A model generated the notes under the pieces. That model had not been told where the DNA came from. It searched no databases and saw only the letters and a program-made list of their open reading frames with translations. The position numbers and the translations under genes are program-made. A stretch of DNA of 64,000 nt from a virus: the IMG/VR virus record IMGVR_UViG_3300024348_000008. The stretch is one strand, 5' to 3'. Shown piece after piece: positions 1 through 64,000 of this stretch; within the stretch, counting starts at the first letter, position 1, and each line of letters begins with the position of its first letter.

Positions 1-150
1 ATTATGGAAGGAGTAGATTGGATATGGAATAATGGTATTTTAGAAGCACAAGAAATTGAAAAGATTGAGACTGAAATTAAGCGTACGCCGTCGAAGCATT
101 TAGCTGAGGCGCAAATAAGAGCGTTTAAAAATTTCCTCTCTAAACTTTAA
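1..150 (+). CDS. 21: prohead protease gp21, C-terminal fragment (truncated by window edge)
   Basis: Frame 1 reads IMEGVDWIWNNGILEAQEIE...AFKNFLSKL*, the typical T4-like gp21 C-terminus; lies directly upstream of gp22. Confidence 0.85.
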   Translation: MMEGVDWIWNNGILEAQEIEKIETEIKRTPSKHLAEAQIRAFKNFLSKL

Positions 151-170
151 CTCTATAATAGGAGAGAAAA

Positions 171-1322
171 ATGTCAGAATTAGACACAAAAGCAGTTGAA
201 GAAACTGTAGTCGATTTAGGCGAATCTCAAGATGCAGAGCAAGTTGAAGTGGAAACTTCAGAAGAGCTCGTTGAAAACGAAGTTGGAAACGAGGAAATTT
301 CTGAAGACGCTGATGCTGGAGAAGTAACAGAAGCTAAAAAAGAAGAAGAAGAAAAAGAAGAAGTAGAAGAAACTGCTCCTGCTTTTAAAACTCCTTCTAC
401 TAAAGCTGGTGTTATTAACGCTGCAGTTGAGATGCTTAAAAAGGCAAAAAAACATGAAGCGCAAGCTATGTTTGCAAAGATGAATAAAGTCGATGAGTCT
501 GAAGATGATGGTTCCCTAGATAAAGCTATTAAGAAAGCACCGAAAGCTGTTGATCCTAAAGCTAAACCTAGTGATGCATCTGCGAAAGCAGAAGCAGTGG
601 AATTTGATTATTCAGAAGATTTAGATGCATTAGTATCTGAGGAAGCTACATTGTCTGAAGGATTCAGAGCAAAAGCTGAAGCAATCTTCGAAGCAACACT
701 TAAGTCAAAATTAGGTGCAGAAATCGATAGATTAGAAGGCGAATACGCGCAAAACCTTGAAGAAGAAGTTGGTGATATTCAAAAGACTATCGTAGAAAAA
801 GTAGATAACTACTTGAACTATGTTGTAGAATCTTGGATGAAAGAAAATGAAGTAGCAGTAAGTACTGGTCTTAGGACTGAGATTGCTGAAGACTTTATGG
901 CTTCTTTACAAACTGTCTTTAAGGAACATTACATTGAAGTACCAGAAGGTAAAGCAGATTTAATCGACGATATGGCCGAGCAAGTTGCTGAACTAGAGGA
1001 ACAACTCAATAAATCCACAGAAGAAAACATCAAGTTACATGAAACTACGCAAACATATGCGCGCGCTCAAGTAATAAGAGAAGCTTCTTCAGGGCTTGCT
1101 GATACAGAAGCTGAGAAACTCGCATCATTAGTTGAATCTATTGATTTTGAAGATCTAGAAACTTTCACTATGAAAGTAACTACTATCAAAGAATCATACT
1201 TCAAGTCTGATGTAAGTGAAACAGAATCTGAAGTAGATGCAGTTATAGGAAATGATTCAGCTCCGGTTGATCTTTCAGATAATATGAGCAGATACACACA
1301 AGCTATTACTAACTCAAAATAA
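171..1322 (+). CDS. 22: prohead core scaffold protein gp22
   Basis: Acidic coiled-coil protein; LSEGFRAKAEAIFEA and VDNYLNYVVESWMKENEVAV motifs; between gp21 and gp23. Confidence 0.92.
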   Translation: MSELDTKAVEETVVDLGESQDAEQVEVETSEELVENEVGNEEISEDADAGEVTEAKKEEEEKEEVEETAPAFKTPSTKAGVINAAVEMLKKAKKHEAQAMFAKMNKVDESEDDGSLDKAIKKAPKAVDPKAKPSDASAKAEAVEFDYSEDLDALVSEEATLSEGFRAKAEAIFEATLKSKLGAEIDRLEGEYAQNLEEEVGDIQKTIVEKVDNYLNYVVESWMKENEVAVSTGLRTEIAEDFMASLQTVFKEHYIEVPEGKADLIDDMAEQVAELEEQLNKSTEENIKLHETTQTYARAQVIREASSGLADTEAEKLASLVESIDFEDLETFTMKVTTIKESYFKSDVSETESEVDAVIGNDSAPVDLSDNMSRYTQAITNSK

Positions 1323-1345
1323 TTTTATCTAATTAGGGGACAAAT

Positions 1346-2680
1346 ATGTTTAATACAGATAATAAATTAGTCGAGAAATGGCAACCAGTACTTGAGCACT
1401 CAGATGCTCCAGCTATAGACAGCAAGTACAAGCAAGCCGTTACTGCTCGACTCTTGGAAAACCAAGAAATTGCTTTGCAAGAAGAGCGAAACCAAACTCA
1501 AGGTTTTGTTACAGAAGCAGCCGCAGCTAACGCTACCGGTTCTTCTGTTGCTAACTTTGATCCGGTTTTGATCTCTTTAGTAAGGCGTGCAATGCCTAAC
1601 CTTATCGCTTATGATATTGCTGGCGTTCAACCTATGACTGGTCCAACTGGTCTAATCTTTGCAATGAAGTCTAAGTACAGCACTCAAGGTGGTACTGAAG
1701 CATTATTCGACGAAGCTGATACTGATTTCTCAGGAGCAGGTACTCATCAAGCAGATCCTACTGGACTTGCTGGTGTAGTTGATGCTGATACTGATGGATC
1801 TATTGCTGATACTGCTGATGTAGTATCAACTTACGGTGAAGGCGATACTACAGCTCAAGCTGAAGCCCAAGGTACTCACGTAGCTGGTTCAGCAATTGCT
1901 GGTGGTGACGCATTTGGCGAAATGGCTTTCTCAATCGAGAAATCAACCGTTACAGCTAAATCAAGAGCTCTTAAAGCTGAATACACTATGGAACTTGCTC
2001 AAGATCTTAAAGCAGTCCACGGTCTAGACGCTGAAGGCGAACTTGCTAACATTCTTTCAGCTGAAATCTTAGCTGAAATTAACCGTGAAATGGTAAGAAC
2101 TATTCTTACTAAAGCAAAAATCGGTGCACTTCAAACTTCAACTGCAGTATCTGGTATCTTTGATGTCGGTACTGATAGTGATGGTCGTTGGATGGCTGAA
2201 AAATTCAAAGGTCTAGTTATGCAACTCGAAAGAGAAGCTAATGTGATCTCTAAAGAAACTCGTAGAGGAAAAGGCAACTTTGTTGTTTGTTCTTCTGACG
2301 TTGCTTCTGCACTAGCTGCTGCTGGTGTGTTGGATTATTCTCCAGCTCTTGCAACTAACCTAAACGTTGATGATACTGGTAATACTTTTGCCGGTGTTCT
2401 TAACGGTCGTATGAAGGTTTATATTGATCCTTATTCAACTACAGACTTCGCGTGTGTAGGTTATAGAGGATCTAATCCATATGATGCTGGTATGTTCTAT
2501 TGCCCATATGTTCCTTTGACTATGGTCAAAGCTATTGGTGAAAATGACTTCCAACCTCGCATCGGATTTAAAACTCGATATGGTATGGTTGCTAACCCAT
2601 TTGTTGCAGCTGATGGAACAGGTACTAATAGGGCTAATCCTTATTTCCGTATCTTCCGCGTTGACGACATTATGGTCTAA
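1346..2680 (+). CDS. 23: major capsid protein gp23
   Basis: LVRRAMPNLIAYDIAGVQPMTGPTGLIFAM, SRALKAEYTMELAQDLKAVHGLDAE and FQPRIGFKTRYG motifs. Confidence 0.99.
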   Translation: MFNTDNKLVEKWQPVLEHSDAPAIDSKYKQAVTARLLENQEIALQEERNQTQGFVTEAAAANATGSSVANFDPVLISLVRRAMPNLIAYDIAGVQPMTGPTGLIFAMKSKYSTQGGTEALFDEADTDFSGAGTHQADPTGLAGVVDADTDGSIADTADVVSTYGEGDTTAQAEAQGTHVAGSAIAGGDAFGEMAFSIEKSTVTAKSRALKAEYTMELAQDLKAVHGLDAEGELANILSAEILAEINREMVRTILTKAKIGALQTSTAVSGIFDVGTDSDGRWMAEKFKGLVMQLEREANVISKETRRGKGNFVVCSSDVASALAAAGVLDYSPALATNLNVDDTGNTFAGVLNGRMKVYIDPYSTTDFACVGYRGSNPYDAGMFYCPYVPLTMVKAIGENDFQPRIGFKTRYGMVANPFVAADGTGTNRANPYFRIFRVDDIMV

Positions 2681-2704
2681 ACCAAAAAAAGACTTAGCGC
2701 TTTT

Positions 2705-2735
2705 AAAGCAGGATCTTCGGATCCTGCTTTTTTTT
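2705..2735 (+). terminator. rho-independent terminator with UUCG tetraloop after gp23
   Basis: AAAGCAGGATC-TTCG-GATCCTGCTTT followed by a T-tract. Confidence 0.92.
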
Positions 2736-2738
2736 GCG

Positions 2739-2746
2739 TATAAATA
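2739..2746 (+). promoter_or_regulatory. T4-type late promoter (gp55-dependent)
   Basis: TATAAATA just upstream of ATG 2752. Confidence 0.7.
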
Positions 2747-2751
2747 GATAT

Positions 2752-3054
2752 ATGAAAAATTATAAAACGCAACAATTAGAAATGATTGATCTTAATTGGG
2801 ATGGTAATGTTGATGACGATGTTAATTCGAAGATTGCTTCAGCCTTTGCTTTAAATCCTTCAGACAATATTGCTTTTTCAGATAGTGAAAAAGTGTCATA
2901 TAATCAGTTTTGTACTAGAATGTGGTTAGATAATTGTGATGAAAATCTTGCTTTTGGTTCAACGCGATATACACAAAAAGAATACACTGTAAAGTTTCAA
3001 TCTTGGTTAAAAGAAAAATGGAGAATAAATAATGGCAACGTTAACAGCAAATAA
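2752..3054 (+). CDS. hypothetical protein
   Basis: ORF; ATG 2752 downstream of the late promoter preferred over the TTG at 2734. Confidence 0.6.
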   Translation: MKNYKTQQLEMIDLNWDGNVDDDVNSKIASAFALNPSDNIAFSDSEKVSYNQFCTRMWLDNCDENLAFGSTRYTQKEYTVKFQSWLKEKWRINNGNVNSK

Positions 3055-3496
3055 GAATTTTTTAACTCCAATAGGATTTAAATTTTCTATTGATAATACT
3101 TTGTATCCTAATTTAGAATATTTTTGTAATTCTGTAACATTGCCAAGTATATCTTTAGCAGGAGTTGATACTCCATATAAGGGTGTTAATTTAGGTTTTA
3201 CCGGTGATAGATTAGAATTTGATGATTTAACTATTACATTTAATATAACAGAGAATATGGAAAACTATAAAGAAACGTTTGATTGGATGCATAATAGTAT
3301 TACAACAAATGAATCTTTCACTTCCGATGCTACACTGAGTGTGTTATCTTCACACAATAATGTTACACAGGAAATTATATTTAAAGATTGTTTTCCTACA
3401 TCTTTAAGTGGAGCTGATTTTACATCAATAGCTAATGACGTTGAGTATTTACAAGCTTCTGTGACATTTAAATATACGTACTTTGAATTTAAATAA
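3032..3496 (+). CDS. 3: tail completion / sheath stabiliser gp3
   Basis: NFLTPIGFKF...YFCNSVTLPSISL...DLTITFNITENMENY tail-tube-like fold; usual position between gp23 and uvsY. Confidence 0.8.
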   Translation: MATLTANKNFLTPIGFKFSIDNTLYPNLEYFCNSVTLPSISLAGVDTPYKGVNLGFTGDRLEFDDLTITFNITENMENYKETFDWMHNSITTNESFTSDATLSVLSSHNNVTQEIIFKDCFPTSLSGADFTSIANDVEYLQASVTFKYTYFEFK

Positions 3497-3503
3497 AAAA
3501 ACA

Positions 3504-3532
3504 TGTACTTTTGAGTGAAACTGTGGTATAAT
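3504..3532 (+). promoter_or_regulatory. sigma70-like early promoter
   Basis: TGTACT-N17-TATAAT with extended TGG; member of the repeated family. Confidence 0.75.
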
Positions 3533-3549
3533 AAACAGTTAACTATAAT

Positions 3550-4005
3550 ATGGAGAAAATTATGGATTTAGATACTATTCTAGAAATGTGGAAGAAAGAT
3601 TCACAAATAGATGAAATGGCCTTAGACGAAGCTTCTCGTCAATCTGCAAATTTACATTCTAAATACTTAGAGCTCTTAAGTTCAAATCGCATGCGGTTAA
3701 AGAAAGCTCAATTAGAATATAAGGTTATACTTAAAGATAAGTTTAATCATTATGGCGGTAAATTAACTCAAGAAGAAATGGATTCAAAAGGATGGGAATA
3801 TGATCCTTTACATGGTAATACTGTGCTCAAAGGAGACTTAGATAAATATTATGATGCAGATCCAATTATTCAAGAACACCAAGCCAAAATTGCATATTTA
3901 GAAGAAATTACAAGTGTTCTTAAAGAAATGTTAGAGAATATTAAATGGAGACATCAGAACATTAAGAATATGATTGAATGGAGAAAGTTTACCAGTGGCA
4001 TATAA
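3550..4005 (+). CDS. uvsY: recombination mediator UvsY
   Basis: W.KDS.ID...LHSKYL...VLKGDLDKYYDAD...IKNMIEWRKF pattern; adjacent to uvsW. Confidence 0.88.
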   Translation: MEKIMDLDTILEMWKKDSQIDEMALDEASRQSANLHSKYLELLSSNRMRLKKAQLEYKVILKDKFNHYGGKLTQEEMDSKGWEYDPLHGNTVLKGDLDKYYDADPIIQEHQAKIAYLEEITSVLKEMLENIKWRHQNIKNMIEWRKFTSGI

Positions 4006-4918
4006 AATATATGATCATAAGTTTGAATGGAAAGGGAACTTCGATTATGCACGTACGTGTATAAAACAAGCATTGGAACAAATAGATTATCCAGAAGATC
4101 TTAATATATTTAATCATACTGATTTAACTCAGATGAATTATTCGAATGTGTTATTTGTTAAACCTACAGCACCTACTTCAAAACATTTTGCAATTGATAC
4201 TATTGGATATGCTAATGCTTCTAAATTGGCTTTCGAAGAACCATATGAACCAGATATAATGTATTCTCATTTAAATTCTAAGAACAATATGGATTGGAGT
4301 AAAATAGAAACTCTAATTAATCAAAGATCTAATAAATGGGATGATTCTATATTACTCAAATGGAGAAAGGCTAAAGATGTACCAAAAGAGCATATATTAG
4401 TTATCGGCCAGATGCCCGATGATGAAACTGTAAAAGGATTTGGTTTAGGTGGTCATTGGGAAAGTATTACATTGATAGTAGAAAGATTATATGCACAGGT
4501 AACAGAGTTTCCAATCGTAGTAAAGATTCATCCAAGATTAAAGCTAAGAGGCAAACAAAAAGATATTGTAGATAAATGGATTCAAGATGGAATAGATGTA
4601 AGAGATGGATATGAATCTATACATGACTTCCTTCCGCATACTCGAGTTGCAATATTAGATAATAGTACTGCAGGAATAGAATGTTTAATGCATGAAGTAC
4701 CTATTATATCATATGGTTTTCCGGAGTATCATTGGGTAACTAAACAGCTACAAAGCTTAACTCAATTACCTAAATTATGTAATGATATAAGTTGGCATAA
4801 AAAAGAAAAGGCCATGAAATTTATATATTGGTACATTAATGATTATCTTTGTTATGATGTTGAAAGCACAAAGAATAGGTTGAATGAAATTTTTAATATA
4901 AGTAGGTTTAAAGATTAA
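3995..4918 (+). CDS. capsular polysaccharide biosynthesis-like (KpsC/KpsS-type) GT-B glycosyltransferase
   Basis: VIGQMPDD, VVKIHP and NSTAGIECLMHEVPIISYG motifs; GTG 3995 follows a GGAG SD (ORF track starts at 3974). Confidence 0.6.
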   Translation: MAYKIYDHKFEWKGNFDYARTCIKQALEQIDYPEDLNIFNHTDLTQMNYSNVLFVKPTAPTSKHFAIDTIGYANASKLAFEEPYEPDIMYSHLNSKNNMDWSKIETLINQRSNKWDDSILLKWRKAKDVPKEHILVIGQMPDDETVKGFGLGGHWESITLIVERLYAQVTEFPIVVKIHPRLKLRGKQKDIVDKWIQDGIDVRDGYESIHDFLPHTRVAILDNSTAGIECLMHEVPIISYGFPEYHWVTKQLQSLTQLPKLCNDISWHKKEKAMKFIYWYINDYLCYDVESTKNRLNEIFNISRFKD

Positions 4919-4924
4919 ATTTAA

Positions 4925-6403
4925 ATGGAACAGATTGTAATATCTAAATTAAACGAAAGTTTTTTACAAATTAGTTGCGAATCCAGTACAGAAAGAGAGT
5001 TATCAGAACACTTCTGTTTTTATGTACCTGGATATAAATTTATGCCGGCATACCGTAATAGAGTATGGGATGGTAAGATTAGATTATTTGATTATCGTAA
5101 AAAACAAATCTATTGTGGACTATTTAATTATTTAAAAGAGTTTGCACAAGAACGTGGTTATAAAATAATTACAGATTATGAACCTACCAGCACAGAAAAT
5201 GTAGATGAACTTATCTCCCGCCTGCCCCTGACGGCCGCGGGCGCGCCTATCCACCCGCGCGGGTACCAGATAGAAGGTATTAAACATGCTCTATCTAATA
5301 ATAAATCCTTATTATTATCTCCTACTGCAAGCGGTAAATCATTAATGATATATTTAATGATAAGACATTTTTTAGAATCTAATGATAAACAAAACATATT
5401 AATAGTGGTTCCTACAACATCATTAGTAGAACAAATGTATACTGATTTTGGAGATTATAGTTCAACCGATAGTTGGAATGTTGATAACAATTGTCATAGA
5501 ATATATTCTGGTAAAGAAAAAATAAATTTAAAACATAGAGTTATTATAACAACTTGGCAATCTGTATATAAAATGAATTTGTCTTGGTTTAATTCATATG
5601 GTATGGTTATAGGAGATGAAGCTCATAATTTTAAAGCTAAATCTCTCACTGCTATATTAGAAAAATGTGTTAATGCTAAATACAGAATTGGCACCACAGG
5701 AACTTTAGATGGTACCCAAACCCATCAATTAGTATTAGAAGGTTTATTTGGACCTGTGCACAGAGTTACATCAACAAAATCATTAATGGATGCAGATGAT
5801 TTAGCTCAATTAGAAATACGCATATTATTGCTTAAGTATGCAGATAGATATATGCGTAGCATAGCAAAAGCAAAATATCAAGAAGAATTAGATTTTCTTG
5901 TTGGACATAGTCCACGAAATGAATTTATAACAGATCTCACCGTTAAATTACGTGGAAATGTATTGGTGTTATTTCAATATGTAGAAAAACATGGTAAACC
6001 TCTACATGATATTCTTAAGAAAAAGGTAGCTAAAAATCAAAAATTATTTTATGTGAGTGGAGAAACTGACGTTGATACACGAGAAAATATAAGATCTATT
6101 ACTGAAAATGAAAATAATGCTATTATTGTTGCGAGTATGGGAACATTTTCTACCGGTATTAATATTAAAAAGTTACATAATATAATATTTGCATCACCTT
6201 CTAAATCACAAATAAGAGTCTTACAATCTATTGGTAGAGGTCTCCGTAAGAGTGGAGATGGTATAAATACTATAGTATATGATATTGCTGATGATTTGCA
6301 TTGGAGAACTCAAAAGAATTATACTTTAAAGCATGCGGCAGAAAGAATAAATATATACAGTAAAGAGAAATTTACATACAATATAAATGAGATAAACCTA
6401 TGA
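4925..6403 (+). CDS. uvsW: DNA helicase UvsW (SF2)
   Basis: SPTASGKS, GDEAH, GTTGT, QSIGRGLR; N-terminal YVPGYKFMPAYRNRVWDGKIRLF. Confidence 0.97.
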   Translation: MEQIVISKLNESFLQISCESSTERELSEHFCFYVPGYKFMPAYRNRVWDGKIRLFDYRKKQIYCGLFNYLKEFAQERGYKIITDYEPTSTENVDELISRLPLTAAGAPIHPRGYQIEGIKHALSNNKSLLLSPTASGKSLMIYLMIRHFLESNDKQNILIVVPTTSLVEQMYTDFGDYSSTDSWNVDNNCHRIYSGKEKINLKHRVIITTWQSVYKMNLSWFNSYGMVIGDEAHNFKAKSLTAILEKCVNAKYRIGTTGTLDGTQTHQLVLEGLFGPVHRVTSTKSLMDADDLAQLEIRILLLKYADRYMRSIAKAKYQEELDFLVGHSPRNEFITDLTVKLRGNVLVLFQYVEKHGKPLHDILKKKVAKNQKLFYVSGETDVDTRENIRSITENENNAIIVASMGTFSTGINIKKLHNIIFASPSKSQIRVLQSIGRGLRKSGDGINTIVYDIADDLHWRTQKNYTLKHAAERINIYSKEKFTYNINEINL

Positions 6404-6786
6404 AACCAGAAGATATGAACATACGACATTTTAAGCTTATTAATGGCGACAATATATTGGCTTTGGTTCATAAAAAGGAACAAGGCAGAGTTATAGTAGA
6501 AAGACCTGTAATAGTTACGGAAACCATTATAGGAAGCTATTCATTACGTCCATGGTTTTCATTTTCATCTCAAACACTATATACTATACTTGATTCTGAT
6601 ATTATGGCACATGTTTTAATTGATGAAGATGTAAAGCATACTTACTTAAAGGCAGTAACAACACCAATGTCACCTGCAGATATAAGATCTGTAGATGAAC
6701 TATCTGATGAACTTGAAAGATACATGAGTGAAACTCTAGAAGATATATTACCCTCTGATACAATTCCAAAGAAGACATATCATTAA
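6400..6786 (+). CDS. conserved T4-like hypothetical protein (Sm-like fold)
   Basis: IRHFKLINGDNILA start; usual position between uvsW and gp55. Confidence 0.65.
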   Translation: MKPEDMNIRHFKLINGDNILALVHKKEQGRVIVERPVIVTETIIGSYSLRPWFSFSSQTLYTILDSDIMAHVLIDEDVKHTYLKAVTTPMSPADIRSVDELSDELERYMSETLEDILPSDTIPKKTYH

Positions 6787-6821
6787 TAATAGTATCCTCC
6801 TCTACTCAAATGGCCTCTTAT

Positions 6822-6850
6822 ATTATACCATATTTGGAGCGATTTGTACA
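6822..6850 (-). promoter_or_regulatory. antisense early-type promoter, divergent from the gp55 promoter
   Basis: Reverse complement reads CATGTACA-N17-TATAAT with TGG extension, same family as the + strand copies. Confidence 0.75.
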
Positions 6851-6893
6851 TGTTTATTTTCATTTATTTCGCATTAATTTTTTAATTTAACTA

Positions 6894-6922
6894 TGTACAA
6901 AGCTTAAAAAATATGGTATAAT
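6894..6922 (+). promoter_or_regulatory. early promoter of gp55
   Basis: TGTACA-N17-TATAAT (TGGTATAAT). Confidence 0.8.
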
Positions 6923-6955
6923 ATACCCTAACAAGCTAAAAATGGAGATTATATT

Positions 6956-7525
6956 ATGGCTGATCCTAAAAAGAAAGCACATTATATCAATAATAAAGAA
7001 TTCTCATATGCAGTTGTAGAATACGTAAAGTCTGCTAATGAGGCAAAAGCCAAAGGAGAAAAAGTACCGGTAGTAACAGATTATGTTGCACAATGCTTTT
7101 TAAAAATTTCTGAAGGATTATCACATAGACCAAACTTTGTTAGGTATACATACCGCGAAGAAATGGTTATGGATGCAGTTGAAAACTGTTTAAGAGCAAT
7201 CAATAATTATAATATTGAAACTGCTACAAGAACAGGCAAACCAAACGCATTTTCATATTTTACTCAAATTTGTTTCTTTGCATTTATACGTAGAATTGCC
7301 AAAGAGAAAAAACAACAAGAAATAAAGTTTAGATTCATTGAAAAAATGGGTATTGATGATTTTGTATCAATGGGTATGGATGAAGAAGGTGCAGGTCAGA
7401 CTGCGGCATATGTAGATACTCTAAGAAGTAGAATCTCTAAAATTAGAAATACTGATAAAGCTATTAAAGCATTTGGAAAAGAAGAGAAAAAGAAATTGTC
7501 AAAATTAGAGTTATTTATGGTATGA
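6956..7525 (+). CDS. 55: late-transcription sigma factor gp55
   Basis: HYINNKEF, LSHRPNFVRYTYREEMVMDAVENC, NAFSYFTQICFFAFIRRIAKEKKQ. Confidence 0.97.
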   Translation: MADPKKKAHYINNKEFSYAVVEYVKSANEAKAKGEKVPVVTDYVAQCFLKISEGLSHRPNFVRYTYREEMVMDAVENCLRAINNYNIETATRTGKPNAFSYFTQICFFAFIRRIAKEKKQQEIKFRFIEKMGIDDFVSMGMDEEGAGQTAAYVDTLRSRISKIRNTDKAIKAFGKEEKKKLSKLELFMV

Positions 7526-7731
7526 AGAAATTAACAAGAGCGCAAAAGGATATTCAAACAAACCTTGGCAAAAAAAGACATAAAAAAGATCTTAAACGTA
7601 GACCTCGTGTAAAACTAATAATTGCTTCTATGCGAAAACTTAATAGAATTCAAAAGAAATTAGAAAAAATTAAGTATCTTCAAGTTAAATATGGTAATAA
7701 GGTTGAAGTAAAAACAGGTCAATTGCTATAA
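7522..7731 (+). CDS. small basic hypothetical protein
   Basis: Translationally coupled ORF between gp55 and gp47; Lys/Arg-rich. Confidence 0.6.
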   Translation: MKKLTRAQKDIQTNLGKKRHKKDLKRRPRVKLIIASMRKLNRIQKKLEKIKYLQVKYGNKVEVKTGQLL

Positions 7732-8795
7732 TGAAAATAGCTATATTGAATGACACACATTGTGGTGTTAGAAATTCCTCTGATATATTTTTAAATTATC
7801 AAAAACGATTTTACGAAGAAGAATTCTTTCCATATCTTAAAGAGCACAATATAAAAAACATATTGCATTTAGGTGATTATTATGAACACCGAAGATTTGT
7901 TAATTTTAAAGCGTTAAATCAAAATCGAAGAGATTTTTTAGAACCTATGCGTGATGCAGGTATTACTATGGATATCATTCCAGGTAATCATGATGTTTAC
8001 TTTAAAAACACTAATGAATTATGCAGTCTTAAAGAATTACTCGGATATTTTACATCTAATGTTAATATTATAATGAAACCTACAGTCTTAGACTATGATG
8101 GTTGTAAAATTGGTGTAGTTCCATGGATTAATAATTCTAATTATAGTGAATATACTGAATGGTTAAAAACATGTAAAGCAGATATTATAGGTGCACATTT
8201 AGAATTAAAAGGTTTTGATATGATGCCTGGTATGCCGAATCCTCATGGTATGAGCTCTGAAATATTTCAAAGATTTGAAATGGTATTATCAGGACATTTT
8301 CATACAAAATCAGATAGAGATCCAATACATTATTTGGGTGCACAATTTGAAATGACATGGGCAGATGTTGATGATCCTAAATATTTTCATGTATTAGATA
8401 CAGAAACTCGAGAATTAACACCAGTTAGAAATCCTATTACAATATTTAAGAAGTTTGTATATGATGATAAGAAGGTTGATTATAATACTATTGATATACA
8501 ACAATTTAGACAAAAATTCGTTAAATTTATCGTAGTAAATAAAACAGATCTTTATATGTTTGATAAATTTGTAGACAAATTACAAAGCATAGATACATAT
8601 GAATTAAAAATAGCAGAAAACTTCGAAGAGTTTATTGGTAATAATGTAGACGATGAGTCAATTAATCCAATGGAAGATACAACAGAATTATTAGATTCGT
8701 ATGTTGAAGCAGTTGAAACTGATCTTGATAAAGATGCTATAAAATTGAAATTAAGAGAATTATATACAGAGGCTCAAAACTTAGAAATAATATGA
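7731..8795 (+). CDS. 47: recombination endonuclease subunit gp47 (Mre11/SbcD-like)
   Basis: NDTHCG, HLGD, GNHD, GHFH metallophosphoesterase motifs. Confidence 0.96.
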   Translation: MKIAILNDTHCGVRNSSDIFLNYQKRFYEEEFFPYLKEHNIKNILHLGDYYEHRRFVNFKALNQNRRDFLEPMRDAGITMDIIPGNHDVYFKNTNELCSLKELLGYFTSNVNIIMKPTVLDYDGCKIGVVPWINNSNYSEYTEWLKTCKADIIGAHLELKGFDMMPGMPNPHGMSSEIFQRFEMVLSGHFHTKSDRDPIHYLGAQFEMTWADVDDPKYFHVLDTETRELTPVRNPITIFKKFVYDDKKVDYNTIDIQQFRQKFVKFIVVNKTDLYMFDKFVDKLQSIDTYELKIAENFEEFIGNNVDDESINPMEDTTELLDSYVEAVETDLDKDAIKLKLRELYTEAQNLEII

Positions 8796-10507
8796 TCGAA
8801 TTTAAATCGTGTAAGTGGAAGAACTTTCTATCCACTGGTAATGAATTTACCAATATTCAATTAGATAAAGAACCAACAACATTAATAGTCGGAGCTAACG
8901 GAGCTGGTAAATCTACTCTTTTGGATGCTATTTCCTTTGGTTTATTTGGAAAACCACACAGAGACATTAAAAAAGATCAAATGATCAATAGTATTAATAA
9001 AAAAGGTACAGTTGTTGAAGTAGAGTTTGATGTTGGAGGTCAATCGTTTAGAATTTATAGAGGAATTAAACCTAATAAATTTGAAATATACCAAAACGGT
9101 CATCAAATTAATCAAGCTTCAAATGCCAGAGATCATCAAAAATATCTCGAACAAAATATACTTAAATTAAATCATAAATCTTTTCATCAAGTTGTAGTTC
9201 TAGGATCTTCAAGTTTTATTCCCTTTATGCAATTACCAACTTGGACTCGAAGAGAAGTAATTGAAGATCTCTTAGATATTAACATATTCTCTAAAATGAA
9301 TGGTTTATTAAAAGAAAGAAACAATAAAATTAAAGATGAATTAATTGATATTACACATCGCTTAGATCTAAATAAAACAAAAACAGATTCACAAAACAAA
9401 TATATAAAAGATCTACAAGGTATTAATAAAGATATGATAGAACAAAAAGAGCTATCTATTAAAGATCATAAAACAGAAATATTAGAATATTTTGCAAATT
9501 CAAAAAAATTAGGAAAAAATCTAACTAATGAAATGGATATTAATGCAAAAACTAATTCTAAAATATCAGATAATATTAGTCAATTAAATTCAAAAGATTA
9601 TTCTAATAAAGAGGCTATTAAAGGTTTAGTTAAAGAAGCAAGGTTTTATGAAGACAATGATCACTGCCCTACATGTGATCAAAATATAGATGAAGAAACG
9701 AAAGCATCAAAGTTATTATCTTTAGGTAAAACTGCAGGATCAATGCAATCTAATATGAATATATTAAAGAAAGAATTAGATGCAGCAATAGTAGATCTAA
9801 ATGAAAACAAAAAGATTATGCAAAAATTACAAAATCGTCAAATAAAAATTAATTCAAACAATGACGCAGTAACAATATTACAAAAAGAAATTGATCGTAT
9901 TCAAAATGAAATAAAAAACTTAAGTGGCCAAACAGGTGATGTAAAAGTTGCCAAAAGAGATTTAGAAACATTACGACTAGAAAAAGATAAATGTACAGAA
10001 AGAAAACTAACATATGTAGAAGAACGTACATATAATGAAGTAATTGGAGAAATGCTTAAAGATACTGGTATTAAAACTAAAGTGATTAAACAATATCTTC
10101 CAGTAATGAATAGATTAATTAATAATTATCTTCAAGTATTAGATTTCTTTGTTGCATTTCATCTAGATGAATCATTTAATGAAACAATTAGATCTCGCCA
10201 CAGAGATTCATTCAATTATGCTTCATTTTCTGAAGGAGAGAAGCAAAGAATAGACTTAGCTTTGCTCTTTACTTGGCGCCAGTTAGCTAAAATGAAAAAC
10301 AGTGCAAGTAGTAATTTATTGATCCTAGATGAGACTTTTGACTCTAGTTTAGACGTAGATGGCATAGATAATCTCACCAAGATACTAAATACGCTCGAGG
10401 AAGGCACAAATGTGTTCATTATATCACATAAAGGTGATATTTTAGAAAATAAGTTCAGATCTAAGATAGAATTCTATAAAGATAGGAACTTTTCTAAGAT
10501 TAGATAG
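8792..10507 (+). CDS. 46: recombination ATPase subunit gp46 (Rad50/SbcC-like)
   Basis: GANGAGKST, CPTC zinc hook, FSEGEK signature, LILDE Walker B. Confidence 0.97.
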   Translation: MIEFKSCKWKNFLSTGNEFTNIQLDKEPTTLIVGANGAGKSTLLDAISFGLFGKPHRDIKKDQMINSINKKGTVVEVEFDVGGQSFRIYRGIKPNKFEIYQNGHQINQASNARDHQKYLEQNILKLNHKSFHQVVVLGSSSFIPFMQLPTWTRREVIEDLLDINIFSKMNGLLKERNNKIKDELIDITHRLDLNKTKTDSQNKYIKDLQGINKDMIEQKELSIKDHKTEILEYFANSKKLGKNLTNEMDINAKTNSKISDNISQLNSKDYSNKEAIKGLVKEARFYEDNDHCPTCDQNIDEETKASKLLSLGKTAGSMQSNMNILKKELDAAIVDLNENKKIMQKLQNRQIKINSNNDAVTILQKEIDRIQNEIKNLSGQTGDVKVAKRDLETLRLEKDKCTERKLTYVEERTYNEVIGEMLKDTGIKTKVIKQYLPVMNRLINNYLQVLDFFVAFHLDESFNETIRSRHRDSFNYASFSEGEKQRIDLALLFTWRQLAKMKNSASSNLLILDETFDSSLDVDGIDNLTKILNTLEEGTNVFIISHKGDILENKFRSKIEFYKDRNFSKIR

Positions 10508-10592
10508 AAAAACAGCTCTGGTGTGAATTGTTGCGTATGTATACCTTAGTAACTGTTTCAAAACGCACACCCGCTCACAAAAAAATCAACAC

Positions 10593-10720
10593 TGTGACTA
10601 ATATATCACTATGGTCACATAAAGTGAAAATAAATGAAAAAAAGTGAAAAAAAGCATGTACATACCCGGTCCATATGGTATAATATACCTATATTAAAAA
10701 ATAAAACACTGTAAGGAGTG
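10593..10720 (+). repeat. early promoter/SD cassette, copy 1
   Basis: TGTGAC-N15-GTCACA palindrome, A-tracts, TGTACA-N16-TATAAT and a 45-bp block identical to 13061-13105 and 34540-34584. Confidence 0.9.
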
Positions 10721-10723
10721 GAT

Positions 10724-12976
10724 ATGCAAAACAAAACAATAGGTAAATTACTCGCAAAAGAGAATATTACTATTCAACATGGTAATTATCATACCGCTTG
10801 GTTTGACATACAAAACAGAACTTTGGGACTTCCGCAATGGGCAGATCATGGTAAAGATGTATATGATTTGTTAATTGGTCATGAAGTTGGTCATGCATTA
10901 TTTACCCCCTTTGAAGGATGGCACGATTCTCCTGAAAAATTAAAAGGTTGTCCTAGATCTTATATTAATGTAATTGAAGATGCTCGTATTGAAAAACTAG
11001 TACGTCGAGCATATCCTGGTCTTGTTGGTCCTTTCTTAAGAGGATATAAAAAGCTTTCTGCTGATAACTTTTTTGGTGATTTAGATAAATTAAAGATGCA
11101 ACAAGTTAAGCTTATCGATAAAATTAACCTTAAAGCAAAATTAGGTAAAGAAATTGATATACGATTTAATACACTAGAGCAAGCTTTATTTGACAGAGCA
11201 ATGTTAACAGAAACGTTTGAAGAAGTAGTTGAATTAGTAAAAGATGTTCTTGCATATACTAAAGAAAATCAAAAAGAATTAATGGATCAACCCGCACTAT
11301 TACCTAATGTTGAACCATCACTATTACCTAAAGGTAATGATGATATACCTAAAGGTCATGATGATATGGATTCTGAAGAAGCTTCTCCTCAAGAAGAAAC
11401 TTCTTCTACTCAAAATGAGGAAGAAGAAAATTCTTCAACTCAAGAAGCAAAAGAAAATGAAGAAGCAAAAGAAGATAAAAATAATATTGTTTCTAAAGAA
11501 CCTATACATAATGATCATGAAGATACCTCAATAACTGATACAATATTTAGAGAAAACGAAAGTGGATTAGTTGCAAAAGATCATTTAGGTCATGAAGTAT
11601 TATATTCTTCAGGTATATCTAAAGAGCTTATTAACGAAATTGTAATCGATTATAAAACATTAGCTAAAGATAGATTATATCAAACAAAACTAAATAATAA
11701 TAAGTCTTTAGAAAATCGTAATTTAGAATTTAAGCAATATATGAAAGATACTCGTAAGAATGTTAATTTTGCTATTAAAGAATTTGAAATGAGAAAGGCA
11801 GCACATCAATGGCAAAGAGCTACTACAGCTAAAACTGGTTCTTTAGATGTTAATAAAGTACATAGTTATAAATATAATGAAGATATTTTTGCAAGAGTTA
11901 CTTCATTAGCAGATGCTAAAAATCATGGTATGATTATGATTATCGATTATAGTGGTTCAATGTGTGAATCAATGCCATATGTTTTAGATCAATTGATGCA
12001 TTTAATAGTATTTTGTAAAGCAGTAAATATACCTTTTGAAGTATATGCATTTACTACTGGAAACCCAAATTTTGTTAATTGGCATCATAGAGAAGATGAT
12101 GATGTTGAACGTAAAGCTTTCATTGAATCTCATAACACAATAGTAAACAATAATATTAAAAAATTTAAAGATGCATCTTTATCCATAGATGATCTTTCAA
12201 TGCCTTTATTGGTTTCTTCAAAGTTGAAAAAAAATGAATATATTACTGCAATGGCTAACTTACATTGTAAAATAAAGTCATCCACTTGGAATAGTGGATT
12301 TACTAGTCAGTATGAACAATGGGGATCAACTCCATTAAATGCTGCTTTAGTTGTATCTCATCATCTCATTAAAAAATTCAAAATGAAACATGGTGTTGAA
12401 AAAATGAATTTTGTATGTTTATCTGATGGAGATACTAATCAAATGCATGTTATACATGATCATAAGCTTACTAGTAAAAGAACAGAAACAAATAGTTGGG
12501 GTAGATCTGGATTAAATATTACTATTGATGGTAAAAATATCAAGACAAGTGATAGCTCAAAGGGTGCAACCAAAGAGTTATTACTCAATATTCAAAAAAG
12601 ATATAATACTAATACTTTAGGGTTTTTTATGGCAGATGACAATAGACATTTTTATAATAGAATTCAATCTGCTGTTATGGATTCAGAAAAATCACAATTT
12701 ATTGATTATTATTCACAAGAATGGAAAGATCTTAAGAAAAACTCAAATACAGAATTTCGCAAAAATAAATGCGTAGTTAAAAATAATGTATTAGGTTATA
12801 ATGAATATTACATCATTAAAGGTGGAGCAACGCTATCTGCTCAAGGCGATGAACCAATGTCTGATTTAAATGATGATTCTTCAACTGCTCAAGTTAGGAA
12901 CGCGTTTAAAAAACAAGCTAAATCAAAGAAAACAAACAAAGTGTTATTAACAAGATTTGGTAAAGCGGTAGCATAG
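10724..12976 (+). CDS. metallopeptidase-like (HExxH) plus vWA-domain protein (CobT-like partner of the AAA ATPase)
   Basis: HEVGHAL and NVIEDARIE; acidic linker; vWA MIDAS DYSGSM, GSTPL, LSDGD. Confidence 0.85.
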   Translation: MQNKTIGKLLAKENITIQHGNYHTAWFDIQNRTLGLPQWADHGKDVYDLLIGHEVGHALFTPFEGWHDSPEKLKGCPRSYINVIEDARIEKLVRRAYPGLVGPFLRGYKKLSADNFFGDLDKLKMQQVKLIDKINLKAKLGKEIDIRFNTLEQALFDRAMLTETFEEVVELVKDVLAYTKENQKELMDQPALLPNVEPSLLPKGNDDIPKGHDDMDSEEASPQEETSSTQNEEEENSSTQEAKENEEAKEDKNNIVSKEPIHNDHEDTSITDTIFRENESGLVAKDHLGHEVLYSSGISKELINEIVIDYKTLAKDRLYQTKLNNNKSLENRNLEFKQYMKDTRKNVNFAIKEFEMRKAAHQWQRATTAKTGSLDVNKVHSYKYNEDIFARVTSLADAKNHGMIMIIDYSGSMCESMPYVLDQLMHLIVFCKAVNIPFEVYAFTTGNPNFVNWHHREDDDVERKAFIESHNTIVNNNIKKFKDASLSIDDLSMPLLVSSKLKKNEYITAMANLHCKIKSSTWNSGFTSQYEQWGSTPLNAALVVSHHLIKKFKMKHGVEKMNFVCLSDGDTNQMHVIHDHKLTSKRTETNSWGRSGLNITIDGKNIKTSDSSKGATKELLLNIQKRYNTNTLGFFMADDNRHFYNRIQSAVMDSEKSQFIDYYSQEWKDLKKNSNTEFRKNKCVVKNNVLGYNEYYIIKGGATLSAQGDEPMSDLNDDSSTAQVRNAFKKQAKSKKTNKVLLTRFGKAVA

Positions 12977-13105
12977 TGTGACTAATATATCACTATGGTC
13001 ACACAAAATGAAAATAAATGAAAAAAAGTGAAAAAAAGCATGTACAAAGCTATATGTTTATGGTATAATATACCTATATTAAAAAATAAAACACTGTAAG
13101 GAGTG
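12977..13105 (+). repeat. early promoter/SD cassette, copy 2
   Basis: Near-identical to 10593-10720, differing mainly in the -35/-10 spacer. Confidence 0.9.
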
Positions 13106-13113
13106 TATACATT

Positions 13114-14298
13114 ATGAAAAAAAGTGAAATGAAACCATCAACCCAAAACATCTTGAAAGAATTATCTTCAAGATTTCCAGATCAAAATGAATTTCGTACT
13201 GCGACAATCATAGAGACTGCAAAATCTTTGGGTTATAAGTATGGTGATTGGAAAGATATTATCTCATCAGAATTTAGAATTAGACGTGGAACGTTTGATC
13301 TTGCTGGTATGGTAGTACCTTTACATCCAGAAACAGAAACAAATATAACTGTTCCACAAACCGCTGCACAATTGCATTCAATTGTAAATTCGGAAAAAAC
13401 ATTTGCAGAAGTTGATCCTTCATATGTTCCATGGGGAGCACATGCGGATATTACTAAAGTTGTAAAATCTGGAATGTTTTATCCAGTATATATTTCTGGA
13501 TTATCAGGAAATGGTAAAACATTTATGGTTGAACAAACTTGTGCAAAACTTAAAAAGGAGTTTATACGAGTTCAAATAAATCCTGAAACTGATGAAGATG
13601 ATTTAATTGGTGGATTTAGATTACTAAATGGTGAAACTGTATTTTCAAAAGGTCCAGTACTTAAAGCAATGGAAAACGGAGCTATTTTGCTTCTTGATGA
13701 AATTGATAGAGCTACAAATAAAATTATGTGTCTTCAAGGTATTCTCGAAGGAAAACCTGTTCTTGTTAAGAAAACTGGTGAGATTGTAAGACCTTCTCCA
13801 GGATTTAACGTTATAGCTACTGCTAATACAAAAGGTAAAGGTTCTGAAGATGGAAGATTTACTGCAGCAACTATTATCGATGATGCATTCTTAGAACGAT
13901 TTACAATTTCAATTGATCAAGCATTTCCTGCAGCAAGAACTGAAAGTAAAATTGTTATTAATCATTTCGAAAAATTTGGAATGAAAATTGATCAAGATAT
14001 TAAAGATTTTACTAAAAACTTAGTTGATTGGGCAGACATAATTAGAAAAACGTTTTATGATGATGGTGTTGATGAAGTTATTTCAACAAGACGCCTTTGT
14101 CACATTGTTCAAACATATTCTATATTTAATGATAGAATGAAAGCAATTGATCTTTGTATAGCACGATTTGATGATGATACAAAAGAAGCATTTCTTGATT
14201 TGTATACAAAAGTAGATTCTGGTGTTGTATTTGAATCTCCTATTAGTGATGAAATTGCAACAGATTATGATGATTATAACGAACAAGATGACGAATGA
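13114..14298 (+). CDS. CobS/MoxR-like AAA+ ATPase
   Basis: GLSGNGKT Walker A, LLLDEID Walker B, ATANTKGKG, AFLERF, ISTRRL. Confidence 0.9.
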   Translation: MKKSEMKPSTQNILKELSSRFPDQNEFRTATIIETAKSLGYKYGDWKDIISSEFRIRRGTFDLAGMVVPLHPETETNITVPQTAAQLHSIVNSEKTFAEVDPSYVPWGAHADITKVVKSGMFYPVYISGLSGNGKTFMVEQTCAKLKKEFIRVQINPETDEDDLIGGFRLLNGETVFSKGPVLKAMENGAILLLDEIDRATNKIMCLQGILEGKPVLVKKTGEIVRPSPGFNVIATANTKGKGSEDGRFTAATIIDDAFLERFTISIDQAFPAARTESKIVINHFEKFGMKIDQDIKDFTKNLVDWADIIRKTFYDDGVDEVISTRRLCHIVQTYSIFNDRMKAIDLCIARFDDDTKEAFLDLYTKVDSGVVFESPISDEIATDYDDYNEQDDE

Positions 14299-14573
14299 GT
14301 AAAAAAGTCGATTATAAATTTAATGAAGGTGAGCTCTGTGATGAGCTCAAAGCCTACATAGATAGTACGTATACTGCGCATTATTCTAAAAACAAATTTC
14401 AAGCAACCGAATTTATTATTGACGGTGGTCATGGTGAAGGCTTTTGTTTAGGAAACATATTGAAGTACGCACAACGATATGGTAAAAAAGATGGTTATAA
14501 TAGAAAAGATCTGATGAAGGTTTTACACTATGCAATTATCGCACTTTCGGTTCATGATGAGCGTGAACTATAA
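14295..14573 (+). CDS. DUF3310-like (SaV-like) protein
   Basis: HY...GFCLGNILKYAQRYGKKDG...DLMKVLHY pattern. Confidence 0.75.
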   Translation: MSKKVDYKFNEGELCDELKAYIDSTYTAHYSKNKFQATEFIIDGGHGEGFCLGNILKYAQRYGKKDGYNRKDLMKVLHYAIIALSVHDEREL

Positions 14574-14587
14574 TTGAGGATTATATT

Positions 14588-15262
14588 ATGAATATATCAA
14601 ATGACACATTAAAAGTGTTAAAAAACTTTGCAACGATTAATCCAAATATCGTTTGTAAACCTGGTCAAAAATTATCGACCATATCAGATGCAAAAAACAT
14701 ACTTGCATCGTGCACAATCCCTGAGGATTTTCCACAAGAGTTCGGAATCTATGATTTAAACGAATTTTTATCTGTGGTAGGTTTGATGGATAATGCATCA
14801 TTATCTTTTGAAGATAAATTTGTTACTATTAATGGAGATCATAAACAGAGAATGAACTATTATTTTTCTGCTCCTGAAATTTTAACATCTCCTGAAAAAG
14901 ATTTAACAATGCCAGAAGCAGAATTTAGTATATCATTATCAATGGATACTTTAAACAATATTAGAAAAGCTTCTGCAGTTTTAGGACACAATGAATTAGT
15001 TATTAGTGGTGAAAATGGAGATGTAAGTGCAAAGGTTGTTGATTTAAAAGATGCAACTGCTAATTCTTATGAAATGCATTTAGATCATGACAATGATTGT
15101 AAAAATAAATTTAGTTTTGTAATTAATATTGCAAATTTAAAGCTATTAGAAGGCGATTACTTCTTAATGATTTCATCTAAATTGATTTCATCGTGGCAGA
15201 ATACGGATTTTCCGGTAAATTATTTTATCGCTTTAGAAAAAACGTCTGAATTTCATGTATAA
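14588..15262 (+). CDS. 45: sliding clamp gp45
   Basis: LKNFATINPNI, FGIYDLNEFL, YFIALE. Confidence 0.96.
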   Translation: MNISNDTLKVLKNFATINPNIVCKPGQKLSTISDAKNILASCTIPEDFPQEFGIYDLNEFLSVVGLMDNASLSFEDKFVTINGDHKQRMNYYFSAPEILTSPEKDLTMPEAEFSISLSMDTLNNIRKASAVLGHNELVISGENGDVSAKVVDLKDATANSYEMHLDHDNDCKNKFSFVINIANLKLLEGDYFLMISSKLISSWQNTDFPVNYFIALEKTSEFHV

Positions 15263-15265
15263 ATA
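15258..15265 (+). promoter_or_regulatory. late promoter
   Basis: TATAAATA overlapping the gp45 stop. Confidence 0.6.
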
Positions 15266-15365
15266 TACATGTAAAAGAAATTCTCATATATCATGAGGAT
15301 ATGGTGGAAGATGCCGCAATTGCGGGTCTTCTTAATATAGTCTACTTTGCAAAGGAGAAAACAAA

Positions 15366-15623
15366 ATGACTGATCAAGTAGAAAATCAAGCAGCAGAGCC
15401 TGTACAACTCTCGCTTCAAGATATCGCAACAATGGTACAGATTATCGACATCTGTTCTAAAAGAGGCGGTTTTGAAGGTCCAGAAATGGAAGCAGTAGGT
15501 TCTTTGAGAACTAGAACTGTTAAATTCTTGGAAGCTAATCAACCGCAAGGTGAACAAGCTCCAGAAGGAACAGTTCCTCAAGAAGAGCCAGTTGTCGAGA
15601 CTGTAGAAGCCGAAGAAGCTTAA
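15366..15623 (+). CDS. hypothetical acidic protein
   Basis: ORF with AAGGAG SD; LSLQDI...IIDICSKRGGF.G.E...VG.LR pattern. Confidence 0.75.
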   Translation: MTDQVENQAAEPVQLSLQDIATMVQIIDICSKRGGFEGPEMEAVGSLRTRTVKFLEANQPQGEQAPEGTVPQEEPVVETVEAEEA

Positions 15624-15637
15624 CTCGATTAGCTTAA

Positions 15638-15665
15638 TGTGAGGGTAGCTCCCTCACGCATTTTA
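15638..15665 (+). terminator. probable rho-independent terminator
   Basis: GTGAGGG-TAGCT-CCCTCAC followed by T-rich tract. Confidence 0.65.
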
Positions 15666-15687
15666 TATTATATTATGGAGATCATTA

Positions 15688-15945
15688 ATGGATCGTAATG
15701 AAAAACAACGCCTATTCGAGGCACTTAAACAAGGTACAGTAACTGTAACCTTTCAAAAAATTAACTCGGACGAGATTCGAGTTATGCCATGCACTCTAAA
15801 TCCAATAGTATTAGAAGCTTTTGGTATCAATCAAAAAATCGGTAATATCACACCAGAATCAGAGCATTATGCTGCTTGGGCATTAGACAAAGAAGATTGG
15901 AGATCTTTTCGTTTAGATACAGTTCTAGGTTGGGAGGTATTATGA
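15688..15945 (+). CDS. conserved hypothetical protein (WYL_2/SH3-like barrel)
   Basis: VTVTFQKI...RVMPCTL...WRSFRLD pattern. Confidence 0.75.
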   Translation: MDRNEKQRLFEALKQGTVTVTFQKINSDEIRVMPCTLNPIVLEAFGINQKIGNITPESEHYAAWALDKEDWRSFRLDTVLGWEVL

Positions 15946-16880
15946 TGCAAGAATTTTTATGGTGTGAAAAGTATAGACCAAAGACAATCGCTGATTGTAT
16001 TTTACCAGAGCCAATAAAGAAAACTTTTGAAGATATTGTTAAAGGCGGTGAATTACACAATATGCTTCTAACCGGAACTCCCGGTTTAGGTAAAACAACA
16101 GTGGCAAAAGCTTTATGTAATGAATTGTCTTTGGACTTTCTTTTAATAAACGGTTCGGAAGAAAGTGGAATTGACACACTTCGAACCAAGATCAAACAGT
16201 TTGCTTCGTCGGTATCCTTACAGGGTGGTTATAAAGTAGTCATCCTCGACGAAGCAGACTACCTTAATCCACAATCAACTCAACCAGCGCTTAGAGGATT
16301 TATTGAAGAATTCTCTGCTAATTGTAGATTTATTTTAACATGTAATTTTAAAAATCGTATTATTGAACCATTACATTCAAGATGTACTACAATAGAATTT
16401 AATATGACTAAAAGGGATAGTGCAGTATTATGTTCTAAGTTTTTAGATCGGTGTGGATTTATTCTTGAAACTGAAAATATAACATACGATGAAGCGGTTG
16501 TCGCAGAACTTATTATGAAACATATGCCAGATTGGCGTAGAGTTATTAATGAATTACAACGATATAGCTCTAGCGGTGTTATCGATAGTGGTATATTAAT
16601 ACAATTAAGTGATATCGCAATAAGTGATTTAATGGAGCACCTTAAACTTAAAAACTTTAAGCTTATGCGACAGTGGGTATCAGACAACATGGACAGTGAA
16701 CCTGCTGCTATATATAGAAAAATATATGATCATATGTATCACCATATTGAAGTTACCTCTATCCCACAAACGGTTTTAATTTTAGCAGATTATCAATATA
16801 AGAATGCATTCGTTGCAGATCATGAATTAAATACCGTTGCATGTTTAACAGAAATAATGGCAGGAGTCAAATTTAAATGA
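15942..16880 (+). CDS. 44: clamp loader large subunit gp44
   Basis: LWCEKYRP, GTPGLGKTT, ILDEAD, PLHSRC; ATG 15942 after GGAGG. Confidence 0.97.
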   Translation: MMQEFLWCEKYRPKTIADCILPEPIKKTFEDIVKGGELHNMLLTGTPGLGKTTVAKALCNELSLDFLLINGSEESGIDTLRTKIKQFASSVSLQGGYKVVILDEADYLNPQSTQPALRGFIEEFSANCRFILTCNFKNRIIEPLHSRCTTIEFNMTKRDSAVLCSKFLDRCGFILETENITYDEAVVAELIMKHMPDWRRVINELQRYSSSGVIDSGILIQLSDIAISDLMEHLKLKNFKLMRQWVSDNMDSEPAAIYRKIYDHMYHHIEVTSIPQTVLILADYQYKNAFVADHELNTVACLTEIMAGVKFK

Positions 16881-17122
16881 CAGATAAAATAACACAAAAC
16901 GTAGTAAAACAATTAGATGTTCTTGAAAAAAACATTAATGAACTACAAAAAAGTCTTCAAGATGCATATAAACGTATTGGAGAATTGACTTCTGAATTAT
17001 ATGAAATAAAACAAAAAAATAATACTAAAAATTCTGATTTTTCTGATCTTGAAGATCTTAGAGAGTCATCATATGAAGATTGGGAATATGCATTATATTC
17101 TGATCCACCTAAATCCATATGA
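16877..17122 (+). CDS. hypothetical coiled-coil protein inserted between gp44 and gp62
   Basis: Translationally coupled ORF. Confidence 0.6.
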   Translation: MTDKITQNVVKQLDVLEKNINELQKSLQDAYKRIGELTSELYEIKQKNNTKNSDFSDLEDLRESSYEDWEYALYSDPPKSI

Positions 17123-17499
17123 ATCCGTTTGAATATTTAAAAGCAATTAACATAACAAAAAAAGATGTTATGGTTGATGATATAGCAGAAAACAATTATA
17201 ATAGTTTTATTGTTAATAGATCTCTTTCATACTTTCCTGATACTGTTTTGTTTGCTAATGAAATGAATATAAACCATCATATTGACGCGCGTCTTCAATT
17301 CGATTTTTTTATAAATATAATTAAGAAACGAAAAAGATTCTCTAAGTGGACTAAAGCTAATGAAATAGAGAATTTAGCGGTCATTAAAGAATATTATGGT
17401 TATAGCGATGAAAAAGCTAAATCTATATATAATTTATTCAGTAATGAAGAATTACTAACATTGAAAAATAGGATTTACAAAGGTGGAAGAAGAAAATAA
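17119..17499 (+). CDS. 62: clamp loader small subunit gp62
   Basis: FIVNRSLSYFPDTVLFANEMN, RKRFSKW, KEYYGYS. Confidence 0.93.
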   Translation: MNPFEYLKAINITKKDVMVDDIAENNYNSFIVNRSLSYFPDTVLFANEMNINHHIDARLQFDFFINIIKKRKRFSKWTKANEIENLAVIKEYYGYSDEKAKSIYNLFSNEELLTLKNRIYKGGRRK

Positions 17500-17911
17500 A
17501 GAAATACACCCGTGGACTCCAAGTAATATGCTTGAAGTTACACTTAATGAACCTGACGACTTTTTAAAGGTTCGAGAAACGCTGACTCGTATCGGAGTAG
17601 CATCAAGAAAAGAAAATAAATTATTTCAATCTTGTCATATTTTACATAAACAAGGTAGATATTTTATTGTTCATTTTAAAGAATTGTTTCTATTAGATGG
17701 AAAACCTTCTAATTTAATAGAAAACGATATACAACGTAGAAATACAATTGCTACGTTGTTAGCTGACTGGGGATTAGTTAGTATGATTGATCCCACACAA
17801 GCGAAGGATATTGCACCATTAAGACAAATCAAGGTAATACCGTTTAAAGATAAGTCTATATGGGAATTATGTCCTAAATATAATATAGGAAATAGTCAAT
17901 CTAAAGACTAA
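17483..17911 (+). CDS. regA: translational repressor RegA
   Basis: DDFLKVRETLTRIGVAS, QSCHILHKQGRYFIVHFKELFLLDG. Confidence 0.97.
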   Translation: MEEENKEIHPWTPSNMLEVTLNEPDDFLKVRETLTRIGVASRKENKLFQSCHILHKQGRYFIVHFKELFLLDGKPSNLIENDIQRRNTIATLLADWGLVSMIDPTQAKDIAPLRQIKVIPFKDKSIWELCPKYNIGNSQSKD

Positions 17912-17916
17912 TCTTG

Positions 17917-17924
17917 TATAAATA
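17917..17924 (+). promoter_or_regulatory. late promoter upstream of hsp20
   Basis: TATAAATA. Confidence 0.6.
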
Positions 17925-17985
17925 TAACCGGTTGTCCCATTAGGGAGACCATATACTAATCTTGCTTTAAATAGGAGAAAAAATT

Positions 17986-18450
17986 ATGACAAGAAATAAT
18001 ATAAAAATGCATGTACCACGTTCGCTTTTTGTAGGATTCGAACATCTGTTTGATGACTTAGAACGTATTCACGGATCTGCTAGATCTGGAGATAATTATC
18101 CCCCTCATAATATAGTTAAAATTGACGACGAAAAGTTCTTGATTGAACTTGCCGTTGCCGGTTTTGCTGAAGAGGATATAAACATAGAAGTTAAAGAAGG
18201 CATCTTAGCGATATCTGGTGAAACTTCTGATGAAGAGCGCGCTTATGTACATAAAGGAATCTCGTCACGCAAATTTGAGAAAAGCTTCCGCATCTCAGAA
18301 TTTGTGGTAGTAGATGGGGCTGATCTTGTGGACGGAATACTCGTTATTAGTTTAAGAGTAGAACTTCCCGAAGAGAAGCGACCTAGGAAGATCAACATAG
18401 GATCTACTGGGAAATCAACGAAGCAGTCACCTGAATTTATTCAAGACTAA
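17986..18450 (+). CDS. small heat-shock protein Hsp20 (IbpA-like)
   Basis: NYPPHNIVK, IELAVAGF, HKGISSRKF, GADLVDGIL. Confidence 0.95.
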   Translation: MTRNNIKMHVPRSLFVGFEHLFDDLERIHGSARSGDNYPPHNIVKIDDEKFLIELAVAGFAEEDINIEVKEGILAISGETSDEERAYVHKGISSRKFEKSFRISEFVVVDGADLVDGILVISLRVELPEEKRPRKINIGSTGKSTKQSPEFIQD

Positions 18451-18499
18451 ATTAGCGAAAATACTAGTAGATATTAAGTAATATTTACTGGAGTTAATC

Positions 18500-18619
18500 A
18501 TGGGCTACTATCGTAAGCACAAAAATGACATCAGATCCGCAGTTGAATTAATTACAGTACTATTTTTTACAATAGGAATAGCACCAACATTAATGCTTCT
18601 TGCGTCTTTTAGTCATTAA
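18500..18619 (+). CDS. small membrane protein (39 aa; not in ORF track)
   Basis: GGAG SD, then MGYYRKHKNDIRSAVELITVLFFTIGIAPTLMLLASFSH*; followed by a terminator. Confidence 0.6.
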   Translation: MGYYRKHKNDIRSAVELITVLFFTIGIAPTLMLLASFSH

Positions 18620-18625
18620 TAACCT

Positions 18626-18660
18626 TTCATGGGGGGAAATAATTTTCCCCCTATGAATTT
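18626..18660 (+). terminator. stem-loop / terminator
   Basis: TTCATGGGGGGAAA...TTTTCCCCCTATGAA inverted repeat followed by TTT. Confidence 0.65.
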
Positions 18661-18665
18661 AAGCA

Positions 18666-18694
18666 TGTACAAGTGATAAAAAATGTGGTATAAT
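18666..18694 (+). promoter_or_regulatory. early promoter of gp43
   Basis: TGTACA-N17-TATAAT. Confidence 0.8.
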
Positions 18695-18727
18695 ATACCC
18701 AACGACTGATAATTATAATGGTGACTT

Positions 18728-21259
18728 TTGAAATTTTATACTAATGTAAGCAGATATGGTAATATGCTTCTTTATCGTGGATATGATCATGGTAATGCAA
18801 TTAAGAAGCGAATTAAATATAAACCAACTCTTTTTGTAACAACTCCAAACGAATCAACGTGGACTTCCCTTGATGGTAAGGCCGTTGCACCTGTGCCTAT
18901 GGATTCTATGAGAGATGCTAAAGAATGGATACACACAAATAAACATGTCGCAGGTAGACAGATTTATGGTAATATTCGTCATCAATCTGCATTTATTCAA
19001 GATGAATTTCCTGGTGATATCAAATTCGATCGTAATGCAATTAATGTAACATCACTTGATATTGAAGTTGCATCTGATCAAGGTTTCCCAGAACCAGACG
19101 AAGCATTACACGAAATCACAGCCATAACAATTAAAAACAATAAAGATAATACATATTATGTGTGGGGTTGTGGAGATTATGACGTCACACGCTCTAATAT
19201 GAAAACACATAGAGTAGTTTATTATAAATGTGAATCAGAAGCAGCACTCTTAGTTGATTTTATTACGCATTGGTCTTCAGACGCACATTGTCCAGATGTA
19301 ATTACGGGTTGGAATTCAAGATTCTTTGATATACCATATATTGTTAATCGTACTATTCGCGTATTAGATGATAGTTGGGCAAAGAAGTTGTCGCCATGGG
19401 GATTAGTAGATGCTCGTGATGTAACAATCATGCAGCGAAAACAGACAGCATATGAAATTCAAGGTATTTCTCAAATGGATTATCTCGAATTATTCAAAAA
19501 GTTCGGCCATTCATATGGTCCACAAGAATCATATAAATTAGATCATATCGCAAATGTTGTTCTTGGTGAACGTAAGTTATCATATGAAGAACATAGTGGA
19601 TTATTTGATTTATACAAATTTGACTATCAAAAATTCATCGATTATAACATAAAAGACGTTGAATTAGTTGATCGTTTAGAAGATAAACTTGGTTTAATTA
19701 CTCTTGCAGTAACAATGGCCTATCGTGGTGGTGTAAACTATGGTGATACATTTGGTACAACTGCAATATGGGATTCTATTATATTTCGTAATCTTTACGA
19801 TAAAAATGTTATAGTTCCCTTTGCAGAAGATAAGATTAAATCTGCATATCCAGGAGGTTTTGTAAAAGATCCTATTGTTGGTATGCATAAAAACGTAGTT
19901 AGTTTTGACTTAAACTCTCTATATCCATCTATTATTATGCAATATAATATGTCACCAGAAACTATTATTGATGGTAATGTTTCTAGTATTGATGTCGATA
20001 AAATAATAGATGCAAAAGCAGCTGGTAGAACATTCTTAATCGATTGTCCAGGTGAAAGCGTTGCTGCAAATGGGCAACATTTTAATATAAATAAAAAGGG
20101 TATATTACCTACTATTATTGAAGGTATGTACAATGAACGTGTAAGCATAAAACGAGCTATGCTTAACGCTCAACAAGAATTACAACAGGTAAATAAAGAT
20201 GATAAACAAGAATTATATAGAATCGAAAGGGATATTGCAATATCTGAAAACCAACAAATGGCTATTAAGTTATTACTTAACAGTCTTTATGGTGCTCTCG
20301 GTAATCGTTATTTCCGATTCTTCGATCAACGTATCGCAGAAGCAATTACTCTCACCGGACAACTTACGATTAGATGGGCCGAATTATCGCTTAATGCCTA
20401 CTTACAATCTGTGCTTAAATCTAATGCCACCAAAGATTATGTCTTGGCCATCGACACCGATTCGGTGTATGTATGCCTAGATGATTTAGTACAAGCAGTT
20501 AATCCTTCTAATCCAATTGATTTCTTAGATAAAGTATGTCAAGATAAACTTGAACCGGTTCTTAAAGAATCGTATGCAGAATTATATGATCTCCTTGGTG
20601 GTATAGAAAATAAAATGGTTATGGCCCGAGAGGTTATTGCTGATGTTGGTATATGGACTGCCAAAAAACGTTACATTCTAAATGTATTTGATAATGAAGG
20701 AGTACGATATGCATCACCTAAACTTAAGATTATGGGTATTGAAGCTATTAAATCTTCTACCCCAGCACCTTGTCGCGAAGCACTAAAACAAATATTTAAA
20801 GTTATTGTTAGTGGTAATGAGAATAAAGTACAAGAATCGATATCACAATTTAAATCATATTTTAAATCTCTTCAACCACATGAGATTGCATTTCCTCGTG
20901 GAATAACTAAAATATCTGCATTTAAAGATAAAGAATTGATTTATAAGAAAGGTACTCCAATTCATGTACGAGGTGGATTATTATATAATAAAGAATTACA
21001 AGACAAATCTCTAACTCAAAAATATGAACGTATACAAAACGGTGAGAAGATTAAATTTATATATCTTCGCATCCCAAACCCAATTAAAGAAAATGTGATA
21101 TCATTTCCACAATATCTTCCCGAAGAATTTGGATTACACAAATATATCAATTACGAATTGCAATTCCAAAAAACGTTTTTGGATTCAATAGATCCGATAT
21201 TAGAGGCTATCGGATGGAACTCAAAGGAAATATCTACACTTGAAGATTTTTTCGCATAA
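18728..21259 (+). CDS. 43: family B DNA polymerase gp43
   Basis: DIEV exonuclease I, SFDLNSLYPS, KLLLNSLYGALGN, DTDS; TTG start. Confidence 0.99.
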   Translation: MKFYTNVSRYGNMLLYRGYDHGNAIKKRIKYKPTLFVTTPNESTWTSLDGKAVAPVPMDSMRDAKEWIHTNKHVAGRQIYGNIRHQSAFIQDEFPGDIKFDRNAINVTSLDIEVASDQGFPEPDEALHEITAITIKNNKDNTYYVWGCGDYDVTRSNMKTHRVVYYKCESEAALLVDFITHWSSDAHCPDVITGWNSRFFDIPYIVNRTIRVLDDSWAKKLSPWGLVDARDVTIMQRKQTAYEIQGISQMDYLELFKKFGHSYGPQESYKLDHIANVVLGERKLSYEEHSGLFDLYKFDYQKFIDYNIKDVELVDRLEDKLGLITLAVTMAYRGGVNYGDTFGTTAIWDSIIFRNLYDKNVIVPFAEDKIKSAYPGGFVKDPIVGMHKNVVSFDLNSLYPSIIMQYNMSPETIIDGNVSSIDVDKIIDAKAAGRTFLIDCPGESVAANGQHFNINKKGILPTIIEGMYNERVSIKRAMLNAQQELQQVNKDDKQELYRIERDIAISENQQMAIKLLLNSLYGALGNRYFRFFDQRIAEAITLTGQLTIRWAELSLNAYLQSVLKSNATKDYVLAIDTDSVYVCLDDLVQAVNPSNPIDFLDKVCQDKLEPVLKESYAELYDLLGGIENKMVMAREVIADVGIWTAKKRYILNVFDNEGVRYASPKLKIMGIEAIKSSTPAPCREALKQIFKVIVSGNENKVQESISQFKSYFKSLQPHEIAFPRGITKISAFKDKELIYKKGTPIHVRGGLLYNKELQDKSLTQKYERIQNGEKIKFIYLRIPNPIKENVISFPQYLPEEFGLHKYINYELQFQKTFLDSIDPILEAIGWNSKEISTLEDFFA

Positions 21260-21262
21260 GCA

Positions 21263-21291
21263 TGTACAAATGCCTTAATATATGGTATAAT
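21263..21291 (+). promoter_or_regulatory. early promoter
   Basis: TGTACA-N17-TATAAT. Confidence 0.8.
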
Positions 21292-21313
21292 ATACCCCTA
21301 ACTGGAAAAAAAG

Positions 21314-21604
21314 ATGAAAAATATAAAATTAATTAGATTAACAAGCGGTGAAGAAATACTCGCTACAATTATAGATGATACTGATGGAGACGTCAATTTT
21401 AAAGAACCCATTGCTTTATATGCCGTAGAAGAAGGCAAAATGGGATTTATGCAATGGATGCCTTACACGACAGTAAAAGACGGAGTAACTATTAGCAAAT
21501 CAAAAATAATGTTTATGGCCGATCCTGTTGATGATGTATTAAATCAATATAAAGAAGCAACAGGTGGAATTGTTGTACCACCAAAACAAGGACTTATAGT
21601 ATAA
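21314..21604 (+). CDS. conserved hypothetical protein (Sm-like)
   Basis: IKLIRLTSGEEILA start; resembles 6400-6786. Confidence 0.7.
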   Translation: MKNIKLIRLTSGEEILATIIDDTDGDVNFKEPIALYAVEEGKMGFMQWMPYTTVKDGVTISKSKIMFMADPVDDVLNQYKEATGGIVVPPKQGLIV

Positions 21605-22020
21605 TGAATGATAATGATTGGGTAAAAGACATCTCTAATATGCAATACAAGTATAAAACTAAACTTTGGATGTATGAGAATAGAAATAATCCAGAAGCTT
21701 TGGCTAAATACTTAGAATTTCGTATTAATTTTTTAAAAGAAGAATTAGATGAAACAACTACAGCAGTATTGAATAATGATGCAGAAGAAATAGTAGACGG
21801 TTTAATAGATCTATGTGTAGTAGCAATTGGAACGCTTGATGCGTTTGGAGTTGATGCTAATGAAGCATGGAATGAAGTTCTAAAAGCTAACTTAAGTAAA
21901 GAAGTTGGAATAAAGCCAGAAAGGCCAAATCCATTAAATCTTCCAGATCTTATTAAGCCAGAAGGCTGGGTAGCTCCGTCACATAAAGGTAATCATGGAA
22001 ATTTCCCTAACGATATTTGA
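21604..22020 (+). CDS. MazG/PRA-PH-like NTP pyrophosphohydrolase
   Basis: EELDE...EIVDGLID...EVLKANLSK...LIKPEGW motifs. Confidence 0.85.
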   Translation: MNDNDWVKDISNMQYKYKTKLWMYENRNNPEALAKYLEFRINFLKEELDETTTAVLNNDAEEIVDGLIDLCVVAIGTLDAFGVDANEAWNEVLKANLSKEVGIKPERPNPLNLPDLIKPEGWVAPSHKGNHGNFPNDI

Positions 22021-22915
22021 TTCAATATATGATAATAAAACGGATAAAAGAATGGACTATCCGTCATTCGATGAATTTGAAAAGGTCCTTTATAGACTTG
22101 CCGAGTCCAATAAATACCCTACTAAGTCTGAAGCACCTCTTATTAGTCCTGCTACATATTTGCCTAATACAACTCGTGCTAATAATAATGTGGTTGCTTG
22201 GGGCGGCTTTGGTATTGTTGATGTCGATGACTATATCGGCGATATAAAAGAAATTGAATCAATATATGCAAAATATAAATACATATGCTATTCAACGGCA
22301 AGCTCTAGAGTAGAGCATCCTAAATTTAGATTAGTATTTCCTCTTACTCGATGGATAGATAAAGAAGAAATTAAACATTTTTGGTTTGCTTTAAATAAAG
22401 AAATAGGCGATATTGCAGATGCGCAAACTAAAGATTTAAGTCGCATGTATTATATTCCTAATCAATATAAAGATAGTTTTAATTTTATTTTTACACATGA
22501 TGGTGATATAATGGATCCATCAGAATTAATGTCTAAACATACGTATATAGAACCAAATAGAGGTATGTTTGCAAAATTTCCAAAAGCAATTCAAGAAGCT
22601 ATTATAAAAGATAGAAAGTCAAAATTAACAAATACAAATTTTACATGGACAGGATATTCTGATTGTCCATTTGTTAATCAAAAGAAAGTAGAAGAATATA
22701 AAAGAACAACAGAAGGTGGTTGGTATTATGGAATGTACCAAATAATGGTTTCAATTGCTGGAAATGCAACATCTCGTGGTTATCCAATAACTGCAAAAGA
22801 AATCGAATATATAATTCGCGATTTAGATAGCGAAACCGGAAATTGGTATGTAAAACGACCAATAGAAAAAGAAGCAGAACGTGCAATCGAATTTGTGTTT
22901 GCAAACAATAGGTAA
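21995..22915 (+). CDS. AEP/PrimPol-like primase
   Basis: IVDVDD, YSTASS...KFRLVFPL, DAQTKDLSRMYYIP; helical C-terminal domain. Confidence 0.7.
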   Translation: MEISLTIFDSIYDNKTDKRMDYPSFDEFEKVLYRLAESNKYPTKSEAPLISPATYLPNTTRANNNVVAWGGFGIVDVDDYIGDIKEIESIYAKYKYICYSTASSRVEHPKFRLVFPLTRWIDKEEIKHFWFALNKEIGDIADAQTKDLSRMYYIPNQYKDSFNFIFTHDGDIMDPSELMSKHTYIEPNRGMFAKFPKAIQEAIIKDRKSKLTNTNFTWTGYSDCPFVNQKKVEEYKRTTEGGWYYGMYQIMVSIAGNATSRGYPITAKEIEYIIRDLDSETGNWYVKRPIEKEAERAIEFVFANNR

Positions 22916-22923
22916 AGTAAAAA

Positions 22924-23430
22924 ATGAAAAAATTTAGAACACTTCATATATGTGTTATGTTAATAATATTTATAGGACTATTAACAATAACCCAAAAGGC
23001 TAATGCAATTGATGTAAACGATGAACTTTATTGTTTAGCTCAAAATATATATTTTGAATCAGGTAATCAACCAAAGGTTGGAAAAGTTGCAGTAGCAAAT
23101 ACAACTATGAATAGAGTAGCCAATTTATCATATCCAAATACTATTTGTAAAGTAGTTTATCAAGCAAAAATGAAAGAAAACTGGAAAGGAAATTTAGTTC
23201 CAATCAGACACATGTGTCAATTCAGTTGGTATTGTGATGGTAAATCAGATATGCCTACAGATTCTGCAACATGGATGGAATCCATTGATATTGCAAGACT
23301 TACTATACAAGGAGTGTTTTTTGATGTAACTGAAGGCGCAACACATTATCATAATCATTATGTCTATCCATATTGGGCAGAACACTTAAATGAAACAGTA
23401 GTAATTAACGATCATACCTTCTATAAATAG
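22924..23430 (+). CDS. cell-wall hydrolase, SleB/Hydrolase_2 family
   Basis: CLAQNIYFES, VANTTMNRV, CQFSWYCDG, GATHYH; N-terminal signal/TM. Confidence 0.92.
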   Translation: MKKFRTLHICVMLIIFIGLLTITQKANAIDVNDELYCLAQNIYFESGNQPKVGKVAVANTTMNRVANLSYPNTICKVVYQAKMKENWKGNLVPIRHMCQFSWYCDGKSDMPTDSATWMESIDIARLTIQGVFFDVTEGATHYHNHYVYPYWAEHLNETVVINDHTFYK

Positions 23431-23477
23431 CATTTCTTATAAATAGTACTTTAATCAGATAATCATGGGAGATTATT

Positions 23478-24044
23478 ATGTATGAGTACAGAGTAAAAAT
23501 AGAACGCGTTATAGACGGAGATACGGTTGATGTGGATATCGATTTAGGTTTTGGAGTTCAATTAAATGATGAAAGAGTTAGAATAATGGGAATAGATACA
23601 CCTGAAAGTAGAACTTCAGATAAAGTTGAGAAAGTATTTGGTAAAGCAGCTAAAGCTGCATTAATAGACATGTTAGGAGAAACTGCAATATTAAAAACTC
23701 AAATCAATAAAAGTGGTGAAGACATGAAGGGAAAGTTTGGAAGAATCCTTGGTGACTTTGATGTTGAACATAAAGGTGTAAAGAAGACTGTAACAGCAGC
23801 TTTAATCGAAGATGGCCACGCAGTACTGTATTATGGCGGTTCTAAAGAAGATACCCAAGCAGCACATTTAGTTAATCGTAAAAGATTAATTGATGAAGGT
23901 TTGGTTAACATGTCATATGAAGAAGCTGGAATTGTATGTTTATGCGAAGATTGTCAATGCGATCCTTGTAATTGTAATACAATTGATGTTCAAATGAACG
24001 AAGCACACGATCAATTAGAAGCAGAAGAAGTTGAAAATATTTAA
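23478..24044 (+). CDS. thermonuclease (SNase-like) with Cys-rich tail
   Basis: RVIDGDTVD, RVRIMGIDTPE, GKFGRILG; late TATAAATA motifs just upstream. Confidence 0.88.
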   Translation: MYEYRVKIERVIDGDTVDVDIDLGFGVQLNDERVRIMGIDTPESRTSDKVEKVFGKAAKAALIDMLGETAILKTQINKSGEDMKGKFGRILGDFDVEHKGVKKTVTAALIEDGHAVLYYGGSKEDTQAAHLVNRKRLIDEGLVNMSYEEAGIVCLCEDCQCDPCNCNTIDVQMNEAHDQLEAEEVENI

Positions 24045-24063
24045 CAATAAGTGAAAAAAAGGG

Positions 24064-24092
24064 TGTACAAACACCTAAAACTATGGTATAAT
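24064..24092 (+). promoter_or_regulatory. early promoter heading the nucleotide-modification cluster
   Basis: TGTACA-N17-TATAAT. Confidence 0.8.
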
Positions 24093-24121
24093 ATACCTAT
24101 ATTAAATAATGGAAATACATA

Positions 24122-24499
24122 ATGAGAGAATCAGTTAAAGTCTTGCAAGAATGCATAGATTTACAAACTCAAAAAGCGAATGATTATCAGAATCCAAATT
24201 CTAAAGTAAAACAAGCAGATTATTACCCAAATGGTGTAATGACTTTGCTTGATATTAATCATGCAAAAATGCTTAGAATGCAATCAGTAGTTGCAGCAAT
24301 GCAACACGATCCCGAATATAAACCAAATTTTGAATCTATAGAAGATTCTGCTAAAGATATGATTAATTATTGTAGTTTTATAGTTTCTTATTGTCGAGGT
24401 AAGATGGAAGGTCAAGATCCAAATAATGATTTTTTAAATAGACCAATGATTCCACTACTCATGACTGTGGAAGAGGTATTAAATAATGATAACGATTGA
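24122..24499 (+). CDS. nucleotide-modification-associated helical protein (DUF1599/Nmad-like)
   Basis: KANDY...K.LR...EDS.KD.INY pattern; first gene of the cluster. Confidence 0.55.
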   Translation: MRESVKVLQECIDLQTQKANDYQNPNSKVKQADYYPNGVMTLLDINHAKMLRMQSVVAAMQHDPEYKPNFESIEDSAKDMINYCSFIVSYCRGKMEGQDPNNDFLNRPMIPLLMTVEEVLNNDND

Positions 24500-25166
24500 A
24501 GCCGTAAGAAAGTATTTTAGATACCAATTAGATAATGGAATCTATACTACTGATAGAAATGGTGGTAAAACAATGGAAATGCTCGGCGCAGCATTTTTAG
24601 CAGATGAACCATCAATATTTGGTAAACCTAATAAAGAATATATCGATGCAGAAATAGAATGGTATATTTCACAATCAACAAATATTACTGACATTTATCC
24701 AGATGGTGATAAAGAACCACCTAAAGCGTGGCAAATGACTGCGAATGTTCATGGTGAAGTCAATTCAAATTATGGTAGACTTATTTGGGGTGATGAATAT
24801 GGTAATCAAAGAGAAATGGTTTGTCAAGAATTATTAGATAATAGAGATTCTCGTAGAGCATCGATGATTTATACTCGACCATCTATATGGAAAGAATATA
24901 ATTCCCAAGGCAAAAATGATTTTATATGTACAAATTCAGTAACATATTATATTAGAAATAATAAACTCCATTGTGTAGTTCAAATGAGATCTAATGATGT
25001 AGTATTTGGTTATAAGAATGATTATGCATGGCAAAAATGGGTTTTAGAAGATATGTGCTCGTCATTAAAAGTATTAAGATATAAAGAACTAAAGGTTGGT
25101 GATATACATTGGCAAGTACAAAATTTACATGTATATGAACAACATTTTAATTTGGTGAAAAGATGA
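24486..25166 (+). CDS. thymidylate-synthase-fold dUMP hydroxymethylase
   Basis: SRRA, DFICT catalytic Cys, QMRSNDVVFGYKND (Asn at the dUMP-specificity position), NLHVY; a separate ThyX exists elsewhere in the window. Confidence 0.8.
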   Translation: MITIEAVRKYFRYQLDNGIYTTDRNGGKTMEMLGAAFLADEPSIFGKPNKEYIDAEIEWYISQSTNITDIYPDGDKEPPKAWQMTANVHGEVNSNYGRLIWGDEYGNQREMVCQELLDNRDSRRASMIYTRPSIWKEYNSQGKNDFICTNSVTYYIRNNKLHCVVQMRSNDVVFGYKNDYAWQKWVLEDMCSSLKVLRYKELKVGDIHWQVQNLHVYEQHFNLVKR

Positions 25167-25627
25167 AAACAAGTTTTAAATGGGACGAAAGATATTTACA
25201 ACTAGCTAAACAAGTGGCTACTTGGAGTAAAGATCCAAGCACACAAGTTGGTGCTGTTGCTGTCGGTGATAAAGGTCAAGTTTTATCTCAAGGATATAAT
25301 GGATTTCCACGTGGAATAAAAGATAATGAGAGATATAACGATAAAGATTTAAAATACAGATACGTAGTACATGCAGAAATGAATTGTATATACAATGCAA
25401 CATTTCATGGAACTTCTTTAAATGGAGCTACGCTTTATGTACATGGATTACCGATGTGTAATGAATGTGCAAAAGCAATAATTCAAGTAGGAATAGTAAG
25501 AGTAGTTTCTCCATATAATGGAAATACAGATGTACCAGAAAAGTGGAAAATATCTTGTGCACATACACAACTTATATTAAAAGAAGTAAATATTCCATAT
25601 CAATTCATAAAGATGAATAAACAATGA
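25163..25627 (+). CDS. dCMP deaminase
   Basis: SKDPSTQVGA, GYNGFP, HAEMN, PMCNECAK. Confidence 0.95.
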   Translation: MKTSFKWDERYLQLAKQVATWSKDPSTQVGAVAVGDKGQVLSQGYNGFPRGIKDNERYNDKDLKYRYVVHAEMNCIYNATFHGTSLNGATLYVHGLPMCNECAKAIIQVGIVRVVSPYNGNTDVPEKWKISCAHTQLILKEVNIPYQFIKMNKQ

Positions 25628-25914
25628 CACAAAAATTTGACAAAAAAGAATTAGAAAATTCAAAAAGAATATTTAAATCAACAACACCAAGATATACAAT
25701 AGATTGGTATATTAAATGGGTTGCTTCGGCGTTTATATTAGCCGCAATGTCAATTAGAGGTGTAGAAGGATTTGTATTTTATGATGTATCTTTATCAATA
25801 ATTGGAATATTTTTATGGACTATAGTTAGTGTAATGTGGAATGATAGAGCTTTAATTATGTTGAATGCTGTAGGTCTTGCCTTTTTACTTTCTAGCTTTA
25901 TAAAATTATTATGA
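25624..25914 (+). CDS. small multi-pass membrane protein
   Basis: Three hydrophobic segments; DWYIKW...WNDRALIMLN. Confidence 0.7.
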   Translation: MTQKFDKKELENSKRIFKSTTPRYTIDWYIKWVASAFILAAMSIRGVEGFVFYDVSLSIIGIFLWTIVSVMWNDRALIMLNAVGLAFLLSSFIKLL

Positions 25915-27068
25915 TAAAAACTCGATATTATGATGATTTTATAAGATACTTTTATTTAGCAAAAGATCAACAAGAAAAATGCAATGTTCCAAATTTTATG
26001 CCACATCTAAAAAGTGGTATGAACGATGATCTAATGGAAAACGTTGAACTCTACGATGTTGTAGAACGTAAGTATGCAGGATTTTCTCAAATCATTAATG
26101 ATTGCTTTTATGGTTGGACAGATCAACACCCATATTGGTCCCGTATGCAAGCAGGAAAAGCTACTTCGCAAAGAGAATTAGTAGCTAATAATTGGACAGG
26201 AAAAAAATTCGATTTAGACACATGGTTGTTTTTGTTTATATTGCACAGAGTTACAGGAAGTGCAATTAATTACGCAACTAAACCTTCTGGTTATCATAAT
26301 ACAATATTATTTAAGTTTCATTTAGCAGAAAATATAGACGACATGAAGAAGATTATAAAAGCTGAAGGTAAAATGGGTAAACCGTTTTATACATCAGTTG
26401 GTTATCAATTTCCTGCATTTCCAAAACCTACAAAAGAATATAAAAAAGGCGGAGATTATTTTCTTTGTGAATATGTACCTAAACTTGCATACGAATTAGC
26501 AAGATTTTTAGAAACCCATGGAAGAAAAGATTTAAGAGAAATCGGTGATTTTATGTTAAATTGGAATGTTGAAAACGGATTACGAAGATATGTATTTCAA
26601 TATGCAGCAGTTGTTGCAGATATTGCCGATTGGTTTCCAGGATTTGTGAATCGTGAAAGCGCATTTTATTATGGTACAAATGCAGTAGAATGTATTTCAT
26701 ATCTCGGTGAAAATAATAATAAATTAAAGAAAGAAGAGTTTTTAGATGAAGTAATGATGCAAATATATGAAGATACAGGAAGTGTTCCATATAACGCAGA
26801 AGACGTATGTTGTGATTATATACGATGGGTTGAGAATTATGTTCGACCTGGTGCAGATTATTCTCATCTCGATTATGATCAGATTTGGTCAAGTAGTTAT
26901 ATTAAAGATCATCCGAGAGGAAGACAAAAAGCAATGTTAGATTTAGGATTAGTAGAAACATTTAATGGAATGACTGCTCACCCTTCGGATCTGAAAGTTT
27001 TAAATGATAATAATATTGGTATTGAAGAATATCAAGCAATGGTGAAATCATATGGCTCTGTTTCCTAA
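25911..27068 (+). CDS. putative amino acid:DNA transferase (aGPT-Pplase-like), paralog 1
   Basis: YDVVER, FQYAAVVADI, YGTNAVECI and NAEDVCCDYIRW loosely match the family motif order; context supports it. Confidence 0.55.
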   Translation: MIKTRYYDDFIRYFYLAKDQQEKCNVPNFMPHLKSGMNDDLMENVELYDVVERKYAGFSQIINDCFYGWTDQHPYWSRMQAGKATSQRELVANNWTGKKFDLDTWLFLFILHRVTGSAINYATKPSGYHNTILFKFHLAENIDDMKKIIKAEGKMGKPFYTSVGYQFPAFPKPTKEYKKGGDYFLCEYVPKLAYELARFLETHGRKDLREIGDFMLNWNVENGLRRYVFQYAAVVADIADWFPGFVNRESAFYYGTNAVECISYLGENNNKLKKEEFLDEVMMQIYEDTGSVPYNAEDVCCDYIRWVENYVRPGADYSHLDYDQIWSSSYIKDHPRGRQKAMLDLGLVETFNGMTAHPSDLKVLNDNNIGIEEYQAMVKSYGSVS

Positions 27069-28017
27069 CGAACATAATATAATATATCCAAACACATCTG
27101 AGGTTCCTATGAAGAAAGGTAAACCTACAGATACGTGGATGCAAGAATATACACTTGATGAACGAAAATCAAAGTTCTTTGAGTTTTGTGAAAAGTTTGA
27201 TCAAAGAAAGGATGATCTACTTAGAGATGATTTTCAAATATTTTCACATAGACTACATTGGGATGAACACCCATATGTAGAATTTTTACAGAATGAAGGA
27301 AGTAAAATAAAGTTAAGAAATTTCGAAAAGATTTGGTATACAATTGTTTTCTCGTTTTCAAATGAACATTGGGGAACATTTAAGGCAGTATATACCGGTG
27401 GCCAAAGCGGTCTAAAAACGCGCTTTGAAAAACATAGACATGCAAGATCTGATTTATTTCAAATATATTATCCAAAAGGAACAAAAGTTGCTCAATGGTT
27501 AATCGATGCACCTCTTAAATGTGCACACAAAATGCATAAAGTTTTAGACGAAAGACAAAAACCATGGACTATGATGGAACTTGCAAAAACGTTTGAAGCA
27601 TATTTTAAAGAAGAAGGTTTTAGATCTCCATTGTACCCATGTAAGAATTTCGCAAGATACATGGCTATGACATGGCCACATCAAGTTGATCCTGAATCTG
27701 TATTATTTGGAGGAACAGGTCATTTTGATGGAATGCAACAAATATTTGGTGGTAAAAACCTAAACGGTAAAGTGAAATATGATATCGTAGATGGTAAATT
27801 TATACCTCAAAATGAAGCAGCAGAATTATGGATGGAGCAAATGCAAGAATTGGTTGAAGATCCTAGAAATCCTATGACAAAACAAAAATTATTAAATATC
27901 GAAGATAAAACATGTTTCTTTTATAAGCATATGGCCATATCCCATGGAGCCAAAAGACCAACAAAGAGAATTCCACGAGATTGGATTTTCCCTAAGGAGT
28001 TTAAGCTTGAGTCATAA
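27052..28017 (+). CDS. putative amino acid:DNA transferase (aGPT-Pplase-like), paralog 2
   Basis: DDLLRDDFQIFSHR, GGTGHFDGM, NIEDKTCFFYKH echo paralog 1. Confidence 0.5.
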   Translation: MALFPNEHNIIYPNTSEVPMKKGKPTDTWMQEYTLDERKSKFFEFCEKFDQRKDDLLRDDFQIFSHRLHWDEHPYVEFLQNEGSKIKLRNFEKIWYTIVFSFSNEHWGTFKAVYTGGQSGLKTRFEKHRHARSDLFQIYYPKGTKVAQWLIDAPLKCAHKMHKVLDERQKPWTMMELAKTFEAYFKEEGFRSPLYPCKNFARYMAMTWPHQVDPESVLFGGTGHFDGMQQIFGGKNLNGKVKYDIVDGKFIPQNEAAELWMEQMQELVEDPRNPMTKQKLLNIEDKTCFFYKHMAISHGAKRPTKRIPRDWIFPKEFKLES

Positions 28018-28882
28018 TAAACACATTGAAGATGGGTTTAATAAAGATCGTGGCATGATGTTACCAAATCAAGCTATTGAGTATTATATGGATTTAGCAA
28101 ATGGTTGGGAAGATCCAAATCCACCAATCGTTGAAACAATTCATGAAGGTATTCGAGTAGTACGAGATGATTTAATAACAGGTTCAAAACAAAGAGCTGC
28201 AGATTTATTAATGTCAACAATCAAAGAAGATACAGTTGCTTATGTACAACCAAGAACTGGTCTAGCTGGAGTTTGTATCTTGCAAGCAGCTAAAAGGTAT
28301 AATAAGAAAGTACGTTTATATATGCCTTCTAGCAAGAGAATATCACACCATCAAGCGTGTTGTATTGAACAAGGAGCTGAAATAAGCTTCCATCGCATAG
28401 CTGCAATGCCAAATCTTAACAAAATCGCTGCCGAGGACGCCAAAAAGAATGGATTTTACTTTATTCCTCTTGGTTTGAAGCACAAATTAGTCACTGCAGG
28501 CTTCGTAAAGATAGCGCGCTCCCTCGTGCACCCAACAGAAGTTTATACAGTTATATCAACGGGAGTTCTCTCTCGTGCACTCCAGATCGCTTGGCCCATG
28601 GCAAAATTTACTGCGGTTGCAGTTGCAAGAAATATGAAAGCAGGTGAGAGTGGTAGAGCAGAATTAATTAGTGCACCAGAACCATTCACAAAAAATATTA
28701 AAAAAGAAGAAATGCCACCATTTCCAAGTATAGGAACATATGATGCAAAAGCATGGAGATATATACCTAAGAATACTGGAAGAAATATCTTATTTTGGAA
28801 TGTTGGTTCTGAACCGATATTACAAGATGAAACATTATATAACACAGTTGATAGCTACAGAGATTGGGATAAAAATTTATGA
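28007..28882 (+). CDS. PLP-dependent enzyme (fold type II), probable DNA-modification decarboxylase
   Basis: VVRDDLITGSK (Schiff-base Lys), STGVLSR, YDAKAW, LFWNVG; TTG 28007 after AAGGAG (ORF track starts at 27944). Confidence 0.75.
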   Translation: MSHNKHIEDGFNKDRGMMLPNQAIEYYMDLANGWEDPNPPIVETIHEGIRVVRDDLITGSKQRAADLLMSTIKEDTVAYVQPRTGLAGVCILQAAKRYNKKVRLYMPSSKRISHHQACCIEQGAEISFHRIAAMPNLNKIAAEDAKKNGFYFIPLGLKHKLVTAGFVKIARSLVHPTEVYTVISTGVLSRALQIAWPMAKFTAVAVARNMKAGESGRAELISAPEPFTKNIKKEEMPPFPSIGTYDAKAWRYIPKNTGRNILFWNVGSEPILQDETLYNTVDSYRDWDKNL

Positions 28883-29832
28883 TTACAGGAACATTTAATA
28901 AAATTCCTAAAAAACGTAATAGTCATGGATATGGATGGGCCAGAACTTGGGCAGAGAATTTGGATTGTGAAATTAATTATGATGGTGATCCTACAGATTT
29001 ATTATATTTAGATCATGGTGTTAATTTCGGAGGATCTCTAAACTTATTTGCTGGATTTAATGAAGATTTAAAGAAAAGAATAGATAACTTTTTAAAAGCT
29101 AACGTTGTATATTCTTTAGATATTGATATGCCAGATTATGGAGCAATGTTAAAGAAAAGAAAAGACGTAAAAGATAAAGAATGGTGTGATATAATTTCAG
29201 ACAAATGCGCACAAGCTATACCATTAAAATCAACAGATTTATTAGAATTGAACTGGTTAACTATAGGCGATTCTCATACTGCAGCATATGCACGACCAAA
29301 TTCAATGGTTATTAAAACAGATGGATTAACACTAAACGGACAAATTAATAGTAATTTTGAATATATTCAATCTCATATCAAAGAATGTAACCCAAAGGGT
29401 ATAACTATGGTATTTGGTAATATCGATATAAGACATCATATATGTAGACTTAATATCGATCCAACAGAAATGCTTACCAAATGGAGAAACTTTGGATTAT
29501 TGTTAGAACATAAAGGAATATCTGTTGAATATTCTACTCCATGGCCAATTGAACATGAAGATCGAAAATTACCAAAAACTGGATATTATAAAAATCAACC
29601 ATTTTGGGGAACAAGAGATGAAAGAATATCAGCATTAAATCAATGGATTTTAATAATGGATACATTAGGAATGAAAAGAATTAAATATCCAGATGATTGG
29701 TTTTTGTTAAACGGTGAACGTTATGCTAAAGAAAAAATGGAAAATACATCGTCTGTACACCTCTCACCTGAGATGTACAGAAGAAAAAATTGGGGAAATA
29801 ACCATGTACAATTGTCTCAATTTATGGTATAA
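28879..29832 (+). CDS. hypothetical protein with SGNH/GDSL-like C-terminal domain
   Basis: IGDSH, FGNID, SVHLS block motifs. Confidence 0.5.
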   Translation: MITGTFNKIPKKRNSHGYGWARTWAENLDCEINYDGDPTDLLYLDHGVNFGGSLNLFAGFNEDLKKRIDNFLKANVVYSLDIDMPDYGAMLKKRKDVKDKEWCDIISDKCAQAIPLKSTDLLELNWLTIGDSHTAAYARPNSMVIKTDGLTLNGQINSNFEYIQSHIKECNPKGITMVFGNIDIRHHICRLNIDPTEMLTKWRNFGLLLEHKGISVEYSTPWPIEHEDRKLPKTGYYKNQPFWGTRDERISALNQWILIMDTLGMKRIKYPDDWFLLNGERYAKEKMENTSSVHLSPEMYRRKNWGNNHVQLSQFMV

Positions 29833-29849
29833 TATACCCTATATAAATA
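29805..29849 (+). promoter_or_regulatory. tandem early plus late promoter upstream of bS21
   Basis: TGTACA(29805)-N17-TATAAT, then TATAAATA at 29842. Confidence 0.7.
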
Positions 29850-29865
29850 ATAATACTGGAGAAAC

Positions 29866-30123
29866 ATGCCCTCAATAGATTTAAGACCTAGGAAAAACAA
29901 AAATCCTAAGGATAAAAGACAACCTAAACCAATGCCATTTGACGTTGCACTACGCAAATTTAAAAAAGCCGTCGAACGCGCTGGAATTATTCAAGAAGTA
30001 AAACGTAGAGAATTCTATGAAAAACCTACGGCTAAACGAAAACGTAAAAAAGCAGAAGCTGTAGCTCGAACCCGAAGGCAGCATGCTGCAAATGAATTAA
30101 AACCTAGAAACCACTGGAGGTAA
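29866..30123 (+). CDS. rpsU: phage-encoded 30S ribosomal protein bS21
   Basis: [11 protein letters not shown]...[29 protein letters not shown]. Confidence 0.93.
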
Positions 30124-30126
30124 ATA

Positions 30127-31197
30127 ATGGGAATAATGGATAAATTGAAAAAGAACTCTAAAATTAAGACAACAGAGGTTTTGTCTAATTCGGTTTTTTT
30201 TAAAGAACAAGACGTAGTAGTAACAGACGTTCCAATGATAAATGTTGCTTTAGCTGGTGATATAGATGGAGGACTAACATCTGGTTTAACAGTTTTAGCT
30301 GGTCCATCAAAACACTTTAAAACTTCTTTTGCTTTGCTTATGGCATCTGCATATTTGAAAGAGCATCCTGATTCAGTATTGTTGTTTTATGATTCTGAAT
30401 TTGGATCTCCTCAACAATACTTCGAATCTTTTGGTATAGATACTGATAGAGTATTACATACTCCTATAACAGATGTAGAGCAATTAAAATTTGATTTAGT
30501 TAGTCAGCTAGATAATATTGAAAGAGGCGATAAACTAATAATAGTTATTGACTCTATTGGTAATTTAGCTTCTAAGAAAGAATTAGAAGATGCGCTAAAT
30601 GAAAAAGGTGTAGCAGATATGTCAAGAGCTAAGGCTCTTAAAGGGTTGTTTAGAATGACAACGCCATATTTAACTATGAAAAACATTCCGTTATTAGCAG
30701 TTAATCATACGTATCAAGAAATTGGATTGTTTCCTAAAGCAATCGTTTCAGGTGGTACTGGTATTTACTATTCAGCGGATAATATTTGGATAATCGGTCG
30801 CCAACAAAATAAACAAGGTACCGAAATAAAAGGTTACAATTTTGTAATCAATGTGGAGAAATCAAGGTTTGTTAAAGAAAAATCTAAAGTTCCTATCGCC
30901 GTTTCTTGGGAAGGTGGGATTGAATGTTATAGTGGTCTTTTGGACGTTGCTCTTGCTGGTAATTACGTTGCTAAGCCTAGTAATGGTTGGTATTGTAGGG
31001 TTGATCGTGAATCTGGAGAATTGGTGTACCCAAAGGTTCGCGAAAAAGATACACTTAAAGAAGAATTTTGGACACCCATATTTGAAGGAACAGATTTCAA
31101 AAAATTCATCAAGGGTCATTACCAAATTGGACATAAACCATTATTGGAAGTTGAAGTAACTGGATTGGAATCTTCTAATGAGGAAGAAGATGAATAA
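30127..31197 (+). CDS. uvsX: recombinase UvsX (RecA-like)
   Basis: AGPSKHFKT, FYDSEFG, IDSIGNLAS, SGGTGIYYSAD. Confidence 0.97.
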   Translation: MGIMDKLKKNSKIKTTEVLSNSVFFKEQDVVVTDVPMINVALAGDIDGGLTSGLTVLAGPSKHFKTSFALLMASAYLKEHPDSVLLFYDSEFGSPQQYFESFGIDTDRVLHTPITDVEQLKFDLVSQLDNIERGDKLIIVIDSIGNLASKKELEDALNEKGVADMSRAKALKGLFRMTTPYLTMKNIPLLAVNHTYQEIGLFPKAIVSGGTGIYYSADNIWIIGRQQNKQGTEIKGYNFVINVEKSRFVKEKSKVPIAVSWEGGIECYSGLLDVALAGNYVAKPSNGWYCRVDRESGELVYPKVREKDTLKEEFWTPIFEGTDFKKFIKGHYQIGHKPLLEVEVTGLESSNEEEDE

Positions 31198-31534
31198 TTT
31201 AACCTATAAAGATTATGTATTAATAGAAAATCCAAATGAAGATTTTTATGGAATAGAATTAAAAACTGGAAAGTGGCAAGGAGTAAGATACATATATGGT
31301 AAGGTTTCTATTAAAGAGTCACCAGAACTAGATACTGCTACTATGAGTTTTTCATATACAATTACTGATAGTACAGAAAAATATGAAGAAGCAGAATTAA
31401 TTGGAGATATTAATTTTAAAAATCATTTAGGTGATATTTTAAATCATTGTATTCAAGATTCATTAGATAATAAGAAGGCAGAAATTGGACATATCAACAC
31501 AAATCCCGACACACGTACTAAGTCATCTAATTAA
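31190..31534 (+). CDS. gp40-like protein (head vertex assembly chaperone position)
   Basis: Sits between uvsX and gp41 as in T4; YIYGKVSIKE...F.Y pattern. Confidence 0.55.
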   Translation: MNNLTYKDYVLIENPNEDFYGIELKTGKWQGVRYIYGKVSIKESPELDTATMSFSYTITDSTEKYEEAELIGDINFKNHLGDILNHCIQDSLDNKKAEIGHINTNPDTRTKSSN

Positions 31535-32879
31535 TGATGAAGAGTATTGCCGTAAAGTAATACCATATCTTAAAAAGGAATACTTTGAAGGAAGTCATAA
31601 ATTAATATTCGATTTAATTGTAACATTTGTTACAACTCATAATAAAATACCATCAGGAAAAGTATTAGAATTAGAACTAAGAAAGGTTGATGCACCAGAA
31701 GATGTGTTAAATCAAGCTAATCAACTTATTCATGAATGTAAGGAAAAATCAGATATCGATCATGAGTACATTATACGAGAAAGCGAAAAATGGTGTCAAG
31801 AAAAAGCTGTCTATAATGCGATCATGGAATCAATATCAATTATCGACGGAAAGTCTAACGACGAGAGAGGTGAAGGAGTTATTCCTGAAATACTCACTAA
31901 TGCTCTTGGTGTGTCTTTTGATCCTAATATTGGACACGATTATATAGATAATTCTGACGATAGATATGAATTTTATAATAAAGTCGAAAGTAGAATTCCA
32001 TTTGATTTAGATTACTTTAATAAAATTACAAAAGATGGTTTACCAAATAAAACATTAAATATTTGCTTAGCTGGTACCGGTGTCGGTAAATCATTGTTTA
32101 TGTGTCATTGTGCATCTGCAAATATAGATCAAGGTAAAAATGTATTATATATTACAATGGAAATGGCAGAAGAACGTATTGCAGAAAGAATAGATGCAAA
32201 TCTTATGAACTTTCCAATCGAACAATTAGAAAATATGCCAAAAAATGTTTTTGATCAAAAGATTTCAAAGATTGCACATGGACATATTGGCAAATTAATT
32301 GTAAAAGAATATCCAACAGGTGCAGCTCATACTGGACATTTTAGAGCTTTACTTAATGAATTAAAGCTTAAAAAGAATTTTAAACCAGATATTGTGTATA
32401 TAGATTATTTAAATATTTGTGCGTCAAGTCGCATCAGAGGGTTAGGTGGAAGTATAAATACCTATTCATATATCAAAGCAATAGCTGAAGAGCTACGTGG
32501 TTTGGCGGTTGAATTTAATGTCCCTATTGTTAGTGCAACGCAAACAACTAGGTCTGGTTTTAGTAATACTGACGTGGGCCTAGAGGACACTTCGGAATCT
32601 TTTGGTTTACCGGCTACGGCTGATTTAATGTTTGCTCTAATTTCAACAGAGGAACTTGAAGGATTAGGTCAATTAATGGTAAAACAATTGAAAAATCGTT
32701 ATAATGATCCTACTAAATACAAGAGATTTGTAATTGGTGTGGATAGATCGAGAATGAAACTTTATGACGTAGAGGAGTCGGCCCAATCTGATATCATGTC
32801 TGACATGACACCAGATACGGGTCCGATTAATACATTCGGTGATAGAGATAGTAAAGACTTCACCGAATTCAAAATATAG
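31485..32879 (+). CDS. 41: replicative helicase gp41
   Basis: LAGTGVGKS, YITMEMAE, IDYLNI, SATQTTR, SESFGLPATAD, QLKNRY. Confidence 0.97.
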   Translation: MDISTQIPTHVLSHLINDEEYCRKVIPYLKKEYFEGSHKLIFDLIVTFVTTHNKIPSGKVLELELRKVDAPEDVLNQANQLIHECKEKSDIDHEYIIRESEKWCQEKAVYNAIMESISIIDGKSNDERGEGVIPEILTNALGVSFDPNIGHDYIDNSDDRYEFYNKVESRIPFDLDYFNKITKDGLPNKTLNICLAGTGVGKSLFMCHCASANIDQGKNVLYITMEMAEERIAERIDANLMNFPIEQLENMPKNVFDQKISKIAHGHIGKLIVKEYPTGAAHTGHFRALLNELKLKKNFKPDIVYIDYLNICASSRIRGLGGSINTYSYIKAIAEELRGLAVEFNVPIVSATQTTRSGFSNTDVGLEDTSESFGLPATADLMFALISTEELEGLGQLMVKQLKNRYNDPTKYKRFVIGVDRSRMKLYDVEESAQSDIMSDMTPDTGPINTFGDRDSKDFTEFKI

Positions 32880-32890
32880 AGGAGAAATCT

Positions 32891-33076
32891 ATGAAAATAT
32901 TTACAAAAGCCAAAGATTGGCTAGTGGCAAGAATGCCTGAAAGAACATCGCACGATGGCGTATTACTTATTGTAATATGTGGATCAGTGATACTTTTTGG
33001 TGGTCTAGCCAAACTACTCGCGTGGGTAGGACTTGTATGGGGTATATACACCCTTGTCAGAGGAGAAGCTAAATGA
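32891..33076 (+). CDS. small membrane protein
   Basis: ERTS.DG followed by two hydrophobic segments; strong SD. Confidence 0.7.
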   Translation: MKIFTKAKDWLVARMPERTSHDGVLLIVICGSVILFGGLAKLLAWVGLVWGIYTLVRGEAK

Positions 33077-33705
33077 TAAGTACTATAAGAATGGCGCTTT
33101 TAAGTGCACTACTAATATTACCTTCATTTGCAGTACAAGCTGACACTTCAGGTTCGATATCTCTTGCTTCGGATTATTTCTGGAGAGGAGTATCACAAAA
33201 CGCTGGTAATCCTGCGCTACAAGCAGGATTAGCCTGGAATCATGGTTCTGGAGTTTATGCTAGCGCATGGACAAGTCAGGTGGATTTTGGAGATGATGCG
33301 AATATTCAATATGATTTGGTGGCTGGATATAATTTAGCCGTAACAAATGATATGACAATAGGCGCAGGTATTCTACAAAGAAACTTTGATGCTGGATATG
33401 ACGACGTTGAAGAATTGTTTGTTGATGCAGTATGGAAAAATACTAATATGACATATTATGTAAATTCTGATAATAGAAAATCAACATACTTTGAATTAAG
33501 TCAAGGATTACCATTTATTACTTTTATTGATACTAAAATTGGATATGGTTCAATGAAAGAAACTGGTACAAATTCACGATTTGTATCATTAAATTTATCA
33601 AAAAACATATCTGACAGTGTAACTGTTGGTTTAATGGTTCTTGATGGGGTAAGACATGGTGATATGCTGGATTCAGCAGCAATAACATTTGCATATAACT
33701 TCTAA
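33073..33705 (+). CDS. TorF/Gcw_chp-family outer-membrane beta-barrel
   Basis: Signal peptide; SDYFWRGVSQ...PALQAG...GVYASAW.S.VDF; C-terminal Phe (YNF). Confidence 0.85.
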   Translation: MISTIRMALLSALLILPSFAVQADTSGSISLASDYFWRGVSQNAGNPALQAGLAWNHGSGVYASAWTSQVDFGDDANIQYDLVAGYNLAVTNDMTIGAGILQRNFDAGYDDVEELFVDAVWKNTNMTYYVNSDNRKSTYFELSQGLPFITFIDTKIGYGSMKETGTNSRFVSLNLSKNISDSVTVGLMVLDGVRHGDMLDSAAITFAYNF

Positions 33706-33739
33706 ATAGATTTATTCATCATTAATAAGGAATGATTGA

Positions 33740-34399
33740 TTGAACGTTAAACTTATATCATATTCGCAACCAACTGAAGAATTTCAACTAGAAGGAGATT
33801 TACTTCAGTTGGTTGCTTTTTGCGCAAGAGTCTCAAATCCTAAAGGTCAGGTTAATATTAAAACCGCCGAGAAACTTGTTAAATATTTAATTAAAAATAA
33901 ACACTGGTCACCACTTGAAATGGTTAGTGTTTGCTTAGAGATCGAAACAACTCGAGATATTGCTAGACAATTATTAAGACATCGATCTTTCTCTTTTCAA
34001 GAATACTCTCAAAGATATGCCGACGTCTCAGAATTGGGAGTTGCATTTACTACGCGAGAAGCTAGAATGCAAGACACAAAAAATAGACAAAATTCAATAC
34101 CAGTTAAACATGATGAATCAATTAATTATATTTGGGAATCATATCAAGAAGTAATTATTGAACGTTGTAAGAAAGCTTATGCTTGGGCACTAGAAGCAGG
34201 TATAGCAAAAGAACAAGCTAGAGCTGTTTTACCAGAAGGTTTAACAATGAGTAAAATGTATGTTAATGGAACTTTAAGATCGTGGATCCATTACGTAGAA
34301 TTAAGATCTGCACATGGAACACAACAAGAACATATGGAAATAGCAAAAGCTGTCGGTGATGTAATCTATAAAATCTTCCCCCTAGACGACATTATTTAG
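33740..34399 (+). CDS. thyX: flavin-dependent thymidylate synthase
   Basis: HWSPLE, RQLLRHRSFSFQEYSQRY, EQARAVLP, HGTQQEH. Confidence 0.96.
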   Translation: MNVKLISYSQPTEEFQLEGDLLQLVAFCARVSNPKGQVNIKTAEKLVKYLIKNKHWSPLEMVSVCLEIETTRDIARQLLRHRSFSFQEYSQRYADVSELGVAFTTREARMQDTKNRQNSIPVKHDESINYIWESYQEVIIERCKKAYAWALEAGIAKEQARAVLPEGLTMSKMYVNGTLRSWIHYVELRSAHGTQQEHMEIAKAVGDVIYKIFPLDDII

Positions 34400-34445
34400 C
34401 ATCTAATCAGATGCCCAAGCATCAGTTAGGCATCTGATTAGATGC
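34399..34445. repeat. perfect 17-bp inverted repeat with self-palindromic arms
   Basis: GCATCTAATCAGATGCC-N13-GGCATCTGATTAGATGC. Confidence 0.9.
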
Positions 34446-34492
34446 ACTATTTAGTCCATAAAAGTGTTGTTTGTATGCATTTAAATGTACAT

Positions 34493-34584
34493 ATAAATGA
34501 AAAAAAATGAAAAAAAGCATGTACAAATGCCCTAAAGTGTGGTATAATATACCTATATTAAAAAATAAAACACTGTAAGGAGTG
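34493..34584 (+). repeat. early promoter/SD cassette, copy 3 (lacks the TGTGAC palindrome)
   Basis: A-tracts, TGTACA-N17-TATAAT, identical 45-bp block. Confidence 0.88.
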
Positions 34585-34587
34585 AGT

Positions 34588-34980
34588 ATGAAAGAAACAA
34601 AAATATTAGAAAAAGCAGTAAACCAGTTGCTTAAGACACTAAAACGTGAAAGTGATAAAAACTTTCCTGACTTAGCTAAGTATACTAATTTTACTGCAGA
34701 ATCTGGTAGAAAATTTATTAAAATTATTGAGCAAGATACGTTCAATGGTGAAATTAGTCAAAGAGTTTGGGGATTTATTAATATTTCTGAATTTACAAAA
34801 GAAAGAAAAATGGCATCTACAACAAAAGTTGTTACTTTCAAAGAAGGAGATGTTTTAATGGCTAATGGATGGAGAGCACCAGCTCTTAATGCACCTCGAG
34901 GTAATATATTAGATGGCTATAATATTACAAAAGTTAATAGATATGGTCCTTCTTATATAAGTTCAAACCGAACTTTATAA
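34588..34980 (+). CDS. early hypothetical protein
   Basis: GRKFIKII...VWGFI...GDVLMANGWRAPALNAPRGNI; driven by cassette copy 3. Confidence 0.75.
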   Translation: MKETKILEKAVNQLLKTLKRESDKNFPDLAKYTNFTAESGRKFIKIIEQDTFNGEISQRVWGFINISEFTKERKMASTTKVVTFKEGDVLMANGWRAPALNAPRGNILDGYNITKVNRYGPSYISSNRTL

Positions 34981-35081
34981 GAAACAACGTCACTTGGAGG
35001 ACGTATGAAAGCTCTAAGTGGTTACGTCAGAACGTATACGGGGGAGTTGTGAACCCCCAAAATTTTTATAAAGGATTAATT

Positions 35082-35270
35082 ATGAAACATTATCCAAATA
35101 GGTTAGCAAAAACCTATACGGCAGTTGAAACATTTCATTCTGAAAGAGAAAGAAGTGATAGAATAGAAGAACTAAAAGCATCGGATAAAGATATTAAAAT
35201 TAAAACAAAAGTTGCATTTGATATTCAAGATGCATATTTATTGGAGTATACGATATGTATGAGACCTTAA
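35082..35270 (+). CDS. hypothetical protein
   Basis: ATG 35082 after AAGGA. Confidence 0.6.
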   Translation: MKHYPNRLAKTYTAVETFHSERERSDRIEELKASDKDIKIKTKVAFDIQDAYLLEYTICMRP

Positions 35271-35443
35271 TATTAGGTATAGTAGCATGTTGTGCCGGTT
35301 GTGCATATACAAGTTACAAAATAGGATTAAGAGAAGGCGCAGAAAATATGTTAAATCTTTTGCAACAACAAAAAATAATAGCATATACTAATAAAGGAAA
35401 TATTAAACCAAATCCGTTTTTCGTTTCTGATGAAGAAGATTGA
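35255..35443 (+). CDS. small protein with N-terminal TM segment
   Basis: ORF with GGAG SD. Confidence 0.6.
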   Translation: MYETLILGIVACCAGCAYTSYKIGLREGAENMLNLLQQQKIIAYTNKGNIKPNPFFVSDEED

Positions 35444-35455
35444 AAAAGATTTTAG

Positions 35456-35463
35456 TATAAATA
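35456..35463 (+). promoter_or_regulatory. late promoter heading the putative internal-protein array
   Basis: TATAAATA. Confidence 0.7.
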
Positions 35464-35484
35464 GATATAACAAAGGAACTTTAT

Positions 35485-36858
35485 ATGCTATTATTTAAAA
35501 GCTTTAAATCAGATATAATTCAGGAAGCAGTAAAGCTAACTCCTGCACAATTGGATAAACCCAATTCAATAACGGGTGAAGATCGTCTTGATATTCTAAA
35601 GAGATTAATTCAAGACAATAAACCTTTAGAATTAGTTAAAGGTGGTACATTTCTTGTTACTGAAATAGATGATGCTTTAGCTCAAATCGAAATATTTAAA
35701 AAATTAAAAAAAGCTTTTCCATTACACGGTAATGGTAAAACTATTAGTTCTTCAGATCTTGCAAAAGGTTCAGTATTTGGAGGCGGAGGAGGTTCCGGTG
35801 GAGGAACACTTAATACTAAAATTACTGAATCACATCAATGTGTATTATGTCAAGCAATGTTAGATCATGGTATACAATCAGAAGAATTCTTTTTGAATCC
35901 AGATATTCTTAAAGCAGCATATAAACTTGTAGATGTTGATGCAACATTAGATGAAATTTTATCTGTTGAAGATGGCTGGTTTCATTCATCATATGAATCA
36001 TCAATGCTTCTTATTAAGCAAGGTTATATAAATAAATCACATAAATTCCATAGAAATAGTAAAGATATGAATTTAATATATGCTCTTAAAAATGTGGCAT
36101 ATAAAAATTCAGATCAAAAGGCAGTTAAAGATGATAAATGGAATCCTGGAGATATATGGGCGATTGATAAATCAATTAGTATTAATAAAACCCTAAATCC
36201 TGAAAACATAATGACTTATAATAAAGCATTATTACAAAATTTTGTTGATCGAAAAGTAGTTGGAATCTCTCTAAAACTTGTTAAGAAAAAAGCTAAATCA
36301 AAAGAATATAATATTAAACTACCACCAGACACAGACGATCATAAGATTAAATCTATTATATTTCAAGGTGAAAAGCGTGGTACGTTCTGGAGTAACAAAG
36401 GTGCTACTGTTGAATTTGATAGCGGTAAAATTTCTTTTCGATCTGGATCTGCTGGGGGTGCTATTAAAGGAGAAATTGTACTTAAAACTGCAAGAGGTGG
36501 TGGTGCAGGATATGGTATAATGCTAGATGCTATTCAACAAGTTTTTAGAAAAAAAATTCCAGACAATAAAGTCGTAAATAAAATAGCTAAGAATATTACT
36601 AAAAAAGACAAAAAAGCAATAAATGAATTCTTTAAAATGTATAGTCATTTCTATAAAAATGAATCATACGAAGATTTTGCAAAAGAAATTGCAAAGAAAG
36701 ATGTTTATTGGATTGGATCTAAATTAGCGTGTTTGTTTGTATTATATAATGTAGATTTAAATACCGGTCCAAAAGCAAATAGATGGATTACAAAAATAGT
36801 TAACTATGCTGGATCAAAATCAGAAGATTCTAGTGTATATGTAAAGGTATATCAATAG
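35485..36858 (+). CDS. putative head-associated protein with PD-(D/E)xK-like nuclease motifs
   Basis: T..TES.QC, DKWNPGDIW, GISLK; N-terminal FKSF...IQE|A. Confidence 0.55.
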   Translation: MLLFKSFKSDIIQEAVKLTPAQLDKPNSITGEDRLDILKRLIQDNKPLELVKGGTFLVTEIDDALAQIEIFKKLKKAFPLHGNGKTISSSDLAKGSVFGGGGGSGGGTLNTKITESHQCVLCQAMLDHGIQSEEFFLNPDILKAAYKLVDVDATLDEILSVEDGWFHSSYESSMLLIKQGYINKSHKFHRNSKDMNLIYALKNVAYKNSDQKAVKDDKWNPGDIWAIDKSISINKTLNPENIMTYNKALLQNFVDRKVVGISLKLVKKKAKSKEYNIKLPPDTDDHKIKSIIFQGEKRGTFWSNKGATVEFDSGKISFRSGSAGGAIKGEIVLKTARGGGAGYGIMLDAIQQVFRKKIPDNKVVNKIAKNITKKDKKAINEFFKMYSHFYKNESYEDFAKEIAKKDVYWIGSKLACLFVLYNVDLNTGPKANRWITKIVNYAGSKSEDSSVYVKVYQ

Positions 36859-36859
36859 T

Positions 36860-38098
36860 ATGAAATCATTTAAACAAAATTTACACGAGGCCGCTGGAAA
36901 AAATACTCATATGACTCACATTGAGGATTTAGTTCTAGACGGTGGAGTCAAGGGGGCACGCCAAGCTATTCTCGCGTTAAGGTCGCTCAGAGATATGCTA
37001 TCCGGGAACACCGCAACAGGCGTTGATGTGACGGTAAAATGGGACGGTGCCCCCGCCGTTTTTGCAGGAGAAGATCCATCTGATGGTAAATTCTTTGTTG
37101 CTAAAAAGGGTATTTTTGCAAAATCACCAAAAATATATAAAAGTCATGAAGATATTAAAGCAGATACTAGCGGAGATCTTCAAGGTAAATTAATTAAAGC
37201 ATATGATAATCTAAAAAATCTTGGAATTAAAGAAGTAATTCAAGGCGATTTTATGTTTGAAAAAAAGGACTTAAAAAGAGAAAAAATAAATGGAATCAAA
37301 CATGTTGTATTTCATCCAAATACAATTGCCTATGCTATTCCAGAAACAGATCCTCTTGCTAAAACTATTTTAAATGCAGAAATTGGAATTGTTTGGCATA
37401 CATCATATAGAGGTATAGCCTTTGAAACAATGCAAGCAGAATTCGGAAGAGACATTACATCAAAATTAAAACCAACAAAGAAGGTTTGGATGGTAGATGC
37501 TAAACTTCCCCATACTGAAGGAGCTGTTATGACAGCAGCTCAAACTAAAAAAGTTACAGAAAAACTAATACTAGCAGGCCAAATCTTTAAAAAAATAAAA
37601 AGTAGTACATTAAAAGAGCTTGAATCAAATAAAGAATTAAACCTTGTAATGAACATTTGGAATAATAGAAAGGTTAGAGAAGGCCAAAGAATTAAAGATA
37701 CCACTAAACATGCAACAGGTTTAGTAATGTTTGTAAAAGATAGATATCAAAAAGAGATTGATAAAGTTTCTAGACCAACATCAAAACAAGCAAAAGCAGA
37801 TAAAAGAGATGAATTATTACAATTTTTTAGTAAACAAAATCTAAAAAACTTAGCATTAGTATATGATTTACAAAATTATATCACAGATGCGAAGTTAATT
37901 ATTATAAATAAACTAAACAGTTTGAGTTCTATTGGAACTTTTGTAAAAACTAAATCCGGATTTAGAGTAACCAACCCCGAAGGTTTTGTTGCTATAGATC
38001 GTATGGAAGGTGGAGCCGTTAAGCTTGTTAATAGATTAGAATTTTCTACTAACAATTTTAGCAAAGATATTATAAAAGGTTGGGATAATCCCAACTAA
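36860..38098 (+). CDS. conserved T4-like protein (DUF6267-like) with ligase-type nucleotidyltransferase motifs
   Basis: KNTHMTHIED, VKWDGAPA (KxDG), QGDFMF, PEGFV, VKLV. Confidence 0.65.
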   Translation: MKSFKQNLHEAAGKNTHMTHIEDLVLDGGVKGARQAILALRSLRDMLSGNTATGVDVTVKWDGAPAVFAGEDPSDGKFFVAKKGIFAKSPKIYKSHEDIKADTSGDLQGKLIKAYDNLKNLGIKEVIQGDFMFEKKDLKREKINGIKHVVFHPNTIAYAIPETDPLAKTILNAEIGIVWHTSYRGIAFETMQAEFGRDITSKLKPTKKVWMVDAKLPHTEGAVMTAAQTKKVTEKLILAGQIFKKIKSSTLKELESNKELNLVMNIWNNRKVREGQRIKDTTKHATGLVMFVKDRYQKEIDKVSRPTSKQAKADKRDELLQFFSKQNLKNLALVYDLQNYITDAKLIIINKLNSLSSIGTFVKTKSGFRVTNPEGFVAIDRMEGGAVKLVNRLEFSTNNFSKDIIKGWDNPN

Positions 38099-38119
38099 TA
38101 TGGAAATAAACCGAGGATT

Positions 38120-39391
38120 ATGATTAAGTCATTCAGTCAATATATTGTTGAGGCAGACAATAAAGCAATTACGTTTGTATTTGGGAGGTTCAATCCACCC
38201 ACTAACGGACATGAAGTATTGTTTAATAAGTTAAAGGCCGTTTCTAAGGGTTCATATAGGATTTATTCTTCTAAGAGTGAAGATCCAAAAAAGAATCCAT
38301 TATCATTCAAAGATAAAGTAAAATTCTTACGTAAAATGTTTCCAAAGCATGCTCGTTCTATCATGGCAGATAAGAATGTAAGAACTGCAATGGATATATG
38401 TGTATTATTATATGATCAAGGATATACAGAAGTATCAATGGTTGTAGGTTCAGATCGTTTACAAGAATTTGACAAATTACTCAATAAATATAATAATGTT
38501 AAATCTAGACATGGTTATTATAATTTCGAAAACGGTATTAGTGTAATATCTGCAGGAGAAAGAGATCCTGATGCAGATGATGCAAGTGGTATGTCAGCGT
38601 CAAAAATGAGAGCTGCGGCCGCAGGAAACGATTTCGATCTATTCTCTAAAGGTTTACCTAAAACATATAAAGATGGAACATCATTATTTAATGCGGTTCG
38701 TAAAGGTTTAGGACTTAAAGAAACATATAACCATTATAAAAAAATTAAGCTTGATTCAGTATCAGATCTTAGAGAATCTTATATTGAAGGAAATTTGTTT
38801 CATGAAGGACAAAAGGTTATATTAAAAGAAACAAAAGAGTTTGGAACGATTAAAATGTTAGGTTCTAATTATGTTTCAGTAGTAATTAATAAAGGCGAAA
38901 AACCTAAAAGATATTGGTTAGAAGACGTTTCTATAGTAGAAGAACATGGAGGCGGTGATATTGGAACACCAGATCTTATAAATAGATATCAGAAGGACAC
39001 TCCTGGTGAAAATAAAGGTTGGAAAACGTTTTTGGCTTTTGCAACAGAAGAAGAATTCAAAAGAAAAAATTTAAAACCGGATTGGTTCATGACAAAAAGC
39101 TTTGCTGAAATAAGAACTGGATTAAAAGAAGGTACTATGGAAACTGGTATTTTTTCTGATAATAAAGATGAAGCTGAAAAGATGGCTGCCGAATTAGTTA
39201 TGTTCATGAGAAAAAATAAAGATGTGAAAGTTGGAGATGAAGCTTCACAAGCTTATGCAGATGGAATAACTAAATATATATATGACGATAAATTGTTAGA
39301 TGCATTAGATGCAGAAACTGGAAAAACGGGCGAAGACTGTAATAGTATAGTTGCAGCTAGACTTAAAGAATTGGGAGTTAAAATACACTAA
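38120..39391 (+). CDS. cytidyltransferase-like (HxGH) nucleotidyltransferase with C-terminal extension
   Basis: FGRFNPPTNGH, VGSDR, SAGERDPD, MSASKMR. Confidence 0.85.
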   Translation: MIKSFSQYIVEADNKAITFVFGRFNPPTNGHEVLFNKLKAVSKGSYRIYSSKSEDPKKNPLSFKDKVKFLRKMFPKHARSIMADKNVRTAMDICVLLYDQGYTEVSMVVGSDRLQEFDKLLNKYNNVKSRHGYYNFENGISVISAGERDPDADDASGMSASKMRAAAAGNDFDLFSKGLPKTYKDGTSLFNAVRKGLGLKETYNHYKKIKLDSVSDLRESYIEGNLFHEGQKVILKETKEFGTIKMLGSNYVSVVINKGEKPKRYWLEDVSIVEEHGGGDIGTPDLINRYQKDTPGENKGWKTFLAFATEEEFKRKNLKPDWFMTKSFAEIRTGLKEGTMETGIFSDNKDEAEKMAAELVMFMRKNKDVKVGDEASQAYADGITKYIYDDKLLDALDAETGKTGEDCNSIVAARLKELGVKIH

Positions 39392-39717
39392 TATGAAAAA
39401 ATTTAAAGAAATAAAAGAAATGTGTGAAGTGTTATTGAGCGAAAAGGCAAGTCAGGCTATGTTTGTTGTTGTACAAGGATCGAAGTATAAGGTTTTAGGT
39501 CAATTTAAAGACAAACGAAAAGCAATAGATTTAATGAAAAAGAATCCAAAGTCTAAGATTGTTCAAATCGGTAAATTTGCTACAGTTGATGGTAAACCAG
39601 TTGATATTAAAGTCGGTGATGAAATGTCTTACACAAGATTTAAAATGTCTACTAAGATCAAAGAAGAAGCGAATAAAAACATAAAGAGAACTAATATGAA
39701 AAAATTTAAAGAAATAA
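39387..39717 (+). repeat. 28-bp direct repeat (39387-39414 and 39690-39717)
   Basis: ACTAATATGAAAAAATTTAAAGAAATAA occurs twice, 303 bp apart. Confidence 0.9.
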
Positions 39718-39941
39718 GAGAAAATGTTGATGAAGGATTGGGTAATTCAACCCCAAATGTTAAGAAAAAAACCGGCATTGGTACTGATGGTACAGTATTT
39801 AATATTCCAGGTAAAAAACCTGGGTCTGTATTCCATGTTAAACCAAGACTTGATGGAAATACTTTAAAATTTGGAACAGTCAATAATTTTGGCGATATTA
39901 AAGTAATGACTATTAAAGAATTAGAAAAGGTATTAAGATAA
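39393..39941 (+). CDS. hypothetical protein, apparently two fused MKKFKEI-initiated modules
   Basis: ATG 39393 and in-frame internal ATG 39696, each inside a 28-bp direct repeat. Confidence 0.65.
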   Translation: MKKFKEIKEMCEVLLSEKASQAMFVVVQGSKYKVLGQFKDKRKAIDLMKKNPKSKIVQIGKFATVDGKPVDIKVGDEMSYTRFKMSTKIKEEANKNIKRTNMKKFKEIRENVDEGLGNSTPNVKKKTGIGTDGTVFNIPGKKPGSVFHVKPRLDGNTLKFGTVNNFGDIKVMTIKELEKVLR

Positions 39942-40246
39942 TGAAAGGTTTTAAAGATTTTTATAGCACAAAAGAAATTACAATTTCTATTACTCCTGTT
40001 ATAGCAGCAGATTTAAGTTCTTCTTTGGTTGAAAAGAAATTAACAATAGATATAGATTGGATTGGTAATAATAAAGAAACCAAAGACACTGAAAAGAAAT
40101 TCAAAATAAAAATAAAAGCAAACCAAAGACAAGGTACAGCAGATGTAACTGGTGATAATAAGCAAATATTAAAAATGCTTACAGATCCAGATGTATATGG
40201 TTGGGATAAAGCCGATGTTTTAGATGTTTGGCCGGAGCTAAAATAA
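39941..40246 (+). CDS. hypothetical protein (MKGFKDF start)
   Basis: Coupled ORF. Confidence 0.7.
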   Translation: MKGFKDFYSTKEITISITPVIAADLSSSLVEKKLTIDIDWIGNNKETKDTEKKFKIKIKANQRQGTADVTGDNKQILKMLTDPDVYGWDKADVLDVWPELK

Positions 40247-40476
40247 TGAAAACATTTAAAGAAATGCGAAACGAAGATGCTTTTGATAAATCAAAAGGTG
40301 CATTCATAGGTAACATTGAAAAGTCAGTTAAACAGATCGAGCTTTGGATTAAACAAATCGAAAAAATGGATAAACAAGGCGAAAATGCTGGTCAAATGAA
40401 AAAAGATGTATCAATATTAAAAAAAGATTTAGAAAAATTTAAGATGAGATTGTCAAAGTTGGCCGTATTAATTTAA
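40246..40476 (+). CDS. hypothetical protein (MKTFKEM start)
   Basis: ATG 40246 overlaps the upstream stop. Confidence 0.7.
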   Translation: MKTFKEMRNEDAFDKSKGAFIGNIEKSVKQIELWIKQIEKMDKQGENAGQMKKDVSILKKDLEKFKMRLSKLAVLI

Positions 40477-40486
40477 GGAATAAACT

Positions 40487-41179
40487 ATGAAAACATTAAA
40501 ACAAATAAGAGAATTTAAGCACAGCATGACATTTTATGATGTTAAATCTGCTGAGGCCGCAGAAAAAAAATTAAAAACATTTAAGCTTAAAGGCAATAGT
40601 AGCTCTAAAGGTGGAAAATATAAAATCGACGTTGTAGGCAAATTTAGTGATATTGAAAAGTGGTTGGATAGTCTTCCTGAAAATAAAGAAGATAAGAGTG
40701 AAGCTTTAAAAAATGTATATACCGTTTCTGTTCTTTTCAGAGACGAGAAAAAAGCTAAAGCATTTAGTAAAGATAGGAATCTTCTTAAACTTGCAAAAGT
40801 TACAGGAATCGAAAAAACTCAACTGAGATTTAATAAAATTGGTTGGACTGTAGATTTAGAATCTGAAAATAATAATATTGCTCAAAATCCTATTAATAAA
40901 AAGATAGAAGCAATTAAAGCTAAATATGAAACAGATGTAAAAGAAGCATCAGTAGCTGATGATGATCAAAAAGCAGCTGCAAAACTTAATAGCGATTTAA
41001 GCTTAATAATTTATGAGATAGATAAAGCAATGTCTATAATTGATAAGAATTTATCTTCATTTGGATCTCCTGGTTTAAAATCCGCATTTACTCAAGCTAT
41101 CAAATCTGGTTTAAGAAAAACAGGAACCTTTGATATAAAAACTGCTAATAATATATTAAAGGGTTATTACAAAAGATAA
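40487..41179 (+). CDS. hypothetical protein (MKTLKQIRE start)
   Basis: ORF with AAGGA SD. Confidence 0.7.
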   Translation: MKTLKQIREFKHSMTFYDVKSAEAAEKKLKTFKLKGNSSSKGGKYKIDVVGKFSDIEKWLDSLPENKEDKSEALKNVYTVSVLFRDEKKAKAFSKDRNLLKLAKVTGIEKTQLRFNKIGWTVDLESENNNIAQNPINKKIEAIKAKYETDVKEASVADDDQKAAAKLNSDLSLIIYEIDKAMSIIDKNLSSFGSPGLKSAFTQAIKSGLRKTGTFDIKTANNILKGYYKR

Positions 41180-41613
41180 TGTCAAAAAATAAAATAGTTA
41201 AAGATTTTGTTTCGAAATGGAAATATAGAACTGATAAAGAACAATATGGTGCTGCAGATTCTTGGAAAATTATCTATAGTACTAATGCATCAGGTAAGTA
41301 TGTTGGAGATTGTGAAGATTTTTCATTATCAATTTTATGGAGACTTAAAGGTGAAAGTCATCTAAAATTTTGGTGGTCACTTATAACAAGAGAAGCCGGA
41401 ATATGTTTAGTTGGACCAAGTAAGTGGAAAGTATCACATGCGGTTTTAAGATACCAAGGTGAATACGTTGATAATTGGACTAGAAAGTTTGGTCCTAAAA
41501 CTGAGATTGAAAAAAACCATACATTCCATATATGGTTTGGATATGGTTGGGCATATCAAGTTGCGCTTAAAATGATATTAAGCAAAATTGTGAGAACAAT
41601 TAAAGGAACATAA
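41179..41613 (+). CDS. transglutaminase-like cysteine peptidase (BTLCP-like)
   Basis: GDCEDF, SHAVL, VDN Cys-His-Asp triad. Confidence 0.75.
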   Translation: MSKNKIVKDFVSKWKYRTDKEQYGAADSWKIIYSTNASGKYVGDCEDFSLSILWRLKGESHLKFWWSLITREAGICLVGPSKWKVSHAVLRYQGEYVDNWTRKFGPKTEIEKNHTFHIWFGYGWAYQVALKMILSKIVRTIKGT

Positions 41614-41858
41614 TGTATACATTTAAACAATATACTTTAGATGAAAGTTTAGATGAAGCTCCATTAGTAATGCATGATATGGATATAGTAGATACTTTAT
41701 TAAAAAAAATAAGAGATGATATATCTAAAGATAGACAAAAAAAGCAAGGTGAAAAGAACTGGCCGGTTCTTCAACAATTAGCTAAAATTGCTGGATATGG
41801 GATTACTAAAAAGGGCCAAGCTAAAAATAAAACATTTAGATACGATCTAAAAAAATGA
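41613..41858 (+). CDS. hypothetical protein (MYTFKQY...LDE start)
   Basis: Coupled ORF. Confidence 0.7.
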   Translation: MYTFKQYTLDESLDEAPLVMHDMDIVDTLLKKIRDDISKDRQKKQGEKNWPVLQQLAKIAGYGITKKGQAKNKTFRYDLKK

Positions 41859-41897
41859 TATAAGTACAAGGGGGCACAAGCTCTAATGGAAAATTAA

Positions 41898-42236
41898 ATG
41901 GTTACTAAACAACAACGAGGTATGTCTCCCGAAGACATCGAACAAGTTAAGAGAGAACATATGAATCAATCTGATAGATTAGATAGAATTGAAGAAAAAA
42001 TTGATAAGATGTCTGAGGCTATCATTAGTATTGCTCGTGCCGAAGAAAAAATTATGACACTTACATCATATAGTAAGCAAAATGCAGAAACTGTACAAAC
42101 TTTATTAAGAAGATTAGAAAGATTAGAGGGAACAGTAAACGCAAATGCGGCCGTTGTGAAAATTATTAACAAAATGTTTTGGATTGTAATAGCAGCAGCT
42201 GCTGCTAGTATTTCCGGACTAGTATTAATGCAATAA
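41898..42236 (+). CDS. coiled-coil protein with C-terminal TM segment
   Basis: RLDRIEEKIDK...; hydrophobic C-terminus. Confidence 0.7.
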   Translation: MVTKQQRGMSPEDIEQVKREHMNQSDRLDRIEEKIDKMSEAIISIARAEEKIMTLTSYSKQNAETVQTLLRRLERLEGTVNANAAVVKIINKMFWIVIAAAAASISGLVLMQ

Positions 42237-42249
42237 ATAGGAGAAAATT

Positions 42250-42969
42250 ATGAAATTGCAAGATAAAGAAACTCTAAACGTTGCACAAGCAGTGAAAGAC
42301 GTATTAGAAGGTAAAAAGCCTGCAGTTGAAGAGATGAAATATCCACATACGATGTATCATCCTGAAACTGGCGAAGAAGAAACTGCTACCAATGAAGAAG
42401 AGCACAAAGCTTTATCTGCCAAAGGTTATACTCATGAGAAAAAAGAATCTCCTGAAGAACCTAAAGCTAAAGGTGAAAAAGACTTTAAAGATAAGCATGT
42501 GGTTAAGAAAACTGGTGTTGATACTAAAGGTGTTGTAACAAAAGAAAGTGTAGAAGACGATGAAGAAGTCGCTGATCCATTGCCTGAAATTACTCCTCCG
42601 GGTACAGCAGTAGATACTGAAATTTTTGAAGCTAAGTTTTCACCAGCCTTAATAAAGAAAGCAATTGCAATTGCTAATTCAAAAAAATATAAAGATTATT
42701 ATAGTGGAGCCTACAGAGCAATTGAAAAATTAAAGAAAGGTTTAGAAGATGACCCTCAAGTATTAGCTGCATTAAAAGCAGCCAATGAAGGTGTCGAAAA
42801 AGATGTCAAGAAAGAAGAATCTGATAAGCAAAAGAAATATCAGGCATTTTTTCAAAAAGCACTTAAGAAGTTTGGTGTAGATTCTCCTGCTGAATTAGAA
42901 GGCGATAAGAAGAAAGAATTCTTTGATTATGTTGATAAAAATTACGAAGCAGATAACGAAGAAGATTAA
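42250..42969 (+). CDS. acidic putative head/prohead protein
   Basis: Glu-rich; C-terminal YQAFFQKALKKFGV.SPAEL...KKEFFDYVDKNY. Confidence 0.7.
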   Translation: MKLQDKETLNVAQAVKDVLEGKKPAVEEMKYPHTMYHPETGEEETATNEEEHKALSAKGYTHEKKESPEEPKAKGEKDFKDKHVVKKTGVDTKGVVTKESVEDDEEVADPLPEITPPGTAVDTEIFEAKFSPALIKKAIAIANSKKYKDYYSGAYRAIEKLKKGLEDDPQVLAALKAANEGVEKDVKKEESDKQKKYQAFFQKALKKFGVDSPAELEGDKKKEFFDYVDKNYEADNEED

Positions 42970-43028
42970 AATAATGTAAATATCTTATATAAGTAGTACT
43001 GTAACTACTAATAATATATAGGAATATA

Positions 43029-43397
43029 ATGAAACTTTTTGATAAACTGACTTTAAGAAATTTTGAAATGTATGCGGCTCAGCATTATAATAATCCTGAA
43101 GCTACAGATATCGAAGAATTTAAAGAAGATTTAAGTCGTTTTAAATATTTAAAGCGGCTTTTAAAACGATATGAAATGCAAGGCGATTTACAAGAACGAT
43201 TAATTCTTAATCATTTAATTGTAATATATAATGTTTTTGGTATAGAAGCTGCAGATAGGATGGTTTGGTTTAAAATTAATAAAGAACATTATGGATATAT
43301 TAAACCATTTTTAATATTTCTTTCTTTTTTAAAGGAAACAGATAAGACTGAAATCCAAATGGACGATAATATTATAGCAAAGTTAAGAAACATATGA
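43029..43397 (+). CDS. conserved T4-like hypothetical protein
   Basis: NF.MYA.QHYNNP...EF.EDL.RFKYLKRL...ERLILNHLI. Confidence 0.8.
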   Translation: MKLFDKLTLRNFEMYAAQHYNNPEATDIEEFKEDLSRFKYLKRLLKRYEMQGDLQERLILNHLIVIYNVFGIEAADRMVWFKINKEHYGYIKPFLIFLSFLKETDKTEIQMDDNIIAKLRNI

Positions 43398-44011
43398 TAC
43401 AAGAACAGGTAAAATATACAGATATTAGAGAAGGCCTCTTAAGTCGTGCTGGTGATACAGTTTATGCTTTTAGGTTTGTTCGCTTGCTTGTACAAAAGTG
43501 GGAAAAAACAGAAGCTTTTAAATTGGGTATTATTGATAAAAATGGTAAAAAAATAAAAAAACCTACATTACCAGCAGAAAAAGCCGCTTATACTTATTTT
43601 CATAGATTAGTCTATAATATTAAAAGATTAATAGGAAAAATTCCATTTGGTAAATCTGCTTTAGCTTCATGGGCAACTGCATTATTTTTATTAAAAGAAC
43701 AAACTGGATTAACTGATGCAGAAATAGAAAAAGCCTTTGAAGGAATTCTTGATTTTGATTCAACAGAATTAAAGGAATCTACTGAAACGTGGATTCAATC
43801 AGATGGAAATTTAAATCCAGGAAAATACATATTAACTCAAGACATTATGTCACCATCAACGGCAGATTTTATTGGACTAAAAGGAACAACAGTATTAGCA
43901 GAAGATTTTCTAAAACCTTTTGGATTTATATTTGAAACTCCAATATATTTAGTAAAACATGAGTTAACAAAACATAATTTATATATATCTATTGGAGACA
44001 TAAAAAGATGA
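43394..44011 (+). CDS. conserved T4-like hypothetical protein
   Basis: YAFRF.RLL...AFKLGIIDKNGK...YTYFHRLV.NIKR. Confidence 0.8.
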   Translation: MIQEQVKYTDIREGLLSRAGDTVYAFRFVRLLVQKWEKTEAFKLGIIDKNGKKIKKPTLPAEKAAYTYFHRLVYNIKRLIGKIPFGKSALASWATALFLLKEQTGLTDAEIEKAFEGILDFDSTELKESTETWIQSDGNLNPGKYILTQDIMSPSTADFIGLKGTTVLAEDFLKPFGFIFETPIYLVKHELTKHNLYISIGDIKR

Positions 44012-44250
44012 AATTAGAAACGTTTAAAAAGTGGGAATTAGCTGCCCATTGCCAAGAGGATGCAGCTGCAAATTCAGTATCATCTGGTGGAGTTTCTATG
44101 CCAGCTGACGCAGTACACGACAAAAAGAAAAAAAGAGCCACACCTCAATATGATGGTAGAACAAAACTAGGAAGAAAATTTGTTGAAAGAATGAATTCTA
44201 GAAGAGCAGCTAGAGAAGCAAAGAAAGAAGCAGCTAAACTACAACAATAA
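44008..44250 (+). CDS. hypothetical protein
   Basis: EDAAANS...YDGRTK. Confidence 0.7.
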   Translation: MKLETFKKWELAAHCQEDAAANSVSSGGVSMPADAVHDKKKKRATPQYDGRTKLGRKFVERMNSRRAAREAKKEAAKLQQ

Positions 44251-44519
44251 TGAAACGGTTTTTTGTTAGTATTAAAAATCTTTTAGTAAGATTTTGGTTA
44301 TGGATTCTAAGTTGGTTTGAAACGCATCAATATCTTTACGTATCACATAATCAATATAATAGTGAAGGTGAAGTAATAGATGTATTAGAAAGAAAATTCA
44401 AAGTGCGAAAATTCTATAAATGCACACAAAAACATATGAAATTTAAAACTATGGATGGAAATATAGTAGTTCTTAAAACTGCAACACCCATGGATTATAT
44501 GACGGAGACAATAGACTAA
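44250..44519 (+). CDS. hypothetical protein
   Basis: Coupled ORF. Confidence 0.65.
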   Translation: MKRFFVSIKNLLVRFWLWILSWFETHQYLYVSHNQYNSEGEVIDVLERKFKVRKFYKCTQKHMKFKTMDGNIVVLKTATPMDYMTETID

Positions 44520-44734
44520 TGATAGAAAAAATAATAGCCGAAAATCTAGGTATAAATCAAGATTCAATTAAAGATATATCCGATTTTAAGAAAGATCTTG
44601 GAGCAGATTCATTAAATTTAGTAGAAGTAGTAATGGCCATAGAAGAAGAGTTTGATATAGAAATTCCTGATGAAGACGTTGAAACTATTTTTACTGTAGG
44701 TGAACTAAAACAGTATATTGAGGATAATTCATAA
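44519..44734 (+). CDS. acpP: acyl carrier protein
   Basis: DLGADSL phosphopantetheine site; VMAIEEEFDIEIPDE. Confidence 0.93.
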   Translation: MIEKIIAENLGINQDSIKDISDFKKDLGADSLNLVEVVMAIEEEFDIEIPDEDVETIFTVGELKQYIEDNS

Positions 44735-45129
44735 TGCAACAAATATTGATAGGAATTATTATAGTTCTAGGACTTGGAGGATATTTTTTATATGATCAAA
44801 ATATTACTCTTAAAGCAAATAATGCTAAATTAGAAATTGCAATTGCTCAACAAGAAGAAACAATTGTAGTTATGAAAGAAAGTTATGAGAAACAAGGTGC
44901 TTCCTTAAATAAAATGGTAAGTAGAAATGCTCAGATTGAAGCTGAGATGAATGGTTATCTGGATATATTTAGGAGACATAATTTAAATAAATTAGCAATC
45001 GCTAAACCAGGCATGATTGAAACAAGGGCCAATGATCAAACACGGGCCGTATTTGAGAGTATAGAAAATGACAGTAAAGAACTCGATTCGCTGGATGATC
45101 CCAGCACTGATATTAACCCTAATAACTAG
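44734..45129 (+). CDS. putative inner-membrane spanin (Rz-like)
   Basis: N-terminal TM plus coiled coil, KPG.IE motif; 3' end overlaps a lipoprotein gene. Confidence 0.7.
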   Translation: MQQILIGIIIVLGLGGYFLYDQNITLKANNAKLEIAIAQQEETIVVMKESYEKQGASLNKMVSRNAQIEAEMNGYLDIFRRHNLNKLAIAKPGMIETRANDQTRAVFESIENDSKELDSLDDPSTDINPNN

Positions 45130-45625
45130 TGGTTGTTCCTTAATGGGAACTAAGGAGATCAAAGTATCTTCTAAACCAATTGTAATTGATATAATTCAAC
45201 CAACAATGCCTAGAACTATTGATTTAAAAGAACCAATGTGGCATGTGGTATCAACTGCAAAAATAGCTAATCCTTGTATTAAAGATGAAGAAGGTAAAAG
45301 ACCTAAAATAGATCATCCTGAGGGTAAGCTAAGTGATAAAGGTAAAGTTATTAGAGTATGCAAGTTAGGAAAAGAAAATAACTGGCCAGAAGGTTACACA
45401 TATTTAGATAAATTCTTAGATGATGTAAAGAAAAAGAACAATGGTGATATAGTATTTTTTGCTATATCTGTTGAGGATTATGAATTAATGACTTATAATA
45501 TGCAAGAATTGCGTAGATATATACGCGAAGTGCAAGAGGTCGTAATTTATTATAGAAATGTAACAATAAAGACTCCTAATGGTAATAAGCCGGGAATAGG
45601 AGCTGAAGTAGAGGTGAACAAATAA
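45095..45625 (+). CDS. putative outer-membrane spanin lipoprotein (Rz1-like)
   Basis: MIPALILTLITSG|C lipobox, Pro-rich linker, C-terminal ..NMQELRRYI....VIYYR. Confidence 0.7.
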   Translation: MIPALILTLITSGCSLMGTKEIKVSSKPIVIDIIQPTMPRTIDLKEPMWHVVSTAKIANPCIKDEEGKRPKIDHPEGKLSDKGKVIRVCKLGKENNWPEGYTYLDKFLDDVKKKNNGDIVFFAISVEDYELMTYNMQELRRYIREVQEVVIYYRNVTIKTPNGNKPGIGAEVEVNK

Positions 45626-46383
45626 TGGCATCAACAAGAATGATAGAAGATAGAACTCAAATAGGAAGAGCATTAATAGCAGCAAAATTATCTGCACACG
45701 CATATCGTCCTGCAAAATCAGCAGTGGCAGCATGTAAAAAAATGGGATTCCCATGGGCAAGTTTAATTTCTAAAGGTGGAGCAGAAGTATTAATAGCAAA
45801 AGATCGTAATGATCTTTGGTTTGCATTTAGAGGAACAGAACCATCAAAACTTAATGATGTAACTGCTGATCTTAAATTAATTAAAAACTCTGCAATGGCT
45901 GGTGGAAAAGTACATTCAGGATTTCAAGATGAAGTAAATGACCTTTGGATGGATATTCTTAAAGAGCTTGAACACAATTCTAATTTAAAAATACAAAAAG
46001 ATGTTTATATGTGTGGTCACTCTCTTGGAGCTGCAATGGCAACGATCGCTGCTACTAGACATCAACCAGTCGAATTATTCACGTTTGGATCTCCAAGAGT
46101 TGGAGGACCAAAATTTATAAAAAATATCAAATGTCCGCATTTAAGATTTCAAAACAATAATGATATTGTAACAAGAATCCCACCAGCATGGTTAGGATTT
46201 AGGCATCATGGAAATATGATTTACTTTAATCGTTTTGGAGATCGACAATTAAAACCAACCTGGAAAGATCTATTTTTCGGAATTGCTAATTCTTGGAAAA
46301 AGTTTAAATTCTTTGATGGAATAGTAGATCATGGAATGCCCAATTACGTAAAAGCTATTACTAAATTATCAAAAGTAAAATAA
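45625..46383 (+). CDS. class 3 lipase (alpha/beta hydrolase)
   Basis: FAFRGTE, VHSGF, GHSLGAAMA, TFGSPRVG, DIVTRIP, DH. Confidence 0.93.
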   Translation: MASTRMIEDRTQIGRALIAAKLSAHAYRPAKSAVAACKKMGFPWASLISKGGAEVLIAKDRNDLWFAFRGTEPSKLNDVTADLKLIKNSAMAGGKVHSGFQDEVNDLWMDILKELEHNSNLKIQKDVYMCGHSLGAAMATIAATRHQPVELFTFGSPRVGGPKFIKNIKCPHLRFQNNNDIVTRIPPAWLGFRHHGNMIYFNRFGDRQLKPTWKDLFFGIANSWKKFKFFDGIVDHGMPNYVKAITKLSKVK

Positions 46384-46387
46384 AGCA

Positions 46388-46416
46388 TGTACAAACATAC
46401 TAAAATATGGTATAAT
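46388..46416 (+). promoter_or_regulatory. early promoter
   Basis: TGTACA-N17-TATAAT. Confidence 0.8.
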
Positions 46417-46445
46417 ATCCCTATAACAAAAATAAGGAATGGGTA

Positions 46446-46739
46446 ATGTATTGGTTAACTATATTAACACTTAAATCTATATTATCATCGGTGATTGGAA
46501 GTTCATTTTATAATTGGTTTCAAGATACTAAATTAGGTATATGGTTTCAAAAAAAAGTAGATCTATTTATGGACCATTTTGCTGAAAAATATGATTTAGA
46601 ATTAGCAAAAACAGAGTCAAAATTTAGAAAACAATATCCAATTCAAGCAGACAGATTAGATGCTTTAGAAGAAGATTTTGGAGTAATATGGGAATTACAT
46701 ACAAAAGAAATTGTAAAACACCTAGATAAAAAGAAATAA
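46446..46739 (+). CDS. hypothetical protein
   Basis: ORF between two early promoters. Confidence 0.7.
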   Translation: MYWLTILTLKSILSSVIGSSFYNWFQDTKLGIWFQKKVDLFMDHFAEKYDLELAKTESKFRKQYPIQADRLDALEEDFGVIWELHTKEIVKHLDKKK

Positions 46740-46743
46740 AGCA

Positions 46744-46772
46744 TGTACAATATATCACATGTGTGGTATAAT
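46744..46772 (+). promoter_or_regulatory. early promoter of nrdA
   Basis: TGTACA-N17-TATAAT. Confidence 0.8.
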
Positions 46773-46800
46773 ATGATTTATATAATGATTGGAATATAAT

Positions 46801-49104
46801 ATGCAAATAAATGTCACAAAAAGAGATGGCACTTTACAAGAATTTGATCTTGATAAAATACACAAAGTTTTAGAATGGGCAACTGACGGTTTAACCGGAG
46901 TTTCTATATCAGAAATAGAACTTAAGGCTAATATCCAACTTTTTGACAAAATTCACGCATACGATATGCATGAATTATTAATTAAATCTGCATCAGAATT
47001 GATTACAGAATATACTCCAAATTATCAATTTGTAGCAGCCAGACTTATTAATTATAAACTAAGAAAGGAAGTTTATGGCGGTTATGAACCATGTTGTTTA
47101 GAAGATTTAATTAAAAAAAATATTGAAAATAATATATATGATGATCAAATTCTTCTTAGATATTCTGCAGAAGAATTAAAAATTGCAAATGGCTATATTA
47201 AGCATGATAGAGATTTTACTTTTACTTATGCTGGAATGGAACAATTTAGAGGAAAATATTTAGTACAAGATCGTTCAACTAAAACAACATATGAAACTCC
47301 ACAAATGCTATATATGATGATAGCATTAACTTTATTCGAAAAATCTAATATAGAAAAAAACGGTAAAGTTGACTGGGCTCGTATGAAATGGGTTAAAGAT
47401 TTTTATGATGCAATATCTCAATTTTATATATCACTACCAACGCCAATTATGGCTGGTGTCCGGACGCCTACTAGACAATTCAGTAGTTGTGTCCTTATTG
47501 AATCCGGCGATAGTCTCGATTCTATTAACGCAACTTCAACATCTATTGTTAAATATATAAGCAAAAAGGCTGGTATTGGAATAGGTGCAGGCTCTATTAG
47601 AGCATTAGGCGCAAGAATAGGAGATGGTTCAGTAGTTCATACTGGCTTAATTCCATTCTTAAAATATTTCCAAGCTGCAGTCAAATCTTGTTCACAAGGT
47701 GGAGTAAGAGGTGGAGCAGCAACAGTATATCTTCCAATTTGGCATTATGAATTCGAAGATTTAGTAGTATTAAAGAACAATAAAGGAGTTGATGAAACTC
47801 GTGTAAGACATATGGATTATGCATTTCAATTTAATAAATTGATGTATGAACGTTTATTGTCAGATGGAGTAATTACCTTTTTTGATCCTAATGATGTACC
47901 AGACTTATATGAAGCATTCTATTCAGATCAAAAGAAATTTAAAGAATTATATGAAAAATATGAAAGAGCATATTCAATAAGAAAAAGATCTCTTCCTGCT
48001 CTTGAAGTATTTCAATCTTTCTTAACAGAAAGAAAAGATACCGGTAGAATTTATCTTATGAATGTTGATCATGCAAATAAGCATGGAGCATTTAATCCAG
48101 ATGAAGCACCAATTAGAATGAGTAATTTATGTTGTGAAATTGATTTACCAACTAATCCATTAGAATCATATGATGATCCAAATGGAGAAATCTCATTATG
48201 TACATTAAGTGCTATTAATTGGGGACTCATTAATGATCCTAAAGATTTCGAAAAATACTGTACCCTTGCAGTAAGAGCACTAGACAATTTATTACAATAT
48301 CAAAATTATCCTGTAAAAGCTGCATATCATGCAACAATGAATAGACGACCTTTAGGCGTTGGTATTATTAATCTAGCATATTTCCTTGCTAAGCGAGGAT
48401 TGAAATATGATGAATCCGCATTTGAAATAATAGATGAATACGCAGAAGCATGGTCATATTATTTAATTAAAGCTTCGGCCGATTTAGCCGAAGAAAAAGC
48501 ACCATGTACTAAAAATAATGAAACAAAATATGCAAGTGGGATACTTCCAATTGATACATATAAGAGTGCAGTAGATAAATTAGTGAAACCCAAAGAACGT
48601 ATGCCATGGGACAAATTAAGAACTCAACTTAAAGAACATGGTATTCGTAACTCAACACTTATGGCATTAATGCCTGCAGAAACATCTGCACAAATTAGTA
48701 ATAGTACAAATGGTATAGAACCTCCTAGAGCTTTAGTATCATATAAACAATCGAAAGATGGTGTAATGGCCCAAGTTGTTCCTGGTATAGTACAACTAAA
48801 AAATAAATATGATCTCTTGTGGGACCAAAAAAGTCCTGATGGATATTTAAAAATCTGTGCTATATTACAAAAATATATTGATCAAGGCATTAGCGTCAAT
48901 ACGTCATATAATCCAGAACATTATGAAGATAATAAATTACCTATGTCAATAATGATAGGTGATATATTAACTGCATATAAATTTGGAATTAAACAATTAT
49001 ATTACTTTAACACATATGATGGTGCCGGAGAACATGCAGAAGAACTTCCAGAATTGGAACAAACCCTTAACGAAGACGAAGATTGCGAGAGTTGTATTAT
49101 ATGA
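46801..49104 (+). CDS. nrdA: ribonucleotide reductase class Ia alpha subunit
   Basis: ATP-cone VTKRDG, QFSSCVL, SNLCCEI, MPAETS, C-terminal CESC. Confidence 0.98.
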   Translation: MQINVTKRDGTLQEFDLDKIHKVLEWATDGLTGVSISEIELKANIQLFDKIHAYDMHELLIKSASELITEYTPNYQFVAARLINYKLRKEVYGGYEPCCLEDLIKKNIENNIYDDQILLRYSAEELKIANGYIKHDRDFTFTYAGMEQFRGKYLVQDRSTKTTYETPQMLYMMIALTLFEKSNIEKNGKVDWARMKWVKDFYDAISQFYISLPTPIMAGVRTPTRQFSSCVLIESGDSLDSINATSTSIVKYISKKAGIGIGAGSIRALGARIGDGSVVHTGLIPFLKYFQAAVKSCSQGGVRGGAATVYLPIWHYEFEDLVVLKNNKGVDETRVRHMDYAFQFNKLMYERLLSDGVITFFDPNDVPDLYEAFYSDQKKFKELYEKYERAYSIRKRSLPALEVFQSFLTERKDTGRIYLMNVDHANKHGAFNPDEAPIRMSNLCCEIDLPTNPLESYDDPNGEISLCTLSAINWGLINDPKDFEKYCTLAVRALDNLLQYQNYPVKAAYHATMNRRPLGVGIINLAYFLAKRGLKYDESAFEIIDEYAEAWSYYLIKASADLAEEKAPCTKNNETKYASGILPIDTYKSAVDKLVKPKERMPWDKLRTQLKEHGIRNSTLMALMPAETSAQISNSTNGIEPPRALVSYKQSKDGVMAQVVPGIVQLKNKYDLLWDQKSPDGYLKICAILQKYIDQGISVNTSYNPEHYEDNKLPMSIMIGDILTAYKFGIKQLYYFNTYDGAGEHAEELPELEQTLNEDEDCESCII

Positions 49105-50171
49105 TACTAAAAAAGAATAAAAAATCACACTTAGAAAAACAAATGTTTCTTGATGAAGCAGTAGACCTACAACGATTTGACGTTTTAAAATATCCAGCTA
49201 TCGATAAAATATCAGACAAACAGCTTGGTTTCTTTTGGAGACCTGAAGAAGTTGATGTATCTAAAGACAAAAAAGATTTTGATGAATTAACAGAACACGA
49301 ACAACACATTTTCACTAGCAATCTTAAAAGACAAATTTTATTAGACTCTGTTCAAGGTAGAGCACCCAATTTGGCATTCTTACCAATCGCTTCATTACCA
49401 GAGATTGAAAATTGGATTGAAACATGGTCGTTTATTGAAACAATACATTCTAAAAGTTATACACACATTATAAGAAATATATATCCAAATCCTTCAGAAG
49501 TATTTGATACTATATTGGATATTAAACCAATTTTAGATTGTGGTAAAGACATTGCAAGATATTATGAAAATCTTATGATAGAAAATGCAAAAACTACAAC
49601 TAAGTTGAATCATAAAAAAGCATTATGGATGGCAATGTTAAGTGCTAATGCACTCGAAGGTATTAGATTTTATGTTTCATTTGCGTGTTCATGGGCATTT
49701 GCAGAACTTAAAAAAATGGAAGGTAATGCAAAAATAATTAAATTTATTGCAAGAGATGAAAATACTCATCTTGCAGCAACAACTATTATTATTAAAAGTT
49801 TGTTAAAAGAAGATCCAGATTATGTAAAAATTGCAAAAGAAATGGAAACAGAATCGGTTGAACTTTATATAGATGTAATAGAACAAGAAAAAGAATGGGC
49901 TAAATACTTATTTAAAGATGGTTCTATGATTGGTTTAAACGAAAAGCTTTTAGCAGATTACGTAGAATGGATTGGATGTAAACGAATGAGAGCAATAGGA
50001 ATGTCTTGTCCATATCATGTACAACAACAAAATCCTCTTCCATGGACAGAAAAATGGATTAGTGGAAGTAATGTTCAAGTTGCTCCACAAGAAACAGAAA
50101 TTACTTCATATATAACTGGTGGAGTAAAACAAGATGTTGATAAAGAGACCTTATCAAAATTTACGCTTTAA
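49101..50171 (+). CDS. nrdB: ribonucleotide reductase beta subunit
   Basis: FFWRPEEV, ETIHSKSY, LEGIRFY, RDENTH, VAPQETEITSY. Confidence 0.98.
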   Translation: MILKKNKKSHLEKQMFLDEAVDLQRFDVLKYPAIDKISDKQLGFFWRPEEVDVSKDKKDFDELTEHEQHIFTSNLKRQILLDSVQGRAPNLAFLPIASLPEIENWIETWSFIETIHSKSYTHIIRNIYPNPSEVFDTILDIKPILDCGKDIARYYENLMIENAKTTTKLNHKKALWMAMLSANALEGIRFYVSFACSWAFAELKKMEGNAKIIKFIARDENTHLAATTIIIKSLLKEDPDYVKIAKEMETESVELYIDVIEQEKEWAKYLFKDGSMIGLNEKLLADYVEWIGCKRMRAIGMSCPYHVQQQNPLPWTEKWISGSNVQVAPQETEITSYITGGVKQDVDKETLSKFTL

Positions 50172-50179
50172 GGAATAAT

Positions 50180-50434
50180 ATGCATATAGAAATTTATTCA
50201 AAAGAACAATGCATGTATTGCAATATGGCAGTAAAAAAGGCCGAATCTATGTCCTTAAATACAACATCATTTGGAGAAAAAGTAGAATCTAATATAACAT
50301 ATAAAAAATATATGTTGAATGAAGATTTTAATAGAGAAGAGCTCTTGAAGTTGTTTCCTAATGCAAGAACATTTCCTCAAATATTAATCAACGGTCAACA
50401 TATTGGCGGTTGGCAAGAATTTAAGGATGTATAA
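50180..50434 (+). CDS. glutaredoxin
   Basis: CMYC, RTFPQI, IGGW. Confidence 0.92.
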   Translation: MHIEIYSKEQCMYCNMAVKKAESMSLNTTSFGEKVESNITYKKYMLNEDFNREELLKLFPNARTFPQILINGQHIGGWQEFKDV

Positions 50435-50623
50435 ATGGCTCTCAAATCATTAGATTGTGCATTTTGTTACAATAAAACAGAAATAGAATATGAAGTTGAT
50501 GAAGACGGTGAACTAAAAGATCCTACATTTTGTCCTTTTTGTGGAATAAAAGAAGATGAACTGGATAATATATATGATCAACATTACCCGATATTAGAAG
50601 AATTGGACAACATAGAAGAATAA
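50435..50623 (+). CDS. zinc-ribbon hypothetical protein
   Basis: CAFC...FCPFCG. Confidence 0.75.
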   Translation: MALKSLDCAFCYNKTEIEYEVDEDGELKDPTFCPFCGIKEDELDNIYDQHYPILEELDNIEE

Positions 50624-50642
50624 ATACCTTATAAATAGGTAT

Positions 50643-51074
50643 ATGAATTGGATATATAAAGGTAAAGAATGGCAACCACCGACAGAAGGCTTTACGCCAG
50701 AAGAAATGTATGGTTTTGTTTATCAGATAACGAACAAACAGAATCAAAAGAAATACATTGGAAAAAAGTTCTTTTGGAAACAAAAAACATTACCGATAAC
50801 GAAGAAAAGAAAGCGAAGAAAAAGGTTAAAGGTTGAATCAGATTGGAGAGAATATTATGGATCATCTAAACACCTTTCGGAAGATGTGGAGAAAATGGGC
50901 CATAAGAATTTCCATCGCGAGATTATATTATTCTGCAAGACTAAGGGTGAATGTGCTTATATGGAAACAAAAATACAATTTGAAAGAGCAGTATTATTAT
51001 CCGACGATTATTATAACGGTATTGTTAATTGTCGGATTGGTTCAAATTCTGTAAAACATTTAAAGGAGGCATAA
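50643..51074 (+). CDS. GIY-YIG family nuclease-like protein
   Basis: GFVY.ITN....KKYIGKK, YYGSS, REI, YYN; TATAAATA just upstream. Confidence 0.8.
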   Translation: MNWIYKGKEWQPPTEGFTPEEMYGFVYQITNKQNQKKYIGKKFFWKQKTLPITKKRKRRKRLKVESDWREYYGSSKHLSEDVEKMGHKNFHREIILFCKTKGECAYMETKIQFERAVLLSDDYYNGIVNCRIGSNSVKHLKEA

Positions 51075-51260
51075 ATGAGCCGTAAAAAAGTTAAACCTAA
51101 TTATATAGATATGAGAATAGAACAACTTAAAGAAGAATTATCTAAACCTAATACAACTCATGATAAGAATTGGTACAACAGACTTATTCAAGAATTAGAT
51201 TGGGTTCGACAAATGCAAGATGATAAAAAAGCAACACATAATTGTTATATGGAAGCATAA
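51075..51260 (+). CDS. hypothetical protein
   Basis: AAGGAGG SD; WYNRLIQEL.W. Confidence 0.7.
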   Translation: MSRKKVKPNYIDMRIEQLKEELSKPNTTHDKNWYNRLIQELDWVRQMQDDKKATHNCYMEA

Positions 51261-51266
51261 TAAATA

Positions 51267-51295
51267 TGTACAAACATATCAAACTGTGGTATAAT
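51267..51295 (+). promoter_or_regulatory. early promoter (probably a leaderless transcript)
   Basis: TGTACA-N17-TATAAT ending 7 nt before ATG 51303. Confidence 0.75.
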
Positions 51296-51302
51296 AGAAC
51301 CT

Positions 51303-51695
51303 ATGAATAAACATGTAAAAAATAATGTTATTAAATTTCCAAATAGGATGGCCGAAACTATCGGTGAAAGAGTTTTGGAAAGTATGGACAAACAAGAAGA
51401 ATGTGCCCACCTTGGGCGTTTATGTGTTGATATTATAACAAAAACAATTAGGAATGAACCTACTGAATTAATGTCAGATTTAGATTTTAATGATATTAAA
51501 TCTGATGAGTATAAAGATATGTTTGTAATATTAAATCTTCTTGTATCTATGTTTCTTAGAAAATCTGATATTAATCATATATTACAAAAAGATCTAAATA
51601 ACGTTTATTATAAATTATTATCTATTGATTTTGCTTCTAAAAATGATATAGATTGGGAAGAACAGGAAAAGGATGATTTACCTCCGATTAGTTAA
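51303..51695 (+). CDS. hypothetical protein
   Basis: NNVIKFP N-terminal motif. Confidence 0.7.
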   Translation: MNKHVKNNVIKFPNRMAETIGERVLESMDKQEECAHLGRLCVDIITKTIRNEPTELMSDLDFNDIKSDEYKDMFVILNLLVSMFLRKSDINHILQKDLNNVYYKLLSIDFASKNDIDWEEQEKDDLPPIS

Positions 51696-51867
51696 TAAAC
51701 TAATTATTACATTATTACTTACTGGTTGTACAACGACGAATCGACAACCTTCACCTTGTCCAAAATCACATACATTAATGTGTGAAATAAGAGGTTCACG
51801 TGAAGATTGTTGGTGTCAAGATACTACACAAATGAAAAAATATATAGGTGAAATATATGGGAGATAA
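51673..51867 (+). CDS. small Cys-rich lipoprotein
   Basis: LLLTG|C lipobox plus four further Cys. Confidence 0.6.
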   Translation: MIYLRLVNKLIITLLLTGCTTTNRQPSPCPKSHTLMCEIRGSREDCWCQDTTQMKKYIGEIYGR

Positions 51868-51870
51868 AAG

Positions 51871-52752
51871 ATGATTTTACTTGACTATAGTCAAATTGCA
51901 TTGAGCAATATTATTATTCAAAAGAACAATATACTATCAAAAGAAGGTCTTGTTGATGTTAAACACTTAATAAGACATATGATACTTAATAGTATTCGTA
52001 TGTATAATAAAAAATACAGAGAAGAATATGGCCAAATGGTCATATGTGTAGATGGTTTTAATACTTGGAGAAAAGAATATTTCCCACAATATAAACAACA
52101 CCGGAAAAAGAATAGACAAGAATCTGATTTAGATTGGAGCTTTATTTTTGAAAGCTTGAACGAAATTAGACAAGATCTACAAGAAAATTTTCCATATAAA
52201 GTAATTCATATTGAAGGTTGTGAAGCCGATGATGTTATAGGTGCACTTACAATAGAAACTCAAGAGTTTGGTAAGAATGAACCAATAATGATTATATCAT
52301 CAGACAAAGATTTTATACAATTGCAGAGGTATAAGAACGTAAAACAATTCTCTCCAATTCAAAAGAAAGCAGTGACAGATAAGAATCCACGTAAATACTT
52401 ATTTAATCATATAATGCGCGGAGATGCTGGTGATGGTATACCTAATATTTTATCAGGAGATAATACCTTTGTTGAAGGAATTAGACAATCTCCTATGACT
52501 ACAAAGAAACTTGAACATTTTCTGCACAATGCAGATAAATTAAGCGAAGTTATGACCTCAGAGGAATATCGTAATTTCCAAAGAAATAAAAATTTAATAG
52601 ATTTACACGCAATACCAAAAGTACACTATAAAACTATTATAGATAATTATGATAATCAAAAAATAGCAATGCGTATGAAAGTATTGAATTATTTAATTAA
52701 AAATAGATGTAATAACTTGATTGAGTCGGTGGAGGAATTTTACAATGGCTAG
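51871..52752 (+). CDS. rnh: T4-type RNase H (5'-3' exonuclease)
   Basis: LLDYSQI, WRKEYFPQYK, EADDVI, SSDKDF, GDAGDGIPN. Confidence 0.95.
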   Translation: MILLDYSQIALSNIIIQKNNILSKEGLVDVKHLIRHMILNSIRMYNKKYREEYGQMVICVDGFNTWRKEYFPQYKQHRKKNRQESDLDWSFIFESLNEIRQDLQENFPYKVIHIEGCEADDVIGALTIETQEFGKNEPIMIISSDKDFIQLQRYKNVKQFSPIQKKAVTDKNPRKYLFNHIMRGDAGDGIPNILSGDNTFVEGIRQSPMTTKKLEHFLHNADKLSEVMTSEEYRNFQRNKNLIDLHAIPKVHYKTIIDNYDNQKIAMRMKVLNYLIKNRCNNLIESVEEFYNG

Positions 52753-53239
52753 AAAAAAAATGATATCTGAAATACTTGAGGAAGCTTCAAAGCAAGAATC
52801 TCAAGTAGCAAGAGGACAATATCTCAAAGATAACTATTCGGTTGCTTTGATAACCGTATTAAAGGGTGGATTTGATGACACCGTTCAATGGAATTTACCT
52901 GAAGGTGATCCTCCATATAGAAAGGACGATGCTCCGAAAGGATTTGAACCATCTAATTTATATAAGAAAACAAAATTATTTAAACATTTTGTAGTTGGCT
53001 CAGCCACAGGAAATACAATGAGCGCTATAAAACGTGAAAAACTGTTCATCGATGTGCTAGAATCTTTACATGTAGATGAAGCGAATCTAGTACTCGCAAT
53101 GAAAGATAAGAAACTTACTGGAAGATATAAGGGAATAACTGTAAAGTTAGTAAGAGATGCATTTCCAGATCTTATCAAGTCGGTAGCTAAAGCTGATCCA
53201 GTTAAACAGGAAAAGGCTACTAAAACACAAACCGCTTAA
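52745..53239 (+). CDS. conserved T4-like hypothetical protein (DUF6433-like)
   Basis: LPEG.PPY...KRE.LFI..LE.LH..EA...KDK. Confidence 0.75.
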   Translation: MARKKMISEILEEASKQESQVARGQYLKDNYSVALITVLKGGFDDTVQWNLPEGDPPYRKDDAPKGFEPSNLYKKTKLFKHFVVGSATGNTMSAIKREKLFIDVLESLHVDEANLVLAMKDKKLTGRYKGITVKLVRDAFPDLIKSVAKADPVKQEKATKTQTA

Positions 53240-53315
53240 CAAAGGGGGTGATTACCTACATATATGACTGTTACATTCACTTTCATTTATTAGGAGGATT
53301 ACTAACGAAAAATAG

Positions 53316-53351
53316 GGGTATCCCAGGTCTGCAGGCCTGGGAATACTTTTT
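53316..53351 (+). terminator. rho-independent terminator
   Basis: GTATCCCAGGTC-TGCA-GGCCTGGGAATAC followed by TTTTT. Confidence 0.75.
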
Positions 53352-53361
53352 AAATTAAGCA

Positions 53362-53390
53362 TGTACAAACAGTGAAAAGTATGGTATAAT
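53362..53390 (+). promoter_or_regulatory. early promoter
   Basis: TGTACA-N17-TATAAT. Confidence 0.8.
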
Positions 53391-53432
53391 ATACAGTATG
53401 AATATTTTAAATAATGATCCCGTGAGAAAATA

Positions 53433-53681
53433 ATGCCTCTATATGATTTTGTAAATACAAAAACCGGTGAAGAATTCGAAAAACTTATAAGTATTTCTGA
53501 CAAAGAAATATATCTAAAAAACAATCCGGACATTCAACAAACCTTCACAAAAGTACCTGGAATTATCAGAGGGAAAGAAGGCGCAATGCTTAAAAAGGCA
53601 GGTGATGGATGGAAAGAAGTACAAGATAGAATAAAGTCTGGTATGCCACCAAGACTAAGAAAAAATATTAAAACAAAATGA
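53433..53681 (+). CDS. FmdB-like protein (Cys ligands absent)
   Basis: MPLYDF.N..TGEEFE pattern. Confidence 0.7.
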   Translation: MPLYDFVNTKTGEEFEKLISISDKEIYLKNNPDIQQTFTKVPGIIRGKEGAMLKKAGDGWKEVQDRIKSGMPPRLRKNIKTK

Positions 53682-54343
53682 ATTTTAGACATGAAATAAT
53701 AACTGACGATTATACGTTAAAACAAGTAAACAAAAGTACTGGAAGAGTTTACGTTGATGATGAAATGAATGAATATCCAAGCATAACATCTGTATTATCG
53801 ATATTAAGCGAAGAAGCCATTCAAAGGTGGAGAAATAAGGTTGGTGAAGAAGAAGCAAACCGAATTTCATCAAAAGCTGCAGCTAGAGGAACAAAAGTAC
53901 ACGATTTAATAGAAAGTTATATATTAAATAAAGAAGTAGAAAATTCTAATCTACTTGCATATTCTAATTTTAAAGACATTAAATCTGTAATAGATAATAG
54001 TTTATCAAAAGTATATGCAACAGAAAAAAGATTATATTCTAAACACTTAGGTGTTGCTGGGACAGTAGATTGTGTCGGTATATGGAACAATAAGAACAGT
54101 ATCATTGATTGGAAAACTTCCAAAAAATGGAAAAAGAAAGAATGGGTTACAAACTATTTCATGCAAGCAGCAGGTTATGCTATTATGTGGGAAGAACGAA
54201 CAGGAATTCCTATAACACAATTGGTAATTTGCATTGCGGGTGATGAAGGGCCACAAATATTCGTAGAACATCGCGATGATTGGGCAAAACAACTGATTGA
54301 TACAATCAATGAATATAAAAGAAGAAAATTTTTTAGGAGATAA
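53678..54343 (+). CDS. PD-(D/E)xK exonuclease
   Basis: YPSITSVL, RGTKVH, AGTVDC, IIDWKTS, QAAGYA. Confidence 0.9.
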   Translation: MNFRHEIITDDYTLKQVNKSTGRVYVDDEMNEYPSITSVLSILSEEAIQRWRNKVGEEEANRISSKAAARGTKVHDLIESYILNKEVENSNLLAYSNFKDIKSVIDNSLSKVYATEKRLYSKHLGVAGTVDCVGIWNNKNSIIDWKTSKKWKKKEWVTNYFMQAAGYAIMWEERTGIPITQLVICIAGDEGPQIFVEHRDDWAKQLIDTINEYKRRKFFRR

Positions 54344-54344
54344 A

Positions 54345-54563
54345 ATGAGAGAAATATTATTAAATGCATTAAAATCACATTATATAGGTGCTATAGAAAA
54401 GGCAAAGGCTAATATTGAAATATATTTAGCAAATCCAGCCGGTATAGGAGATCATCCTGATATCGTTGCTGCAGCATCTGAAGAAATAACAAAATTGTCT
54501 GAAGCACACGATTCTTTACAAATGATTGATACATATTTTACAAACAAAACGCCCCGTATATAA
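54345..54563 (+). CDS. conserved hypothetical protein
   Basis: NIEIYL.NPAGIGDHPD. Confidence 0.75.
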   Translation: MREILLNALKSHYIGAIEKAKANIEIYLANPAGIGDHPDIVAAASEEITKLSEAHDSLQMIDTYFTNKTPRI

Positions 54564-54571
54564 ATAGGAGT

Positions 54572-55183
54572 ATGAAAAAAGAACTCATAACGTATATTAT
54601 CGAAGCGGCCGCAGGAAAGGGTCTAACTATTTTTGATATTGATGAAACTCTTTTTCATACTAAAGCAAAAATAGATGTATTACATAACGGTAAGAAGATT
54701 AAATCGTTAAATAACATACAATTTAATACATATAAATTACGAAAGGGTGAGACATTTGACTTTGGTCAATTTAAGTCTGCAGAGATTTTTAATAAAACAG
54801 CCACACCTATTGGCAAAATGATTGCTAAAGCAAAAATGATAATAAAAAATGCAACGAAGAAAGGTTCTAAAGTAATCGTTGTTACAGCAAGAGGTGATAT
54901 GGATGATAGAGACTTATTCATAAAAACTTTCGAAGCACAAGGAATTGACATGAGCAATGTTTATGTCGAAAGAGCCGGAAATATCGGATTAGATAGTTCT
55001 GCAAAAAACAAAGAAGTAGTATTTAGAAAATATCTAGATACTGGATTATATAAAAGAATAAGATTGTTTGATGATGCAATGGAAAATCTATTAGCTTTAA
55101 CATCATTAAAGAACGAATATCCTGATATTACTTTTGAAGCCTATAGAGTAAATAAAAATGGATCAATAAGTACGGTGAAATAA
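54572..55183 (+). CDS. HAD-superfamily phosphatase (polynucleotide-phosphatase-like)
   Basis: IFDIDETLF, VVTAR, K, LFDD; late TATAAATA just upstream. Confidence 0.8.
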   Translation: MKKELITYIIEAAAGKGLTIFDIDETLFHTKAKIDVLHNGKKIKSLNNIQFNTYKLRKGETFDFGQFKSAEIFNKTATPIGKMIAKAKMIIKNATKKGSKVIVVTARGDMDDRDLFIKTFEAQGIDMSNVYVERAGNIGLDSSAKNKEVVFRKYLDTGLYKRIRLFDDAMENLLALTSLKNEYPDITFEAYRVNKNGSISTVK

Positions 55184-55184
55184 G

Positions 55185-55391
55185 ATGCCAACAAAAATAA
55201 AACCTTCGGTAAAAACTAGAAAACGTGGCGAAACAAAAGACACAATAACACATTATTATATTAAAAACATTTCTCAAGATGAATTATTTGATACATTAAA
55301 TAATGATAGAACTTTTCCTAAAAGGAAACAAAAAATTCGTAATGAATTAGCGCGAAGAGGCGTTACTATTATACAGAAAGTGATTGAATGA
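55185..55391 (+). CDS. hypothetical protein
   Basis: HYYIK...PKRKQKIRNEL.RRG. Confidence 0.7.
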   Translation: MPTKIKPSVKTRKRGETKDTITHYYIKNISQDELFDTLNNDRTFPKRKQKIRNELARRGVTIIQKVIE

Positions 55392-55730
55392 GTGATAAAT
55401 TTTAAAAATTCAAATTATAGACCATTACCATACGGATTAACACTTAAACCAAGTAAAAAACACGGATTAGGCCTATTTGCAACTACCGATACTTTAGAGG
55501 CAGGAAAACGTCTTGGAATTACCCACGTATTATATAATGCAATATATGATCATGTACATATTACTTGGATAAGAACACCTCTAGGTGGATTTATAAATCA
55601 TTCTGAAAACCCAAATTGTGTTATTTTAAATACTTTAAATGATGAACGTGAATTATTTACAATAAGACCAATTATGGATGGAGAAGAACTTACAGTATAT
55701 TATACTTTGGAAGAATATTATGACGAGTAA
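55392..55730 (+). CDS. SET-domain protein (putative lysine methyltransferase)
   Basis: HGLGLFA, GFINHSENPNC, GEELTVYY; start codon uncertain. Confidence 0.88.
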   Translation: MINFKNSNYRPLPYGLTLKPSKKHGLGLFATTDTLEAGKRLGITHVLYNAIYDHVHITWIRTPLGGFINHSENPNCVILNTLNDERELFTIRPIMDGEELTVYYTLEEYYDE

Positions 55731-55881
55731 AAATGACATTACTGGAGACAGTATAAAAACAAAACATAATAACAAAAAATATCGTGACAATTTTGATTTA
55801 GTATTTAATAAAAAAGCTGCTAAAATAAAAAGAGCCGAATCAATAAAAAGAAAGAAAAATGAAAATAACAAAGTCTTATAG
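55720..55881 (+). CDS. small hypothetical protein
   Basis: MTSKNDITGD.IKTK...Y.DNFD.VF. Confidence 0.6.
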   Translation: MTSKNDITGDSIKTKHNNKKYRDNFDLVFNKKAAKIKRAESIKRKKNENNKVL

Positions 55882-55896
55882 AGTATAAATAGTATT

Positions 55897-57318
55897 ATGT
55901 TTGATTTTACTAATTACATAACAGAAGCCAAAGAAGATGGCCAAAAACTGTCAGTTATAATCTTAGCTAATTCTTTAGATGAAGGATCAGCAGCAAAGGT
56001 TATGGCTGATGTGTGTTCATTTAATGATATATCGTGCAATTTGATTGATATCGATAAAGCATATTTAGGTGATGCAGATATTGAATTAAGAAAGGTTGAT
56101 ATACGTAATATTGACGGCGAAGGTAAAAAGCTTACTTGTAATATAGATTCCACAATTGTATTTACAAGAGCCGGAGCAATTGCAACTCAAGTTGGTCAAG
56201 CCTTAATATCTACGCTTCAAACCGTTGGATTCTTTATGGTAAATGATCTTGAATCTATGATATTATGTGATAATAAAATGGCAACTACAATTGCTATGAA
56301 TAGATCAAACGTAAAAACTCCACGAACAGTTATATTAAATAATGAAGAAAGTATAGAATATGCACACAATCAAATTGGTAGTAAATTTCCGGTTATTGTA
56401 AAAACATTAACAGGAACACAAGGTATTGGTGTTACTAAAGTCGATTCAATGAGCTCATTAATTTCTGTATGTCAATCATTATGGAAATTTGAAGCACAAT
56501 TATTAATGCAAGAATTTTTAAATATAGATTATGATATTAGAACTCTTGTAGTAGACGGAAAAATACTTGGATCGACAAAACGAATTACTGAAAAAGGTTC
56601 AGAGTTTAGGTCAAATATTCATCAAGGTGCAAATACTGTACCATATGTTTTAAAAGATAAAGAAATAAAAACAATTACTGCTGCAGCAAGGGTAAGTAGC
56701 GGTTATTATGTAGGCGTTGATCATTGTATTATCGATGGTGAAATTTATATACTTGAAATTAATGGAAGCCCCGGAATCGGATCAAATTATAATGCATATG
56801 ATTTAGTTACTCAAGAATCTTTAGGTAAAAAATCAGATAATAAGGTTTTTGATCACTTTTTAAAATATATACTAGACGAAAATAATAGAACAAAATTCAT
56901 GAGAATAGAATCTGGTTATATAGAAACTATTATTTTAGAAGGTTTGGAAAATGATCCAATAAGAGCTAAGCTTGATACTGGTAATGGAACAAGCGCATCG
57001 ATGTTAATGGTTGATGATTTAAAAATAAAAGATAAAACGGTGTTTTGGAAAAAGAATGGTAAGAAATTTGAATCTAAACTTTTAGGTATATCAAGAGCTA
57101 AACATATGGAAACTGTTGATGAAAGACCTATCATTGAACATAATATAATATTTAATAATAGACCTTATTTAATACATTTAGGGCTATCACTTAAAAACAC
57201 GGCATCAGAAATGTTGTGTAATAGAGATTTAATAACACTTTTTGGTGTAGCAATAAATCCAATGAAAAGGTTTGCATTAACACCATACACGGCAAGAAAT
57301 GACAAAAATGATCTTTAA
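55897..57318 (+). CDS. RimK-family ATP-grasp ligase fused to a retropepsin-like (RimB-like) protease domain
   Basis: DNK..T, PVIVK...GTQGIGV, QEFL, DIR, FRSN, GVD, LEINGSPG; C-terminal RAKLDTG; late TATAAATA upstream. Confidence 0.88.
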   Translation: MFDFTNYITEAKEDGQKLSVIILANSLDEGSAAKVMADVCSFNDISCNLIDIDKAYLGDADIELRKVDIRNIDGEGKKLTCNIDSTIVFTRAGAIATQVGQALISTLQTVGFFMVNDLESMILCDNKMATTIAMNRSNVKTPRTVILNNEESIEYAHNQIGSKFPVIVKTLTGTQGIGVTKVDSMSSLISVCQSLWKFEAQLLMQEFLNIDYDIRTLVVDGKILGSTKRITEKGSEFRSNIHQGANTVPYVLKDKEIKTITAAARVSSGYYVGVDHCIIDGEIYILEINGSPGIGSNYNAYDLVTQESLGKKSDNKVFDHFLKYILDENNRTKFMRIESGYIETIILEGLENDPIRAKLDTGNGTSASMLMVDDLKIKDKTVFWKKNGKKFESKLLGISRAKHMETVDERPIIEHNIIFNNRPYLIHLGLSLKNTASEMLCNRDLITLFGVAINPMKRFALTPYTARNDKNDL

Positions 57319-57325
57319 ATTGACT

Positions 57326-57448
57326 ATGCCAAAAAAGCATGAAATTAAGGTAAGGAAAATAATTCCTATATCTAGTCGTACTCGTGTGGAAAAAGATAAA
57401 ACTAAAGCCATACCACGTCGTGCCAAATATAAAAATATAGAGGAATAG
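57326..57448 (+). CDS. small basic peptide, ArfA-like (not in ORF track)
   Basis: MPKKHEIKVRKIIPISSRTRVEKDKTKAIPRRAKYKNIEE*; fills the intergenic gap. Confidence 0.55.
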   Translation: MPKKHEIKVRKIIPISSRTRVEKDKTKAIPRRAKYKNIEE

Positions 57449-57450
57449 AC

Positions 57451-57720
57451 ATGTCAGAAATAGACAATTTAGATTTTGATTTTGGATTTACAGCAGTCGA
57501 TGAAAACGAACTAGAAGCAGTACAATCTATAAACAAAACGGCCACAACTGTTACAACAGAATTAGCTGCAGCTGAGGCCAAACTGGGCAAGTTATATAAT
57601 GCAATATTACCATTGCTATCTAACTTAAAGAAAAATCCTGAAAAGGAGTATATTCTCTGGCCAAATCGTACAGAGAAGATAGAACAATTTGAAGATGTTA
57701 TTGCTAACATTATAAAGTAA
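57451..57720 (+). CDS. conserved hypothetical protein
   Basis: FDFGFTAVDE.EL...PLL.NLKKNPEKEYI.WPNR. Confidence 0.8.
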   Translation: MSEIDNLDFDFGFTAVDENELEAVQSINKTATTVTTELAAAEAKLGKLYNAILPLLSNLKKNPEKEYILWPNRTEKIEQFEDVIANIIK

Positions 57721-57731
57721 AGGACAAATAA

Positions 57732-58172
57732 ATGAATATTAATGAATTACGTGAAACGCTAAAAATAGATGAAGGGCAAATAAATGAAATCTATAACGAT
57801 CATCTCGGCTATGCTACTTTTGGCATCGGTCATTTGGTTATTGATGGTGATCAAGAAAAAGGTCAACCGGTGGGCACTGAAGTTACCGAAGAACGCGTTT
57901 ATGAAGTTTTTGAGAAGGATGTACAAACGGTAATTGCCGATTGTGAAAAACTACATGAAGGATGGGATACTTATCCTGAAGAAGTTCAACAAGTAATCGC
58001 AAACATGATGTTTAATATGGGTTATACTCGGCTTTCAAAATTTAAAAAACACAATGCAGCGCTTCAATGCGGTGATTGGAAAACAGCAGCTATCGAAGGA
58101 AGAGATTCTAGATGGCATTTACAAGTTACAAATAGAGCAGAAAGGCTAATGTCTAGGCTTGAAAATGTATAA
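57732..58172 (+). CDS. T4-type lysozyme (GH24) endolysin
   Basis: LKIDEG...Y.DHLGYATFGIGHL, NMMFNMG, SRW..Q..NRA.R. Confidence 0.93.
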   Translation: MNINELRETLKIDEGQINEIYNDHLGYATFGIGHLVIDGDQEKGQPVGTEVTEERVYEVFEKDVQTVIADCEKLHEGWDTYPEEVQQVIANMMFNMGYTRLSKFKKHNAALQCGDWKTAAIEGRDSRWHLQVTNRAERLMSRLENV

Positions 58173-58196
58173 ATAGTTATTTAAGAGGAAACTAAA

Positions 58197-58448
58197 ATGT
58201 CAGTAACAAGATTAAATGGTTCAGAAGGTAATTTAGCCTCTGCATCAAATGTGGGATTTGCTAAACTAGTAAGAGTATTAAACAATAAAACTACAGTCCA
58301 AGTGATTACTCAAAAAAACGCAGGTGGAACTACACTTGCAACAGTAACTTTAGCAGCTGGTGAAGTTGTACATATAGCTAAAGACGGTACAGATACTTTA
58401 ACAGGAGCTGCTACATCACTAGCTGTTTCTGTGTCATACGCTAACTAG
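58197..58448 (+). CDS. small late protein, possibly structural
   Basis: Late TATAAATA at 58168; Ala/Thr-rich beta-type sequence. Confidence 0.65.
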   Translation: MSVTRLNGSEGNLASASNVGFAKLVRVLNNKTTVQVITQKNAGGTTLATVTLAAGEVVHIAKDGTDTLTGAATSLAVSVSYAN

Positions 58449-58459
58449 TATGATTTATA

Positions 58460-58897
58460 ATGGCCTACTCGCAAAAAGTAATAGACAGATTTAATAATGT
58501 CTTAAATTCTCCGGAGAAATTCTCTGTAGGCCGATTTGACCCTAAACAATCCAATGTAGCAACCGGAATGGCCGGTGCACCAGCGTGCGGAGATGTCATG
58601 CAGCTACAACTGAAATTGAATGACGACGATAAAATAGTCGATGTTAAATTTAAAACATATGGATGTGGTTCAGCTATCGCATCTTCTTCATTATTTGTTG
58701 ATATGCTTATGGGTAAAACCATAGAAGAAGCTAAACTTGTAAAAGACAAGGATATTGCAGAGCAATTAGAGCTACCATCTATCAAAATTCATTGTTCTGT
58801 ATTAGCCGAAGATTCAATTCGAATGGCAATAGAAGATTGGGAAAATAAAAAAGCCCATCGCCAGCACAATGGAGAGTCTTATGATAGAATTAACTGA
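58460..58897 (+). CDS. iscU: Fe-S cluster scaffold IscU
   Basis: GAPACGDVM, FKTYGCGSAIASSS, LPSIKIHCSVLAED. Confidence 0.96.
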   Translation: MAYSQKVIDRFNNVLNSPEKFSVGRFDPKQSNVATGMAGAPACGDVMQLQLKLNDDDKIVDVKFKTYGCGSAIASSSLFVDMLMGKTIEEAKLVKDKDIAEQLELPSIKIHCSVLAEDSIRMAIEDWENKKAHRQHNGESYDRIN

Positions 58898-59198
58898 TAA
58901 AGCAATTGATCAATTTACTAAAAAGACCCAAGATCAAGGAAACGATACTATACGTATAGGATATTATTCTGCCGGTTGTAACGGTTTTAAATATATGCTT
59001 GATTATGCTGACACAGTTCATACTGATGATCATGTAATTGATTATGGTAATTTTCTTATAGTAGTTGAAACTGGTCAATTACACAACTTTTCTGGATTAA
59101 CCTTAGATTATGTTTCAGAAGGTCTTAATTCACAATTTGTATTTCTAAACCCCAATGAATCCACGTCCTGTGGATGCGGAGAATCAGTCTCATTTTAA
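58881..59198 (+). CDS. iscA: IscA/HesB-family Fe-S carrier
   Basis: IELTDKA, GCNGF.Y, NPN...CGCGES. Confidence 0.92.
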   Translation: MIELTDKAIDQFTKKTQDQGNDTIRIGYYSAGCNGFKYMLDYADTVHTDDHVIDYGNFLIVVETGQLHNFSGLTLDYVSEGLNSQFVFLNPNESTSCGCGESVSF

Positions 59199-59217
59199 GC
59201 ATCTAAGATCTCTATTA

Positions 59218-59225
59218 GTATAAAT
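59218..59225 (+). promoter_or_regulatory. late promoter heading the curli-type operon
   Basis: TATAAATA just upstream of ATG 59232. Confidence 0.65.
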
Positions 59226-59231
59226 AGTCCT

Positions 59232-59525
59232 ATGGAAATGTTTGAACTAATAATGGAGGTGGGTGCACCCGTAGCCGGATCCTTGGTTATGGGTTATTTC
59301 ATCTTTTTAATTTTAAAGCAAATCTTAGGTGGTCTTGTTGATTCAATTGCTACTCTAACTATGTTCTGTAAGAGCCTAGAAACAAGAGTAACTACTATGA
59401 ATAATGAGATGATTAAGATAGACTTACTGGTGAGTAGTGCATTAGACCTTACACCTCCTGTAGACAGAGTAGCAAGAGCGTCAAACTTTGTTGAGGATGG
59501 TAAAATAGATGCACGGAGGGATTAA
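59232..59525 (+). CDS. membrane protein (TM plus coiled coil), paralog A
   Basis: GAPVAGSLVMGYFIF. Confidence 0.75.
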   Translation: MEMFELIMEVGAPVAGSLVMGYFIFLILKQILGGLVDSIATLTMFCKSLETRVTTMNNEMIKIDLLVSSALDLTPPVDRVARASNFVEDGKIDARRD

Positions 59526-59845
59526 TGGAAGAAATTGCTATAAGTAATGATCCTACAATAGTCACTCTTATTAATGATTATGGATTTCCAATTGTTCTTG
59601 CAGTTGGAATGGGGTATTTTATATATTATGTATGGCAATTTATATCAAATGAATTAGAACCTCAAATAGAAAAGATGCATTTTCAATTAATTAGGTTAAT
59701 TGATCAGGTCCGAATGCTTGATCAAGATATGATAAGATTACAACAAAAAGTAAATGTTGTACTTGAATATAGAGAGAGACAACAATTCATCGAGGATCTC
59801 GAAGAAAAGAAAGCTCTTATGGAGAAGAAAGAAAATGAAGAATAG
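59525..59845 (+). CDS. membrane protein (TM plus coiled coil), paralog B
   Basis: GFPIVLAVGMGYFIY. Confidence 0.75.
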   Translation: MEEIAISNDPTIVTLINDYGFPIVLAVGMGYFIYYVWQFISNELEPQIEKMHFQLIRLIDQVRMLDQDMIRLQQKVNVVLEYRERQQFIEDLEEKKALMEKKENEE

Positions 59846-60377
59846 AATTTTAAATTATATTAATTGTACAATAGTAATATTGTTTTTTAGTACTGCAGTA
59901 TTAGGAGACGAATTAGTACATAAATTTAAAAGTCCAAGTTTTAATGGAGTAGGTACATCATCTCATTATTTAACAATTGAAAATCAAGAGTTTTCACGAA
60001 GAGAAGCTATAGCAGATGATATAGAATCTGCATTAAAACAGGCACAACGTGATGAAGAAAATACTACTTTGGCCAAATTTATGCGTAATCTTGAAAGTAG
60101 AATATATGCACAATTGAGCAAACAATTAGTAGAAAAGCTTTTCGAAGCTTGTTCACCTGAAGCAGTAGCAGCAGGAACATGTACAGAAACCACATTTGGT
60201 AGTTTTGTATTAGAAGGAAATACAATTACATATCAAAAAACAGTTTGTGATTCAACAATATGGGCTTGTACAACTGGAGATCAAGTTATTGTTATGACAA
60301 TAGTAGCAGAAGATGGCACTGAAACAACAATTGTAATACCAATTGGCGCTGGAACTGCCGGATCTGGCGACGGTTAA
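59835..60377 (+). CDS. csgF: curli assembly protein CsgF-like
   Basis: Signal peptide, then ELVHKFKSPSFNG (CsgF F.NP.FGG-like N-terminus), F..NLESRIY.QLS; adjacent to csgG. Confidence 0.8.
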   Translation: MKNRILNYINCTIVILFFSTAVLGDELVHKFKSPSFNGVGTSSHYLTIENQEFSRREAIADDIESALKQAQRDEENTTLAKFMRNLESRIYAQLSKQLVEKLFEACSPEAVAAGTCTETTFGSFVLEGNTITYQKTVCDSTIWACTTGDQVIVMTIVAEDGTETTIVIPIGAGTAGSGDG

Positions 60378-61345
60378 TGAAGTACTTATTTGGTATATTA
60401 TTAGTTGGATTATTATCTAGCTGTGCATCATTTGTTCCTTTTGAAGGATTAGATGCAACTGGGTGTGTGAAGGGGCTAGCATGTGTTGAAGAACCTGAAA
60501 TAATCAGAATTCCTACACATGATGAATTATTTGGACTACCTCCATCAGATAAAATGCCAATTGTTGCGGTTTATAAATTTAAAGATTTAACAGGACAAAG
60601 GAAACAAAAAGGAGACGTTGCGATGTTCTCTACTGCTGTTTCTCAAGGTGCAGAAACAATGCTAATAGATGCATTAAAAACTGCAGCAGATGGTAAATGG
60701 TTTAGAGTTGTAGAAAGAGTCGGTATAGATTCATTGACTCGCGAACGACAAATAGTTCGTACAACAAGAGAACAATACGGTCAAAAAGATGACACAGGTT
60801 TAGCGCCTTTGCTTTTTGCCGGAATAATTCTTGAAGGAGGTGTCATAGGATTTGACACTAACATCGAGACAGGGGGAAGGGGTGCACGATATCTCGGAAT
60901 TGGTATGTCACAAGCATACAGAAGAGATGTCGTAACCGTTTCCTTACGAGCAGTGAGTACAATGACAGGAGAAATTCTGTTAAATGTACAAGCATCAAAA
61001 ACAATTCTCTCTATTGCGGATGGTTTTGATGTTTTTAAATTCGTGGACATGTCAACCCAACTTGTAGAAATGGAAGATGGAATGACGGAAAACGAATCAG
61101 TGACACGGTCGCTTCGCTCTACAATTGAAGCAGCTGTGTTGGAATTAATATACCAAGGCCACGATAAGAAGTTTTGGGTAATAAAGGATGGGCATCGTCA
61201 TCCCCACGGAGCACACGGGAGAAACGATAAACATTCAATAGTATCTGATGAAGAAACTGAAGAAATTATAACCATTCCAAATGATGGAGTTATAATAGAT
61301 CCAATTCCTTTACCAGATGCATTAAAAGAGGAAATAAGGGGATGA
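60377..61345 (+). CDS. csgG: curli secretion channel CsgG-like lipoprotein
   Basis: LLSS|C lipobox; VAVYKFKDLTGQRK, STAVSQG, WFRVVER, L.RERQI, EGGVIGFD, D.VTVSLR.V. Confidence 0.92.
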   Translation: MKYLFGILLVGLLSSCASFVPFEGLDATGCVKGLACVEEPEIIRIPTHDELFGLPPSDKMPIVAVYKFKDLTGQRKQKGDVAMFSTAVSQGAETMLIDALKTAADGKWFRVVERVGIDSLTRERQIVRTTREQYGQKDDTGLAPLLFAGIILEGGVIGFDTNIETGGRGARYLGIGMSQAYRRDVVTVSLRAVSTMTGEILLNVQASKTILSIADGFDVFKFVDMSTQLVEMEDGMTENESVTRSLRSTIEAAVLELIYQGHDKKFWVIKDGHRHPHGAHGRNDKHSIVSDEETEEIITIPNDGVIIDPIPLPDALKEEIRG

Positions 61346-62076
61346 GAATAGTAAAAAATAAAACTTTAATACTAACAATGCTTTTATTGCTACCTACTAC
61401 TGTGTTTGCTGGAGCTAACGATAATAAAATATTATTAGACCAGGCAGGTGATACACTTAGATTATACATAGACCAAATTGGTTATGGTAATAAGATAGGT
61501 GGAACTATTGTCAGTGGAGATGCAGCAACTGATTGGACATTGACTGGTAATACTGTTACTATGGATATTGACATGATCGGAAATCTTAACCAAATATTTG
61601 GACCTACATTATTTGATTCTACTGATGTTGATTTATCAATAACAGGTAGTTCTAATATATGGGACTGGAACGTAGGTTATGGTGGAAGTGCTGATAGTTC
61701 AGTATTAGATGTAGCAATTGGTGGATCTTCAAACACTTTTGATATAGATTGGGGCTATGCGGCTTCAGCTGAAAGATTGGATTTTGATTTAGACATAACC
61801 GGTGGTTCAAACGTTTGGAATATTGATATTAATGCGGATGATGTTACTTGGAATGTTGATGTTATAGGAAGTTCAAACAGCTTCTTGACAAATCAATTAG
61901 ATGGTTCTGATCATTCATTAACGATGGAGTGGATAGGAAGTAATGGAGATATTGATATTCTTCAAAGTAGTGGAACTTGTGGTGGAAGCATCGCAAATTG
62001 TTTTGGAGTAATAAATGCAGACTTTGATTCAGAAAACGCAATTGTTGACATTAAGCAAAAAGATACTGGCGACTAG
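61342..62076 (+). CDS. secreted curlin-like / beta-solenoid repeat protein
   Basis: Signal peptide; repeats of type I.Q.G..N and I.GSSN...I. Confidence 0.7.
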   Translation: MRIVKNKTLILTMLLLLPTTVFAGANDNKILLDQAGDTLRLYIDQIGYGNKIGGTIVSGDAATDWTLTGNTVTMDIDMIGNLNQIFGPTLFDSTDVDLSITGSSNIWDWNVGYGGSADSSVLDVAIGGSSNTFDIDWGYAASAERLDFDLDITGGSNVWNIDINADDVTWNVDVIGSSNSFLTNQLDGSDHSLTMEWIGSNGDIDILQSSGTCGGSIANCFGVINADFDSENAIVDIKQKDTGD

Positions 62077-63175
62077 TTTACTAGTTCCTACATTATTATT
62101 TGCTGATGATATTGGTGGTATAAGTGAACATAAGGGTAGTGGTGGAATAATACGCCAAAATGGCGATACCGTACTTACTGCCCTTGATGTTTCTATACAA
62201 CCTATGGATCATGTAGAAACGGCTAATGGTCGATTAAAAATCGATTTTTTGGATTCGTCTGAAGTTAGATTAACAGAAAATACTGAAATTACAGTATACG
62301 AATATTATTATAATAAGGCCAACAATGATGGTGGCCTTAAAATGAAAATGATTAGTGGAACAGCGCGTTTTACTACTGGACGTTTAGGTTTAATACCTAA
62401 AGAAAATATAGTAATTGATACTCCCACGGCCACTGTGCAAATTCGCGGGACGGATTTTACTACATCTATAGATGAGTTAGGCAGAAGTTTAGTAATTTTA
62501 TTGCCTGAATCAGAATGTACACTTGATGGTGATTGTTCACCATCTGGTGAAATAAGAGTAATTAACCAAGGAGGAACAGTTACTTTAACTGAAGCATATC
62601 AGGCAACAATGGTGTCAAATTTAGATACAGCACCAGCAGAACCGGTTATACTTGAAAATATAAATTTGAATATGATTGATAATATGTTTATTGTCAATCC
62701 GCCAGCTGAAATAAATGAACAAGCGGAAAATGCAAATTCAGGAAAAGGTGGAGATAGTAATTCTATTCTTGATTTTACTGAACTAGATACAGACTATTTG
62801 GCCGAAGACTATTTGGCCGAAGATGATCTTGAATATAATGAATTAGATATGGATCTATTAGATGTAGATTTCTTACAAGATGTTTTAGTTGCTATTGAAA
62901 CAATAGATATATTAAAAAGGGGAACTAGATCTGCACAAGGAACATCAGAATTTACTGGAACAAAATTAGGATATGATAAAGAAACACAATATAGTTCTAT
63001 TATTGATACTGGAATGGGACAACTTTGGTTCTATAGAGAGGTTAATGCAACGATCTCAGTTAGAGTACCTATAGGATCAAACACAACATTGGAGAGTGAG
63101 AATGAAGGGAAAAGGAATGTTATTACTGTTGGTGATGGCCAGTCTGTCGTTATCATCATTAAGCAGAGCGGATAA
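62015..63175 (+). CDS. FecR-domain secreted protein
   Basis: D.VET.NG...I.F.D.S...L.EN, TPTATVQIRGTDF; acidic linker; exact start uncertain. Confidence 0.85.
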   Translation: MQTLIQKTQLLTLSKKILATSLLVPTLLFADDIGGISEHKGSGGIIRQNGDTVLTALDVSIQPMDHVETANGRLKIDFLDSSEVRLTENTEITVYEYYYNKANNDGGLKMKMISGTARFTTGRLGLIPKENIVIDTPTATVQIRGTDFTTSIDELGRSLVILLPESECTLDGDCSPSGEIRVINQGGTVTLTEAYQATMVSNLDTAPAEPVILENINLNMIDNMFIVNPPAEINEQAENANSGKGGDSNSILDFTELDTDYLAEDYLAEDDLEYNELDMDLLDVDFLQDVLVAIETIDILKRGTRSAQGTSEFTGTKLGYDKETQYSSIIDTGMGQLWFYREVNATISVRVPIGSNTTLESENEGKRNVITVGDGQSVVIIIKQSG

Positions 63176-63929
63176 TACTAATAGTATAATTATAGATCAA
63201 GTCACAGGTAGTAATAACCTAGATCTTACTATAGAACAAATAGGATATAATAATAAGATATTCTTTTCTATAGGTGATATTGATGATACTGTTATTGATA
63301 TGAAACAAGAAGGTAATAATAATGAAATAGGTTGGGCTAATGATTCCCCAAGTTGGGGATCAGGTGCAGGTTGGGGTGGAGATATTGATTTTGATGATCA
63401 TAATCTTAAGCTCTGGCAGAACTGTACTCAGACTACCTGTGCTAAAAATGATATTCAATTTCATATTTCATATGGAGATGATAATAAGGTTTGGTGGGCC
63501 CAAGGATATGAAATCTCTAGTAGAACAGATACTAGTTGGGCAAAAGATACTTATGAAGGTGGTGGGCATAAAGTAACTATTGATGTACATGGAACCAGAA
63601 ATGAAATAGTTGGTCAACAAAGAAATTGCTCAAATAATAATTGTGATGGCCACACAGCACAGATATATATTTACGGAGATGATAATTCTGTCTTCGGTAA
63701 ACAAAAGGCCGATAGCTCTAAAACATTTAATTTACGTATTAATAATGATGATAATACAGTAGATTATTTACAAGATGGAAATGCATCACATGTTGCTAAT
63801 ATTATTTTAGATGGTGCTTATGGAACAGATTTAAATCTAACACAACATGCAGGTTCTGCGCAGTCGTATAGTTTATCACAAAACTGTCAGACTTCTAGCG
63901 GATGTAATATTACAGTTGTACAAGAATAG
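63102..63929 (+). CDS. secreted curlin-like repeat protein
   Basis: Signal peptide; I.Q.G.NN repeats; C-terminal QNC...GC.ITVVQ. Confidence 0.72.
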   Translation: MKGKGMLLLLVMASLSLSSLSRADNTNSIIIDQVTGSNNLDLTIEQIGYNNKIFFSIGDIDDTVIDMKQEGNNNEIGWANDSPSWGSGAGWGGDIDFDDHNLKLWQNCTQTTCAKNDIQFHISYGDDNKVWWAQGYEISSRTDTSWAKDTYEGGGHKVTIDVHGTRNEIVGQQRNCSNNNCDGHTAQIYIYGDDNSVFGKQKADSSKTFNLRINNDDNTVDYLQDGNASHVANIILDGAYGTDLNLTQHAGSAQSYSLSQNCQTSSGCNITVVQE

Positions 63930-63932
63930 GAA

Positions 63933-64000
63933 ATGATAATAACTATGTTAAATGAACTTTGGCAATTTTGTAAAGAACATCCTTTCTGGGCAGGGACTTT
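63933..64000 (+). CDS. ORF start truncated by window edge
   Basis: MIITMLNELWQFCKEHPFWAGT... Confidence 0.4.
   Translation, partial: MIITMLNELWQFCKEHPFWAGT

What the first reader, a model, noticed from the sequence alone, without database searches (positions are those of the whole stretch)
24064..29832. Probable thymidine hypermodification operon with two divergent DNA-transferase paralogs, a PLP enzyme and an unexplained SGNH-like protein
Seen: one early promoter drives a coupled series: Nmad-like protein, TS-fold enzyme (MRSND...KND, Asn indicating dUMP specificity), dCMP deaminase, membrane protein, two paralogs sharing G-x-(N/G)...N-x-ED-x-x-C motifs, a PLP fold-II enzyme and an SGNH-like (GDSH/GNID/SVH) protein. 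Established: phages such as ViI, phiW-14 and M6 make 5hmdU, phosphorylate it in DNA, transfer an amino acid or amine with aGPT-Pplase/AADT enzymes, and in some cases process it with PLP enzymes. Inference: this phage makes a hypermodified T. The divergent transferases and the SGNH-like partner (a possible acyl transfer or removal step) could give an uncharacterised base. No 5hmU DNA kinase is recognisable in this window.
Basis: partly seen in the sequence, partly recalled or inferred. Interest (0 to 1): 0.75.

Follow-up and report, generated by a model that had tools for sequence, protein, structure and literature searches.

The report
Kinase-free hydroxymethylcytosine hypermodification operon
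An uncultured T4-like water phage makes T4's hydroxymethylcytosine but, in place of T4's sugar-adding enzymes, carries a widespread and uncharacterised enzyme set that probably puts an unknown amino-acid-derived group on the cytosines (not the thymines) of its DNA.

Summary
The target base was misread. The thymidylate-synthase-fold enzyme is a close homolog of T4 gp42 (PDB 1b49, E 3.5e-66). It has Asp, not Asn, at the specificity position, so it should make 5-hydroxymethyl-dCMP. A ThyX gene in the window covers ordinary dTMP.

The two unknown proteins (A1, 385 aa; A2, 321 aa) are distant paralogs (hhalign 90%, E 1.4e-6). The A2 model's best solved match is the amino-acid:DNA transferase PaMx11 gp46 (Z 10.0). 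A1 gives the same fold class more weakly. The PLP enzyme is related to M6 gp52, the DNA-linked amino-acid decarboxylase, and keeps the Schiff-base lysine.

The SGNH-like protein keeps Ser/Asn/His blocks. In other phages it is fused to an A1-like domain, so the two work together. No 5-hmU DNA kinase was found.

Best reading: post-replicative, kinase-free hypermodification of 5hmC. The product is unknown. About half of related loci have the full set.

One complete relative has A1 and A2 but no hydroxymethylase, which is unexplained. Earlier notes of this scan reached the same reading on other genomes. Nothing in the searched literature describes the system.

The parts
21604..22020 (+). MazG/PRA-PH-type NTP pyrophosphohydrolase.
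   Evidence: Pfam PF01503, E 2.1e-11; phrog_671 and phrog_12019. A homolog lies 2-6 kb upstream of A1 in 28 of 44 related loci. The same Pfam family co-occurs with TS and dCMP deaminase on cytosine-modified contigs in PMC8670742.
23478..24044 (+). SNase-like nuclease directly upstream of the cassette (context only).
   Evidence: PF00565, E 3e-10; phrog_452 'endonuclease'. In L006 the gene at the equivalent place has a weak T4 EndoIV hit. A role in degrading unmodified DNA is inference only.
24064..24092 (+). Promoter-like site: TGTACA, 17 nt, TG-TATAAT.
   Evidence: It lies in the 77-nt gap before the first gene. The same motif recurs at 29805-29833. The count of such sites is not above the shuffled expectation.
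24122..24499 (+). Small Nmad1/DUF1599-like protein, probably a partner of the MazG-like enzyme.
   Evidence: No Pfam hit. It matches phrog_18404 at positions 168-250, while the MazG-like ORF matches positions 47-139 of the same profile. ESM Atlas: 21 of the 30 nearest clusters carry DUF1599. It is 52% identical to the first gene of the L006 cassette.
24486..25166 (+). dCMP hydroxymethylase of the T4 gp42 type (5hmdCMP synthase).
   Evidence: PDB 1b49, E 3.5e-66. The motifs are DFICTN and MRSNDVVFGYKND, giving Asp at the ThyA L143, D169 and N177 positions. The criteria come from PMC13326640.
25163..25627 (+). dCMP deaminase.
   Evidence: PF00383, E 7.7e-22; phrog_174, E 2e-44.
25624..25914 (+). 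Small membrane protein (DUF6552). It is an optional member of the cassette.
   Evidence: PF20189, E 1.3e-17. It is present only in the closest relatives: 6 of 44 loci with enough upstream sequence.
25911..27068 (+). A1: a helix-hairpin-helix / amino-acid:DNA-transferase-fold protein with the motifs VN-x-ES...GTN and NAEDVCCD.
   Evidence: No Pfam or PHROG hit. It has 942 metagenome homologs and none in 50,697 phage records. The model (pLDDT 73) matches QNG1 at Z 7.2, PaMx11 gp46 at Z 6.9, then HhH glycosylases. An A1-like domain is fused behind the SGNH-like domain in 7 representative proteins.
27052..28017 (+). A2: a distant paralog of A1 and the closest structural relative of PaMx11 gp46 (PUGT). 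Motifs are VDPES...GGTG and NIEDKTC.
   Evidence: hhalign of A3 against A2 gives 90% probability, E 1.4e-6. The model has pLDDT 87.7. 8z2m is the top match at Z 10.0 with 227 of 287 residues aligned. Foldseek ranks 8z2n first, prob 0.82. BFVD top hits are named 'Amino acid:DNA transferase domain' and '5-hmdU DNA kinase helical domain' proteins.
27944..28882 (+). PLP fold-II enzyme of the M6 gp52 family. The Schiff-base lysine is Lys82.
   Evidence: phrog_7093, E 6e-34; PALP, E 6e-5. The family profile hits M6 gp52 at 33.7 bits, E 2e-12, and aligns Lys82 with gp52 Lys36; the two also share the PFP..YD.KAW...FWN.G tail. Lys82 is conserved in at least 95% of 51 family sequences. The start at 27944 is supported by homologs that align from residue 22.
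28879..29832 (+). SGNH/GDSL-like protein with an extra N-terminal region of about 120 aa. It is a functional partner of A1.
   Evidence: G130-D-S132-H, G180-N181-I-D183 and S292-V-H294 are invariant or nearly invariant in 22 relatives. ESM Atlas structure matches to GDSL clusters reach TM 0.47-0.65. It is fused to an A1-like domain in P0265, P0271, P0289, P0307, P0327, P0337 and P0348, at E 1e-23 to 6e-41.
33740..34399 (+). ThyX (context): the phage's own route to ordinary dTMP.
   Evidence: PF02511, E 1.9e-41. A homolog lies 6-9 kb downstream of A1 in many related loci.

Best explanation
The operon replaces cytosine with 5-hydroxymethylcytosine and then decorates that base in the DNA polymer without a base kinase.

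Step 1, before replication. This is shown by homology. A T4 gp42-type enzyme makes 5hmdCMP. A MazG-like pyrophosphohydrolase, with its Nmad1-like partner, and a dCMP deaminase adjust the pools. The deaminase also feeds dUMP to ThyX, so thymine stays ordinary.

Step 2, after replication. This is inferred. The SGNH-fold enzyme and A1 act as one unit; they are a single polypeptide in other phages. A1, with its glycosylase/transferase fold, would flip out and hold the base. The Ser-His enzyme would work on the 5-hydroxymethyl group, most likely esterifying it into a leaving group. That is the role the P-loop 5-hmU DNA kinase plays in thymidine pathways.

Step 3, inferred. A2 is the closest structural relative of the glycine:DNA transferase PaMx11 gp46 and has a matching E-[D/T]-x-x-C motif. 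It would replace the leaving group with an amino acid or amine. Where A2 is absent, A1 would do this.

Step 4, inferred from homology to M6 gp52. The PLP enzyme tailors the attached amino acid, probably by decarboxylation. Because no radical-SAM isomerase is present, the amino acid must keep a free alpha-amine, so it is probably linked through its side chain, as serine is in ViI.

The end product would be an undescribed amine-bearing 5-substituted cytosine that shields the DNA from host nucleases.
For: 1. Hydroxymethylase identity and specificity. PDB 1b49 matches at E 3.5e-66, with Asp aligned to T4 D179. Asp sits at all three diagnostic positions, by the criteria of PMC13326640. The same signature is in 39 of 40 TS homologs (35 distinct) beside A1 homologs, and in the very different phage contig L010.
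2. ThyX is in the window. It is the only other thymidylate route seen, and G007 and G008 have one ThyA-family gene each.
3. A1 and A2 are paralogs. A2's fold is closest to PUGT: Z 10.0, three units above the next hit, and Foldseek rank 1. The BFVD neighbours are AADT-domain and HMUDK-helical-domain proteins. A1 matches PUGT at Z 6.9 alongside HhH glycosylases.
4. PUGT's active site uses Glu243, Thr244 and Cys247 (PMC11472151). A1 has E297-D298-x-x-C301 and A2 has E284-D285-x-x-C288. These residues are invariant within A1's and A2's own families.
5. The PLP family hits M6 gp52 with the Lys aligned.
6. The SGNH-like domain is fused to the A1-like domain in seven representative proteins. In L008 and L010 these fused genes lie next to PALP genes, and in L010 also next to an Asp-type TS.
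7. Co-occurrence. Of 57 loci with at least 4 kb downstream, 30 have A2+PLP+SGNH and 15 have PLP+SGNH. Of 44 loci with enough upstream sequence, 28 have the TS module.
8. No ADDT or HMUDK_hel Pfam match in five relatives' contigs, one of them CheckV 100% and one 91% complete.
Against: - No chemistry is shown. No virion DNA, read-level or enzymatic data could be obtained.
- The Pfam ADDT model does not hit the window's A1 or A2. hhalign against nine canonical transferases is insignificant, at probability below 2%. The link to AADT therefore rests on fold and a short motif, and the motif's equivalence was not checked by superposition.
- The A1 model is of middling confidence (pLDDT 73) and its Z of about 7 is ordinary for helical proteins.
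- A complete relative (G002) has A1 and A2 but no TS-family gene, C5-methyltransferase or TET. The pair is therefore not strictly tied to phage-made 5hmC.
- No gp1-type dNMP kinase, which is needed to bring 5hmdCMP to the triphosphate, was found. That search used a single sequence only.
- The SGNH fold rests on motifs and on ESM Atlas matches of TM about 0.5. Its donor and its direction (acyl transfer or hydrolysis) are guesses.
Confidence: 0.6

Rival explanations
1. One reading: thymidine hypermodification. 5hmdUMP would arise from the TS-fold enzyme using dUMP, or from the coupled deaminase converting 5hmdCMP to 5hmdUMP. The transferase paralogs and the PLP enzyme would then decorate 5hmU in DNA.
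For: Every characterised AADT and M6 gp52-type PLP enzyme acts on thymidine derivatives (PMC8989533). The deaminase gene is translationally coupled directly behind the hydroxymethylase.
Against: The specificity residue is Asp, as in T4 gp42. This holds here and in 39 of 40 neighbours of A1 homologs. ThyX is present, which a phage that replaces T would not need. No 5-hmU DNA kinase or HMUDK helical domain was found in the window or in five relatives. T4 itself has both gp42 and a dCMP deaminase. The TS, MazG and deaminase trio marks cytosine-modified contigs in PMC8670742.
Confidence: 0.08
2. Only the left half is a modification module, giving plain 5hmC DNA. A1 and A2 would be glycosylase-fold proteins with another job, such as repair, base excision or counter-defence against host glycosylases or nucleases. 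The PLP and SGNH genes would be unrelated metabolic cargo.
For: A1's best structural hits include QNG1 and many HhH glycosylases at the same Z as PUGT. G002 has A1 and A2 beside a true HhH-GPD protein and has no hydroxymethylase. 16 of 44 loci lack the TS module within 7 kb.
Against: The SGNH-A1 fusion and the recurrent adjacency of PALP and Asp-type TS in unrelated phage backgrounds. The PLP enzyme's homology is specifically to the DNA-modifying M6 gp52, not to metabolic enzymes. A2's top hit is the transferase, not a glycosylase. G001, a locus without a nearby TS, has the TS about 14 kb away.
Confidence: 0.12
3. The SGNH-A1 unit is itself the terminal enzyme. It would O-acylate 5hmC, for example to 5-acetoxymethyl- or another 5-acyloxymethyl-cytosine, with A1 acting only as the DNA-binding and base-flipping module. 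That is the role the helical domain plays in 5-hmU DNA kinases. A2 and PLP would be an optional second pathway.
For: Minimal cassettes hold only TS, deaminase, A1 and SGNH (L006, L035, L037, L046). Pfam recognises a helical domain of this fold attached to the kinase (PF18723). Aeromonas phages with an Asp-type gp42 and no glucosyltransferase carry the SGNH-like domain on a different C-terminal part (PMC2993671).
Against: The E-D-x-x-C-C-D motif is invariant in A1's close family and its Glu, Cys and Asp are nearly invariant (at least 90%) across the 70-sequence A3 set, which suggests catalysis rather than binding alone. No acyl donor or acyl-carrier gene is evident. Ester-linked bases would be labile.
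Confidence: 0.12
4. The decoration happens on free nucleotides before replication, as was left open for the 5hmC carbamoyltransferase. The finished base would then be incorporated by the phage polymerase.
For: A1's top structural hit is QNG1, whose PDB entry is titled a queuine salvage enzyme. The carbamoyltransferase of PMC8670742 accepts 5hmdCTP.
Against: The nearest characterised relatives, PUGT and M6 gp52, act on DNA (PMC11472151, PMC8989533). The HhH fold is a DNA base-flipping fold.
Confidence: 0.06

Closest known systems
Thymidine hypermodification pathways of phages M6, ViI, PaMx11, PhiW-14 and SP10 (5-hmU DNA kinase, amino-acid:DNA transferase / aGPT-Pplase2, PLP decarboxylase; PMC8989533, PMC11472151)
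   Same: A pre-replicative hydroxymethyl-pyrimidine is made by a TS homolog. There is a transferase-fold protein, often as a paralogous pair. The PLP fold-II enzyme is homologous to M6 gp52. The genes are clustered and co-transcribed.
   Different: The hydroxymethylase is dCMP-specific by signature, so the base is C and not T. There is no P-loop kinase; an SGNH-fold protein sits in its place and is fused to the helical domain in some phages. A1 and A2 do not match the ADDT Pfam model. No radical-SAM, FAD or acetyltransferase partner is present.
T4 5hmC pathway (gp42, gp56, gp1, cd, alpha- and beta-glucosyltransferases)
   Same: A close gp42 homolog (E 3.5e-66), a dCMP deaminase, an NTP pyrophosphohydrolase, and a T4-like replication module around the cassette (gp43-type polymerase, UvsX, DnaB-like helicase).
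   Different: No glucosyltransferase was recognised in the cassette or among the window ORFs scanned. No gp1 homolog was found. The decorating enzymes are of the transferase, PLP and SGNH type.
5hmC carbamoyltransferase system found by MetaGPA (PMC8670742)
   Same: The same left-hand module (TS with Asp, PRA-PH/MazG, dCMP deaminase) coupled to a non-sugar group-transfer enzyme in uncultured phages.
   Different: A different decorating enzyme family. No carbamoyltransferase is present here.
C5-methyltransferase/TET contigs with a P-loop kinase and aG/PT-PPlase (PMC8256090)
   Same: A published hint that 5hmC could enter a transferase-type hypermodification.
   Different: There, 5hmC comes from methylation plus oxidation, and a P-loop kinase is present. 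The products were not determined. Here 5hmC is pre-replicative and no kinase is present.
5-hydroxycytosine arabinosylation of RB69 and DLP3 (PMC13326640)
   Same: A gp42-like TS homolog in a T4-like phage that lacks the T-even glucosyltransferases.
   Different: Those enzymes carry Asn at the ThyA D169 position and make 5hodCMP. The window's enzyme keeps Asp, and no glycosyltransferase or NDP-sugar genes lie in the cassette.

Membership tests
T4 gp42-type dCMP hydroxymethylase (5hmdCMP synthase) | Thymidylate-synthase fold with the catalytic Cys | tested here: met
   PF00303, E 4.7e-14. PDB 1b49, E 3.5e-66, over residues 2-224; the Cys of DFICTN aligns with the Cys of T4's DFMCTN.
T4 gp42-type dCMP hydroxymethylase (5hmdCMP synthase) | Asp at the ThyA N177 / T4 D179 position (dCMP rather than dUMP) | tested here: met
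   The Asp of KND aligns with T4 D179. The variant chain 6l18 shows Asn at that column. The criterion is stated in PMC13326640.
T4 gp42-type dCMP hydroxymethylase (5hmdCMP synthase) | Acidic residue at the ThyA L143 position (hydroxymethyl rather than methyl product) | tested here: met
   The Asp of N-D-F-I-C lies three residues before the catalytic Cys, as in T4's S-D-F-M-C.
T4 gp42-type dCMP hydroxymethylase (5hmdCMP synthase) | Asp kept at the ThyA D169 position (Asn marks 5-hydroxy-dCMP synthases) | tested here: met
   The motif is MRSND, as in T4. 39 of 40 neighbouring homologs are D/D/D.
T4 gp42-type dCMP hydroxymethylase (5hmdCMP synthase) | Product is 5hmdCMP | not testable with these tools
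   Needs an enzyme assay or in vivo expression with LC-MS.
Amino-acid:DNA transferase (aGPT-Pplase2 / Pfam ADDT PF18724) | Match to the family's sequence profile | tested here: not met
   No Pfam hit for A1 or A2 at E <= 0.1. Only 1 of 70 A1 relatives hits PF18724, at E 1e-3. hhalign against an alignment of nine canonical AADTs gives probability below 2%. UniProt names a 49%-identical A2 ortholog 'Amino acid:DNA transferase domain-containing'.
Amino-acid:DNA transferase (aGPT-Pplase2 / Pfam ADDT PF18724) | Two-helix-bundle, glycosylase-like fold of PaMx11 gp46 | tested here: met
   A2: 8z2m at Z 10.0, rmsd 4.1, 227 of 287 aligned, rank 1; Foldseek rank 1, prob 0.82. A1: Z 6.9, rmsd 4.3, 208 aligned, tied with QNG1 and HhH glycosylases.
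Amino-acid:DNA transferase (aGPT-Pplase2 / Pfam ADDT PF18724) | Active-site Glu-Thr-x-x-Cys (PUGT E243, T244, C247) | tested here: inconclusive
   E297-D298-x-x-C301 (A1) and E284-D285-x-x-C288 (A2) are invariant within their own families and lie at a comparable distance from the C-terminus. Residue-level superposition was not available. One hhalign path instead aligned the VDPES motif with the EVET motif.
Amino-acid:DNA transferase (aGPT-Pplase2 / Pfam ADDT PF18724) | Works downstream of a P-loop 5-hmU DNA kinase on 5-phosphomethyl-dU | tested here: not met
   No kinase in the cassette. No PF18723 match in five relatives' contigs. The hydroxymethylase is dCMP-type.
M6 gp52 / ViI gp226 PLP-dependent enzymes acting on DNA-linked amino acids | Sequence homology to M6 gp52 | tested here: met
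   The family profile hits M6 gp52 at 33.7 bits, E 2.1e-12, in two collinear stretches including the shared C-terminal YD-KAW...FWN-G motif. phrog_7093, E 6e-34.
M6 gp52 / ViI gp226 PLP-dependent enzymes acting on DNA-linked amino acids | Schiff-base lysine (M6 gp52 K36) | tested here: met
   Lys82 aligns with gp52 Lys36 and is conserved in at least 95% of 51 sequences. K36 is named in PMC8989533.
M6 gp52 / ViI gp226 PLP-dependent enzymes acting on DNA-linked amino acids | Decarboxylation of a base-linked amino acid | not testable with these tools
   Needs reconstitution.
SGNH/GDSL hydrolase superfamily | Block I GDS nucleophile, block III GxND, block V His | tested here: met
   G130, D131, S132, H133, G180, I182, D183, S292 and H294 are invariant and N181 and V293 nearly invariant in 22 sequences at 29-83% identity. 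No Asp lies three residues before the His.
SGNH/GDSL hydrolase superfamily | Profile or fold match | tested here: inconclusive
   No Pfam hit for the window protein. Two fused relatives hit Lipase_GDSL at E 0.02. ESM Atlas model matches to GDSL clusters reach TM 0.47-0.65 over residues 80-316. The PDB profile search gave nothing.
Nmad1 / DUF1599 | Profile match | tested here: inconclusive
   No Pfam hit. In the ESM Atlas feature search, 21 of the 30 nearest clusters carry PF07659, which is on 10% of members in the best such cluster.

The most novel reading that the evidence does not exclude
A new, kinase-free logic of DNA hypermodification. An SGNH-fold enzyme joined to a glycosylase-fold, cysteine-bearing domain would activate 5-hydroxymethylcytosine in duplex DNA by esterification. 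A paralogous transferase would then swap the ester for an amino acid, and a PLP enzyme would trim it. The result would be a cytosine derivative never described, carried by a large share of T4-like phages of oceans and lakes.
Probability: 0.3. Interest if true: 0.85.

Novelty: new variant of a known kind. Interest (0 to 1): 0.72.

Why it matters
Known amino-acid or amine hypermodifications of phage DNA all sit on thymine and all start with a base kinase. Known decorations of 5hmC are sugars and a carbamoyl group. This cassette would extend transferase-plus-PLP chemistry to cytosine, with a different activating enzyme.

It is also common. A1 has 942 protein clusters at 90% identity in public metagenomes and at least 568 loci in IMG/VR. 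It has no homolog in 50,697 sequenced phage isolates, so the base has probably never been in anyone's mass spectrometer.

A bulky charged cytosine in abundant aquatic phages would matter in three ways. It would affect restriction, CRISPR and glycosylase defences. It could bias virome sequencing through enzymatic library preparation and nanopore base calling. It could also supply new enzymes for labelling 5hmC.

Tried and rejected
- Pfam, NCBIfam and PHROG scans of A1 and A2 gave nothing.
- PDB sequence and profile searches with A1, A2, the SGNH family and the PLP protein gave only chance-level hits.
- tblastn of A1 and A2 against 50,697 phage records gave no match.
- hhalign of A1, A2 and the 70-sequence family against PaMx11 gp46 alone, and against nine canonical transferases, was insignificant.
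- ADDT (PF18724) and HMUDK_hel (PF18723) searches of five relatives' contigs gave no match.
- A T4 gp1 (dNMP kinase) search of the window and five relatives gave no match. This was a single-sequence search, so it is weak.
- I first took L006:11137-12132 for an A2 homolog and L006:12938-13888 for the SGNH homolog. BLAST showed that the former is the SGNH homolog and that L006 has neither A2 nor PLP.
- The C-terminal 465 aa of Aeromonas phage 31 ORF233c do not match the A1, A2 or AADT profiles.
- The 5-hydroxy-dCMP synthase reading (RB69 type) was considered and rejected, because the diagnostic Asn at the ThyA D169 position is absent.
A1-A2 or A1-SGNH binding and read-level evidence of modification could therefore not be examined.

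Full report
**What the window is.** The window is low in G+C (about 31%) and almost all genes are on the + strand. It carries a T4-type replication module: a gp43-type polymerase at 18728-21259, a primase-like gene, UvsX at 30127-31197 and a DnaB-like helicase. It also has class I ribonucleotide reductase, RNase H and a ribosomal protein S21 gene. The nearest sequenced phage by UvsX is Phage C48C1 (Kyanoviridae, 77% identity). That phage has a methyltransferase and sugar-nucleotide genes at the place where this window has the cassette. No whole genome is held for the window.

**The observation.** Eight ORFs from 24122 to 29832 overlap one another by 4 to 74 nt. A promoter-like TGTACA-17-TG-TATAAT site fills the only upstream gap, and an identical one precedes the S21 gene. 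Such sites are no more frequent than in shuffled sequence, so the promoter is plausible rather than shown.

**The base.** The 226-aa enzyme matches T4 dCMP hydroxymethylase in the PDB at E 3.5e-66, against about 1e-5 for true thymidylate synthases.
- A 2026 paper gives the diagnostic positions (PMC13326640). ThyA N177 becomes Asp for dCMP. ThyA L143 becomes acidic for a hydroxymethyl product. ThyA D169 becomes Asn in 5-hydroxy-dCMP synthases.
- The window enzyme reads DFICTN...MRSNDVVFGYKND, that is Asp, Asp and Asp, exactly as in T4.
The determinant is the Asp after it. The variant chain 6l18 carries Asn at that column.
- The same D/D/D signature is in 39 of 40 TS homologs (35 distinct sequences; the 40th is a fragment) beside A1 homologs in IMG/VR. 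It is also in L006, and in L010, which is a quite different phage.
- The window encodes ThyX (PF02511, E 1.9e-41). The dCMP deaminase therefore has its ordinary T4-like job of feeding dTMP synthesis.
- A MazG/PRA-PH gene lies 2 kb upstream. TS, PRA-PH and dCMP deaminase are the trio that MetaGPA found on cytosine-modified phage contigs (PMC8670742).

**The two unknown proteins.** A1 (385 aa) and A2 (321 aa) have no Pfam, NCBIfam or PHROG match and no relative in 50,697 phage records. They do have 942 and 471 metagenomic clusters respectively.
- Paralogy. Pairwise they are barely similar (E 0.11). A profile of A2 finds many distant members of A1's family.
- A2 fold. The AlphaFold model (pLDDT 87.7) has PaMx11 gp46/PUGT, the crystallised glycine:DNA transferase, as its best solved match: Z 10.0, 227 of 287 residues aligned, three Z units above the HhH glycosylases that follow. 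Foldseek independently ranks it first (prob 0.82).
- A2 viral neighbours. In the viral model library the neighbours are proteins that UniProt names 'Amino acid:DNA transferase domain-containing'. One is a 49%-identical ortholog. One is a 385-aa protein that is probably an A1 ortholog. Others are '5-hmdU DNA kinase helical domain' proteins of phiRSL1, PhiW-14 and SP10.
- A1 fold. The model is weaker (pLDDT 73). It gives QNG1 at Z 7.2, PUGT at Z 6.9, then a run of HhH glycosylases.
- Active-site motif. PUGT binds the flipped base with Glu243, Thr244 and Cys247 (PMC11472151). A1 has E297-D298-V-C-C301 and A2 has E284-D285-K-T-C288, invariant within their own families.
- Limits. I could not superpose residues, and sequence-profile comparison with nine canonical transferases is insignificant. 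I therefore place A1 and A2 in the same fold superfamily, not in the ADDT family itself.

**The PLP enzyme.** It hits phrog_7093 at E 6e-34 and PALP weakly. A profile of 51 family members hits M6 gp52, the enzyme shown to decarboxylate a DNA-linked amino acid, at 33.7 bits. Lys82 aligns with gp52 Lys36, the predicted Schiff-base lysine, and the two share a distinctive C-terminal motif. The only cultured-phage relatives are a domain inside Erythrobacter phage R6L gp1 ('DNA modification methylase') and a gene behind two ParB genes in Microcystis phage Mae-JY30. That is again a DNA-modification setting.

**The SGNH-like protein.**
- The GDSH, GNID and SVH blocks are invariant or nearly so in 22 sequences down to 29% identity.
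- The ESM Atlas model of this exact protein resembles GDSL hydrolases at TM 0.47-0.65.
- Seven representative proteins of 639-790 aa are fusions of this domain (N-terminal, E 1e-23 to 6e-41) with an A1-like domain (C-terminal).
- In L010 such a fusion lies with a PALP gene, an Asp-type TS and a dUTPase_2/MazG-like gene. In L008 it lies next to a PALP gene that is 46% identical to the window's. In L009 the SGNH-like and A1-like genes are neighbours in a phage that has its own single-subunit RNA polymerase.
- Pfam records that canonical 5-hmU DNA kinases carry a helical domain of this same fold (PF18723). The SGNH-A1 unit is therefore architecturally the counterpart of kinase plus helical domain. 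This is the basis for proposing that the SGNH enzyme replaces the kinase as activator. It is inference.

**How conserved the set is.**

| Loci examined (A1 at 63-83% identity) | Genes found with A1 | Number of loci |
|---|---|---|
| 57 with at least 4 kb downstream | A2 + PLP + SGNH | 30 |
| | PLP + SGNH | 15 |
| | A2 only | 6 |
| | SGNH only | 3 |
| | A2 + SGNH | 2 |
| | PLP only | 1 |
| 44 with at least 3.5 kb upstream | TS module within 7 kb | 28 |
| | none of the upstream module (MazG, Nmad-like, TS, deaminase, membrane protein) within 7 kb | 16 |

One locus without a nearby TS has the gene about 14 kb away. The cassette also sits at different places relative to UvsX in different phages, as a mobile module would.

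**What does not fit.**
- G002 is a 174-kb contig rated 100% complete. It has an HhH-GPD protein, A1 (63% identical), a 165-aa ORF and A2. It has no TS-family gene, no C5-methyltransferase, no TET, no SGNH and no PLP. Either these phages obtain the substrate another way, or A1 and A2 do not need 5hmC.
- No gp1-type dNMP kinase was found.

These two points, and the absence of any chemical data, keep my confidence near 0.6.

**Comparison with the literature.**
- Thymidine hypermodification needs kinase, AADT and tailoring enzymes (PMC8989533).
- 5hmC is known to be glucosylated or carbamoylated (PMC8670742). 5hoC is arabinosylated (PMC13326640). 5-carboxymethylcytosine is amidated (PMC12783734).
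- Burke et al. noted P-loop kinase and aG/PT-PPlase genes beside C5-MT/TET and suggested 5hmC phosphorylation, without products (PMC8256090).
- Five full-text searches found nothing on an SGNH-associated, kinase-free transferase system on 5hmC.
- Earlier AI notes of this scan, on other genomes and on this stretch, reached the same reading. I arrived at it independently and tested the Asp signature, the folds, the fusion and the co-occurrence here.

**Verdict.** The feature is real and the base was assigned to the wrong pyrimidine. Most likely it is a new variant of the phage DNA hypermodification theme, acting on 5hmC, with an unknown product. Aeromonas phages 31, 44RR2.8t and 25 offer a bench handle for the SGNH-like domain. 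They have an Asp-type gp42 (checked here for phage 31), no glucosyltransferase and the SGNH-like domain in ORF233c (PMC2993671).

Noticed in passing
L078:9128-12644 (IMG/VR contig of 174 kb, CheckV 100%): An HhH-GPD protein, an A1 homolog (63% identity), a 165-aa ORF and an A2 homolog lie in a row. The complete phage contig has no thymidylate-synthase-family gene, no C5-methyltransferase, no TET, and no SGNH or PLP partner.
   Followed up: partly
L002:5992-8379 (Aeromonas phage 31 ORF233c, 795 aa): The N-terminal 330 aa are homologous to the window's SGNH-like protein (33% identity, E 3e-37). The C-terminal 465 aa match none of the A1, A2 or AADT profiles. The phage has a D/D/D gp42 homolog, and by the literature it has no glucosyltransferase, so its 5hmC decoration is an open and testable question.
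   Followed up: partly
L004 (Erythrobacter phage R6L gp1) and L005:6992-7702 (Microcystis phage Mae-JY30): The only cultured-phage relatives of the PLP enzyme are a domain inside a large 'DNA modification methylase' and a stand-alone gene right after two ParB/sulfiredoxin genes. This hints at a second, unrelated DNA-modification setting for this PLP family.
   Followed up: no
L006:12194-13888: In the minimal cassette (TS, deaminase, A1, SGNH), two ORFs of 247 and 316 aa with no family match take the place of A2 and PLP.
   Followed up: no
window 29866-30123: A phage-encoded ribosomal protein S21 (PF01165, E 6.6e-18) lies directly behind the cassette. It is preceded by the same promoter-like motif as the cassette (29805-29833).
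   Followed up: no
window 60377-63175 and 33073-33705: A CsgG-like curli secretion lipoprotein (PF03783, E 1e-48), a FecR-domain protein and a Gcw_chp outer-membrane-type protein are encoded in a phage genome.
   Followed up: no
window 55897-57318 and 45625-46383: A RimK-type ATP-grasp ligase (PF08443, E 4e-28) and a class 3 lipase (PF01764, E 4e-20). No link to the cassette was found.
   Followed up: no
window 36860-39391: A DUF6267 protein (E 3e-97) is followed by a protein that PHROGs calls a cytidylyltransferase (phrog_395, E 4e-70). The same pair follows the cassette in L006. An earlier scan note mentions a TagD-like gene inside a related cassette, so a nucleotide-activated donor is conceivable.
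   Followed up: no
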